A stretch of 49,302 nt of DNA, from the sequence record NZ_CP102504.1; one strand, given 5' to 3'. Position 1 is the stretch's first letter, and each line of letters starts with the position of its first letter. Shown here one piece after another: positions 1-49,302 of this stretch. Origin of the DNA: a plasmid. The notes beneath the pieces were generated by a model. It did not search any database. It was not told the DNA's origin and worked only from the letters and a program-made list of their open reading frames with translations. The position numbers and the translations under genes are program-made.

Positions 1-882
1 ATGGCAGAGGACAGCAAACAGCTAACCAAAAGGCAGCAGAAAGCCATCGATACAGCGGCTCTAATCCGGCAGGAACCGCCGCAGGGTGATGATATGGCGT
101 TCACTCACTCCATTCTGTGCCAGGTCGGTTTGCCTCGTTCTAAAGTGGCCGGGCGCGAGTTTATGCGCCGCTCTGGTGATGCCTGGCTTGTTGTCCAGGC
201 CGGATGGCTGGATGAAGGTAATGGCCCGGTAGAGCAGCCGCTACCTTATGGGGCTATGCCGCGACTCACGTTCGCCTGGATTTCATCGTATGCACTGCGC
301 AACAAAACAAGGGAAATTTCCATCGGCCATAGCGCTAATGAGTTTCTTCACCTTATGGGGATGGACTCACAGGGAACCCGTCATAAAACGCTGCGTACAC
401 AAATGCAGGCACTGGCCGCGTGTCGTTTGCAGCTGGGCTTTAAGGGCCGGACCTATAACGGCCAGCCCGTCGAACAGTTTGATGCCTGGATCAAAGATGG
501 TGACGCGAAGCAGCTCACGCTATGGCCGGGAACACTCACCCTGTCCGAAGGCTATTATAACGGCCTGATAGACAGCGCCGTTCCGCTCGACAACAGAGCG
601 TTACATGTGCTGAAAGGCTCTGCACTGGCACTTGATATATACGCGTGGCTTGCTCACCGTCTCCACCGCATTGAGGGCCGTCCGGTTATTTTGTACTGGA
701 TGAAGCTACGAGAGCAGTTCGCCCAGGAATACAGCGGGAAGAATGCCGACAAGGATTTTAAACGGGCATTCATGCCAGCGCTGAAACAGGTGCTTTCAGT
801 ATACCCGGCGGCGAAGGTTGAGCAGGTTAAAGGCGGCTTATTGCTGTATTGTTCTCCTCCCCCTATTCCGTACAAATCGTGA
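1..882 (+). CDS. repA: Plasmid replication initiator (RepA-like, RPA/initiator-A type); window begins exactly at its ATG
   Basis: 293-aa ORF. N-terminal motif FTHSILCQVGLPRSK resembles replication-initiator-A proteins. Immediately followed by a terminator hairpin, DnaA boxes and five ~22-bp direct repeats. Family assignment from memory only, no search. Confidence 0.5.
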   Translation: MAEDSKQLTKRQQKAIDTAALIRQEPPQGDDMAFTHSILCQVGLPRSKVAGREFMRRSGDAWLVVQAGWLDEGNGPVEQPLPYGAMPRLTFAWISSYALRNKTREISIGHSANEFLHLMGMDSQGTRHKTLRTQMQALAACRLQLGFKGRTYNGQPVEQFDAWIKDGDAKQLTLWPGTLTLSEGYYNGLIDSAVPLDNRALHVLKGSALALDIYAWLAHRLHRIEGRPVILYWMKLREQFAQEYSGKNADKDFKRAFMPALKQVLSVYPAAKVEQVKGGLLLYCSPPPIPYKS

Positions 883-887
883 AAAAG

Positions 888-908
888 GCCCCGTGCGGGC
901 CTTTTGTT
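888..908 (+). terminator. Rho-independent terminator after rep gene
   Basis: aggccccgtgcgggcct hairpin followed by a T-run (ttttgttttt). Confidence 0.5.
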
Positions 909-910
909 TT

Positions 911-1130
911 TGTGGATAACCCTGTTTATTCAGCAAGTTATCCACGTTAAATCGCCCCCCCTCAACTGCGTTAAATCACCCCCCCTACTGCGTTAAATCG
1001 CCCCCCTCAGCTGCGTTAAATTACCCCCCCTAACCCACGTTATATTGCCCCCCCCCTAAACCTGTAAGGTGATCCTTTATGTTTTTCCTTTAATTTCTAC
1101 CTATAACAGATCCTATAATTACCCGGTGCA
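911..1130. other. Candidate oriV: two inverted DnaA boxes, five iteron-like repeats, then an AT-rich stretch
   Basis: tgtggataa at 911-919 is the reverse complement of the TTATCCACA consensus; ttatccacg at 938-946 matches 8 of 9. Five direct repeats of ~22 bp (GCGTTAAATCGCCCCCCTCA-type) span 944-1060. AT-rich 1075-1125. Confidence 0.5.
944..1060. repeat. Iteron-like direct repeats (5 x ~22 bp)
   Basis: cgttaaatcgcccccctcaact / gcgttaaatcaccccccctact / gcgttaaatcgcccccctcagct / gcgttaaattaccccccctaaccc / acgttatattgccccccccctaaacc. Confidence 0.6.
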
Positions 1131-1394
1131 ATATGTGGAAAACGAGTGTCAGAGCGTGACTGTAACGGCGGTGGATATTACGCTTCCTCGACCTGACAGA
1201 CTCGCCGCGTTGCGGCTCCCTAATCAGGTCTTGCGGCGAGCGTTGCGGGCGCTCTTTCAAAAGCTATTACTTTCGCTATAATCCAGAACTATCAGCATTT
1301 CCTTCGCTGATTCACCCGGAGGCCAGTTGCTGCCGCGACGGCCTCCCCCCTTCGTTTTATTAGTTCAATAGAGTAAAATCATTATTTACTAACA

Positions 1395-1423
1395 TTGACC
1401 GTTAGCGATGGCCGCTATATCAT
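1395..1423 (+). promoter_or_regulatory. Sigma70-like promoter (TTGACC, 17 nt, TATCAT) of the KorA-like gene; same tttactaaNattgac architecture as the CUP-like modules
   Basis: -35 at 1395-1400, -10 at 1418-1423 with a 17-nt spacer. Shares the upstream tttactaacattgac motif with the modules at 1823, 3348, 5784, 6747 and 8589. Confidence 0.5.
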
Positions 1424-1446
1424 GGGCTAATCGTTATCAACCAGGA

Positions 1447-1791
1447 ATGACAATGGCCCGCAAACAGACCCGCAGCATGACGCAAGAAGAATGGGATTTA
1501 CTCTTGCCCGCAATGCAGACGTTTACCCATCTTTCTACCGAGATCGGTCACTCAGTGCTGGTTAATGGAGAAAGCAATAAAGACGTGGCTGAACGTGTCG
1601 GACGGACAAAGCAAAACGTAGGTTCCACCGTGAAACGTATTTGGGATCTGTATCAGTCCGTCACCATAGAGGCAGGCGGTGAGAAACTTCGTAAAGTGGA
1701 TGTGTGGCTCCCTGAAGCAATGGCCCTGAAGGTGCTGAAGGAAGCCGAAAAATACGCCATCAACCAGAACAAAGCTGAACAACCCGAATAA
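1447..1791 (+). CDS. KorA/TrfB-like HTH repressor
   Basis: ORF 1408-1791, but the promoter -10 lies inside its 5' end, so the start is probably ATG 1447 (or 1453) after an AGGAA RBS. Segment VLVNGESNKDVAERVGRTKQNVGSTVKRIWDLY parallels IncP KorA VLVDGKPQATFATSLGLTRGAVSQAVHRVW. Confidence 0.5.
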   Translation: MTMARKQTRSMTQEEWDLLLPAMQTFTHLSTEIGHSVLVNGESNKDVAERVGRTKQNVGSTVKRIWDLYQSVTIEAGGEKLRKVDVWLPEAMALKVLKEAEKYAINQNKAEQPE

Positions 1792-1822
1792 GAAATAATA
1801 GTAAATATTTAGTTTACTTAGA

Positions 1823-1851
1823 TTGACTACAACCCTTCAAATTGCGATAAT
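1823..1851 (+). promoter_or_regulatory. CUP-like promoter module upstream of ssb (TTGACT, 17 nt, GATAAT) with a leader stem-loop
   Basis: -35 at 1823-1828, -10 at 1846-1851. Leader hairpin gggaagc-ccaca-gcttccc at 1861-1880, then AGGAGG RBS. Confidence 0.55.
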
Positions 1852-1898
1852 TATTTCTCCGGGAAGCCCACAGCTTCCCATTATCAGGAGGATAAATT

Positions 1899-2405
1899 AT
1901 GGCTTCACGCGGTGTTAACAAAGTAATTCTCGTTGGCAATTTAGGCCAGGACCCCGAAATGCGCTATATGCCTAATGGCGGCGCGGTCGCTAACCTGCGC
2001 CTTGCCACATCTGAATCATGGCGAGATAAGGCCACTGGCGAGCAGAAAGAAGTCACGGAATGGCATACGGTAGTTATCTTCGGCAAGCTGGCCGAGATTG
2101 CAGGCGAATACCTCCGCAAAGGTTCGCAGGTGTACATTGAAGGCCAGTTGCGCACCCGTAAATGGCAGGATAAGGACCAGCAAGATCGCTACTCAACGGA
2201 AATTGTGGTTAGCATGAACGGCGTTATGCAGATGCTGGGTGGTCGCCAGGGCGGCGGCGCTCCCGCTGGTCAGGGCGGTGGTTGGGGACAGCCACAACAA
2301 CCACAGTTTAGCGGTGGTGGTGCGCCAGCTGCTGCACCGGGGGCGCAAGGGCAGCAACCACAACAGGGCGCGATGCCGGACTTTGAAGATGATATTCCAT
2401 TTTGA
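1899..2405 (+). CDS. ssb: Single-stranded DNA-binding protein
   Basis: 168 aa. N-terminal OB-fold sequence [41 protein letters not shown], Gly/Gln-rich linker and acidic DDIPF tail typical of SSB. Confidence 0.95.
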
Positions 2406-2454
2406 AGATCACACTTCCCTTCCCTAACCATGCGATTCACGCGCTGTAATGAAA

Positions 2455-2482
2455 ATAAAGCCCCGTCAGGGGCTTTTCTTAT
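2455..2482. terminator. Bidirectional terminator between ssb and the convergent sprT-like gene
   Basis: aaagccccgtcaggggcttttctt hairpin with A/T runs on both sides. Confidence 0.5.
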
Positions 2483-3264
2483 GAGGGCTGAAGTTCGGCC
2501 TTCTCGCAATGCTCCCCGCCGCAGAACACGACCAGACCCGGCTTACCCCACAGATTCACATGACACACCGGGCAGGTGTATTTTGCGCGGTTGGACTTGT
2601 TTACCGGGGTTTCTGGCGGCGGCGAAACAAACCTCATTGCCTCGATGATCTCATCGTCCAGTTCGCCGGGTTCGTCGGTGTAATCATCGTCCGGCTGATA
2701 CTCCCCATCATCTTCATCATCGATGTAGCCCTTTCCGCTGGGTGATTGCGGCGCTCCGGGTTTTGGCTGATACGGAGGAAATCGGTCCATCCAGGACAGC
2801 TGGAAATTACGCGTCAACAGTTCATCACACGCCTGGTCAAACGGACCGCCGGTAATGATGTAGTGGGTCATGCTTTGCCCTACCTTCTTTCCCCCTGCTT
2901 GTCCTGTATCGGAGGGCATTAAACCGACTCTTTCCATCAACGCGGCCCATTCTTTATTGTGATAGCCACGTCTTCCGGCCTTGCCGAAATGAAACTGCCA
3001 CTGGTGAACCATTTCATGCACCAGAGTGGATAACGTCGCCTTGATGGTGCGTATGGAGAAGTACACCGGGTTCATGGCTATTTCATCGACCATTTGCCCG
3101 CTCTCACGGCCAGCGAAGCGCTGAAACGAACAATAGCCGTAAGTGCGCTTTTCACGTTGCAGAGTGATCAGGCATGGCGGCAGCTCGTTATTAAAAAGCC
3201 GTTCATCAAAAAAATCATAGGCGTGCTGGAGTTCTTCGTAGGTTTCGGGTGTTGGCAATGTCAT
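2479..3264 (-). CDS. SprT-like zinc metalloprotease with C-terminal zinc ribbon (ArdC/SprT-type leading-region protein)
   Basis: ORF 2479-3384; start placed at ATG 3264 (MTLPTPETYEEL). Has the HEMVHQWQ HExxH motif and CPVCHVNL...CGGEHC zinc ribbon. Confidence 0.65.
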   Translation of the reverse strand: MTLPTPETYEELQHAYDFFDERLFNNELPPCLITLQREKRTYGYCSFQRFAGRESGQMVDEIAMNPVYFSIRTIKATLSTLVHEMVHQWQFHFGKAGRRGYHNKEWAALMERVGLMPSDTGQAGGKKVGQSMTHYIITGGPFDQACDELLTRNFQLSWMDRFPPYQPKPGAPQSPSGKGYIDDEDDGEYQPDDDYTDEPGELDDEIIEAMRFVSPPPETPVNKSNRAKYTCPVCHVNLWGKPGLVVFCGGEHCEKAELQPS

Positions 3265-3276
3265 GTTGCTTTCCTT

Positions 3277-3294
3277 CTGTATTGCGCAATACAG
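3277..3294. promoter_or_regulatory. Perfect 18-bp palindrome CTGTATTGCGCAATACAG (candidate operator) just upstream of the sprT-like start
   Basis: Self-complementary. The same core TGTATTG(T/C)GCAATACA recurs at 9191, 10829, 10880 and 10931. Confidence 0.55.
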
Positions 3295-3347
3295 AAAATA
3301 TACGACTCCTTGTGAGTAAAGTCTAACAAAATATGTGTTTACTAATA

Positions 3348-3376
3348 TTGACTTTGTGAGCAAAAAGAACGATACT
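3348..3376 (+). promoter_or_regulatory. CUP-like promoter module (TTGACT, 17 nt, GATACT) plus conserved leader upstream of the ardB-like gene
   Basis: -35 at 3348-3353, -10 at 3371-3376. The conserved leader catcaggaggcaataccgcccccggtaacacagcccaaagcggc follows. Confidence 0.6.
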
Positions 3377-3443
3377 TGTTTCATCAGGAGGCAATACCGC
3401 CCCCGGTAACACAGCCCAAAGCGGCAACCACGGAGTAAACACT

Positions 3444-3866
3444 ATGTCTAATATCGTCACTGCAAAAATCTACGGCCCCGCTCAGAAAATGCGTTTCCTT
3501 CCTTACGCGTTCGCAGAGTTTTATCTTCAGGCAGAAAACTACGTTTGCAGCTTCATGAAAAAATACGCTGTTGGCTATGATGGCGGCTGCTGGGAGTACA
3601 TCACATATGAAAACGGCGCGTGTGCGTTCATCGCGCCGGATGGCTACCAGCTCACGCTCCCTAACTATTTTGATGAACCAGTTAGTGCCAAAGAAGCCGG
3701 GATTATCGTTGCGCTGTATGCCTACAGCCACTTTTGCTGCGTGGCGTTTGAGCGTGGCTGGCAGCGTGTGAATGAGACGATGGCCGAGCGCTATCACACG
3801 CTGCGGGACTTTACCGAAACGCTCCCGCCAGAGTCACAGAGCCGTATTTTTCGGGCAATAGATTAA
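3444..3866 (+). CDS. ardB: ArdB/KlcA-family antirestriction protein
   Basis: 140 aa. Alignable by eye to the klcA product at 28987-29394, sharing the YAYSHF / LYLYSHL motifs and the C-terminal ...AID. Confidence 0.75.
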   Translation: MSNIVTAKIYGPAQKMRFLPYAFAEFYLQAENYVCSFMKKYAVGYDGGCWEYITYENGACAFIAPDGYQLTLPNYFDEPVSAKEAGIIVALYAYSHFCCVAFERGWQRVNETMAERYHTLRDFTETLPPESQSRIFRAID

Positions 3867-3916
3867 CCAGGAGCGGCGGGCATTTGCCCGCCTTACTCGT
3901 TCAGGAAGAAATGCTG

Positions 3917-4174
3917 ATGGTTACGACAGATGAAGTCTGGTTTCGGTATCTCGACTATTCGGGCCAGACAAAGGCGGTCCGGGTGGCATCCGTGCGGTTC
4001 TGGCCGGACATTCAGGAAACGATCTTTCCCCCTCTCCTGGTGCCGGAAGGCAAGCGCCGCGTTGTGCGCTGCCGCTGCGGGAGTAATGACTGGAATGAGG
4101 ATGGCCGCTGGCTGGGTGAATACTGCTGCGCCAGCTGCGGGCAATACATACAGGTATTTGAGAAAAAGGACTGA
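3917..4174 (+). CDS. Small hypothetical protein with a CxC...CxxC zinc-ribbon-like C-terminus
   Basis: ORF 3884-4174; ATG 3917 has the best spacing from AGGAAG. Cysteine pattern CRCGS...CCASCG. Confidence 0.4.
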   Translation: MVTTDEVWFRYLDYSGQTKAVRVASVRFWPDIQETIFPPLLVPEGKRRVVRCRCGSNDWNEDGRWLGEYCCASCGQYIQVFEKKD

Positions 4175-4177
4175 CAT

Positions 4178-4708
4178 ATGGCTTTCGACTTCAAAAAAGA
4201 GGATGCGGCCAAGTATGGCCGCGAGGTTTACCGGGCGTTTCGTAGTAAGGGCAATCACCGCTGGGATACGTGCGTTTTCGTGAATGAATCCGGGGCTTAC
4301 TCTGCCGTGTTCCGGCACTCGTTCCGCAAAAAGGTTATCGAGGATGGCAAAGAGATCCGGCGCAACGTCATTGATGATGAAATCGTGGTGGCCGCGCCGG
4401 ACGCGGGCAGTTTTACCAGGGCAAAATTCCCACAACTGGCCGACGCAAAGGAGCTGAAGCAATCCGGCTTTTTCGCCCGCTTACGGTTTCTTGCTGAAGC
4501 AGCTGCTTACCGTGAAGCGTGGCCGGGGCATGATGGCGGCGTGGTACTGATATGGGAAGGGAAAGCCTATGGCTGGAAAAATTGCCTGCGTGATGCCGGG
4601 TGTGAGCGCCCCGGCGCGATAGCGATCGACACTGACGGTCATGTTTTTATTGCTGAAGGCGGTAACGATTATGACGGCGCGAAATGCTGGGTAGCTATGC
4701 CATGTTAA
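4178..4708 (+). CDS. Hypothetical protein (leading-region gene)
   Basis: 176-aa ORF with an RBS, 3 nt after the previous stop. No motif recognised. Confidence 0.5.
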   Translation: MAFDFKKEDAAKYGREVYRAFRSKGNHRWDTCVFVNESGAYSAVFRHSFRKKVIEDGKEIRRNVIDDEIVVAAPDAGSFTRAKFPQLADAKELKQSGFFARLRFLAEAAAYREAWPGHDGGVVLIWEGKAYGWKNCLRDAGCERPGAIAIDTDGHVFIAEGGNDYDGAKCWVAMPC

Positions 4709-4710
4709 AA

Positions 4711-4742
4711 GGCGGGGAGTGGTCCCCCCGCCTTTAGCTACG
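4711..4742 (+). terminator. Rho-independent terminator
   Basis: aaaggcggggagtggtccccccgccttt hairpin. Confidence 0.55.
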
Positions 4743-4920
4743 TTTCCGCGCTCATCAATCGACAAATTCGCGGATCAGTTCCAGGATTGCAATCACAGCG
4801 TTTGACACCGCGACTACCGCCCGCAGAACGACGATTAACACGTTAATCATCCGTTTGCTCCATACAGAGCCGGAACGTCGCTGATTGCCCTTACATTGCC
4901 TGTCACAGCGACTACCCAAC

Positions 4921-5144
4921 GTCAATTGTTTGGTCGTTCCCGCTCCAGCCTGGGCATTGAAACAGCACCACCTGTTTTTCAACCAGGACTTTAATCCGTT
5001 CATGCCGCATAAGCGGGGAGCTGGAGCGAGGACGTTAACAGATTGACCCGCGCAGTATACCCTATTCCGCGTCGTTTGCATTTACGCTACCCATGACGTA
5101 ATATTTCGTTGTCAATTGTTTGGTCGTTCCCGCCTCAGTCTGGG
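4921..5144. repeat. Two ~35-bp direct repeats (gtcaattgtttggtcgttcccgc...) bracketing a large imperfect hairpin; candidate ssi / single-strand promoter
   Basis: Repeats at 4921-4955 and 5110-5144. Nested inverted repeats cgctccagc / gctggagcg and ttgaaacag / ctgtttttcaa lie between them. Confidence 0.35.
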
Positions 5145-5156
5145 GCAAAACATTAA

Positions 5157-5188
5157 AGCCCGATCTCACCAGTCGGGTTTTTTTGTGC
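5157..5188 (+). terminator. Weak terminator-like hairpin with a T7 run
   Basis: gcccga...tcgggttttttt. Confidence 0.3.
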
Positions 5189-5198
5189 CTGTCGTTTA

Positions 5199-5884
5199 CC
5201 TTTCCACGCTGGGCGTCGCCCTCCGGGCCGCTACGTTGTGCTGCGCATCGAGCCAGCCTTGCTGTCTCGCCCCTTCGGGCTTCCATCGCTGACGCATCAA
5301 AAATACTGAATGCCTGTTTTCCCTGCCCGCTGTCGCTAACTCACTGAAATAACGTAAAACCCGAAACGGGCGCCCGCCAGCTGCAGCTGCTTCTCAGCTG
5401 CTGTCGGCTGCGTGTGTCGTACAGCAAATTTGATCGTATCGGCCAGCGTCACCAGCGGCGCTGTAAGCCCGTTTACAGCCCATCCGGGCGCGTCAGCTGT
5501 GCTGACCCACCACGGACCCGGAAATCACGCCCAGCGCGTCGCAGAGCGCCGCACAGGCCGCTCACCGGGACAGGGCTTATGTGTGGCCGTGGCGTGGCGG
5601 CGGGAGCGGTGGAAAGGATGGCTTTGCAGGAAGGGGGATTATTACGGCTAAAGCCGTAACGCTTTTTAAGTCCTCGCGCTTTGCGCTGCGGGGCTTCCGG
5701 CGCGTTGCGCCTCCCATGCGCTCCGCGCATCTTTTTAACTGCGTAGCTTCATGAAATATAAGTAATAAATGTATTTACTAATATTGACTTTGAGGGCAAA
5801 AAGAGCGATACTTAATTCATCGGGAGGCAATACCGCCGCCCGGTGACACAGCCCAAAGCGGCGATTATCAGGAGTAACATCATG
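5199..5884 (+). repeat. CUP-like long direct repeat, copy A (~0.69 kb)
   Basis: Near-identical to 7910-8696 apart from a 105-bp insertion in copy B. Ends with a promoter/leader module. Confidence 0.8.
5784..5812 (+). promoter_or_regulatory. CUP-like promoter module (TTGACT, 17 nt, GATACT)
   Basis: -35 at 5784-5789, -10 at 5807-5812. Leader stem cgggaggc-aatacc-gccgcccg. Confidence 0.6.
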
Positions 5885-6673
5885 ACTACTTTAACTGTCG
5901 GCCAGTGCCTCACCTCTTTTAAAAACGAGTATGTAGTAAGCGCGGTTAATCTGGCTGACGGCAAAATCAGCTATACCATCCTCGGCCTGAATGCCCCAAC
6001 CTGCGCCCCGCTGCTGGAAACTTCCCTGCGCTTTTACCAGGTGATCGATAAGACCCTTCCACTCGATGAACTCCGCGCCCGCCGTCAGGTTGTGCAGAGT
6101 GTGACCGACCAGCGCGAAGCGAGACACCAGGCGAAAGAAGATGCCCGCCAGCTGGCGAACGAACGCGCCAGCGCTGACCCGGAAAACGCCGGATTGCTGA
6201 CCACGGCCACCGAAAGCAACACCACCAAGCTAGCCGCTAAAAACATCCGTATTCTGCTGAAAAAGCATTTCCCCGGAGTGAAGTTTTCTGTCCGTATGCG
6301 TGACTATAACGCGCTCTATGTTTCGTGGACGGATGGCCCAACCAAAGAGGCTGTAGAAGCGATTACAGACAAGTTTGAGGAAGGTAGCGTTAACTCAATG
6401 GAGGACATTTACGAATACAACATTACGGGCTTCCACCGTGTTTATGGTGGCGTGAAATACCTGTTTTGCTCACGCGACCTGACCGACGCGCTGATCGCTG
6501 AATCTATCGAACTGCTGCGCAAAGAATACGGCGAAACCACCATCCCGGCTGATGTAACGCTTGAGGCGTACAAATCCGGGGCGCTGGCGGGGCGCGGGCA
6601 TGACTGCTTTACCTGGGGGCTTGCAGCGCAAATCCGCATCAATGCGGGAAAGGTGGATAAATCCAGCCGCTGA
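5882..6673 (+). CDS. Hypothetical protein (leading-region, CUP-driven)
   Basis: ORF 5843-6673; the conserved leader runs to 5880, so ATG 5882 is used (MTTLTVGQ...), preceded by AGGAG. 263 aa. Confidence 0.55.
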   Translation: MTTLTVGQCLTSFKNEYVVSAVNLADGKISYTILGLNAPTCAPLLETSLRFYQVIDKTLPLDELRARRQVVQSVTDQREARHQAKEDARQLANERASADPENAGLLTTATESNTTKLAAKNIRILLKKHFPGVKFSVRMRDYNALYVSWTDGPTKEAVEAITDKFEEGSVNSMEDIYEYNITGFHRVYGGVKYLFCSRDLTDALIAESIELLRKEYGETTIPADVTLEAYKSGALAGRGHDCFTWGLAAQIRINAGKVDKSSR

Positions 6674-6746
6674 AATTAGCGCCCTTCGGGGCGCTTTTTG
6701 TTGGTAGAAGTGAATGAAATATATGTAATAAATGTATTTACTAATA

Positions 6747-6775
6747 TTGACTTAGAGGGCAAAAAAGGCGATACT
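6747..6775 (+). promoter_or_regulatory. CUP-like promoter module (TTGACT, 17 nt, GATACT)
   Basis: -35 at 6747-6752, -10 at 6770-6775, conserved leader. Confidence 0.6.
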
Positions 6776-6841
6776 TATTTCATCGGGAGGCAATACCGCC
6801 GCCCGATAACACAGCCCAAAGTGGCATCTAAGGAGTTATCT

Positions 6842-7111
6842 ATGAACTATCTGATCATCATCCCAATCGCGTTGATTCTCGCCGCCGCCGCGCTGGCCCT
6901 TCCGTGGTTTATGGTTCGCCAGGGCTACCGCGAACAAGTCCAGCTGGGCGGTGCGTGTACTACCGTGCTGGGGCTGGCCGCATCAACAGGCGTGTTTAGC
7001 TATGCCGATAATATGCCGCTGGCGCTGCTGTACGGCTCTGCGTCGGTCGTTTCATTCCTGTATGCGCTTGATTGCTTCCTGCCGCTTTACCTGTCACGTA
7101 AATCTCACTAA
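6842..7111 (+). CDS. Small hydrophobic membrane protein
   Basis: ORF 6698-7111; start taken at ATG 6842 after AAGGAG (MNYLIIIPIALILAAAALALPWF...). 89 aa with two predicted TM segments. Confidence 0.5.
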   Translation: MNYLIIIPIALILAAAALALPWFMVRQGYREQVQLGGACTTVLGLAASTGVFSYADNMPLALLYGSASVVSFLYALDCFLPLYLSRKSH

Positions 7112-7152
7112 CCCACAGGCGGGGGGAAACCCCCGCCAGCCTGGAGAAACAA

Positions 7153-7353
7153 ATGGAAAAAGGAAAACTCGCCCAGCAACAGGGTTTTGACCTGGAGTTG
7201 CAGATCCTGAAAAGCCAGAGGGGCTATTACATTGGCACGGCGACCAGTGAGGGCTACCCGGTATCAAGGGAATCAGCTGAATACTTCCCGGATAGCAGCA
7301 CCGCGCAGCAGGCTTTGACGGATAACCGCTGGACACAGCGAGAGGATTGTTAA
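7153..7353 (+). CDS. Small hypothetical protein
   Basis: 66 aa; GGAGAAAC RBS before the ATG; followed by a terminator hairpin. Confidence 0.45.
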   Translation: MEKGKLAQQQGFDLELQILKSQRGYYIGTATSEGYPVSRESAEYFPDSSTAQQALTDNRWTQREDC

Positions 7354-7360
7354 TTAAATT

Positions 7361-7386
7361 GCAGGGCGGCTAATCGCCGCCCTGCA
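7361..7386 (+). terminator. Terminator hairpin
   Basis: gcagggcggc-taat-cgccgccctgc. Confidence 0.55.
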
Positions 7387-7407
7387 TAACGAAAAGGAGG
7401 CCGGACG

Positions 7408-7905
7408 ATGGCTGACCATGACGACGCACCGGAAAAAATTAAGTGCCTGGAGTGCGGGAAGGAGTTTTCTTTCCTGGCCCCTCATTTGAGTAAAGCCCAC
7501 CAGATGAACGCCAGACAGTACCGGGAACGCTGGGGCATACCACTACACAGGCCGCTTGCCAGTGCCGAGCATTCCCGCCAGTGTCGGGAAAATGTTTTGC
7601 GCCGTATCCGGCGGGGCGAAATTCGCCCCGCTGACCAGCTCGCGCTCATGGCCGAAGGCCGGAAGAATGCTCCTGAACGTGCGACCAGCACCAGGTTGCA
7701 TAAAGTGGCGGCGGCGAACGTCGCGCGGGTACATCAGATATGGAAGCATTCTCCGGTGGTGAAGGTCGTTCCTGATACGCTCAGGGATGAAGCCGTGCAG
7801 AGAATGACGGCCAGAAAGGTGACTGGTGAGAAAGTTAAGGATATTGCTGCCGATCTGAATCTGTCGGTTGGGTGTCTGTACAAATGGGTGGCGAGCGCTA
7901 AATAG
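7408..7905 (+). CDS. Ros/MucR-family C2H2 zinc-finger regulator with a C-terminal HTH; candidate regulator of the CUP-like regulon
   Basis: 165 aa. CLECGKEFSFLAPHLSKAHQMNARQYRERWGIP matches the Ros/MucR motif CxxCxxxFxxLxxHLxxxHxxxxxxYRxxW. C-terminal VKDIAADLNLSVGCLYKWV is HTH-like. Strong AAGGAGG RBS. Confidence 0.65.
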   Translation: MADHDDAPEKIKCLECGKEFSFLAPHLSKAHQMNARQYRERWGIPLHRPLASAEHSRQCRENVLRRIRRGEIRPADQLALMAEGRKNAPERATSTRLHKVAAANVARVHQIWKHSPVVKVVPDTLRDEAVQRMTARKVTGEKVKDIAADLNLSVGCLYKWVASAK

Positions 7906-7909
7906 GGCG

Positions 7910-8696
7910 TCTCCCTGCGGGCCGCTACGTCGTGCTGCGCATCGAGCCAGCCTTGCTGTCTCGCCCCTTCGGGCTTCCATCGCTGACGCTTGTGATAAAC
8001 ATGGATTGTGCAGCTCAACGGGTATCAGTTCGTCAAGCCCGGCGCTTGCAGCGGCCAAAGGCCGCGCCGCGCCAACCGCCCCGCAACGGGGCTATAAGGC
8101 ATCAAAAATACTGAATGCCTGTTTTTCCTGCCTGCTGTCGCTAACTCACTGAAATAACGCAAAACCCAAAATGGGCGCCCGCCAGCTGCAGCTGCTTCTC
8201 AGCTGCTGTCGGCTGCGTGTGTCGTACAGCAAATTTGATCGTATCGGCCAGCGTCACCAGCGGCGCTGTAAGCCCGTTTACAGCCCATCCGGGCGCGTCA
8301 GCTGTGCTGACCCACCACGGACCCGGAAATCACGCCCAGCGCGTCGCAGAGCGCCGCACAGGCCGCTCACCGGGACAGGGCTTATGTGTGGCCGTGGCGT
8401 GGCGGCGGGAGCGGTGGAAAGGATGGCTTTGCAGGAAGGGGGATTATTACGGCTAAAGCCGTAACGCTTTTTAAGTCCTCGCGCTTTGCGCTGCGGGGCT
8501 TCCGGCGTGTTGCGCCTCCCATGCGCTCCGCGCATCTTTTTAACTGCGTAGCTTCATGAAATATAAGTAATAAATGTATTTACTAATATTGACTTTGAGG
8601 GCAAAAAGAGCGATACTTAATTCATCGGGAGGCAATACCGCCGCCCGGTAACACAGCCCAAAGCGGCAACCTACGGAGTCCCCAATGAAACAACAT
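7910..8696 (+). repeat. CUP-like long direct repeat, copy B (with a 105-bp insertion at 7988-8093)
   Basis: Aligns with 5199-5884. The inserted block carries a 29-bp sequence also found inverted at 46593-46625. Confidence 0.8.
8589..8617 (+). promoter_or_regulatory. CUP-like promoter module (TTGACT, 17 nt, GATACT)
   Basis: -35 at 8589-8594, -10 at 8612-8617, conserved leader. Confidence 0.6.
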
Positions 8697-8891
8697 ATCG
8701 CTGCAATTATTCGCGAATACAACACCCCTACAATAACCGTCGAAGTAGCCAATACAGACCGCTACGATAGCGAGCAAATCGAGATCCGCCAGGTTGTGGA
8801 TGGTCGCCTTGTCTGGCGAGCGTGGGACTATGAGACAGGTTTTGAAAATGACCTGCATCGCGAGCTGGCCTATTGCCATATCCCGGCCTGA
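8685..8891 (+). CDS. Small hypothetical protein
   Basis: 68 aa; GGAG RBS. Confidence 0.45.
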   Translation: MKQHIAAIIREYNTPTITVEVANTDRYDSEQIEIRQVVDGRLVWRAWDYETGFENDLHRELAYCHIPA

Positions 8892-8965
8892 TTGAGCTAT
8901 AAACACCCCGCCCGGTGAAATCCGGGCAATACAGCCCAAAGCGGCACTTATCAGGAGTAAGCCTA

Positions 8966-9148
8966 ATGACAAAAATCACAACACCGTCCCAGCTGAAAGC
9001 AGAGCTGGAGAGCCAGAAAACCTACCTTCTCGAAGCCTGCCTGATGGCCTTCAATCAGTTACCTAACCAGCGAACAAAAGGCGCGTTCCCGTCAACATAC
9101 GCGCTTGCAGCAAAGATTGATTACCTGTTGCAGCAGGAAAAAAAATAA
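8966..9148 (+). CDS. Small hypothetical protein
   Basis: ORF 8915-9148. A partial copy of the conserved leader (acagcccaaagcggca...caggagtaagcc) ends at 8965, so the start is ATG 8966. 60 aa. Confidence 0.4.
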   Translation: MTKITTPSQLKAELESQKTYLLEACLMAFNQLPNQRTKGAFPSTYALAAKIDYLLQQEKK

Positions 9149-9159
9149 GCCTCCCTACA

Positions 9160-9188
9160 ACGACAAAGCCCGGTATTAACCGGGCTTT
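9160..9188 (+). terminator. Rho-independent terminator
   Basis: aaagcccggt-atta-accgggctttt. Confidence 0.6.
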
Positions 9189-9190
9189 TC

Positions 9191-9206
9191 TGTATTGCAC
9201 AATACA
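9191..9206. promoter_or_regulatory. Palindrome TGTATTGCACAATACA (operator-like)
   Basis: Same half-sites as 3277-3294. Confidence 0.45.
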
Positions 9207-9557
9207 CTAAAGGTTAAGCGCGTTTGCGTCCTGCGCCAGCCAGCATTGGTATGTTTCCTTTTGAAACTCCCCGCCGCAGCCGCCACCGGCTTTTGATTTT
9301 CCGCAGTGCTGGCATGTACCCAGCGCGGCTTTTTCTTTCTCCCACTGTTGCCAGTTGCGGATCAGCAGCAGCTGGAAAAACTCATTTGGTGAATAGGGTT
9401 GTTTACCCATCCGGCGTACCTGCCGTAGTTCTTCCAGTTGCGCGGCTTCATCGTGCGTTAGCGTGACTGTCACGCTAACACCTTCGGCGCGTAACCGTTC
9501 GCGGCGGCGGGCTTGCCGCCGTCTGGCTAACATCCTCTCGCGTTCTGTTTTGTCCAT
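9207..9557 (-). CDS. RHH-like small DNA-binding protein with a Cys-rich C-terminus
   Basis: ORF 9207-9578 starts on GTG; ATG 9557 (MDKTERERMLARRR...) is preferred. Palindrome GTGACTGTCAC at 9568-9578 (just upstream) and at 9463-9473 (inside). C-terminal CQHCGKSKAGGGCGGE. Confidence 0.45.
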   Translation of the reverse strand: MDKTERERMLARRRQARRRERLRAEGVSVTVTLTHDEAAQLEELRQVRRMGKQPYSPNEFFQLLLIRNWQQWEKEKAALGTCQHCGKSKAGGGCGGEFQKETYQCWLAQDANALNL

Positions 9558-9618
9558 ATTTATCACCGTGACTGTCACGATTGAGAAAAGAGAAAAGGCC
9601 AGGAGTCCGGCCTTGTGG

Positions 9619-9987
9619 TTACTTCAGGATCAGTAAGGTCAGCGCCGCGCCAATGGCCGCGCCGACGATGGAACAAACAGCCGTCATGATCACGACGCGG
9701 TTAACGATGGTGCTGGCGTTGTTGTGCTGGAGTGATTGCCAGCGCGTCAGAAAGTCTGACCGCGCTTTGTTTTCCTCCTTCATCGCTGCCTGTATGTCTC
9801 TCAGGCTGCCGATGATTTCCGCTCTCGAATCGTCTGCCGTCAATTCAAGTGCGCTTTTGAGTTCGCCCAGCTGCTGAAGCATGTCGGCTTGTTCAACCTT
9901 CACTTGCTTCATGGCTTCTACAATTTCCTTCGCGTCTCCCAAAAACCAGTCCATCAATACGTCTAATTTATCGGGCTGCTTATCCAT
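9619..9987 (-). CDS. stbC: StbC-like small protein (third gene of the stb operon)
   Basis: 122 aa, coiled-coil plus a C-terminal TM segment. Positioned as in the stbABC-oriT-relaxase layout of IncW/IncN plasmids. Assigned by position only. Confidence 0.4.
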   Translation of the reverse strand: MDKQPDKLDVLMDWFLGDAKEIVEAMKQVKVEQADMLQQLGELKSALELTADDSRAEIIGSLRDIQAAMKEENKARSDFLTRWQSLQHNNASTIVNRVVIMTAVCSIVGAAIGAALTLLILK

Positions 9988-9989
9988 GC

Positions 9990-10706
9990 TTAATCTCCGA
10001 TTAACAGGGAGAATGTTTTATCCAGGTTACTTTTAACAGGAATAGCCTGTTTCATGTAAGTATAACGACGCGCCATTTTGCGGCGTTCGTCTGCGTCAGC
10101 TGATGCTTTAGCGCGGGCTTTAAATTCTTCCGCATCTTCAGCGGTCAGCGTTTCAAACGAAATTTTGTGATGCGCAAGATATTCGTACACCTCACTATTA
10201 TAGATCGCAGAGTTTTTATTAATGCGGCCTACTTTAGTTTGCTTCACGAAGTCGAAAATCGGGCTGAAAACATTTTCAACATCATCACCCGGATTAACGC
10301 GGTTTGGAACAAAGATAATCTTTTTGTTATCCACGCCAGCCTTGCTTAACGTGTGCGCCGTTTTCATACTTTCTTTGATGGCTTTATCTTCCGGTGTTAC
10401 TGGAATGAAATACATATCAAATTCATTTGCGCCGCCATCGAAGCGGGACATTGCCATTAAAAACGGTTCCACGTTTGACGCGCCAATATCAATAATCGCT
10501 GCATCTTCAAAAACCACATCCTCAATCAGACGGGAGAAATCATCACCTTTAAAACTGGTGACATTTTCAATCCCTAAATCAGACGCTGACTGGTTAATGG
10601 TTTCGACCGCGAAAAATTTCGCATCTTTCAGGCGCGGGGCGAGAAGGTAAGTTGAAACTAAAGTTTTGCCAACGCTGCCACTGTAATTAATAACCGCTAC
10701 TTTCAT
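9990..10706 (-). CDS. stbB: StbB-like ParA/MinD-family ATPase
   Basis: Deviant Walker A KVAVINYSGSVGKT. Start at ATG 10706 with a GAGGTG RBS. Follows stbA with a 9-bp gap. Confidence 0.6.
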   Translation of the reverse strand: MKVAVINYSGSVGKTLVSTYLLAPRLKDAKFFAVETINQSASDLGIENVTSFKGDDFSRLIEDVVFEDAAIIDIGASNVEPFLMAMSRFDGGANEFDMYFIPVTPEDKAIKESMKTAHTLSKAGVDNKKIIFVPNRVNPGDDVENVFSPIFDFVKQTKVGRINKNSAIYNSEVYEYLAHHKISFETLTAEDAEEFKARAKASADADERRKMARRYTYMKQAIPVKSNLDKTFSLLIGD

Positions 10707-10714
10707 TGCACACC

Positions 10715-11146
10715 TCAATATTTTTTGATGAACTCATTAGGATCGAACTCGGCTCTTGCCTCGTCAAAAAATTCCTTTCCGATGATACCCGGTGACTGTT
10801 TCGTTTCGTCTCCCTCGGTCGCACTTTGTGTATTGTGCAATACATCTTTTTTCACCTGCTCAGACTTCGCGGGTTTTTCTGTATTGTGCAATACAGGTTT
10901 CTTCTGTTGCTCACTGGCTCCGGCTGATTCTGTATTGTGCAATACAGAATCAGGGGCGGTATGTTTCGCCCGGTTTTGCCTGGCCCGATACAGGGCAGTA
11001 TCAAAACTTCGGACGTTCACATTCTCCAGGCCGAAGCGTTCAGATACCGCCTTGAAAACCTCCTCTCTGGAGACTCCCAGCGACAGCATTTCTTCTACTT
11101 CCGGCAACATCATCTGAATTGCTGCCCTGATGCTTTTGGGCTTCAT
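10715..11146 (-). CDS. stbA: StbA-like DNA-binding protein adjacent to oriT, with three internal VLHNT(E/Q) repeats
   Basis: 143 aa. N-terminal DNA-binding-like region, then three 17-aa repeats encoded by 51-bp tandem DNA repeats that each carry the TGTATTGTGCAATACA palindrome. Confidence 0.5.
   Translation of the reverse strand: MKPKSIRAAIQMMLPEVEEMLSLGVSREEVFKAVSERFGLENVNVRSFDTALYRARQNRAKHTAPDSVLHNTESAGASEQQKKPVLHNTEKPAKSEQVKKDVLHNTQSATEGDETKQSPGIIGKEFFDEARAEFDPNEFIKKY
10829..10981. repeat. 3 x 51-bp tandem repeats, each starting with the perfect 16-bp palindrome TGTATTGTGCAATACA
   Basis: Palindromes at 10829-10844, 10880-10895 and 10931-10946 are identical, while the other 35 bp of each unit have diverged. 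Confidence 0.7.
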
Positions 11147-11149
11147 AGT

Positions 11150-11560
11150 ACCCTCATGTAGAATGATGTATTTTTGATGTAATAGTGATGTATTTGTGTC
11201 GTATCAACTATCCCATGACGTAAGAGTGATGTAATTGTGGTGTAATGTCAACCATGAATTGACGTAATAGTGGTGTATTTGTGGTGTATGGGTATTCATG
11301 CAAGCATGAATACCGGGATATTGAACGCTTTTTCACCAAAATACCCCTTAACCTCCGTAGATCGCTCCCACCAAACTGATTATTTTTTAGCCCTTAACCT
11401 GCTATACACCTAACGCAGTGCGATGAATCGCACTAACTAACTGATTAAAAAAACAAAAAATGAAATATTTCGGATTGCGGGTATTAAAAAGGTATTAAAA
11501 AAAAAGCATAAGAGCATGGTTTGTATGGAAATTCAGGTATTACTTTGTTAATACTTACCT
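11150..11560. other. oriT region
   Basis: Lies between the divergent stb and traK-traJ-traI operons. Direct repeats of gtgatgta / gacgtaa(g/t)agtg. A 24-bp perfect palindrome ggtattcatgc-aa-gcatgaatacc at 11291-11314. A second inverted repeat agtgcga-tgaa-tcgcact. AT-rich stretches. Confidence 0.6.
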
Positions 11561-11612
11561 CATGCGGTTAAACTACCGCCAGATTGAACACGAAAAATCA
11601 CCAGTTGAGGAC

Positions 11613-12038
11613 ATGATGCCGATCATCACATGCAAGGTAACGGACGAAGAAAAAGAGCTTATCGACAGGCTGGCCGGAACGAACAGATCGGACTATATGC
11701 GCCGTTGTTTGTTGGCCGGATCAGGTGGCCGGATAGGTGGATTGAGTCAGGTTACGGAACAGATAAACGAAGTAAATCGACGCCTCGATATTCTGTTTGA
11801 CCAGGTATCAGAGACAGATATGAGCGCGTTTTCCTCGGAGCTGAAAGGTCTGGTCAAGCAGCTGTCACAACTCAAGTTGCCGCCTCCCGGTCAGATGATG
11901 CTGCACGAATCCCTGGCAATCGAGACGGTGATCCTGCTGCGTTCGATGGCGACCCCGGCCAATATGAAATCCGCCTGGGGAGAGCTGGAACGTAACGGAT
12001 ACAAGGTATGGGAAAGTAAACAAGAGAGGAAGGAATAA
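11613..12038 (+). CDS. traK: Relaxosome accessory protein (TraK/TrwA-like, RHH)
   Basis: ORF 11562-12038; ATG 11613/11616 follows a GAGGA RBS. Small RHH-type protein directly upstream of the coupling-protein and relaxase genes. Confidence 0.5.
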   Translation: MMPIITCKVTDEEKELIDRLAGTNRSDYMRRCLLAGSGGRIGGLSQVTEQINEVNRRLDILFDQVSETDMSAFSSELKGLVKQLSQLKLPPPGQMMLHESLAIETVILLRSMATPANMKSAWGELERNGYKVWESKQERKE

Positions 12039-13570
12039 TGACAGAACAAGAAAGAGGACTTATATTTTTATGCTCGCTGCTGGGACCGATACCCTTTGTG
12101 TGGTTTATTACTGCAAAGTTTGTTTATGGTATTAATAGCGAAACGGCTCACTACCTTGTCCCCTATTTGCTAAAAAACACGTTCAACCTGTGGCCGTTAT
12201 GGGTGGCGATTATTGCAGGTGCAGTTATAGGTTTGTGTGGCTTTATAGGATTCATTATTTACGATAAGGGTCGGGTGTATAAAGGACCACGTTTTAAACG
12301 CGTACTCCGTGGCACTAAATTAGTAAGAGCTTCATCTTTAGCCGAGAAAACAAAAGAGCGTGATCATAAGCAATTAACGGTTGCAGGTGTTCCTGTGCCT
12401 ACTGAATATGAGACTCTTCATTTTTCAATCGGCGGGGCTACTGGTACAGGTAAATCAACGATTATCAAGGAAGCTATATATTCAAGCCTGAAAAGAGGCA
12501 CGGATAAGCGTATTGTTCTTGATCCAAATGGCGAATATGTTGAGACGTTTTATCGTCCCGGTGATGTGATTCTTAGCCCCTATGATAAACGTTCTCCCGG
12601 TTGGTCAATGTTCAACGAGATACGCGATGACTTTGACTATGATCTCTATGCTGTATCTATTATTCAGGAAAGTAAGGAGCGTTCAGCAGAGGAATGGTAT
12701 AGATATGGTCGTCTTATTTATCGTGAGGTATCAAAGAAGTTACTCACGCTTAAACGTAGCCCAACAATGGAAGAAGTCATGCACTGGTGTACCATTGTTG
12801 AGAATGAAAAATTAAAAGAGTTTGTGAAAGGTACACCTGCGGAAGCCCTGTTTATCAAAGGCGCTGAAAGGGCCACCGGGAGCGCCCGTTTTGTCCTGGG
12901 TGACAAATTAGCCCCACACCTGAAGATGCCCGCAGGCGATTTCTCGCTGCGTGACTGGCTGGAAGATGATAAACCCGGCACGTTGTTTATCACCTGGCAG
13001 GAGCAGATGAAAAAGAGCCTCAATCCGCTGATCTCATGCTGGCTGGATATTATGTTTTCAAGCCTGCTGGGTATGGGTAAGCGCGACCAACGCACGTTGT
13101 TTTTTATCGACGAGCTGGAATCACTGGAATATCTGCCAAACCTACAGGATTTACTGACGAAGGGCCGCAAAAGCGGCGCGTCTGTATGGGCGGGCTACCA
13201 GACGTACTCTCAGCTGATTGAGCGCTATGGCATCAACATAGCGGAAACACTGCTGGGAAGTATGCGTTCCGGCATCGTCATGGGTAGCAGTCGATTAGGT
13301 AAAGAAACCCTTGAGCAAATGTCCCGCGCATTGGGCGAGATTGAGGGCGAAGTGGAACATAAACAAGGCAACCCATTCCAGGCGGGCATTGGTAACAGGC
13401 CACGCATCGAAACGCGCACCGTCAGAGCCGTTACTCCTACGGAAATATCAGAGCTGAAAAACCTCACTGGATACGTCTATTTCCCTGGTGATCTGCCTGT
13501 CGGCAAGTTCAAGACTAAACATGTGCAATACACGCGTAAGAACCCGGTTCCGGGCATCATCATGAGGTAG
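12038..13570 (+). CDS. traJ: Type IV coupling protein (VirD4/TrwB/TraJ-like)
   Basis: 510 aa, N-terminal TM segments, Walker A GGATGTGKST. Confidence 0.8.
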   Translation: MTEQERGLIFLCSLLGPIPFVWFITAKFVYGINSETAHYLVPYLLKNTFNLWPLWVAIIAGAVIGLCGFIGFIIYDKGRVYKGPRFKRVLRGTKLVRASSLAEKTKERDHKQLTVAGVPVPTEYETLHFSIGGATGTGKSTIIKEAIYSSLKRGTDKRIVLDPNGEYVETFYRPGDVILSPYDKRSPGWSMFNEIRDDFDYDLYAVSIIQESKERSAEEWYRYGRLIYREVSKKLLTLKRSPTMEEVMHWCTIVENEKLKEFVKGTPAEALFIKGAERATGSARFVLGDKLAPHLKMPAGDFSLRDWLEDDKPGTLFITWQEQMKKSLNPLISCWLDIMFSSLLGMGKRDQRTLFFIDELESLEYLPNLQDLLTKGRKSGASVWAGYQTYSQLIERYGINIAETLLGSMRSGIVMGSSRLGKETLEQMSRALGEIEGEVEHKQGNPFQAGIGNRPRIETRTVRAVTPTEISELKNLTGYVYFPGDLPVGKFKTKHVQYTRKNPVPGIIMR

Positions 13571-13574
13571 CGCC

Positions 13575-16500
13575 ATGCTTGATATTACGACTATCACCCG
13601 TATCGATATTGCGTCAGTTGTAGGCTACTACGCTGATGCAAAAGACGATTACTACAGCAAAGACAGCAGCTTTACCGCGTGGCATGGTCAGGGTGCTGAA
13701 GCGCTGGGCCTTTCCGGCGAGGTCAGTTCCCAGCGTTTCAAAGAACTGCTTGTCGGGGAGATTGACCCTTTTACACAGATGAAGCGCTCCAGCGGTGACG
13801 CGACGAAAGAACGGCTGGGATACGACCTCACATTTTCCGCGCCTAAAGGCGTATCGATGCAGGCGCTGATCCACGGCGATAAGGCTATTATCGCCGCCCA
13901 TGAAAAAGCGGTTGCCGCTGCCGTCCAGGAAGCGGAAAAGCTGGCTCAGGCCCGCACGACCCACGCAGGGAAAACCATTACGCAGAATACCGGTAATCTG
14001 GTTGTTGCTTCCTTCCGGCATGAAACATCACGCGCCCTTGACCCGGAGCTGCATACCCACGCCTTTGTCATGAACATGACACAGCGCGGGGATGGTCAAT
14101 GGAGGGCGCTTAAAAACGATGAACTGATGCGGGCCAAGATGCACCTGGGGGATGTCTACAAGCAAGAGCTGGCGCTGGAGCTGACAAAGGCCGGGTATGA
14201 GCTGCGCTATAACAACAAAAATAACACCTTTGATATGGCGCACTTTACGGATGAACAAATCCGGGGATTCTCGCGGCGTTCTGCTCAGATAGAAGAAGGG
14301 CTGGCGGCTATGGGGTTGACCCGCGAAACCGCTGACGCACAGACCAAAAGCCGGGTATCGATGGCGACCCGCGACAAAAAAACAGACGACTATTCGCGTG
14401 AAGATATTCATAAAGAGTGGGTTAACCGGGCTAACGAGCTGGGAATCGACTTCAATGATCTGTCCTGGGCTGGCAAAGGCAAGGACGGCCCGCAAACGTC
14501 AATGAATACCGTCCCTAACTTCACCAGCCCGGAGGTAAAAGCCGACCGGGCGATTCAGTTTGCGCTTAAATCCCTTTCAGAGCGCGATGCGTCTTTTGAC
14601 CAGTCCCGATTGCTGGCCGTGGCAAATAAAAAGGCTATCGGCCAGGCATCAAAGCAGGATATTGAAGCCGCCTATTATCGCGCTGTGGCAAAGGGGGCCA
14701 TTATCGAAGGTGAAGCGCGATACACCACCACGACTGACCAGAGAAGCAAAGACGCGCCACCGCTACCAGCCATGACGAAAGCGGAATGGCAGGCGCAGCT
14801 GACCGACAAAAAAGGGATGAACAACGACCAGGCGAAGGCATTAGTTGCTGAAGGTATCAAATCTGGCCGCCTGAAAAAAACCAGCCATCGGGTAACGACC
14901 GTTGAAGGTATCCGGGTAGAGAAAGCGGTGCTGAATATCGAGGCTCGCGGTCGGGGCAAGGTGATCGCCGCGCTAACAAGCGAGCAAGTTACCGCGCAGC
15001 TGGTCGGCAAGACCCTGAAGGCCGAGCAGCAGAAAAGCGTCGTAGATATTTGCACCACGACAGATCGCTTTGTTGCGGCCCACGGCTTCGCCGGAACCGG
15101 GAAAAGCTATATGACCATGAGCGCGAAGGCCGTTCTGGAGTCGCAGGGCTTTAACGTCACCGCACTGGCTCCCTACGGTACGCAGAAAAAATCCCTGGAA
15201 GATGAAGGTATGCCCGCCCGTACCGTTGCCGCTTTCGTGAAGGCAAAGGACAAAAAGATAGACGAGAAAAGCGTGGTCTTTATCGATGAAGCGGGCGTGA
15301 TTCCGGCCAGACAGATGAAGGTGCTGATGGAAACCATCGAGAAGGCCGGGGCCAGAGCGGTATTCCTGGGCGACACCTCACAGACAAAAGCCGTAGAGGC
15401 GGGCAAGCCATTTGAACAGCTGATCAGCGCCGGAATGCAGACCAGCTACATGAAGGATATTCAGCGCCAGAAAAATGACGTGTTGCTTGAGGCGGTGAAG
15501 CTGGCCGCAGAGGGCCACATATCCGGCTCGCTGGCCCGACTCAGCAATATTAGCGCAGAGAAGGACCAGGATAAGCGGCTGGAGGCTGTAGCGAATCGCT
15601 GGCTGTCATTCTCCCCGGAGCAGCGCGAAGGTACGCTGATTATTTCCGGCACAAACGAATCAAGGGTAATCCTCAACAGCCAGATTCGGGAGGCGTTGCA
15701 GCTGCAAGGAAAAGGCGTGGAGGTGAATTTTCTGGAGCGCGTTGACTCCACGCAGGCCGAACGCCGGGACAGTAAATACTACCAGGTAGGGCAAATTATC
15801 ATCCCCGAAAAAGACTATAAAAACGGACTTCAGCGGGGCGAGTCTTACCGGGTGCTGGATACAGGTCCGGGGAACCTGCTGACCGTGGCCGGGAGCGACG
15901 GCCAGAAAATCAGCTTCAGCCCGCGCACACATAAAAATTTATCTGTTTATACCAGCGTGGCCGCCGAGCTGGCCGTGGGCGATAAAGTGATGGTGACGCG
16001 TAACGATAAGACGCTGGATGTGGCGAACGGCGACCGCTTCACCGTGACCGGGACTACCGAGAAAGGCACTTTTACGTTAACCAACGCGAAGGGCCGGGAA
16101 ATCGAGCTGGACCAGAAGCAGGCCGCCTATCTTTCGTATGCCTATGCAACGACCGTCCATAAAGCGCAGGGGCTTACCTGTGATCGGGTACTGTTTAACA
16201 TCGATACCCGTTCTCTGACGACTTCCAAAGACGTTTTTTACGTTGGGATTTCCCGCGCCCGTCATGAAGTCGAGATCTTCACCGATGACAAAAAGCGTTT
16301 GTTGAGTAGTGCCAGCCGCAACAGTCCTAAGACCACGGCCAGCGAAATAGACCGATTCTTAGGGATGGAAGAACGTTACAAAGACGTAAACCGGAGCTAT
16401 GGCCATAGCGATGGCCAACAGGAAAAAAGTTATGGCCATGATGCTGGCCATCAAACCGAAGAGAAGGAAAACACCATGAAAAACGCGACAGAAGCCGCGC

Positions 16501-16793
16501 ATGATGGCCCTGATACTTCAGGTACTGAAAACACGTCTCAGGATTTGCGCCAGCGTGAGCAGGAGGAAGTCAACGCAGCTATCCGGTACGAGCAGAGGCA
16601 AGAAGCTACACCGGAAATGGAGGCGAACCCCTACCACGACTATGAGCGGTATGCTGACGAAGGGCCGGACTATGGCGACATGCAGGACTACAGCACGTAT
16701 GAAGAATATGAACGTGCGCGTGACGTGGAACTACCGCAGCATGAGCACGAAAATCATCAACATGATCATGACAAGGAGGGCTACGGCCTATGA
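13575..16793 (+). CDS. traI: MOBF relaxase-helicase (TrwC/TraI-like)
   Basis: 1072 aa. N-terminus closely parallels TrwC by eye (YYxDxxDYYxKDxxxxxWxGxGAExLGLSGEV...HETSRxxDPxLHTH). Central helicase Walker A GFAGTGKS. Confidence 0.85.
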   Translation: MLDITTITRIDIASVVGYYADAKDDYYSKDSSFTAWHGQGAEALGLSGEVSSQRFKELLVGEIDPFTQMKRSSGDATKERLGYDLTFSAPKGVSMQALIHGDKAIIAAHEKAVAAAVQEAEKLAQARTTHAGKTITQNTGNLVVASFRHETSRALDPELHTHAFVMNMTQRGDGQWRALKNDELMRAKMHLGDVYKQELALELTKAGYELRYNNKNNTFDMAHFTDEQIRGFSRRSAQIEEGLAAMGLTRETADAQTKSRVSMATRDKKTDDYSREDIHKEWVNRANELGIDFNDLSWAGKGKDGPQTSMNTVPNFTSPEVKADRAIQFALKSLSERDASFDQSRLLAVANKKAIGQASKQDIEAAYYRAVAKGAIIEGEARYTTTTDQRSKDAPPLPAMTKAEWQAQLTDKKGMNNDQAKALVAEGIKSGRLKKTSHRVTTVEGIRVEKAVLNIEARGRGKVIAALTSEQVTAQLVGKTLKAEQQKSVVDICTTTDRFVAAHGFAGTGKSYMTMSAKAVLESQGFNVTALAPYGTQKKSLEDEGMPARTVAAFVKAKDKKIDEKSVVFIDEAGVIPARQMKVLMETIEKAGARAVFLGDTSQTKAVEAGKPFEQLISAGMQTSYMKDIQRQKNDVLLEAVKLAAEGHISGSLARLSNISAEKDQDKRLEAVANRWLSFSPEQREGTLIISGTNESRVILNSQIREALQLQGKGVEVNFLERVDSTQAERRDSKYYQVGQIIIPEKDYKNGLQRGESYRVLDTGPGNLLTVAGSDGQKISFSPRTHKNLSVYTSVAAELAVGDKVMVTRNDKTLDVANGDRFTVTGTTEKGTFTLTNAKGREIELDQKQAAYLSYAYATTVHKAQGLTCDRVLFNIDTRSLTTSKDVFYVGISRARHEVEIFTDDKKRLLSSASRNSPKTTASEIDRFLGMEERYKDVNRSYGHSDGQQEKSYGHDAGHQTEEKENTMKNATEAAHDGPDTSGTENTSQDLRQREQEEVNAAIRYEQRQEATPEMEANPYHDYERYADEGPDYGDMQDYSTYEEYERARDVELPQHEHENHQHDHDKEGYGL

Positions 16794-17455
16794 TGTTCTG
16801 GAACCGAAATAAGAAAGAAAAAGCCGCTGCCGGCAATGAAAAAAATCGCTTCGATCACCTGCTTTCGGTGGCCGAAAAATTACCCGTTAAGGCGCTACCT
16901 GATCTCATTCGCGCCATCGTGCGGCCAGTACAGAGTGATTTCTTGCTGGCGGTAGCCGAGGAAGGGACTGATGCCCGCCCGGATATGACCCCGCAGGAGT
17001 TCTTCTTTGAAGGGCTTATCCAGGTGCAATCTTACGAGAAGATGAAAGAGGGTGAACTGGACGGCGCTGATTATCCGTTGTCGCTGGCAAGTGAAATGGT
17101 GCTGCCGTGGCCCTGGAGCCTGACACGCTATATCGATAACGTTTCGCACATTGGAACCCATAAGGGCAGGCCGTGGAAGCAGGATAAAATCAACCACTAT
17201 GTTGACTTGTGGTTGCCCTGGCGCATTGGCTTTGTGCGCGGTGGCAACCATTCCATAACGGCGGGCATTCTGGCCGGAGAAGGGACCGTGATACCGGATC
17301 ACGTTTACGATATGTCCTACCTTTTTGAGCTGGTCCGAACGGACGGTAATCACTGGTTCGTTGACGGCCAGAAGGTTGAGGCGGTGAAATCCGGGCGGTC
17401 AGCGGCTGTTTTCGAAATTGGCCGTTTACTTACGGAAGGAGCAAAAAATGGGTGA
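16790..17455 (+). CDS. Hypothetical protein translationally coupled to the relaxase gene (ATGA overlap)
   Basis: 221 aa; ATG overlaps the traI stop. Confidence 0.5.
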   Translation: MMFWNRNKKEKAAAGNEKNRFDHLLSVAEKLPVKALPDLIRAIVRPVQSDFLLAVAEEGTDARPDMTPQEFFFEGLIQVQSYEKMKEGELDGADYPLSLASEMVLPWPWSLTRYIDNVSHIGTHKGRPWKQDKINHYVDLWLPWRIGFVRGGNHSITAGILAGEGTVIPDHVYDMSYLFELVRTDGNHWFVDGQKVEAVKSGRSAAVFEIGRLLTEGAKNG

Positions 17456-17783
17456 GCAAATTACTAACGCGGAGTGGGAAAAAATCTCACCTGATAATTT
17501 TGAAACAGCCTCTTTGTTGCGAGCTGTTGATGCTATTGATGATTTACGCGGGGATTTTAATGATGGCGAGTATTCAGCGCCGCCGCAAATCAGAACTGAT
17601 TTACTCAGGCTTCATGAGATAGCAATGGCAGTGATTAACGAAGGTTCACGTAGCCGGGTTTCAGCATTGTTCGAGCTGGCGAGTGACCTGGACGAACAAA
17701 TATCCCATCTGGTAAATCGGCTGGATGAAGTGCAGGACACGCTATCTCAGCTAATGGAGTTGTATCCAGAAAGCCTTTACTAG
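17448..17783 (+). CDS. Small acidic helical protein paired with 16790-17455; its last residues and stop codon are created by the downstream insertion
   Basis: ORF 17418-17783; GGAG RBS before ATG 17448. The TAG stop at 17781-17783 uses the first G of the inserted element. The reconstructed pre-insertion C-terminus would read ...PLLR*. Confidence 0.45.
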   Translation: MGEQITNAEWEKISPDNFETASLLRAVDAIDDLRGDFNDGEYSAPPQIRTDLLRLHEIAMAVINEGSRSRVSALFELASDLDEQISHLVNRLDEVQDTLSQLMELYPESLY

Positions 17784-17842
17784 GGGTCCGTTTGGGAAAC
17801 GGACAATATTGTACGGCAAGCCTGTTTTTTGAACAGACCAAA

Positions 17843-18046
17843 TCATCGCAGTAGGGTACGCCCTTTGTAGGTGCCGTCTTCGATGTGAGAAAGAGCGTCC
17901 AGCGATACCAGGCCCGAGAACAGCGTGAACTGCCGCAATGAGCTTTTGTATGCGTGGGTAACTATACCGCGCACTTCACGCGCGGTGCTCGGTTTTGAGG
18001 CCGAAAATTGCAGGATCTCAAAGACGTGGTGTAGGGCTAGTGCCAT
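17843..18046 (-). CDS. Small hypothetical ORF, last gene of the cargo operon
   Basis: 67 aa. AGGAC-like RBS. Its 3' end runs into the left IR. Confidence 0.25.
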   Translation of the reverse strand: MALALHHVFEILQFSASKPSTAREVRGIVTHAYKSSLRQFTLFSGLVSLDALSHIEDGTYKGRTLLR

Positions 18047-18088
18047 GGGGCGTCCTTAAAATAAAGCCCCATAGCATGAGCAGTGTCG

Positions 18089-18496
18089 TTAGTCGTTAAA
18101 CTCGCCATCTCGCAGTTGGCGATTGCCTTCAACAATTTCCCACGCACGATTTAACCCTTCACGCATCAGATCGAAAGTACAGTCGCGGTCGTTAGAATAG
18201 GCACCGACAAAAATGATGTATTCCATTTCAGGTTCGCCGAACTCAGGCGAGCAGCCAAAGTTATGGAAAGCCGCCTGCCATTTGCCATTGTTCTCATTCG
18301 GCATGTGGAAAAGCTGCATTGGACGCTCATTAGGTGAGAATTCTACAAAGCTCGCTGAACTACCTGCGGATAAGCCTACTCTGGAATGCCCATCAAAAAA
18401 GTAATTATGGGCACATCTGATACCTTCCACATAGATCACCCGCCCATCTGGCAGCTTTTTCAGGACCAGGTACACTTCACGACGCTGAATACTCAT
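18089..18496 (-). CDS. Hypothetical cytoplasmic protein (cargo)
   Basis: 135 aa; no motif recognised. Confidence 0.45.
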   Translation of the reverse strand: MSIQRREVYLVLKKLPDGRVIYVEGIRCAHNYFFDGHSRVGLSAGSSASFVEFSPNERPMQLFHMPNENNGKWQAAFHNFGCSPEFGEPEMEYIIFVGAYSNDRDCTFDLMREGLNRAWEIVEGNRQLRDGEFND

Positions 18497-18567
18497 TTTT
18501 ATTCCTGTAGTTATGGGTAGCAGTGGAGAGTAAGAATGCCCCCAGCCGGTGCCAAGGCCAAAGAACT

Positions 18568-19110
18568 TTAGCCAGCCAGGGAAAGGGCTTCTGCGATGGC
18601 TCGGTTGAACTCGGGGATCGCCTCATCGTAAGACATTCCGCCGCAGGGATGCTTGACGCAAGCCCATGTTACCGGCAGTTCCGGTAAGTGATCCCACATC
18701 TGATAGCCCAACACCAAAATGACATCGGGCCTCAGCTCGGCCACCACTTCTTCAAGCACAGCAGCTGCATCACGCCACATAGCACGCGTGGGACGTATAC
18801 GGCCAGCATCGCCCACAAACTCCTGAACGTAGTTGTAGAAGGCTACATGCTGCCAGGCTTCACGCCGTTCCTCTGCGGTCGGCTCGTCAGTTGTGCCTCG
18901 TAGCAGATTGGTGGCTATCGTGAAAAAACGAAGCCCTGGCTGGAAAGCATGCTCGTTAATAACGTGCTGGGTAAAGTCAGGGGCGTAGTCTTCCGGTTCA
19001 CCATAGTGGGACTCACCCAACACCATAACGCGGACGCCGTAGCGGCTTGAGTGATAATGGTCACCCACCCAAGGCTGAAATTTCACGCTGGAATTAGTTG
19101 CTGTTTGCAT
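18568..19110 (-). CDS. Uracil-DNA-glycosylase-superfamily-like protein (family-4-like motifs, no Fe-S cysteines)
   Basis: VRVMVLGESHYGEPEDY parallels the family-4 UDG motif A (lMIVGEGPGEEED). ILVLGYQMW parallels the central beta-strand-LG. VKHPCGGMS parallels the HPS/HPA motif B. 180 aa. Confidence 0.4.
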   Translation of the reverse strand: MQTATNSSVKFQPWVGDHYHSSRYGVRVMVLGESHYGEPEDYAPDFTQHVINEHAFQPGLRFFTIATNLLRGTTDEPTAEERREAWQHVAFYNYVQEFVGDAGRIRPTRAMWRDAAAVLEEVVAELRPDVILVLGYQMWDHLPELPVTWACVKHPCGGMSYDEAIPEFNRAIAEALSLAG

Positions 19111-19543
19111 ACGTTACATTCTCACACTTTGCATCACTGATGGGCATGGACGCATTATAAATATCCTCAAGTGCCAACGTTACCTCGCTTTTGCGCAAGA
19201 TGGCGTCCCGCAGCATCGTCAATCGGAAGTTAGAGCCTTTCCAGTAATACTCTTTGTACTTGTCATCTGCGACGAAACCGCCTTCTCGATGGCGTTCATA
19301 CACGATAGGTGGCATGCCCCCTTTGTCGGACGGGTGAAGCTCCAGCCAACGCTCATATTTTCCGTTCTCGTAGATTGTCAGCCGCTGCGCTGGGTCGGTC
19401 AACTTACCCCCGTCCAGCACCCACCGGCACATCATTGACGCTATTTCTTTTGCTGCGGGATCTATGGTTGATGGGGTGCCAGCATTAGCCTGGTAGGCCA
19501 TAAGAAACGCCGCGGACATAATGAGTGTGTGGCGTAGTTTCAT
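19094..19543 (-). CDS. Secreted/periplasmic protein with a Sec signal peptide (cargo)
   Basis: MKLRHTLIMSAAFLMAYQANA|GT signal peptide. 149 aa. Overlaps the next gene by 17 nt. Confidence 0.5.
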   Translation of the reverse strand: MKLRHTLIMSAAFLMAYQANAGTPSTIDPAAKEIASMMCRWVLDGGKLTDPAQRLTIYENGKYERWLELHPSDKGGMPPIVYERHREGGFVADDKYKEYYWKGSNFRLTMLRDAILRKSEVTLALEDIYNASMPISDAKCENVTYANSN

Positions 19544-19553
19544 GAGAGATCCC

Positions 19554-20093
19554 TTAGTTCAGATTGCATCCAATGCGGAAGGCATTGCCGATTTCAGTGT
19601 ATTCAGCACGGCTTGCGCCCGTGAGCTTAGTGGCTTCACTGCTGAAGTGCGTATTGTCGCGGGTGCATTTTTCTGGCGTGGATTGCGCGCCTTTGAGGCA
19701 CATAGAGTACGCAACAGACGGATTAGCGAACTGGGTACGCTGGGCGTAGCCTTCGCACACAGCAGTTGCACGGGCCTGCTTCTGGCGAGCGGTCATCGGT
19801 TTGATTGCCTTACTATTGGCAGCCTTCAGCTTATAGCAGCTCAGATTACGCGAGCGGGCAGCTGCCTCTAGGGCTTTTGAGCGGCTAAGATTGTCGTTGT
19901 ATTCAGGATGGCTGGATGGGTTAACGTTCAGGCTCGGCTGTATCGCGTCAGATGCCTGGCAAAGTTGCTGATCGCTGTATCTGGCAATCTCCGCTGCCTC
20001 TATCGCGGCTTTGTCTGGCTGCGGGGCTTTGGGTGCGGGAGTAGCGCATCCTGCTAATGCCAGCGCCAATGAGGCGGCTAATAGTCGTTTCAT
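19554..20093 (-). CDS. Lipoprotein, first gene of the cargo operon
   Basis: MKRLLAASLALALAGC lipobox; 179 aa; several Cys in the mature part. The upstream region 20100-20300 carries spaced TATCGC direct repeats. Confidence 0.55.
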   Translation of the reverse strand: MKRLLAASLALALAGCATPAPKAPQPDKAAIEAAEIARYSDQQLCQASDAIQPSLNVNPSSHPEYNDNLSRSKALEAAARSRNLSCYKLKAANSKAIKPMTARQKQARATAVCEGYAQRTQFANPSVAYSMCLKGAQSTPEKCTRDNTHFSSEATKLTGASRAEYTEIGNAFRIGCNLN

Positions 20094-20471
20094 GGGTTCG
20101 AGTGTCCTGTATGCAAGTTGTAGAAGGGATCAGTTTGGAGATCGGAAATTATTGTACGTTCAGCGCGGTATTTAACCACTAATACCCGTAACGGATTGAT
20201 TTAGAGCCAGTGGCTATCGCTTTTAAATTATCGCCTAATCAGTATCGCATTTAGGTTATCCGATTAGCCAAAAACCGCGGAAAACGGCGTATAGCGCGGG
20301 AGTTCACCCTACTGCGATGATTTGGCCTGTTCAAAAAACAGGCTTACCGTACAATATTGTCCGTTTCCCAAACGGCCCCCTACTACGATGATATTGAAGG
20401 CGATGAGGAATAACGGAAGATCAAAGATCGTTGATCGATCCTCTGAAGATCCTGTACTCTCTTGCTCAGAA

Positions 20472-20502
20472 ACGAAAAAACCACCCGGCAAGGTGGTTTT
20501 TT
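20472..20502. terminator. Bidirectional rho-independent terminator; probably the original terminator of the traI-orf-orf operon before the insertion
   Basis: aaaaaaccacccggcaaggtggtttttt: a perfect stem flanked by A6 and T6. Confidence 0.65.
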
Positions 20503-21265
20503 CGAAGGTGATAAGAGCGTCAACTCTTTGCACCTGGTAACTGAATCCGAAGCAGGGAGAACAGTCACCGTTAAATTCAAATGTAGTGTAGCAGTCGTCA
20601 TGGCTGCAATTCAAGTCCCATCTCCCTGCTCGAATGACGTTACCGCATTGGCTGTTACCAATGGCGGCGATTTGCCGCGCCTGACGAACTGGAAATCGTG
20701 TGTTTGTCATAGTCAGGCGTAACGGCAGCGGGAGACGGGGAGTCTGGTTAAAACCCGCAGCGTTGGAGCGAACTGTCTAAGTCGAGCCGAGAACTTTAAG
20801 CGTGAGCTATGAGAAAGCGCCACGTTGCCCGAATGGGCTAAAGGCGGTCAGGTTTCGGTAAACGATATGACAGGAACACAGGACGTAACCAGGGGGAGCG
20901 ATGCCAACGAAAGGCGGCAGATCTCTAAGCTGTGTCGGGTTTCGCCTACTTCTGACTTGTAGCTTTTTTTTGAAGCTCGTCAGGAGGGGCGGAGCCTTTG
21001 GAAAAAGGCGACTTACGCCGCCTTTCATGCTTTTATCGCTCATAAATCGGTATTAGTAGCAGGACTACAACGGACATAGATTGAAGTCCTGTTATGGCAA
21101 AATGCATCCATCTATAGGAACTTGAACGATCTTTAGTCTCGTACACACCTCTTATCATTATCGGCTTTTGCATTAACATGATTATCAAAATACCGAGCAT
21201 ATTTGTAATGAAAGAGGTAAAAGCGGGTATACGGGGTCTGACGCTCAGTGGAACGAAAACTCACG

Positions 21266-24200
21266 TTAAGCAACGTTTTCTGCCTCTGACGCCTCTTTTA
21301 ATGGTCTCAGATGTCCTTTGGTCACCAGTTCTGCCAGCGTGAAGGAATAATGGCCGAGCATATTGATATGTCCGTGGCAAAGCGGGGAGAGGCGTGCGAT
21401 ATCTTCATCATTCAGTGTTTCACCCTGCGCCCGGAGATGATCCAGGGCTGCCTGCATATAAATAGTGTTCCATAACACGACGGCGTTAGTGACCAGCCCC
21501 AGTGTGCCCAGTTGATCTTCCTGACCGTCGGTATATCGTTTTCTTATCTCACCTTTTTGACCGTGACAGATGGCTCTGGCAACGGCATGGCGACTTTCTC
21601 CCCGATTAAGCTGGGTCAGAATGCGCCGGCGGTAATCTTCATCATCAATATAATTAAGCAGATACAGCGTTTTGTTGATGCGCCCCACTTCAATGATTGC
21701 CTGAGTCAGTCCGGAAGGACGTTCACTTTTCAGCAATGAACGGACCAGCACTGAAACCTGTACTTTGCCCAGCTTCAGGGAGCCAGCGGTCCGGATCATT
21801 TCGTCCCACTGAAGGACTATTTTTCGGGGATCTGATTGCCCTCTGGCAATATCATTCAGCACGCCATAGTCGGCATCATGGTCCATTCGCCAGAAAACCG
21901 AAGCACCGGCATCAGCCAGGCGTGGAGAAAACTGGTATCCCAGCAGCCAGAAAAGGCCAAAGACAAGTTCGCTGGCACCTGCTGTATCGGTCATAATTTC
22001 GGTTGGATTCAGCCCGGTCTCCTGTTCCAGAAGACCTTCCAGCACAAAGATAGAGTCCCTCAGCGTCCCCGGTATAACGATGCCATGAAAGCCGGAATAC
22101 TGATCGGACACAAAGTTGTACCAGGTGATCCCTCTGTTATTACCAAAGTATTTGCGGTTCGGTCCGGCATTGATTGTTCTGACTGGCGTAACAAAGCGCA
22201 TTCCATCTGCAGATGCCACTTCTCCTCCACCCCATATCTGTGCCAGTGGCAGCGTTGCCTGAAAATCAACCAGTCTGGCATTAGCGCTGGTGATAGTTTC
22301 AGCCCGCAGATAGTTCGCTTTTGTCCAGTTCAGCCGGTGTCGGGTCAGTGCAGGAACATTTGATCTGATCAGTGGTTCCAGACCGATATTGCAGGCTTCA
22401 GCCATCAGCACGGCGCTGATGCTGACGGGCAGATCATCAACTCTGGCACTGGCTTCACTAGCATGGAAAAACTCATCAGCAAATCCGGTATGGGCGTTAA
22501 TTTCGAGCAGCAACTCCGTTAAATCCACCGGAGGGAGTAGATCACTGATCATTTTGCTCAGTCGTTTCAGACTGTCCGGCTCATCAAGACTGGCGAGGGG
22601 AGAAATTGTCAACCGGGGCTTCGGGCCAGAAACATCGAGTTCGACAGCCTCATTTTCGCAAAGACGTGCAGCAACCTGTCTGTAACGACTATCAAGCTGA
22701 TGACCCAGAGATTTTATTGCTTCCTGCGGGTCTGTCGGGTGCCCCAAAGAACGATAAACCTTAATCCGGTTTGCCTGCCAGTCAGCACCCTGTAGTAATC
22801 TTGCACGAGGATCTCCCCACCGGTTACTGCCGGTAACGTAGACATCCCTCCGCCTCAGACTATCCTGCAGTTTACTGAGAAAGCAGAGCGTGTATCCCCT
22901 GCGGGTGATATGTTTTTCCTTGTTAATCACCAGCCGTTTCCATGACCGACTGATAATTTCCGTTGGTGCGTCGTCAAAAAACTGCCGCCGTGAGCTGAAC
23001 TCCCGGCTGAGGTAGTCACAGGCATTCAGAGTGGTAACCCCGGCAGGTGCGGATGAAAATTTAACGGTATTCAGCAGATGGGGCAGGAAACGACGAACGC
23101 GCCCGTACTGCTCCACCATTTCTTCATGAAAATTATCGTCTGAGGGCCGGGCAATTTCACGGACAAGCGTGATGATTTCAGCCAGCTTTTGCCTTGGGAT
23201 GTAGCTGAACACCTCAGCACGAATCGATTCGTCCGGTGTTTCTTCTTTCAGCAGGTACGAACATGCGCTGGCGAGCGCCAATGCAGATTTATCCAGATCC
23301 TTCAGCGAGCGGAGCCGTTTTTTCTGCCCAATCTTTCTGGCGTCACGGATGATAACGGCCAGCATGGCGTCCAGAACGTCCAATGCATCATCCAGCGCCA
23401 GCGTTTCCCATGCAAGGACAAAGGCAACCAGAACCGCCATCCTTTTCTGCGGTGACATCCTGGCAATATTGAACACCGAAGTCATACCAGCATAACGTGC
23501 GAGATTTTTCAGGCGCACAGCCGGGAGTGTACTCAGGTTTTCAGCATGCAGGCCAAAATCGTTCAGAGTTTTCCAGCGTTCAATTGCTTCATTAAACGCC
23601 GGACCACTGATGGTCACAGGGCCCTTTTTCAGTGATTCCAGTAAAGACAGGCGGCTGCAATCAGTTGGCCCCAGCAGCATCTCCAGCTGTGAACGCTGTT
23701 CGGCTGACGGTATCAGTGCCAGTTTGTTCCACAGGCGCAACGTCGCCTTTTCCCTTACCTCTGAAATCAACCGGGTCAGCGTAGTGGCTCCGGGGAGAAT
23801 AATACGATGTTGCATAAGCCACCCTGTCGCCAGATCGAAAAGCAGGCCAGGACGTTCGTTGCTTATCCAGCTCCGGGTATATAAAAGACGGGTAAGGCGA
23901 AATGTCCAGGGCCAGGCAAATTCACGATACTGATAGTGCTGACGTATCAGCGCTGCATGCTCACGGCGGGTATTTTCCCTCTGACCGTATTCTGCAAGAA
24001 CGGTGATATCACGAATCCCGAGCTGTCTGGCGGTAAAATGCCGGACGCCGGAAGGAATATGATTCATATCGGTGAGGAAGGTGCCCAGAAAACGGACACA
24101 TCCAATTTGCAGGGCAATGCCCAGACGGTTGTGATCACCTCTGCTTTTTCCGATAAATTCCTTGTCTGCTTCATCAAGGTGAAAATATCGTGCCAGCTGA

Positions 24201-24271
24201 AGCTCATCCGGTTCACCGGTGAATCTGCCATAGCTTTCAGTCTGCTCAGTGGTCAGAAAGTCAACGGGCAT
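21266..24271 (-). CDS. tnpA: Tn3 transposase
   Basis: 1001 aa; MPVDFLTTEQTESYGRFTGEPDELQLARYFHLDEADKEF... recognised as Tn3 TnpA. Confidence 0.95.
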   Translation of the reverse strand: MPVDFLTTEQTESYGRFTGEPDELQLARYFHLDEADKEFIGKSRGDHNRLGIALQIGCVRFLGTFLTDMNHIPSGVRHFTARQLGIRDITVLAEYGQRENTRREHAALIRQHYQYREFAWPWTFRLTRLLYTRSWISNERPGLLFDLATGWLMQHRIILPGATTLTRLISEVREKATLRLWNKLALIPSAEQRSQLEMLLGPTDCSRLSLLESLKKGPVTISGPAFNEAIERWKTLNDFGLHAENLSTLPAVRLKNLARYAGMTSVFNIARMSPQKRMAVLVAFVLAWETLALDDALDVLDAMLAVIIRDARKIGQKKRLRSLKDLDKSALALASACSYLLKEETPDESIRAEVFSYIPRQKLAEIITLVREIARPSDDNFHEEMVEQYGRVRRFLPHLLNTVKFSSAPAGVTTLNACDYLSREFSSRRQFFDDAPTEIISRSWKRLVINKEKHITRRGYTLCFLSKLQDSLRRRDVYVTGSNRWGDPRARLLQGADWQANRIKVYRSLGHPTDPQEAIKSLGHQLDSRYRQVAARLCENEAVELDVSGPKPRLTISPLASLDEPDSLKRLSKMISDLLPPVDLTELLLEINAHTGFADEFFHASEASARVDDLPVSISAVLMAEACNIGLEPLIRSNVPALTRHRLNWTKANYLRAETITSANARLVDFQATLPLAQIWGGGEVASADGMRFVTPVRTINAGPNRKYFGNNRGITWYNFVSDQYSGFHGIVIPGTLRDSIFVLEGLLEQETGLNPTEIMTDTAGASELVFGLFWLLGYQFSPRLADAGASVFWRMDHDADYGVLNDIARGQSDPRKIVLQWDEMIRTAGSLKLGKVQVSVLVRSLLKSERPSGLTQAIIEVGRINKTLYLLNYIDDEDYRRRILTQLNRGESRHAVARAICHGQKGEIRKRYTDGQEDQLGTLGLVTNAVVLWNTIYMQAALDHLRAQGETLNDEDIARLSPLCHGHINMLGHYSFTLAELVTKGHLRPLKEASEAENVA

Positions 24272-24991
<720 letters not shown>

Positions 24992-25009
24992 TACGCCTAT
25001 TTTTATAGG

Positions 25010-26089
25010 TGTCTGGACTCGTGGGATCATGTACCCATGCGTAGCTGGCCGCTCTTCAAGGCCAGACACGTTTTGCGTACACTGTTCCAATCCGACTCTT
25101 CACTGGCAACTCGATGACCCAGGCACTGCACAGCCAAGCCCGTACTACCCACCTGATCCGTGAGGAAATCAGGAACTCGACGCTCCCGCAGGCCGAACTG
25201 GCCAGGATGTACAACGTCACCCGCCAAACCATCCGAAAGTGGCAAAACCGCGAGTCTCCTGAAGACAAGTCGCATGCGCCGAACAAGATGTACACGACGC
25301 TCACGCCCGAGCAGGAGCTCATCGTGGTGGAGCTGCGCAAGACGTTGCTGCTGCCCACGGACGACCTGCTGGCGGTCACGCGCGAGTTCATCAATCCAGC
25401 CGTCTCGCGTGCCGGCCTGGGACGTTGCCTGCGCCGCCACGGTGTCTCGGATCTACGTAACCTGGTCGAGCAGGAAGGCACTGCGCCCGCCACGAAAAAG
25501 ACCTTCAAGGACTACGAGCCGGGCTTTGTGCACATCGACATCAAGTACCTGCCGCAGATGCCCGACGAGACGGCAAGGCGCTATCTCTTCGTTGCCATCG
25601 ACCGTGCTACGCGCTGGGTCTTCATCGAGCTCTATGCCGACCAGACCGATGGCAGCAGTGGCGACTTCCTCAACAAAGTCCAGCAAGCCTGTCCCGTCAA
25701 GATCGTCAAGCTTCTGACCGACAACGGCAGCCAGTTCACCGACCGCTTCACGGCTGGCGGCAAGAAGAAGGAACCCAGCGGCACACACGTGTTCGACCGC
25801 CTGTGCAAGCAGCTCGGCATCGAGCACCGGCTCATCCCGCCTCGTCATCCGCAGACCAACGGCATGGTGGAGCGCTTCAACGGTCGTATCAGCGACATCG
25901 TCAACCAGACCCGTTTTGGTTCAGCTGCCGAACTGGAATCGACGCTGCGCAATTACGTCAAGATCTACAACCACAGCATTCCGCAACGCGCGCTCCAACA
26001 CAAAACACCCGTTCAGGCGCTCAAGGAATGGCATGAAAAACGCCCTGAATTGTTCAGGAAACGCGTGTATAACCAGCCGGGTCTTGACA
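25010..26089 (+). mobile_element. IS481-family IS (ISKpn27/ISKpn8-like) inserted at the start of the Tn3 bla promoter region, with a 6-bp TSD TATAGG
   Basis: Ends TGTCTGGACTCG... and ...CGGGTCTTGACA are imperfect IRs. TATAGG lies at 25004-25009 and 26090-26095. The Tn3 sequence tttttatagg|ttaatgtcatgataataatg is interrupted exactly here. Confidence 0.7.
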
Positions 26090-26094
26090 TATAG
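25114..26094 (+). CDS. tnpA: IS481-family (ISKpn27-like) transposase
   Basis: 326 aa with an N-terminal HTH (ARMYNVTRQTIRKWQ). Always found upstream of blaKPC-2 in this type of context. The stop codon uses flanking bases. Confidence 0.85.
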   Translation: MTQALHSQARTTHLIREEIRNSTLPQAELARMYNVTRQTIRKWQNRESPEDKSHAPNKMYTTLTPEQELIVVELRKTLLLPTDDLLAVTREFINPAVSRAGLGRCLRRHGVSDLRNLVEQEGTAPATKKTFKDYEPGFVHIDIKYLPQMPDETARRYLFVAIDRATRWVFIELYADQTDGSSGDFLNKVQQACPVKIVKLLTDNGSQFTDRFTAGGKKKEPSGTHVFDRLCKQLGIEHRLIPPRHPQTNGMVERFNGRISDIVNQTRFGSAAELESTLRNYVKIYNHSIPQRALQHKTPVQALKEWHEKRPELFRKRVYNQPGLDI

Positions 26095-26245
26095 GTTAAT
26101 GTCATGATAATAATGATCTCATGACCAAAATCCCTTAACGTGAGTTTTCGTTCCACTGAGCGTCAGACCCCTAATCCCAGCTGTAGCGGCCTGATTACAT
26201 CCGGCCGCTACACCTAGCTCCACCTTCAAACAAGGAATATCGTTG

Positions 26246-27127
26246 ATGTCACTGTATCGCCGTCTAGTTCTGCTGTCTTGTCTCTCATGGCCGCTGGCTG
26301 GCTTTTCTGCCACCGCGCTGACCAACCTCGTCGCGGAACCATTCGCTAAACTCGAACAGGACTTTGGCGGCTCCATCGGTGTGTACGCGATGGATACCGG
26401 CTCAGGCGCAACTGTAAGTTACCGCGCTGAGGAGCGCTTCCCACTGTGCAGCTCATTCAAGGGCTTTCTTGCTGCCGCTGTGCTGGCTCGCAGCCAGCAG
26501 CAGGCCGGCTTGCTGGACACACCCATCCGTTACGGCAAAAATGCGCTGGTTCCGTGGTCACCCATCTCGGAAAAATATCTGACAACAGGCATGACGGTGG
26601 CGGAGCTGTCCGCGGCCGCCGTGCAATACAGTGATAACGCCGCCGCCAATTTGTTGCTGAAGGAGTTGGGCGGCCCGGCCGGGCTGACGGCCTTCATGCG
26701 CTCTATCGGCGATACCACGTTCCGTCTGGACCGCTGGGAGCTGGAGCTGAACTCCGCCATCCCAGGCGATGCGCGCGATACCTCATCGCCGCGCGCCGTG
26801 ACGGAAAGCTTACAAAAACTGACACTGGGCTCTGCACTGGCTGCGCCGCAGCGGCAGCAGTTTGTTGATTGGCTAAAGGGAAACACGACCGGCAACCACC
26901 GCATCCGCGCGGCGGTGCCGGCAGACTGGGCAGTCGGAGACAAAACCGGAACCTGCGGAGTGTATGGCACGGCAAATGACTATGCCGTCGTCTGGCCCAC
27001 TGGGCGCGCACCTATTGTGTTGGCCGTCTACACCCGGGCGCCTAACAAGGATGACAAGCACAGCGAGGCCGTCATCGCCGCTGCGGCTAGACTCGCGCTC
27101 GAGGGATTGGGCGTCAACGGGCAGTAA
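26246..27127 (+). CDS. blaKPC-2: KPC class A carbapenemase, KPC-2 allele by eye (His272 present, not the KPC-3 Tyr)
   Basis: [91 protein letters not shown]...KDDKHSEAV...GVNGQ. The upstream sequence ctagctccaccttcaaacaaggaatatcgttgatg is the usual Tn4401-derived blaKPC upstream region. Confidence 0.93.
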
Positions 27128-27249
27128 GGCTCTGAAAATCATCTATTGGCCCACCACCGCCGCCCTTGCGGGCGGCATGGATTACCAACCACTGTCACAT
27201 TTAGGCTAGGAGTCTGCGCGGCAGAGCCGTGTGACCGGTTTTCTGTAGA

Positions 27250-28440
27250 GCACTGACGATGGCGGCGGCGCTCTCTGCAATTGGCAAGGCGTCGGCGCCA
27301 AGGATACCAATCTTGCGGCGCGCGGCGTGTTATGACGACTGGGGTGCATTTGAGCCGCCCCATTTAACCTTCGCCCTCACAGATACGCCATTCGCCTCAG
27401 ATTTAGCGCCATGCAGACGAGCTTCCACTCGGCTTGCACCTTGTCCAGGCCCCTCATGCTGAACTGACGCAATCCCATCACCGCCTTGATCCAACCATTC
27501 GGAGCCTCCACGATCGACTTGCGCCGGCGGTAAGCTGCATCGCCTTGCTCCGTTTTCAATTTCGCCGCAATCGCCGCCGTATGCGGATGGGTCTTGGCAT
27601 TGACCTTGGCATCTTCACGTCCCTCGCGGCCGAGGGCAACGATGACATCGCCGTGGTGATCGGCGACCTTTGCCAGAACAGCCTCACTACGGAATCCCGC
27701 ATCCGCCAGCGTCTGGGCCGGCATTTCTCCGGTGTTGGCCTGAACTGCTGCCAGCATGCCCAGCAGCGCCTGACTGTCCGCGGCGCAGTTGGTCAACTCC
27801 GCCGCCACGATGATCTGGTGCTCGGCATCGACCGCTGTGTACCCGTTGTAGCTCTGCTCGGAGCCACCACCGGCGTGTTTCATGATCCGGCTGTCCGGAT
27901 CGGTGAAGCTTTCCTGATCACGGTCATCCGGCACACCAAACTCGCGTTTGTACGAGCCACCGCCCTTGTCCGAGCCATCCGGATGGCGAGGCCGGCGGCC
28001 ATCGTCTTCGCTGCGCCCCCGGGCCTGGTCCGCTTCACGCTGGCGCGCTTCCAGGCGCGCCTTTGCCGCCTGGATCGCCTCCAGGCGCTTCTCGCGGCGA
28101 GAAATCTCGGCAGGAATGTCCAGCTCCGGCTCGTTACGCTCCTGGTCGTCGGTAGCCTTGGCGCGATCAAGCAGCGCCTTGATCTCGCAATGCAATTCGT
28201 CCTCGGCCGGCTTCATGCGCTTATAGCTCATCGCCTTGTGGTCGCCATGTTTGGCGGCTTCGTATTCAGGTTCTTTAGAGAGATCCTTTAGATCGCCGTT
28301 CCTCACTACTGCCGGGAAGTCTCCCCAGGGAGCACGTTCGGCCTTATGTTCGGTCATGGTTTCAATCCCGGTCAGCGTCCCATATAGCCCCGAAACCTGC
28401 CAGGTGGGCCAAGATAGACCAGGCACCATAAGCAATAGGG
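27250..28440 (-). mobile_element. Truncated ISKpn6 (IS1182 family) remnant downstream of blaKPC
   Basis: A transposase ORF fragment on the minus strand, truncated at its 5' end next to korC. Boundaries approximate. Confidence 0.5.
27377..28435 (-). pseudogene. tnpA: 5'-truncated ISKpn6 transposase
   Basis: 352-aa ORF. Full ISKpn6 TnpA is longer (439 aa, recalled from memory). Typical blaKPC-deltaISKpn6 arrangement. Confidence 0.6.
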
Positions 28441-28673
28441 CTAGGGTTGGTTTTGCTCACCCAACGCCTGAAGGTTCGGGTTCCCTTTCCGCTGCCTCTC
28501 TCACCAGGCAAACCAACGAGATCAGCGACATCAACGCCACTGAGAGGCTTACTAAGCCCTTTTCGTTGCCTAATCAGCTCCAACACCTCTTTGATTTCAT
28601 CGGCGGTTGGAGCCTGCCAATCTTCAGCGAACGGCCTAAGCGTTTCAGGTCTAATCATGCGATAAATCCTCAA
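28362..28673 (-). CDS. korC: KorC-like transcriptional repressor
   Basis: 103-aa ORF with an HTH-like segment. Occupies the korC position of the korC-klcA module seen downstream of blaKPC-2 in non-Tn4401 contexts. Length and identity not verified. Confidence 0.5.
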   Translation of the reverse strand: MRIYRMIRPETLRPFAEDWQAPTADEIKEVLELIRQRKGLSKPLSGVDVADLVGLPGERGSGKGTRTFRRWVSKTNPSPIAYGAWSILAHLAGFGAIWDADRD

Positions 28674-28691
28674 ATAGCCCCGGTCAATGCC

Positions 28692-28859
28692 GGGGCTTTT
28701 TTATCAATGGGTAACGGTCGCGGCGGCCTCCCGATACGCCTTCAGTTCAATCAAGAGCAAGCCAAGCTCCCGCATCTTCATGCGCGGCATATGAACGGGG
28801 CGGCGGGCCGTCAGAGCGTCGCCAATGTGTTTTGCAAGTGATACAATATCCGTATTCAT
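28692..28859 (-). CDS. Small hypothetical ORF between korC and klcA
   Basis: 55 codons from ATG 28859 (MNTDIVSLAKHIGDAL...); below the ORF-track cutoff. Confidence 0.25.
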
Positions 28860-28986
28860 CGCGTTTATCCTCAAATTGACCGGTGAAAGCCCCTGTGATT
28901 GGTTGCAGCCATACCAGGGGCACCATTTCTTTTTCTACCTATGCACCTCCTTTAAGAGCCCCGGCCATCACCGGGGCTTTCTGTTG

Positions 28987-29394
28987 CTAGTCTATTGCGG
29001 CCAAGATGGCCTCTTTTTCGTCATGCTCACAAGCCCAATCCCGCAAGCTGTGATACAGCCTTGAAAACCGCTCCTGGTCAGCGCCTTCTGTGTGAAATGA
29101 CAGATGGCTATAGAGGTAGAGGCAAGCGGTAATCCCGGCAGCATCGGCGCTCATTTGGCCACTAAAGTAGTTCATGGCCTCGATGTTCAGCATTTCATCA
29201 CGACGCCCAGGAGCCATATAAAAGCCGCCGTTCGACAGCTCCCACATAAGCCAATAAGCCCCGCGATACTCGCGGCAGAGCCCTTTCATTTGCTGGTAAA
29301 GCATCGACTCGAAAACCACATAGAAACGGCCTACATGGGGTCGGTTCCGGCTGAGGGCGAAATGACACCCTAAGCTTTCGGTTCCTTGGGCCAA
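28987..29394 (-). CDS. klcA: KlcA antirestriction protein (ArdB family); its last 58 bp overlap the IR and the end of the Tn5403-like element
   Basis: 135 aa; paralog of the ardB-like gene at 3444. Confidence 0.75.
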   Translation of the reverse strand: MAQGTESLGCHFALSRNRPHVGRFYVVFESMLYQQMKGLCREYRGAYWLMWELSNGGFYMAPGRRDEMLNIEAMNYFSGQMSADAAGITACLYLYSHLSFHTEGADQERFSRLYHSLRDWACEHDEKEAILAAID

Positions 29395-32267
29395 AGATAT
29401 TCGCCAGTCAGTAGAATGTGCGCCCAGCCCAATGGGGATATGTGGGGAAGAAATTCAGGGGGAACATCCAACCCTTCGTTCCGCCGCTCCGTGACGGCAT
29501 GACCAAGATGGACGGTATTCCAGTAAATGATCACCGCAGTCAATAAATTGAGCCCAGCGATTCGGTAGTGCTGCCCCTCTGTCGTGCGATCGCGAATTTC
29601 CCCCTGCCTCCCGATACGGAGCGCATTTTTGAGCGCATGGTGGGCCTCTCCCTTGTTAAGACCGATCTGAGCACGCCGCTGCATGTCCGTATCCAGGATC
29701 CACTCAATAATGAAAAGGGTCCGTTCAATACGACCAACTTCACGAAGCGCAACTGCAAGGTTGTTTTGTCGTGGGTAAGAAGCGAGCTTGCGCAGGAGTT
29801 GGCTGGGCCTGATTTTGCCAGCGGTCATCGTCGCGGCACAACGGAAAATATCAGGCCAGTTCGCAACGATAAGATCCTCCCGGGCTTTTCCACCTACCAA
29901 CTTGCGTAACTCCCTGGGGGTCGTATCGGGATTAAATACGTACAACCGCTTCGATGGCAGATCCCTGATTCGCAGAACGAGATTGTAGCCGAGCAGGCTA
30001 CTGGCTCCGAACAAATGGTCGGTGAATCCTGCTGTATCGGCATACTGTTCGCGAACATGGCGACCGACCTCGTTCATCAGTAGTCCATCGAGAATATACG
30101 GTGCCTCGCTCACGGTCGCCGGGATCGACTGACAAGCGAATGGCGCGAACTGGTCGCTTACGTGAGTATACGCTTTGAGGCCGGGAACAGAACCATATTT
30201 GGCATTGACCATGTTCATGGCTTCGCCATGCCGCGCTGTCGGGAAAAACTGACCATCGCTCGATGCTGACGTGCCCATCCCCCAGACGCGTGACATCGGC
30301 AGTTTACCCTGCGCGGCCACCACAATTGCCAATGCCTGGTTCATGGCTTCGCTTTCAACATGCCAGCGGGCAAGGCGTGAGAGCTGCCAGTAATCATGCG
30401 TGTTTGTAGCTTCCGCCATCTTACGCAGGCCCAGATTGAGCCCTTCAGCGAGCAGGACGTTGAGCAGACCGATCCGGTCGCGACATGGAGCCCCGGTTCT
30501 CAGATGGGTAAACGCATCTGTGAAACCAAGGGCTGCATCAACTTCAAGCAGCATGTCGGTAATCCGAACGGACGGCATTCGGCGATACAGATCCAGTATG
30601 AGTGCCTCGGCACCATCCGGCACGTCTGCTGTCAACCTGTCGATCCGCAACGTTCCATCTTCTATGCTACCGTGCGGAATAGTGCCGTTACGGGCAGCCC
30701 GGGCCAGCCGCTTAAGAGCGATCGTGAGTCGCGCCTTTCTGTCTGCCAGCCAATCCTGTGGGTTGGAAGGCACGGCCAGTTTTGCATTTTCCTGCGCCGC
30801 GATCATCGGCACCAGTACCTGCTTGAGGTCACCATAGCGGCGCGAATGAGCGAGCCAGACATCTCCGGAACGAAAAGCATCCCGGAGGTGAAAGAGTACA
30901 GCCACTTCCCAAAGACGGGTATCTCCTTTTTCCTGAGCTCGTAAATGACGGTTCCATTTGGAGCTGGGCCGCAGGAAACGCCTTTCTGGCGATGCAACAC
31001 CTTTCATCTCTCCGATCGACAAAGCTGCTGCTACCAATGGTCCGGCGACCGGCGCGGCTTCGAGCTTCAGACAGCGCAACATGCGGGGCGCATAACGACG
31101 AAAGCGATGGTATCCCTGCCCGACATATGCAAGAGGCTCATCGGCTAGCGTGTTGCTGAGTTGAGTCCCTGTCGCTACCAGTTGAGCAAGCCGGTCCCAT
31201 GCAACCGAACTGGCGACAGCCATCTCCAGCGGGGTTCCGTCACTGCGGGCCTCAAGCAACGAAGCTCCCAGCGCGGTGAAGGTACGGATCGTATCCGTGA
31301 GTGTGGCTTTAGAGCCGGAAATTGTTTCGTCATGCTGGCGCTTCGCTTCCCGCCAGGTTTTTCCTACGATCCTGTCATGGGTTTCGACTATGGCATCAGC
31401 AATCGCCGCTTCCCACTCCACAACACAGACGGCAAGGATCGCCCAGCGGCGGTCCGAAGTGATGTCACGCAAACCGTCGGTGAAGTAGCGTTCACCCTGC
31501 CGACGCAGCCGGGCAATGCGATGGGCAGGTATGCTGGCCAAAGCACTATGATTGATATTCAGGGTACGCAGAAATTCGAGCCTGTCGAGCAAACGGTTAG
31601 CAGCAGCCGAGTTGTTACCAACCTCGAAGTTGCGAAGCCAGATGAAACGACTGATATTGCCGGCGAGCATTTCACTCAGAAGTTTGTCCAGGTGATCGCG
31701 AACATCCGCTGTTAAATTTTCCGCAATCCGCGTTTCAATCCGCCGCTCAGCGGCGACCAGAGCATCCGCGCACAAGCGCTCGATTGTCGATACTGCGGGC
31801 AGAATGGTGGAAGTTTCCCGACACCGCACAATAAAACGATGAGCAAGATCCTCGTTTGATCTGGCATCTTCGGCCTGGCCGAAAGTCCACTCCCGCAGAT
31901 CACGGGCACCACGGCCCGTGAAGGTCTTGTAGCCGTAAATTTCGCGCAGCGTGTCCATGTGCTGCTGACGGGTTTGGCGCCGTGTGGCATAAGTGAGAAG
32001 CGCATCAGCCGGAACTCCAAGCTGAGCACCGACGAAGGAAAGGACTTCACGCGGGATCATCTCACCAGGAGCCAGTGCACGGCCCGGATATCGTAAGGCA
32101 CAAAGTTGCAGGGCAAAGCCAATCCTGTTTTCCGGTCTGCGGCGCTGCCTAATGTTTTCCAGGTCATCATCGCCCAGCGTGTAGAACTTCAGTAGCGACA
32201 GTTCGTCCGTGGGCAGATCGAACAGCGCTGCTCGCTGCCGTTCGGTGAAAATATGGCGTCGTGACAT
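29370..32267 (-). CDS. tnpA: Tn3-family transposase
   Basis: 965 aa; DDE transposase similar to the Tn3 TnpA at 21266-24271. Confidence 0.9.
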   Translation of the reverse strand: MSRRHIFTERQRAALFDLPTDELSLLKFYTLGDDDLENIRQRRRPENRIGFALQLCALRYPGRALAPGEMIPREVLSFVGAQLGVPADALLTYATRRQTRQQHMDTLREIYGYKTFTGRGARDLREWTFGQAEDARSNEDLAHRFIVRCRETSTILPAVSTIERLCADALVAAERRIETRIAENLTADVRDHLDKLLSEMLAGNISRFIWLRNFEVGNNSAAANRLLDRLEFLRTLNINHSALASIPAHRIARLRRQGERYFTDGLRDITSDRRWAILAVCVVEWEAAIADAIVETHDRIVGKTWREAKRQHDETISGSKATLTDTIRTFTALGASLLEARSDGTPLEMAVASSVAWDRLAQLVATGTQLSNTLADEPLAYVGQGYHRFRRYAPRMLRCLKLEAAPVAGPLVAAALSIGEMKGVASPERRFLRPSSKWNRHLRAQEKGDTRLWEVAVLFHLRDAFRSGDVWLAHSRRYGDLKQVLVPMIAAQENAKLAVPSNPQDWLADRKARLTIALKRLARAARNGTIPHGSIEDGTLRIDRLTADVPDGAEALILDLYRRMPSVRITDMLLEVDAALGFTDAFTHLRTGAPCRDRIGLLNVLLAEGLNLGLRKMAEATNTHDYWQLSRLARWHVESEAMNQALAIVVAAQGKLPMSRVWGMGTSASSDGQFFPTARHGEAMNMVNAKYGSVPGLKAYTHVSDQFAPFACQSIPATVSEAPYILDGLLMNEVGRHVREQYADTAGFTDHLFGASSLLGYNLVLRIRDLPSKRLYVFNPDTTPRELRKLVGGKAREDLIVANWPDIFRCAATMTAGKIRPSQLLRKLASYPRQNNLAVALREVGRIERTLFIIEWILDTDMQRRAQIGLNKGEAHHALKNALRIGRQGEIRDRTTEGQHYRIAGLNLLTAVIIYWNTVHLGHAVTERRNEGLDVPPEFLPHISPLGWAHILLTGEYLWPKEPKA

Positions 32268-32361
32268 ACAAATTCGTCCCTTTTGAAGTATAGTCTGTTT
32301 TGGACAACAGCCAGCCCATATAAATCAGGGCGTTCCGATACAAAAATCCAGGAGGGTTCAA
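32268..32361. promoter_or_regulatory. res site / divergent promoter region of the Tn5403-like element
   Basis: Intergenic region between the divergent tnpA and tnpR. Confidence 0.45.
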
Positions 32362-32967
32362 TTGGGACATCGTGCCGCCATTTACTGCCGGGTTTCAACA
32401 GCGGATCAGTCTTGTGAACGCCAGGAATTTGATCTGCGAGCCTTCGCCGGCCGTGCCGGCTACGACGTGGTGGGAATATTTAAGGAAACAGGTTCAGGAA
32501 CTAAACTCGACCGGGCCGAGCGAAAGAAAGTCCTGGCGCTTGCCCAGTCCAGACAAATTGATGCAATCCTGGTCACTGAGCTTTCCCGGTGGGGGCGCTC
32601 GACGCTCGATCTGCTCAATACGCTACGTGAACTGGAGAACTGGAAGGTTTCCGTGATAGCCATGAATGGAATGGCGTTCGATCTTTCGTCGCCGTATGGA
32701 CGAATGCTGGCGACGTTTCTTTCCGGCATTGCGGAGTTTGAGCGGGATCTCATCAGCGAGCGGGTCAAGTCAGGCCTTGCTGTTGCGAAGGCACGTGGTA
32801 AGAGGCTTGGTCGTCAGGCCGGAGTGCGACCAAAATCAGACCGACTTTTGCCTAAGGTGGTTGCGATGAGGGCCGAGGGACGCAGCTATCGCTGGATCGC
32901 ACGCGAGCTCGGTATCAGCAAGAATACCGTCGCTGACATCGTGCAACGACACAGAGCTAACGCTTAG
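32362..32967 (+). CDS. tnpR: Serine-recombinase resolvase (TTG start after a GGAGGG RBS)
   Basis: 201 aa; (M)GHRAAIYCRVSTADQ... catalytic serine motif; C-terminal HTH (RWIARELGISKNTVADIV). Confidence 0.85.
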   Translation: MGHRAAIYCRVSTADQSCERQEFDLRAFAGRAGYDVVGIFKETGSGTKLDRAERKKVLALAQSRQIDAILVTELSRWGRSTLDLLNTLRELENWKVSVIAMNGMAFDLSSPYGRMLATFLSGIAEFERDLISERVKSGLAVAKARGKRLGRQAGVRPKSDRLLPKVVAMRAEGRSYRWIARELGISKNTVADIVQRHRANA

Positions 32968-33001
32968 GGTGTCATTTCGCCCTCAGCCGGAACCGACCCC
33001 C

Positions 33002-33198
33002 CGTTGGCCTTCCTGTAAAGGATCTGGGTCCAGCGAGCCTTGCGGCGGAACTTCACGCGATCGGCAATGGCGCTGACTACGTCCGCACCCACGCGCCTGG
33101 AGATCTGCGAAGCGCAATCACCTTCTCGGAAACCCTCGCGAAATTTCGCAGTCGCGACGCCAGAGACCGAGGGTTAGATCATGCCTAGCATTCACCTT
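33002..33198 (+). pseudogene. sul1: 3' fragment of sul1 (last 66 codons) truncated by the Tn5403-like element
   Basis: In-frame translation ends ...AKFRSRDARDRGLDHA* (stop 33196-33198), the C-terminus of Sul1. Typical 3'-CS/ISCR1 junction. Confidence 0.7.
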
Positions 33199-33219
33199 CC
33201 GGCCGCCCGCTAAATATCT

Positions 33220-36647
<3,428 letters not shown>

Positions 36648-36939
36648 TGGTGCGCCGTCGCTGAGCCTTGAGGGCACGTCGCATCGCGGCGTGCCCGTTA
36701 CCTCGGACCCGACCCCTCAAGGGCGACCTGGCAGGGGGCGGGTCGATGAGCATGCCAATCCGGACCTCTCCTGCGGGAGATGTCCGGATTGGCATCCACC
36801 GAGTGCCATCTCGTCACTAGGCCCCGGCAGGCCGCCCGCTCTATAGTGCCCGGCATCTTCCTCTGCTTTTGCAGGATTGAGTTGTCAATCTCGCTGACAG
36901 CGCACCTGTGATGGTGAAACCTGCTGCTATGGAGCCTTC

Positions 36940-37758
36940 ATGGGTATGTTTCTGCTGTGTACTTTTCTGATGATCATCCTCTATCCCCTCGGGATCGATC
37001 TCTATCTGGTGGCCGTCCCCCGCATTGCGCAAACCCTGCAGGGGAGCGAGGCGCAGATCCACACCGCTTTTTCCATCTATCTGCTGGGCATGGCGGCTAC
37101 CGTGCTGCCGGGGGGCATGCTGGCGGATCGCCATGGCAGGCGCCCCGTGGTGCTGGGGGGCGCCCTCATCTTCGTGGTCGCCTCCCTGGTGGCGGCGGAG
37201 GCAACCGGCATCGCCCAGTTTTATCTGGGGCGTTTCTGGCAAGGGGTGGGCGCTGGAGCGCTCTACATCATGACCTTCACCGTGCTGCGGGATGTGCTGA
37301 GCCAGGCGCGCCTCGCGATGGCCCTCTCCCTCATCAATGGCGTGATCTGCGTCATTCCGGTGCTGGCTCCCGTACTCGGTTATCTCATCCTGTCGCACTT
37401 CGAGTGGCGCGGCATCTTCGTGGGCATGGCGCTGGTGGCCGCCATCAGTGCCCTGGTCAACCTGCGACTGCTCAAGGAGACCCGCCCCGCCCGCCAGCCT
37501 GCGGGAGCATCGCCGCTGGCCCTGCTGGGCATGGCCCCCTTCATGCAGCGCGCCTTGCTGACCAGCGCCAGCGTGACCGCCATCCTGGTCTATGTGAGCG
37601 TCTCGCCCCTCGTCCTGATGACCACGTTCGGCCTGTCTCCCGAGCAGTACACCCGGCTGATGATGGCGATGGCCGGGGTGAGCATGTCCGCTTCCTTCCT
37701 GACCCCCTTGCTGCTGCGCTTGCTGAATTTTCTTGAACGAATGAATAGCTACCTGTAG
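36940..37758 (+). pseudogene. C-terminally truncated MFS (Bcr/CflA-like) transporter, probably co-mobilised Aeromonas DNA
   Basis: 272 aa of an expected ~400. Signature LADRHGRRPVVLGGALIFVVASL. The ORF ends where the sequence character changes at ~37730. Confidence 0.5.
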
Positions 37759-37908
37759 TGGCTCGCAAACATAATCCCGCAAGCTTGATTACATCCGGTT
37801 TTCCCGACTCAGATTAATTGATAATAAGCCAAGTGCTCGGCTCACAATCAGTGCCAATGAGATTTGCCGCTGTGCCATCGGGCTTGAATTCATCTAGCTA
37901 GGCTCACA

Positions 37909-38250
37909 TTAGGTACCAACAAATGACTTGAGTTGCGTAAGTACGGTTTTCGTCATAATGTCCATTTCTAACAGTCTCTCCAGCGTATCCATGACCATCA
38001 CTTCGTTTTCAGGTTGAATGTCTTCTGCAAGCCACCGCTCACATTGCTGCTGAAATAAACTCAGCGAACCCAGCTGTTCCTGGTAAGCTCTTTCCGTTCT
38101 GATTAGCTCACAGGCCGAAAACAAAAATGGATTACCCTTTGCTTTCTCCAGGTTGAGGGTCTGCTGTTGGGTACTGCTGTGCACTTCCTCAACCATTTGA
38201 ACAAGTAAAGGCAGCATGCTAATCGGCTGCCACTGTATCTTTTCAGACAT
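37909..38250 (-). CDS. Hypothetical protein of unknown origin
   Basis: 113 aa; adjacent to the ORF truncated by IS26. Confidence 0.3.
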   Translation of the reverse strand: MSEKIQWQPISMLPLLVQMVEEVHSSTQQQTLNLEKAKGNPFLFSACELIRTERAYQEQLGSLSLFQQQCERWLAEDIQPENEVMVMDTLERLLEMDIMTKTVLTQLKSFVGT

Positions 38251-38259
38251 AAAGTTCCT

Positions 38260-38555
38260 TTAAATGGGCAGCCCAGCTTCCCGCAAGTCCTGCGTAATTT
38301 CTTTGACCCGATTAGCATCCAACTCACCTTTAAAAAATTTCCGAAGCTCAGCCGGTTTGTAATGAAACTGATCCACCAGTACTTTTTCGCTGTAGCCATG
38401 CCGGATAAGACGTGGCTCTATATCATTGATCCGTCTGGACAGGGTTAAATCCAACACGTCAACCGTGATAGGTTTCACACCCACATTAAAACCTTCTTCC
38501 AATGCCAGCGATAAGTGTTGCTCAATTTGCAATGGTGTCGTCAATCGCTCTACCA
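38260..38555 (-). pseudogene. Hypothetical ORF whose 5' end is cut by IS26
   Basis: The ORF runs into the IS26 IR and begins on a TTG inside it, so it is an N-terminally truncated gene. Confidence 0.3.
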
Positions 38556-39375
38556 GGCACTGTTGCAAAGTTAGCGATGAGGCAGCCTTTTGTCTTATTC
38601 AAAGGCCTTACATTTCAAAAACTCTGCTTACCAGGCGCATTTCGCCCAGGGGATCACCATAATAAAATGCTGAGGCCTGGCCTTTGCGTAGTGCACGCAT
38701 CACCTCAATACCTTTGATGGTGGCGTAAGCCGTCTTCATGGATTTAAATCCCAGCGTGGCGCCGATTATCCGTTTCAGTTTGCCATGATCGCATTCAATC
38801 ACGTTGTTCCGGTACTTAATCTGTCGGTGTTCAACGTCAGACGGGCACCGGCCTTCGCGTTTGAGCAGAGCAAGCGCGCGACCATAGGCGGGCGCTTTAT
38901 CCGTGTTGATGAATCGCGGGATCTGCCACTTCTTCACGTTGTTGAGGATTTTACCCAGAAACCGGTATGCAGCTTTGCTGTTACGACGGGAGGAGAGATA
39001 AAAATCGACAGTGCGGCCCCGGCTGTCGACGGCCCGGTACAGATACGCCCAGCGGCCATTGACCTTCACGTAGGTTTCATCCATGTGCCACGGGCAAAGA
39101 TCGGAAGGGTTACGCCAGTACCAGCGCAGCCGTTTTTCCATTTCAGGCGCATAACGCTGAACCCAGCGGTAAATCGTGGAGTGATCGACATTCACTCCGC
39201 GTTCAGCCAGCATCTCCTGCAGCTCACGGTAACTGATGCCGTATTTGCAGTACCAGCGTACGGCCCACAGAATGATGTCACGCTGAAAATGCCGGCCTTT
39301 GAATGGGTTCATGTGCAGCTCCATCAGCAAAAGGGGATGATAAGTTTATCACCACCGACTATTTGCAACAGTGCC
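38556..39375 (-). mobile_element. IS26 (820 bp), no target duplication
   Basis: 14-bp IRs GGCACTGTTGCAAA at 38556-38569 and, reverse complement, 39362-39375. Flanks CTCTACCA / TTATAAAG differ. Confidence 0.95.
38608..39312 (-). CDS. tnpA: IS26 transposase Tnp26
   Basis: MNPFKGRHFQRDIILWAVRWYCKYGISYRELQEMLAERGVNVDHSTIYRWVQRYAPEMEKRLRWYWRNPSDLCPWHMDETYVKVNGRWAYLYRAVDSRGRTVDFYLS... 234 aa. Confidence 0.97.
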   Translation of the reverse strand: MNPFKGRHFQRDIILWAVRWYCKYGISYRELQEMLAERGVNVDHSTIYRWVQRYAPEMEKRLRWYWRNPSDLCPWHMDETYVKVNGRWAYLYRAVDSRGRTVDFYLSSRRNSKAAYRFLGKILNNVKKWQIPRFINTDKAPAYGRALALLKREGRCPSDVEHRQIKYRNNVIECDHGKLKRIIGATLGFKSMKTAYATIKGIEVMRALRKGQASAFYYGDPLGEMRLVSRVFEM

Positions 39376-39880
39376 TTATAAAGGCAGAACCCAACCCACA
39401 AAGAACTACGGTCGCTGCTATTAGAATGAGTCCGATTACTGCGCTCATTATGCCGTTAGCGCTAATGCCAGCCCCTTCGAACGCTGTTTGTATTGCCGTT
39501 ATAGACTGGTCTACCCCAGTATCAATAATGGCTGCCATCCCTGTGCTTGAGGTTTTATTTTGAGTCACCAATATTGAAGCAAAATTATCAGGCAGGGTTA
39601 AAGCCAAATGCACAAGGTCGGTTTGATATAACCCGCCAGCCGTTGCAAAACTCAAAACAACAGCCGCTTTCATATATTGTGTAATTAAATCCCCAAGCGC
39701 CTCCCCGCCCCCTCCGGGGCTAAGAGCGGAATATGCACCTTGAGCCATAAACTTGATGGTCAAAAATATTGCAACCGTTGGTGTGACGGTTGCAATGATG
39801 GTTGTTACGTTGGTATCAACCATCATATTTATCAGATCATCAATTATGTCAAATATCTGCTGAACAGTATTAAATGCCAT
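39376..39880 (-). pseudogene. virB6: VirB6-like (IncN TraD-type) T4SS inner-membrane protein, C-terminally truncated by IS26
   Basis: 168 hydrophobic aa from MAFNTVQQIFDIIDDLINMMVD..., then it runs into the IS26 IR. Sits in the expected position after eex. Confidence 0.5.
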
Positions 39881-39896
39881 AACTACACCCTGAAAT

Positions 39897-40139
39897 TTAG
39901 TTTAACTTCGGCACGCTATGAGAGTTATCTTTCCCATGAACAAAAAGTTCAGTCTCTGCGTCTCTTGCATTTTTACAATCAGCATCCTGCAAGGATTCAG
40001 CGTTCTTTTTGCATTCAACAAGCATTTGTTTTCGCTCTGTCTCATGCGACTTATACCAATCTTTGTCATGCTCAGGCTTACAACCAGCGAGAGCGGAAAC
40101 ACCGATAAAAACTAAAGCTACTTTTAAAGTCGTTTTCAT
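39897..40139 (-). CDS. eex: Entry-exclusion lipoprotein (Eex-like)
   Basis: 80 aa, lipobox VSALAGC, AAGGTG RBS. Between virB5 and virB6 as in pKM101 (order recalled from memory). Confidence 0.5.
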   Translation of the reverse strand: MKTTLKVALVFIGVSALAGCKPEHDKDWYKSHETERKQMLVECKKNAESLQDADCKNARDAETELFVHGKDNSHSVPKLN

Positions 40140-40148
40140 ATAATCACC

Positions 40149-40850
40149 TTATTTCAACGGAGCGGGGTTATGACCACCATCAGAACCATAAATAAAATTA
40201 CCTACGGCGCGTTCTCTTTGAGCTTCATACAACTTATCTTGTGATTCCTGAAGCATACTCATGAGCTTCAGTTTCGCTTGCTCGCCCTGAATTGCGCCTT
40301 GCGCGGTTTGAATGCGAGCCTGAAGATCAGCAACTTCCTTTACATCTTTAGTTGTGGAAATCTGCTCGGTTAGTGCTTGCATATCACTTAATTCCTGCAT
40401 CTGATTGTTATATGCCTTTTCAGCTATAACACGGTCATATGCTCCTTTCTCGGCCAACTTTTTATTTAGAGCTTTAATTGCATCAGAAGGATTCATATCA
40501 TCAACTTCCGAATTAAAGTCACCAACCATACTTTGAACATCACCAGTTACGGACGATGATGAGTTCATGGCATCGCTATAAACTTTCTTCCAGTCGTCAG
40601 GAAGATTTTTAGCGAGGGCACTTGTAGACGAACCCAACAAATTCCCAATATCAGTAGTTTTTGTCAGACTTTTATAAGTCGCCTCTTGGGTTGCCAGTTG
40701 TTGCTTTAACTGTTCTATTTGGTCAAGCATTTTAGCCACGCCAGTCGGATCGTAGACCACAACACCAGTACCCTCTATAGCAGAAGCCGTACCAATGGTT
40801 CCCGCACCTAACAGCCCAGCCAGTGCAATAGCAATTAACTTCGCTTTCAT
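40149..40850 (-). CDS. virB5: VirB5-like minor pilin
   Basis: 233 aa, signal peptide, coiled-coil-rich. Follows virB4. Confidence 0.65.
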
Positions 40851-40865
40851 AACATCATCCTCTAA

Positions 40866-43439
40866 TTAATGACGGCAAAGACGCCAATATTCTTCGATCC
40901 AGTTTTCGGGTTCTGGACCATATTTACCTATCAATTCCTCGGCCAACTCGGCATTTTGCGGCTCACCGGAAAGGATGCTGATAATGTTGTTCTTCTCGAT
41001 TTCATCCCGTTCAGGCGTATTACTACCGTTGATATTCAGGTTGAATGTAGCGAGCGCTGACTGTGACCCTTGCTTAACCAAAAACTGGCGCGAGTGCTCA
41101 GGGATTTTGGACATTACTTCAAACTCCGCATCGGTCAGGAAGGAGTAGTCCTTACGGCTGGCATCAGGATCGCGCAGGCAGATTTTTGATGGCGTTTGCG
41201 ACATCACCGTTTTACCAATGCTGCTTGCGAGCGCGTCATTTGGCTCTTGCGTGGAAAACAAATAAATCGCATCTTTCTTACGGTCTGTTTTAATGCCACG
41301 CTTTATTTCCAGCTTTAAAACAGGATCGTCAAGATAAGCATGAAATTCATCGAAACACTGAATAACACGGCGCTTTCCGTCAATTGAATTACGAATACGA
41401 TAAAGCAAGTACATTAACAATGGCGTTCTGGCCGGGCTGGGAATCTCACCTTCCGCAGCAATAAACTCCGTCAGGTCGAAGCCGAAAATATCATGAGCAT
41501 CGAGATCTAACGCATCTTCACCATTATCAAAAAGCCAGCCGTATTGGCCGTCATTCGTCCAGTCATTAATCAGGTCTTTGAGATATGGGTGCGTGATGTA
41601 CCCTTTCAGTCGGGTAATATCTCTGGCCTCAACAGGGATTAAAGAGTGTTCGCCCATGACAGCATCCACAGCCTTATTGAGTTCCATCCCCATATCTTTA
41701 TCTAATGGGCCGTTATTTGTAATTTCAGCACAGACACGCATAATATTTTTAGTGGTCGCAATATTACGCGGTGTGCCTTTCTGTTTGAGCGGTGAGAAGT
41801 TAGTTTTTACGCCCTGCTGTAAAACTTTATAGTAGCCGCCGACACTGCGAATAAACGGCTCCATTCCCCGGTCACGGTCATAGCAGAACATACGCGGATT
41901 AAACTTCATGCACTGGCATAACAGGAAATCCAGCAGCGTAGTTTTACCTTCACCAGACGTACCTGTAAGCAACATATGCCCCAGCGGGCGCTTTCCGATT
42001 GAGCGTTCTTCCAGTGGGGTGACGTGGAAGTTAAAATACAGCGGTGTACCGTTCGCGGTGCGGAACATCGTCACAGCCGGACCCCACGGATTATTGTCCG
42101 GTTTGCCGCGCATAAAATTATGGTACGGGGAGAAATGGAAGAAATTCCATGAGTTAATCGGCGTCGGGCGTGGCGCCCATTTCTGATTACCCGGAATCTT
42201 CGCAAAGTAAGCCGCTTCAGAGGCCAGCCCTACGCCGCCCCCCACGAAGCCACACTGACTTAGCATGACTTTAGCTTTACGGGCCTTGCGCTGCACTGCT
42301 CGCTGATCGGTATCGAAAACGTGAATAGTGGCATGGTGATAGCCCATCACAATTTCTTTAGAAAGCAGCATATCCAGCGCTGTATTCAACTGTTCAAGCT
42401 GGGACTGGCTTCTGTCGCCAGTTTCCATCATGGACTTCTCCTGGCGCTCCAGAAGCGTTTTAGCTGAAGCCTCGGATATGCAAGAAAATGTTTGAGTCAG
42501 CAGATATTCAAAATCAGCTTCTTTCAGCAAATTAAACTGACCCGGTTCCGTGTTTTTTTCGTAATCACGGATTTCGATAGCTGTAGTATAAAAATTGCTG
42601 TCCAGCGTTCTGACCTGAACAATATCCCCCCATACAGAACTGACAACACGGTTTTCCATGATGTAAGAACCGATACGGTCACGGCAAACAGGAACAATGG
42701 ACCATTCCAGATTTACCAGAAAATAAAGAAACTCCAGCGCTTTAGAATAAGCGTGAGCAGTCGGCGGGACGGTATCAGCGACGTTGAGCATTACCGGTTC
42801 GTCGAAAATATCTGCTTCGTCTACTTCAAGCAGCGACTGTTTTTCTTCAGCGTCAGTTAGCGCTATTTCCTCACCGTTTTTATCCCGGTAATAAATACCC
42901 AGGCGCTTGATGCCATAGCCCTTCATCCCCTCCATGATCTGCTCACAGACTTCTTCCATTCCGGTGAAGGCTTCAGCCTGCATTTGAGCCAACTCGTCAG
43001 CTGACGGTCGCTCAAACTTAGCCAGGAACTTCTGCGTCTTATCGCCTATCTGGCGATAAAGCACCGTCAGGTACAGGTCATTAACCATCTGGTTAGACCC
43101 CGTTTGCAGGCGGCGGTTGTATTCATCCAGGTAGCGTGGGAAGAATTGAGTAAACTCAGAGTCAGGATACTCTTTAGACTGGTGATGATACTCGTGTGAC
43201 CAGACCTCTACGTGGTCAGTCCCGAAGGATTTAATCAACGTATTAAGATCATCGTTCCATGTAATCAGCTCACGGTCAGAGGCACAGTCATGTGTCCGGC
43301 CATCGACTTTAAAGAATGCAAGCAGATCGCCATTACGCATCGAGATAATATAATCATCAAGGTGCTGGCTATGCTGCAAATACTTTTCATTAACGCTCGG
43401 CTCGTCTCTGAACGTTTTAGGTTTAAGCAATGCCACCAT
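40866..43439 (-). CDS. virB4: VirB4-like T4SS ATPase
   Basis: 857 aa. Walker A LLTGTSGEGKTT. Walker B region DEFHAYLDD. Confidence 0.9.
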   Translation of the reverse strand: MVALLKPKTFRDEPSVNEKYLQHSQHLDDYIISMRNGDLLAFFKVDGRTHDCASDRELITWNDDLNTLIKSFGTDHVEVWSHEYHHQSKEYPDSEFTQFFPRYLDEYNRRLQTGSNQMVNDLYLTVLYRQIGDKTQKFLAKFERPSADELAQMQAEAFTGMEEVCEQIMEGMKGYGIKRLGIYYRDKNGEEIALTDAEEKQSLLEVDEADIFDEPVMLNVADTVPPTAHAYSKALEFLYFLVNLEWSIVPVCRDRIGSYIMENRVVSSVWGDIVQVRTLDSNFYTTAIEIRDYEKNTEPGQFNLLKEADFEYLLTQTFSCISEASAKTLLERQEKSMMETGDRSQSQLEQLNTALDMLLSKEIVMGYHHATIHVFDTDQRAVQRKARKAKVMLSQCGFVGGGVGLASEAAYFAKIPGNQKWAPRPTPINSWNFFHFSPYHNFMRGKPDNNPWGPAVTMFRTANGTPLYFNFHVTPLEERSIGKRPLGHMLLTGTSGEGKTTLLDFLLCQCMKFNPRMFCYDRDRGMEPFIRSVGGYYKVLQQGVKTNFSPLKQKGTPRNIATTKNIMRVCAEITNNGPLDKDMGMELNKAVDAVMGEHSLIPVEARDITRLKGYITHPYLKDLINDWTNDGQYGWLFDNGEDALDLDAHDIFGFDLTEFIAAEGEIPSPARTPLLMYLLYRIRNSIDGKRRVIQCFDEFHAYLDDPVLKLEIKRGIKTDRKKDAIYLFSTQEPNDALASSIGKTVMSQTPSKICLRDPDASRKDYSFLTDAEFEVMSKIPEHSRQFLVKQGSQSALATFNLNINGSNTPERDEIEKNNIISILSGEPQNAELAEELIGKYGPEPENWIEEYWRLCRH

Positions 43440-43757
43440 TTATTTCAGCTCCTTTTTCTTGTAATCCACAGGGGAATAACTTGAACCACTCCATTGTTTA
43501 AATGGCGTGTCGTGTGCATTACGAAACTTAGTCTGTAGCCATAATGAAAGGATGCGAAACATACGGTCGTCGTATTTAGTTAGCGCTGCTGCAATTGACC
43601 ACAGAACCGCAAATACAAGGAGTGACCATAAATGTAACGTCATAAACAGCGTGGCCGAGATCATGAAGATAACCAGCGCCACAGTACGCGGAACGCCAGC
43701 AAGCCGGGGGACGCGTGTTGCACCTTTAAATAATGGCCGTTGTCCATTTTCAAACAT
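43440..43757 (-). CDS. virB3: VirB3-like protein
   Basis: 105 aa, two TM segments. Stop abuts the virB4 start. GTGAGGT RBS. Confidence 0.6.
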   Translation of the reverse strand: MFENGQRPLFKGATRVPRLAGVPRTVALVIFMISATLFMTLHLWSLLVFAVLWSIAAALTKYDDRMFRILSLWLQTKFRNAHDTPFKQWSGSSYSPVDYKKKELK

Positions 43758-43796
43758 AAAACCTCACTTAATGGGGGATGTACTCCCCCCCATTAA

Positions 43797-44093
43797 TCAG
43801 CTGCCGATACCAGTCAGGGATACCAGATATGATGCGGAGCCAATGCCAACCATTGCGATTGCGAGACGGAACATAAAACCAGCGGAAATAAGATGGAACA
43901 GCCAAACGAGGAACGACACGATCACGCCGATAGTACAGGCGATAGGAATCCAGGTATCCAGCCATGACTTGATGTTGTTACCTGTACTGGCCCCGGTGTC
44001 TGCCCCGCCAGCTGCGAGGGCCAGTTCTGGCGCTGCGATACATAACAGCGCAACCAGCAGCGCAAACCCGTTATTTTTGAAAAAAGTAACCAT
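43797..44093 (-). CDS. virB2: VirB2-like pilin
   Basis: ORF 43797-44153; start at ATG 44093 after GAGGT (MVTFFKNNGFALLVALLCIAAPELALAAGG...). Signal sequence plus two hydrophobic segments. Confidence 0.6.
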   Translation of the reverse strand: MVTFFKNNGFALLVALLCIAAPELALAAGGADTGASTGNNIKSWLDTWIPIACTIGVIVSFLVWLFHLISAGFMFRLAIAMVGIGSASYLVSLTGIGS

Positions 44094-44101
44094 ATATACC
44101 T

Positions 44102-44380
44102 CTACCTTTCCTTTGTTGATTTCAATATCAATCGGCACTCGCCGACATTGCACTTATCCAGAAGAAACTCCGTCAGGAGTCTCAGGTCTGCCCATGTGCG
44201 AAGTTCGTGATCTTTATTCAACCGAATGGAGCAACGAACCTCACCCAAATTTTCATCCTTTACGTCAAATATGGGATACCACTGCTTTAGTGAAATCCTT
44301 TCAATTACAACCTCCTGTATTTTTCCGGCTTCGCATAAATCAATTATTTGAGACTGCAACAGGAGATAGATTTTTGTCAT
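44102..44380 (-). CDS. Small hypothetical protein between virB1 and virB2 (position of korB in pKM101)
   Basis: 92 aa; overlaps the virB1 3' end by 41 nt. Function assigned by position only. Confidence 0.3.
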   Translation of the reverse strand: MTKIYLLLQSQIIDLCEAGKIQEVVIERISLKQWYPIFDVKDENLGEVRCSIRLNKDHELRTWADLRLLTEFLLDKCNVGECRLILKSTKER

Positions 44381-45122
44381 TCATAACCTCACTCCCTTTT
44401 TGCTCTGCTTTGGTCAGAAACGCGTCAGTGTTATCCTGCGAAAACACATCACCACCACTATCACTTTCACCCGTAAACGCATCGTGCTCACCCTCAAAGG
44501 TTGCGCCCTTCGCACTCACAGGCTGGCTCTCCGCTTCCTCGTTCTGCCCATCAGGTAGCAACGTAGGGATCTTTAAATCAGACTGTTTAGCCACGTTAAT
44601 TACTTTCGTGACATACCCGTTTGAAATCCCCCGCACTTGCGACCCGGTGTTGTAGCAGGACAGCGCGTGTCTTAATGCTATCTGGCCGGGCGGGTTGGAT
44701 TTCAGGGCCGTACTATAACAGTCTTTTAAAATGGTCTGACTGGCGCGGAGATTGATGCAGGGTTTAAATACCTGCTCAACCGTGATACCTAACGAACTCA
44801 AATTGTTAGAATTAATCATCGCAAGCCCCATATCGATGCTTTCATCTTTCTTGAGGTTTTTGATTAGCCGGTTGGCAACTTCTACCGCTTCAGCTTCGGT
44901 TTGCGGTTGGCGTTTCAGGTTTGCGCCACGGTTAACGTTAATAAAATACGGGTTGTTCCCGGATTCATGGCCGACGATATAGGCCATTGTCAGCGGTGAA
45001 ACGTCTGGTGCGCATCGGGCAGCAAGGCTGGCGATCGTATCCGAGGCAGAAGCCGCGTGAGCGCCCCCCTGAAAAGAAAGGCCGGAGATACATACCGCTA
45101 TCAAGCACCATGATTTTTTCAT
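44340..45122 (-). CDS. virB1: VirB1-like lytic transglycosylase
   Basis: 260 aa, signal peptide. SLT motif AYIVGHESGNNPYFINVN...LAMINS. Confidence 0.75.
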   Translation of the reverse strand: MKKSWCLIAVCISGLSFQGGAHAASASDTIASLAARCAPDVSPLTMAYIVGHESGNNPYFINVNRGANLKRQPQTEAEAVEVANRLIKNLKKDESIDMGLAMINSNNLSSLGITVEQVFKPCINLRASQTILKDCYSTALKSNPPGQIALRHALSCYNTGSQVRGISNGYVTKVINVAKQSDLKIPTLLPDGQNEEAESQPVSAKGATFEGEHDAFTGESDSGGDVFSQDNTDAFLTKAEQKGSEVMNDKNLSPVAVSNN

Positions 45123-45185
45123 TTTTGTATGTCCGTGTAATTGTAATTTTGACGACTTTTATTTATCATAAGGGCCAATAGAATC

Positions 45186-45539
45186 GTGTCAAGAGAAAAA
45201 GACGTTAAAGGGAAGAAACCTATGCTTGTTCCTTTGCAGTCGGAGAAGCGACCAAAAGGGACGCCTGTATACCGTGACCCGGAGAATCCATTTAACACCT
45301 GGAGCGGGTACGGAAAGCGCCCTGTCTGGTTACAGGAACGATTGAGTGATGGGTATCTTCTGGATGAAATGAAGCTGCCTGGTGCAGTGGTGGATCGGGA
45401 TACCAAATCCCCTCGATACCGTGACCCGGCTAACCCGGCTAATACGTGGACTGGCGTTGGCCGTCGTCCTAAATGGTTAGTTGAGCTGCTGGAAAAAGGT
45501 GTGGATTTGGACGATCTGAAGATTCGAGAAAGGGAGTGA
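45186..45539 (+). CDS. Protein made of two tandem H-NS-type C-terminal DNA-binding domains, with no oligomerisation domain
   Basis: YRDPENPFNTWSGYGKRPVWLQERL and YRDPANPANTWTGVGRRPKWLVELLEKGVDLDDLKI both match the H-NS motif TWTGQGRTPxW...SLDDFLI. 117 aa. Confidence 0.55.
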   Translation: MSREKDVKGKKPMLVPLQSEKRPKGTPVYRDPENPFNTWSGYGKRPVWLQERLSDGYLLDEMKLPGAVVDRDTKSPRYRDPANPANTWTGVGRRPKWLVELLEKGVDLDDLKIRERE

Positions 45540-45542
45540 ACG

Positions 45543-45893
45543 ATGGGCAATGTAATTGAGTTTAAGAGGCTGAAAGGCGAAAGAAACCAAAAAGACAAAA
45601 TGCCTAAAAGGGGGGTACTGCTGTGGTTCAAAAAGACTGCCCTGTCCCTCAAAAACAACCTCTTTACCTACTCTAAGTCATGTTGCTGTATTTGTTTGTT
45701 TTTTGTAAGCGCTGCGTCAAGAAAGCTATTGAAGTTGATCGCCACACTATCAATCGTGCTGTTTCTTGTCGAGTGGTTTATGGGCCGTTTGGGAGCGCCA
45801 GAGTTTTATAACCTGTTGTTCCTAATGGGATTGCTGTTGGTTATCAATGTGATTTCAACAAGCTGTATCAAATGGATAAGAGGGAACGTATGA
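45543..45893 (+). CDS. Small membrane protein
   Basis: 116 aa, two hydrophobic segments; 4 nt after the previous stop. Confidence 0.4.
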   Translation: MGNVIEFKRLKGERNQKDKMPKRGVLLWFKKTALSLKNNLFTYSKSCCCICLFFVSAASRKLLKLIATLSIVLFLVEWFMGRLGAPEFYNLLFLMGLLLVINVISTSCIKWIRGNV

Positions 45894-46228
45894 GTAAGCT
45901 AAGAACCGTTGCAAAAATATTATTGATGTACTGCATCTTCAGTAGCGCCAGCGCCTTTGCGGAGGGAAATACTAAGGGTGATCCGTGTCTCGCGTTCACC
46001 TGTATGGCCGGAAAGTTACAAGGTAACGAGGCAACATCAGGCCCTGACTGTGTAATGGGCCGCCAGAGCTTCTTTGAGATACGAATTTACACCCCCTACT
46101 ACAACCCCGACGCGACTGCTGCTGCTCGTAAAGTATTTCTAAGCACTTGCCCTATGACCACTATTTCAGAAAACAAAAACACACTGGAGCTGATTATTCA
46201 GCGATACGGACGTTCATTTCAGGAGTAA
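45890..46228 (+). CDS. Secreted protein with a signal peptide
   Basis: ORF 45872-46228; GAGGGAA RBS before ATG 45890. MSKLRTVAKILLMYCIFSSASAFA|EG. Confidence 0.45.
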   Translation: MSKLRTVAKILLMYCIFSSASAFAEGNTKGDPCLAFTCMAGKLQGNEATSGPDCVMGRQSFFEIRIYTPYYNPDATAAARKVFLSTCPMTTISENKNTLELIIQRYGRSFQE

Positions 46229-46231
46229 CAC

Positions 46232-46540
46232 ATGAAGAAACTAATCCCAGCTATCATTGCCGCCGCCCTGCTCTCCGGGTGCGCCACTCAGAACGACGCG
46301 GTAGCACTCTCAAATCGAATCAGCGATCAGCAGAAGCAAATCAACGCGCTTTCCGTTCGCCTCCAGTCTGCCGAGCATCGCTTGAGTCAGCAGGAGTCAG
46401 CTTTTCGCTCAGAACAAACGCAGAACAGCAGCTACTGCTACCTGAACGGCGTCAAATACTCTCAGGGATCGGTGTTCGCTGGCCGTATCTGTGATGGCAG
46501 TTCCGGCAGTGTAGCCTGGCGTCTTTACTCCCACCGCTAA
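46232..46540 (+). CDS. Lipoprotein with a coiled-coil
   Basis: MKKLIPAIIAAALLSGC lipobox. 102 aa. Confidence 0.5.
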   Translation: MKKLIPAIIAAALLSGCATQNDAVALSNRISDQQKQINALSVRLQSAEHRLSQQESAFRSEQTQNSSYCYLNGVKYSQGSVFAGRICDGSSGSVAWRLYSHR

Positions 46541-46544
46541 TAAG

Positions 46545-46578
46545 CAAGGCTTCCGGGCTTGCCCCGGAAGCGCTTCCT
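46545..46578 (+). terminator. Rho-independent terminator
   Basis: gcttccgggcttgccccggaagc hairpin. Confidence 0.55.
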
Positions 46579-46809
46579 CCAGACATGGATATTGAGCTGC
46601 ACAATCCATGTTTATCACAATAATCATATTGTTAAAGAGCATAAAAAAGTCGCCATGAAGGCGACTTAAATGAGCTTGAATCGTGCATATTTTATTTTTG
46701 TAAGTGCCCTGGTGCTGTATTCAGGGTGAATATTTGCACTATATAGGCACTATCTGCAACCACTTTAATCTATCTGACAGCCACATACACTGCTTGCACC
46801 TGTAACTGT

Positions 46810-47010
46810 GTGGAAACGGATGTAATGGCCGAACCCTATTTAAAAAATCGCCGACGCTTCACCTCGTCCCTTGATAATCAACTTGTCCCATTGTTTGACG
46901 CGCTAGCGGCCAAAACGCGGATACCTAAAAGCCGCCTGCTCGATGAAGCTATAGAGGATTTGCTGGTCAAACACGGCGTTCCTGGTAAAAAGGTCGATAG
47001 CCAGAATTAA
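46810..47010 (+). CDS. Ribbon-helix-helix (CopG/ParG-like) DNA-binding protein
   Basis: RRRFTSSLDNQLVPLFDALAAKTRIPKSRLLDEAIEDLL RHH pattern. Convergent with the resolvase gene, with a 4-nt overlap. Confidence 0.45.
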   Translation: METDVMAEPYLKNRRRFTSSLDNQLVPLFDALAAKTRIPKSRLLDEAIEDLLVKHGVPGKKVDSQN

Positions 47011-47615
47011 CTTTTGCTCACCCGCGTAACCGTCCGTTCCGATACGCCAGCGAGTCTGGCCGTCTCGCTGATAGATTTCCCCTGGTGCCGCAAAGAACGG
47101 ATCAGGTCATGCTTATTCTGGTCGGGCATCCGGCCACGATAAACCCCCTTCTGTTTGGCTTTCTTTACGCCTTCCTGCTGGCGACGGCGGCGATCTGTAT
47201 AGTCTTTTCGGGCGATGGCCGCGAGCATATCAAGCATCATGCTATTGATGGCCGTCAGCATACTCCGTGTAAATTCATCGCTACCGTGGGGCATTAACGC
47301 CGCGTAGCTGGTTGGCAGGTCCAGACTGATAATCGCCAGGTTCTTTTCCTGCATCATTCGCTTCAGCTGCTGCCAGCCTTCATCATCCAGGCGTGAAAGG
47401 CGGTCTACCTGCTCAATCAGGATAAGATCGCCCTTCTCAGCATCACTTAGCAGGCGCATAAGCTCAGGGCGTTGCAGGGACGCGCCAGACGCATTCTCAA
47501 CGTACCATCCGGCTACCCGGTGATTATGCTCAAGCGCAAAGGCTTTAAGCCTCTGCTGGGCGCGTGACGCATCCTGATCGTGCGCAGAAGCCCGGAGGTA
47601 TCCAAATATGTACAT
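47007..47615 (-). CDS. Backbone serine-recombinase resolvase (plasmid multimer resolution, ResP-like)
   Basis: MYIFGYLRASAHDQD... catalytic serine motif. C-terminal HTH (ISETARLAGVSERTVTRV). 202 aa. Confidence 0.85.
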   Translation of the reverse strand: MYIFGYLRASAHDQDASRAQQRLKAFALEHNHRVAGWYVENASGASLQRPELMRLLSDAEKGDLILIEQVDRLSRLDDEGWQQLKRMMQEKNLAIISLDLPTSYAALMPHGSDEFTRSMLTAINSMMLDMLAAIARKDYTDRRRRQQEGVKKAKQKGVYRGRMPDQNKHDLIRSLRHQGKSISETARLAGVSERTVTRVSKS

Positions 47616-47624
47616 GACCGCCTC

Positions 47625-47680
47625 TTATGTCATTAGGGTTATGTCACTATAACCTATGTCATTAGAGTTATGCCATTAAG
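47625..47680. promoter_or_regulatory. Candidate res / resolvase-binding site: two 29-bp direct repeats upstream of the resolvase start
   Basis: TATGTCATTAGGGTTATGTCACTATAACC / TATGTCATTAGAGTTATGCCATTAAGGCG. Confidence 0.45.
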
Positions 47681-47750
47681 GCGCGAGGGGAAGGATTCAG
47701 AGGGTGACAGAAGGGTATACTCATAAGACATAGCTGATAGTTGCTATCTA

Positions 47751-47778
47751 CCAGCTACCAGCTACCAGCTACCAGCTA
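47751..47778. repeat. (CCAGCTA)4 heptanucleotide tandem repeat
   Basis: ccagctaccagctaccagctaccagcta. Confidence 0.8.
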
Positions 47779-47801
47779 TGCGTGACAGTCACGATAGAAA
47801 A

Positions 47802-48134
47802 TCAGATGTAGTTTTGGATCTTGAACTGACGGATAAATTCACGCGATTTGAAATACTTTCCACGCGGTAGTTTTTCACCAACCGAGCGTTTATCTGCCCA
47901 TGCTTCAAATGCTGGACATGCGCCTTTTAAAACTGATGGTAGATAAATCCGTGTTGGAGCATTTCTCATTGATGTACGCAGAAGCAAAGTGGCATCTTCG
48001 ATATTAAAACTATCATCAATACTGATAACTCTTTCTGACACATCCTCAATTTTGATTTTTGAGGTATCGATGGTCATTCCGTCTTTGGCCTTCCCCACAA
48101 CACAAATATTTCTATTCTGCTGGCGTTCTGTCAT
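47802..48134 (-). CDS. Hypothetical protein, third gene of a three-gene operon
   Basis: 110 aa; strong AGGAGG RBS. Confidence 0.5.
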   Translation of the reverse strand: MTERQQNRNICVVGKAKDGMTIDTSKIKIEDVSERVISIDDSFNIEDATLLLRTSMRNAPTRIYLPSVLKGACPAFEAWADKRSVGEKLPRGKYFKSREFIRQFKIQNYI

Positions 48135-48205
48135 AGCTTCCTCCTGTTGAAATTAACACTACCGTACAGCCAATAATCAACTATAGAAAGGCTGTGATTG
48201 CTCAA

Positions 48206-48400
48206 TTAGTCACGTTTGTTATTGGCGTGGGTATCGGAGAGCAAATCAGCAATGATTTTCCCCATGCATAAACTTTTTCTGCCATGAGGTCGAACATGCA
48301 CTATATCAGTGCCATCTATGCGCTTTTCTATCACTGCATAATGTTTGTAATCAAAAAGCCAGGTTGTGCCTGTGTCACTAAAGGGTTCTTGTTGTCTCAT
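48206..48400 (-). CDS. Small hypothetical protein, second gene of the operon
   Basis: 64 aa; GAGGTAG RBS. Confidence 0.45.
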   Translation of the reverse strand: MRQQEPFSDTGTTWLFDYKHYAVIEKRIDGTDIVHVRPHGRKSLCMGKIIADLLSDTHANNKRD

Positions 48401-48486
48401 ATGCCATCTACCTCTATACCAATCACTATATTTTACATATCGTGACCATCACGATTACCGACGCTGTACTGATTATTATTCGTCTG

Positions 48487-49134
48487 TTATACGGAAGTCT
48501 CCCATGTATACCCGCCCTTACCTACCGCCGTGATCATTTTTGCTTTCCGGGCCGGTCCTACTTCGCCGATAAAGATAAAGTTAACTTTGCTGCTAGCCAT
48601 TGCATTCACGAATCGAGTGATCATACAGCTACAGTTATGGGCATGTTCTACAAAGACAACGTTCCTGCCCTCGTCAAAAAAAGACTTAAATAGATGCAAT
48701 CTAGTATCTTCACTGATCCGACCATTATCTTCATCTTCAACTAAAAAGTTTTCGGCCATATCATCCGAGATGCACCTTAAAAGGCTATCTTTGAAATTAG
48801 TTTTACCCGTCGCCGTATTGCCATATACGCACGTCATTACGGGCTGATTTGCTGCCAGATAAGCCGCGTATTCTTCTGGTTCAATGGTTCCAAAATCAGT
48901 AATAGTGCCGTCCTTGCTCCAGCTCATAACCCCATAGTTAGGCTTAAATCCATTAATGTTCCGCAAATCATCATCCGTAAGCGTTTTAGCGCCTCTCTCG
49001 ATCAATAAGCGAATGACATCAGTTTCTTTCACCAATTTTCCGTTAAGTTCAATAGCTCTAACCGTAACACTTTCGACAGTGTTCCATGATGTTGTATCAA
49101 TGTGCTTAGTTGGCATAGCCTCAACCCTATTCAT
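48487..49134 (-). CDS. P-loop NTPase of unknown family, first gene of the operon
   Basis: 215 aa. Walker A VYGNTATGKTNF at ~aa 100. Walker-B-like FLVEDED about 27 aa later. A ~100-aa N-terminal domain. Confidence 0.55.
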   Translation of the reverse strand: MNRVEAMPTKHIDTTSWNTVESVTVRAIELNGKLVKETDVIRLLIERGAKTLTDDDLRNINGFKPNYGVMSWSKDGTITDFGTIEPEEYAAYLAANQPVMTCVYGNTATGKTNFKDSLLRCISDDMAENFLVEDEDNGRISEDTRLHLFKSFFDEGRNVVFVEHAHNCSCMITRFVNAMASSKVNFIFIGEVGPARKAKMITAVGKGGYTWETSV

Positions 49135-49149
49135 CTAAATATTTAGATT
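49134..49149. promoter_or_regulatory. Perfect 16-bp palindrome ATCTAAATATTTAGAT overlapping the start codon of the P-loop gene (candidate operator)
   Basis: Self-complementary, in an AT-rich putative promoter region 49135-49260. Confidence 0.5.
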
Positions 49150-49302
49150 ATAAATTATTAGATGATATTTAAGCGGTCAAGCTAAATTAACCCTACATGC
49201 AAGAAATTACAAAGTAAACCATAGTCACCTTTTTTTTTACTGGTAATTACTAATACTGCATGATAGTGTTCCCTCACTGTTACATGACTGCGGAAAATGA
49301 CA

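Follow-up and report, generated by a model that had tools for sequence, protein, structure and literature searches.

The window analyzed here is a 49,302-nucleotide stretch of an IncN resistance plasmid (NZ_CP102504.1), in which positions 17783-20380 are occupied by a 2,598-bp unit of the Tn3 family without a transposase of its own. The ends of the unit (17783-17857 and 20306-20380) were reverse complements over 75 bp with 3 mismatches by repeat search and direct comparison, as the first-pass annotation of this DNA had claimed; a 72/75 match between the arms cannot have arisen by chance in a 4-kb region. The left arm (A end, plus strand) comprised a 38-bp terminal IR (GGGGTCCG...GTACGGCAAG, 17783-17820), a tnpA 3'-end remnant that contains a CCTGTTTTTTGAACAG hairpin, and 20 bp of res-like sequence (ACCCTACTGCGATGATTTGG on the other strand), the counterpart of the tnpA-proximal part of the res region. 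The right arm (minus strand) ended in the inverted counterpart of the 38-bp IR at 20343-20380. With its GGGG start and GTACGGCAAG end, the outer 38 bp has the usual layout of a Tn3-family IR, and the earlier reading of it as such agreed with a 35/38 match to the IR of an autonomous Tn3-family transposon (described below). TACTA was seen directly outside both ends, at 17778-17782 and 20381-20385, also as previously described.

The empty-site search proposed with the first-pass annotation was performed by joining the flanks with a single TACTA. Over 800 bp, the rebuilt site matched at least 22 IncN plasmids, a lower bound, at 100% identity, which excludes that the arms are a fixed part of the IncN backbone. 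Because the uninterrupted target is present in these plasmids, 17783-20380 is confirmed as a genuine Tn3-family insertion by transposition with a 5-bp duplication. The interrupted backbone gene (17418-17783, plus strand; from the ORF list and the joined-site translation) lies 3' of a DUF6710 gene and a MobF relaxase gene. Its present TAG stop is formed by the TA of the duplicated target and the first G of the IR, and the gene lost 9 C-terminal residues (YDDIEGDEE). The end of this gene had been correctly described as rewritten by the insertion, but the suggested restored end, PLLR*, was not obtained; the joined-site translation ended in ...ESLYYDDIEGDEE, that is, ...LYYDDIEGDEE. The annotated CDS is 363 bp in an uninterrupted plasmid, 27 bp longer than the 336 bp in a sister plasmid with the insertion.

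Genes carried by the element

Five minus-strand ORFs were present between the arms. The five-gene cargo operon described at first consists of four intact genes and a truncated copy of a fifth, a 67-aa ORF (17843-18046, minus strand). By tblastn and alignment to positions 9205-9720 of a phage-plasmid-like Citrobacter replicon (L012), this remnant corresponds to codons 1-64 of a 171-aa gene, while its last 3 codons and stop are supplied by the left arm; it showed 88% identity over 67 aa to the 171-aa phage-plasmid protein and a dN/dS of 0.24. The next ORF (18089-18496, minus strand; dN/dS 0.115) encodes a 135-aa cytoplasmic protein of unassigned function, without a match in Pfam, NCBIfam, PADLOC or PHROG, whose family was found in Enterobacterales only, with homologues carried by P1/P7-like phage-plasmids and by lambdoid prophages in their accessory slots.

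The third gene (18568-19110, minus strand) encodes a 180-aa protein, udg180, with 357 homologues. Its score against the Pfam UDG family PF03167 was below the gathering score (16.4 vs 24.3 bits, E 0.0098), and no sequence-detectable relative was found in the PDB. The AF2 model was obtained with a pLDDT of 95 and a pTM of 0.90, and the top Foldseek matches were MUG, TDG, UdgX and family-4 UDG (E ~3e-5, probability 1.00, TM ~0.55), together with viral UDG-like proteins. From the predicted structure we are confident that udg180 has the UDG-superfamily alpha/beta fold, in agreement with the earlier description of a UDG-superfamily-like protein. G32-E33-S34-x-Y36, F91-x-N93 and H154 were invariant and P155 nearly so; the positions of the GESxY and HP motifs are compatible with N-glycosylase activity on DNA.

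The remaining two genes encode the signal-peptide protein and the lipoprotein recognized in the first pass. The 149-aa secreted protein sp149 (19094-19543, minus strand) has a signal peptide and two invariant cysteines; structure prediction, which had been recommended for the cargo, gave an eight-stranded beta-barrel, and the stop of its gene overlaps the start of udg180 by 17 bp. The 179-aa cysteine-rich lipoprotein lipo179 (19554-20093, minus strand; lipobox LAGC; dN/dS 0.18) is a member of a very small orphan family on contigs of phage-plasmid or plasmid size and was 71% identical to its L012 homologue. None of the cargo proteins had a match in PADLOC, NCBIfam or PHROGs. The dN/dS values of the four intact genes (0.11-0.18) indicate real genes under purifying selection.

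The cargo was homologous to a gene array of the L012 replicon at 80-92% DNA identity, and no IRs were found near that array. The homology begins directly inside the left arm, at its inner edge, where the last ORF is the cut 171-aa gene. At the level of homology, this shows that the cargo originated from a phage-plasmid gene array.

Autonomous relatives and candidate transposases

No transposase or resolvase ORF was found between the arms, where no ORF exceeded 180 aa and no transposase domain was detected, and no cognate transposase or resolvase was found in the whole window. Since no ORF of TnpA size lies between the arms, the element is non-autonomous, which supports the earlier proposal that it was moved in trans. 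Two unnamed autonomous Tn3-family transposons, located at NZ_CP080108 104103-109336 (L006; TnpA WP_000124024) and NZ_CP151772 29050-35950 (L001; TnpA WP_000124025), carried IRs matching those of the element at 35/38 and 29/38 positions, respectively. Both have the same T-rich stretch within the IR and 5-bp duplications of their own (AGTAG and AAATA). Unlike the element, they encode a 995-aa TnpA and a 213-aa serine resolvase, and their passengers differ from its cargo (TauE and LysR in L006, frmRAB in L001).

Tn3-family transposases have specificity for their own or closely related IRs. Two Tn3-family TnpA genes are indeed present in the window, those of Tn3 (21266-24271) and Tn5403 (29370-32267), but their suggested role as helpers did not hold up. 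Mobilization by either of them is very unlikely: their IRs matched that of the element at 19/38 and 22/38 positions, compared with 35/38 for L006, and the identity of their TnpAs to that of L006 was 30% and 35%. Both genes appear intact and are located no more than 12 kb from the element, and the GGGG...ACG..AAG layout is common to the IRs of Tn3-family elements; however, the IncN sister plasmid NZ_CP151772, 100% identical to window positions 17500-20700 (the element and its flanks) and with the same insertion, differs in its accessory region and harbors a MITESen1-type transposon. By these comparisons, Tn3 and Tn5403 are poor helper candidates, the transposon group of WP_000124024/WP_000124025 provides the best ones, and a transposase of this group probably moved the element.

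A miniature element at the right end

MITESen1 is a 256-bp TIME (ISfinder; Pong & Hall 2021; Gomi & Yano 2026, PMC13367494). The right 255 bp of the element (20126-20380, minus strand, A end outermost) was colinear end to end with the MITESen1 reference sequence (Table S2 of PMC13367494), with 207/256 identical positions (~81%) in a global alignment and 82% identity over 228 bp by blastn. The segment is noncoding, falls within the 50-500 bp range of TIMEs and has Tn3-type IRs at both ends, with the caveat that the tip of the internal IR is GGGA, and thus represents a complete miniature Tn3-derived element. Copies of MITESen1 are called at 95% identity (Gomi & Yano 2026, PMC13367494); at 207/256 the segment is below the at least 95% identity and 95% coverage of the 256 bp, and by this alignment it is a relative in the MITESen1 family, not a MITESen1 copy. 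It had no duplication of its own, with GTAGA to the left of 20126 and TACTA to the right of 20380; the duplication belongs to the 2.6-kb unit.

The inner end of the miniature element is a degenerate B-type IR (20126-20163, plus strand, in the orientation of the left arm), which starts with GGGA, not GGGG, and matched the IRR of MITESen1 and the IRs of the L001 transposon type. This third IR was absent from the first-pass annotation. Farther out, four direct 14-bp repeats (TATCGC three times, TATCCG once) were located at 20215-20270 (plus strand), colinear with the repeats of the tnpR-tnpA intergenic region in the two autonomous relatives; the local alignment score was 23, compared with 9.2 +/- 1.3 (maximum 15) in 500 shuffles. 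TATCGC repeats upstream of the cargo had been noted before, and the four units with 14-bp spacing bear this out, but they appear to be putative resolvase accessory binding sites of the transposon's res, not a cargo-specific operator. Promoter-like matches upstream of the cargo were weak only (8/12). On the basis of an alignment with the res regions of L006 and L001, a putative res site I (TATAGCGC - 14 bp - CTGCGATG) was assigned to 20290-20319 (plus strand); its centre adjoins the inner edge of the right 75-bp arm (20305/20306). For the whole of 20215-20319, the homologous sequence in the autonomous relatives was the intergenic region between tnpR and tnpA, a presumed res. MITESen1 has been described as without similarity to the res sites of Tn3, Tn21 or Tn1721 (Gomi & Yano, PMC13367494), and one survey identified neither its parent transposon nor its res site; MITESen1 is now tied to a concrete autonomous transposon group and a candidate res site.

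The autonomous relatives carry their passengers on the tnpR side of res, oriented like the cargo (TauE and LysR in L006, frmRAB in L001), which favors an autonomous transposon whose tnpA and tnpR were deleted in place, with the five ORFs as its original passengers. Such an origin is highly improbable. The internal IR at 20126-20163, between res and the cargo, would not arise by in situ deletion, the right 255 bp is colinear with a free-standing MITESen1, and the left arm cuts the last gene of a cargo whose DNA shares 80-92% identity with a phage-plasmid-like array without nearby IRs.

The left junction

The left junction has the core GT/ACCC (the slash marks the breakpoint) and a 3-nt microhomology (ACC). 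The breakpoint /ACCC is common to an unrelated cargo element with ArsR and FAD-oxidoreductase genes and a duplication of its own. Capture by resolvase is suggested because this unrelated element breaks at the same core; we infer that res site I recombined by crossover with a similar core, GGGCGT/ACC, in the phage-plasmid gene, on the basis of three junctions and the 3-nt microhomology, with ordinary deletion as the alternative. Such a crossover would offer a testable route for the uptake of cargo by miniature elements.

Under the alternative, two inverted miniature elements flanked the segment as in a TIME-COMP, and a single ordinary, non-site-specific deletion removed 180 bp from the inner side of the left copy along with the 3' part of the 171-aa gene. 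TIME-COMPs between inverted TIMEs are documented, the TIME-specific junction of res DNA with the tnpA 3' end in the left arm shows descent from a TIME-like ancestor, and the ACC microhomology fits illegitimate recombination. We consider this decay possible, though rather unlikely, as the same nucleotide forms the junction in the unrelated ArsR/FAD-oxidoreductase element, where random independent deletions should differ, and the junction position adjoins the centre of the dyad read as res site I.

Distribution of the element

The element was found in 87 PLSDB plasmids and in 60 of 5426 complete E. coli genomes (~1%). At a second site (L005), the 2.6-kb unit, at 98-99.6% identity, lies inside Tn5393-like sequence with a perfect TATCA duplication, and it was also found in two further flank contexts. 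The commonest copy adjoins a type III modification gene and has imperfect flanks (TAAAA/TTAAA); clean duplications were seen at two insertions only, those in the window (TACTA) and in L005 (TATCA). The element is annotated as "hypothetical proteins" only, and a name for it would help to annotate resistance plasmids of the IncN, IncX1 and IncF types better.

Proposed mechanism and role of the cargo

Taken together, the data suggest that 17783-20380 is very probably a non-autonomous Tn3-family transposon in which a MITESen1-family TIME and a solo inverted A end surround phage-plasmid genes, and which was moved in trans. The complete miniature element (B-type IR, res-like region and A-type IR) forms the right end and a single inverted 75-bp A end the left; the four intact genes and one truncated gene between them were copied from a phage-plasmid accessory array. 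The substrates would be the two outward-facing A-type IRs; the GGGA tip probably disables the internal IR, so that the outer pair is used. A cognate Tn3-family TnpA acting in trans would generate a cointegrate by replicative transposition with the 5-bp TACTA duplication, and RecA, or a cognate serine resolvase supplied in trans, would then resolve the cointegrate at the res of the element.

What the cargo does can only be guessed by analogy, and our guess is a part in phage-host conflict. Like Brig1 and Brig2, the UDG-fold glycosylase might act against modified phage DNA, and exclusion or inhibitor functions might fall to the secreted lipoprotein and the beta-barrel protein. Brig1 and Brig2 are UDG-fold defense enzymes reported on mobile elements (10.1101/2025.10.29.685425); moreover, all four intact cargo genes are under purifying selection, and cargo homologues were found in P1-like phage-plasmids, in prophage accessory slots, and beside HNH, RES and GmrSD-like genes. 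The cargo may instead be unrelated to phage conflict, the UDG-fold protein being a repair or housekeeping enzyme or inactive, and the secreted pair having an envelope function or being hitchhiking DNA without benefit to the plasmid. With no PADLOC match and no defense or anti-defense annotation for the cargo, one 70% identical homologue among housekeeping genes in an Aeromonas chromosome, and conservation of the three-gene cluster limited to close relatives, we give this reading a weight only somewhat short of even. In either case, an uncharacterized UDG-fold family is flagged that travels among phage-plasmids, prophages and resistance plasmids.

A broader and speculative proposal, which we regard as unlikely as a whole, is that MITESen1-family elements gain cargo by resolvase crossover between res site I (GGGxGT/ACCC) and look-alikes, and that a phage-plasmid conflict module, composed of a new UDG-fold glycosylase family acting on phage DNA, a secreted lipoprotein and a beta-barrel protein, was moved here into resistance plasmids and spreads on a borrowed transposase.

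Comparison with known systems

The findings leave the current understanding standing: the kind of element is already known, and this element itself appears to be unnamed. Its right end resembles MITESen1 in the two types of IR, the CCTGTTTTTTGAACAG hairpin and the block of TATCGC repeats; unlike the free-standing MITESen1, the TIME here is one end of a 2.6-kb unit, with ~81% identity and the internal tip GGGA. Members of the UDG superfamily, including Brig1 and Brig2, resemble udg180 in the predicted fold, the motif-A-like GESxY, the motif-B-like HP and the mobile-element context, whereas udg180 differs in its sub-threshold Pfam score (16.4 vs 24.3 bits), a TM of ~0.55 and the lack of a sequence-detectable PDB relative.

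TIME-COMPs are composite units between two TIMEs (Szuplewska et al. 2014, PMC4133298; Gomi & Yano 2026). Like the element, they are transposase-less, with outward-facing Tn3-type IRs, foreign genes and a 5-bp duplication, and are found mainly on Enterobacteriaceae plasmids. The element is likewise flanked by direct repeats at independent sites (TACTA and TATCA, with two further right-flank contexts). Two complete TIMEs were not found, as the left boundary has just 75 bp in common with the right TIME; one TIME is complete, and the opposite side is bounded by a 75-bp half made up of the terminus and part of res. Its cargo of phage-plasmid genes, with no function assigned, also differs from TIME-COMPs with a resistance gene. 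TIME-MCR-5 and the mobile insertion cassettes of Xanthomonas share with the element Tn3-family IR pairs, 5-bp direct repeats around passengers and mobilization in trans, but belong to other IR/transposase lineages (Tn6452/TnAs-type and TnXax1-type, respectively) and carry other cargo. Contrary to the first-pass annotation, in which cargo-bearing non-autonomous Tn3 derivatives were considered rarely described, TIME-COMPs, TIME-MCR-5 and the Xanthomonas cassettes constitute an established class of such elements.

Ends of the element and its insertion site

Repeat search and direct comparison of the left arm (17783-17857) with the right arm (20306-20380), its reverse complement, gave 3 mismatches in 75 bp, and TACTA was read directly outside each arm. 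The outer 38 bp showed the IR layout of the Tn3 family, GGGGTCCG...GTACGGCAAG, and the A end (the outer 75-bp arm type) of the element's family reads ACCCTAnTGCGAT...CCCC. The arms, the TACTA copies and the IR layout had been described in the first-pass annotation, as had the absence of transposase and resolvase: the ORF listing contained none longer than 180 aa between the arms, and Pfam found no transposase or resolvase domain there. A third, degenerate IR copy that had been overlooked was detected by repeat search at 20126-20163, in the left-arm orientation and with the tip GGGA. The exact 38-bp IR had no match in GTDB species-representative genomes.

The window is an IncN plasmid, and the sister plasmid NZ_CP151772 (annotated with RepA, stb genes, a MobF relaxase and a DUF6710 gene) was 100% identical to it over the element and flanks. 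The empty site proposed earlier was searched for in PLSDB with an 800-bp query in which both flanks were joined with one TACTA. At least 22 IncN plasmids were identical (100%) over all 800 bp, which rules out the arms as a fixed backbone feature; the element is a genuine insertion. The CDS of the interrupted gene is 363 bp in one uninterrupted plasmid versus 336 bp in NZ_CP151772. Translation of the joined site ends in ...ESLYYDDIEGDEE, and not in "...PLLR" as had been supposed; nine residues were therefore lost, and the present TAG stop consists of the TA of the duplication and the G of the IR.

The hairpin at 20472-20502, previously taken for an old bidirectional terminator, is real and corresponds to the 3' terminator of a full-length minus-strand match to RNAI, the ColE1-type antisense RNA (RF00106, 20472-20576, 55.4 bits, gathering score 47). 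This match lies ~90 bp to the right of the insertion, within the IncN backbone, and its presence in the empty-site query probably accounts for the hundreds of small mobilizable plasmids that also matched. In two other IncN plasmids, CP066261 (L004 8609-8800) and NZ_CP083864 (L005 10960-11020), a Tn5403-type IR (GGGGTCGGTTCCGGCTGAGGGCGAAATGACACCCTAAGC) directly adjoins backbone sequence only 13 bp away from TACTA, equivalent to ~20394 in the window. Tn3-family elements seem to insert preferentially at this position, downstream of the relaxase operon.

A complete TIME at the right end and its autonomous relatives

The 256-bp MITESen1, a miniature Tn3-derived element (TIME), was catalogued by Gomi & Yano 2026 (PMC13367494). 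The segment 20126-20380 aligned with it end to end (207/256 identical), and the element therefore consists, from left to right, of a lone 75-bp A end, the cargo and a complete TIME. Within this TIME, a B-type IR (20126-20163) and an A-type IR enclose an internal region. Relatives of the 255-bp TIME-like segment at 70-85% identity were present in about 3,100 plasmid records.

Two autonomous transposons were reached from the TIME-like plasmid matches. The first, at 104103-109336 of NZ_CP080108, carries TauE, LysR, tnpR and tnpA (WP_000124024) within an AGTAG duplication, and its IRs match those of the element at 35/38 positions. The second, at 29050-35950 of NZ_CP151772, which also holds the identical insertion of the element, carries tnpA (WP_000124025), tnpR and frmRAB within an AAATA duplication and has IRs of the MITESen1 type (29/38). 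Their TnpAs are 76% and their 213-aa resolvases 96% identical, and about 1,300 plasmid records matched the tnpR-res-tnpA module. When the NZ_CP080108 locus (L006 5227-9023) was compared with that of NZ_CP151772 (L001 29073-32863), identity fell just beyond the intergenic ATGCGATA motif. The identity pattern of the two relatives fits module exchange at res.

A Tn3-family TnpA encoded in the window had been suggested as the helper in trans. The window's Tn3 and Tn5403 are poor candidates and were rejected on both IR match to the element (19/38 and 22/38) and TnpA identity to WP_000124024 (30% and 35%); the likely helpers are transposons of the NZ_CP080108/NZ_CP151772 group. Two identical 38-bp Tn3-type IRs (21233-21270 and 26134-26171) enclose the window's Tn3-type copy with its tnpA (21233-26171). 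The region that follows (26243-32267) has the order ISKpn27 - blaKPC-2 - Tn5403 tnpA, which makes the window a KPC-2 IncN plasmid.

A putative res within the TIME

The TATCGC repeats noted earlier upstream of the cargo are four 14-bp direct repeats at 20215-20270 with GTATAGCGCGGGAGTTCACCCTACTGCGATGA after them. Both autonomous transposons have a colinear stretch between tnpR and tnpA, with a local alignment score of 23 compared to 9.2 ± 1.3 (maximum 15) for 500 shuffles. Where the tnpR and tnpA genes of a Tn3-family element diverge, the space between them contains res, and because of this colinearity the repeats are read as putative resolvase-binding subsites. The 75-bp arm would then comprise 20 bp of the tnpA-proximal putative res and the terminal 55 bp of the transposon; the position of the CCTGTTTTTTGAACAG hairpin is that of the tnpA 3' end in the autonomous relatives. 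If the repeats are res, the MITESen1 family would have an "IR - res - IR" layout, as in IS101 and TIME244. Gomi & Yano (PMC13367494) did not find such a layout, because the only res sites with which they compared MITESen1 were those of Tn3, Tn21 and Tn1721.

Origin of the left junction

The left junction reads ...AAAGGGCGT|ACCCTACTGCGATG..., with ACC common to both parents. In pVR50B (NZ_CP011136, 2701-5075), another non-autonomous element, encoding ArsR and a FAD-dependent oxidoreductase and flanked by an AATGT(T) duplication, has the same breakpoint base in its A end, here with unrelated DNA on the inner side (...GGATGGT|ACCCTATTGCGAT). An ArsR/oxidoreductase element of the same IR family was also seen in a further locus (L034 1194-3575). 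The counterpart in the autonomous transposon is GGGGTGT|ACCC, a short dyad (GGGT-GT-ACCC) enclosed by two inverted half-sites, TATnGCnT, that form a larger pair. If a serine resolvase crossed over at res site I, junctions would be expected to recur next to the dyad centre, and the cargo may have been captured by the resolvase at a pseudo-site. The junction could also have arisen by random deletion of a second TIME; this is less favoured, because the junction recurs beside the centre of the dyad. From three junctions, we prefer resolvase-mediated pseudo-site capture to random deletion, and hold it only tentatively.

Origin and possible functions of the cargo

Three of the cargo proteins had counterparts in a contiguous array of CP101078, a Citrobacter portucalensis replicon of 75 kb whose genes include portal, DUF927 and AlpA: the lipoprotein (179 aa, 71% identical), the secreted 149-aa protein (80%) and the UDG-like 180-aa protein (86%). 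DNA homology to the array extends up to the inner edge of the left arm (17855-17857), where a 171-aa gene of the array is cut; the 67-aa ORF matches its first 64 codons. Four genes of the five-gene cargo described previously are thus intact, and the fifth is a truncated remnant. Across the four intact genes, dN/dS was 0.11-0.18. The gene for the 135-aa protein stands in place of two other genes of the array, and homologues of this protein are carried by P1/P7-like phage-plasmids and by lambdoid prophages, in the accessory slots of the latter; a homologue of the lipoprotein adjoins DarA and DdrB genes on a P1-like contig. A 149-aa neighbour of the lipoprotein homologue in L027 was unrelated, and conservation of the three-gene cluster was not found around distant homologues. 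The promoter scan upstream of the cargo gave 8/12 matches at best.

Pfam, PADLOC, NCBIfam and PHROGs searches of the five ORFs returned only a sub-threshold UDG match and signal-peptide noise, and a profile of the UDG-like family found no relative among PDB sequences. For the 180-aa protein, which the first-pass annotation had called UDG-superfamily-like, a UDG-superfamily fold was predicted (pLDDT 95), with MUG, TDG, UdgX and family-4 UDG as top Foldseek matches. GESxY, FxN and H154 were invariant and P155 nearly invariant in 44 homologues. The 149-aa protein was predicted to form an eight-stranded beta-barrel, weakly similar to PliC-type lysozyme inhibitors. More distant UDG-fold homologues adjoin HNH, RES and GmrSD-like genes; in two loci (L008 3752-6561, 56%; L015 6835-10034, 70%) the neighbours were HNH_2, a RES-domain protein and a GmrSD_N fragment, a neighbourhood that looks like a defence island. 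Brig1 and Brig2 are a precedent for UDG-fold defence enzymes on mobile elements (10.1101/2025.10.29.685425). Our best guess, of low confidence, is that the cargo may act in phage-host conflict.

Distribution of the element

The 2,598-bp unit was found at ≥80% coverage in 87 PLSDB plasmids and in 60/5426 complete E. coli genomes, and the E. coli matches were plasmid-borne in 474 of the 483 places. Most copies have one context in common, between a type III methyltransferase gene and an HTH gene with IS26 beyond the latter, and there the flanks are imperfect (TAAAA and TTAAA). A fourth right-flank context was provided by pCF10-NDM. The NZ_CP083864 copy is embedded in Tn5393-like sequence and flanked by a perfect TATCA duplication. 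Clean 5-bp duplications were thus seen for two insertions in total, and an empty site is documented for one of them.

Two copies showed secondary changes. In NZ_CP083864 (L005 6579-7898), IS4321 is inserted in the 149-aa cargo gene (window equivalent ~19354-19360) at ATTTTCCGTTCTC, which resembles part of a Tn21-type terminal IR, the usual target of IS4321, and qnrS2 separates the element from the IncN flank. In CP066261 (L004 8560-8600), the right terminus is swapped for a true MITESen1-type end, ...GGATATAGAGAATTATTGTACGG, which indicates recombination between TIME-family members.

Relation to known elements

Literature searches with the IR sequence, cargo protein accessions and transposon name returned nothing relevant, and Tn6952 (PMC8193513) is a different element. 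The kind of element is already known, and the element itself was found without a name in the searchable literature, which left out the original description of MITESen1 (Pong & Hall 2021). The initial interpretation as a non-autonomous Tn3-family insertion was right, with details needing correction. By the 95% rule the element is not a copy of MITESen1. It works like a TIME-COMP, a unit bounded by two TIMEs, and like a mobile insertion cassette; as it contains a single complete TIME, it does not qualify as a TIME-COMP in the strict sense.
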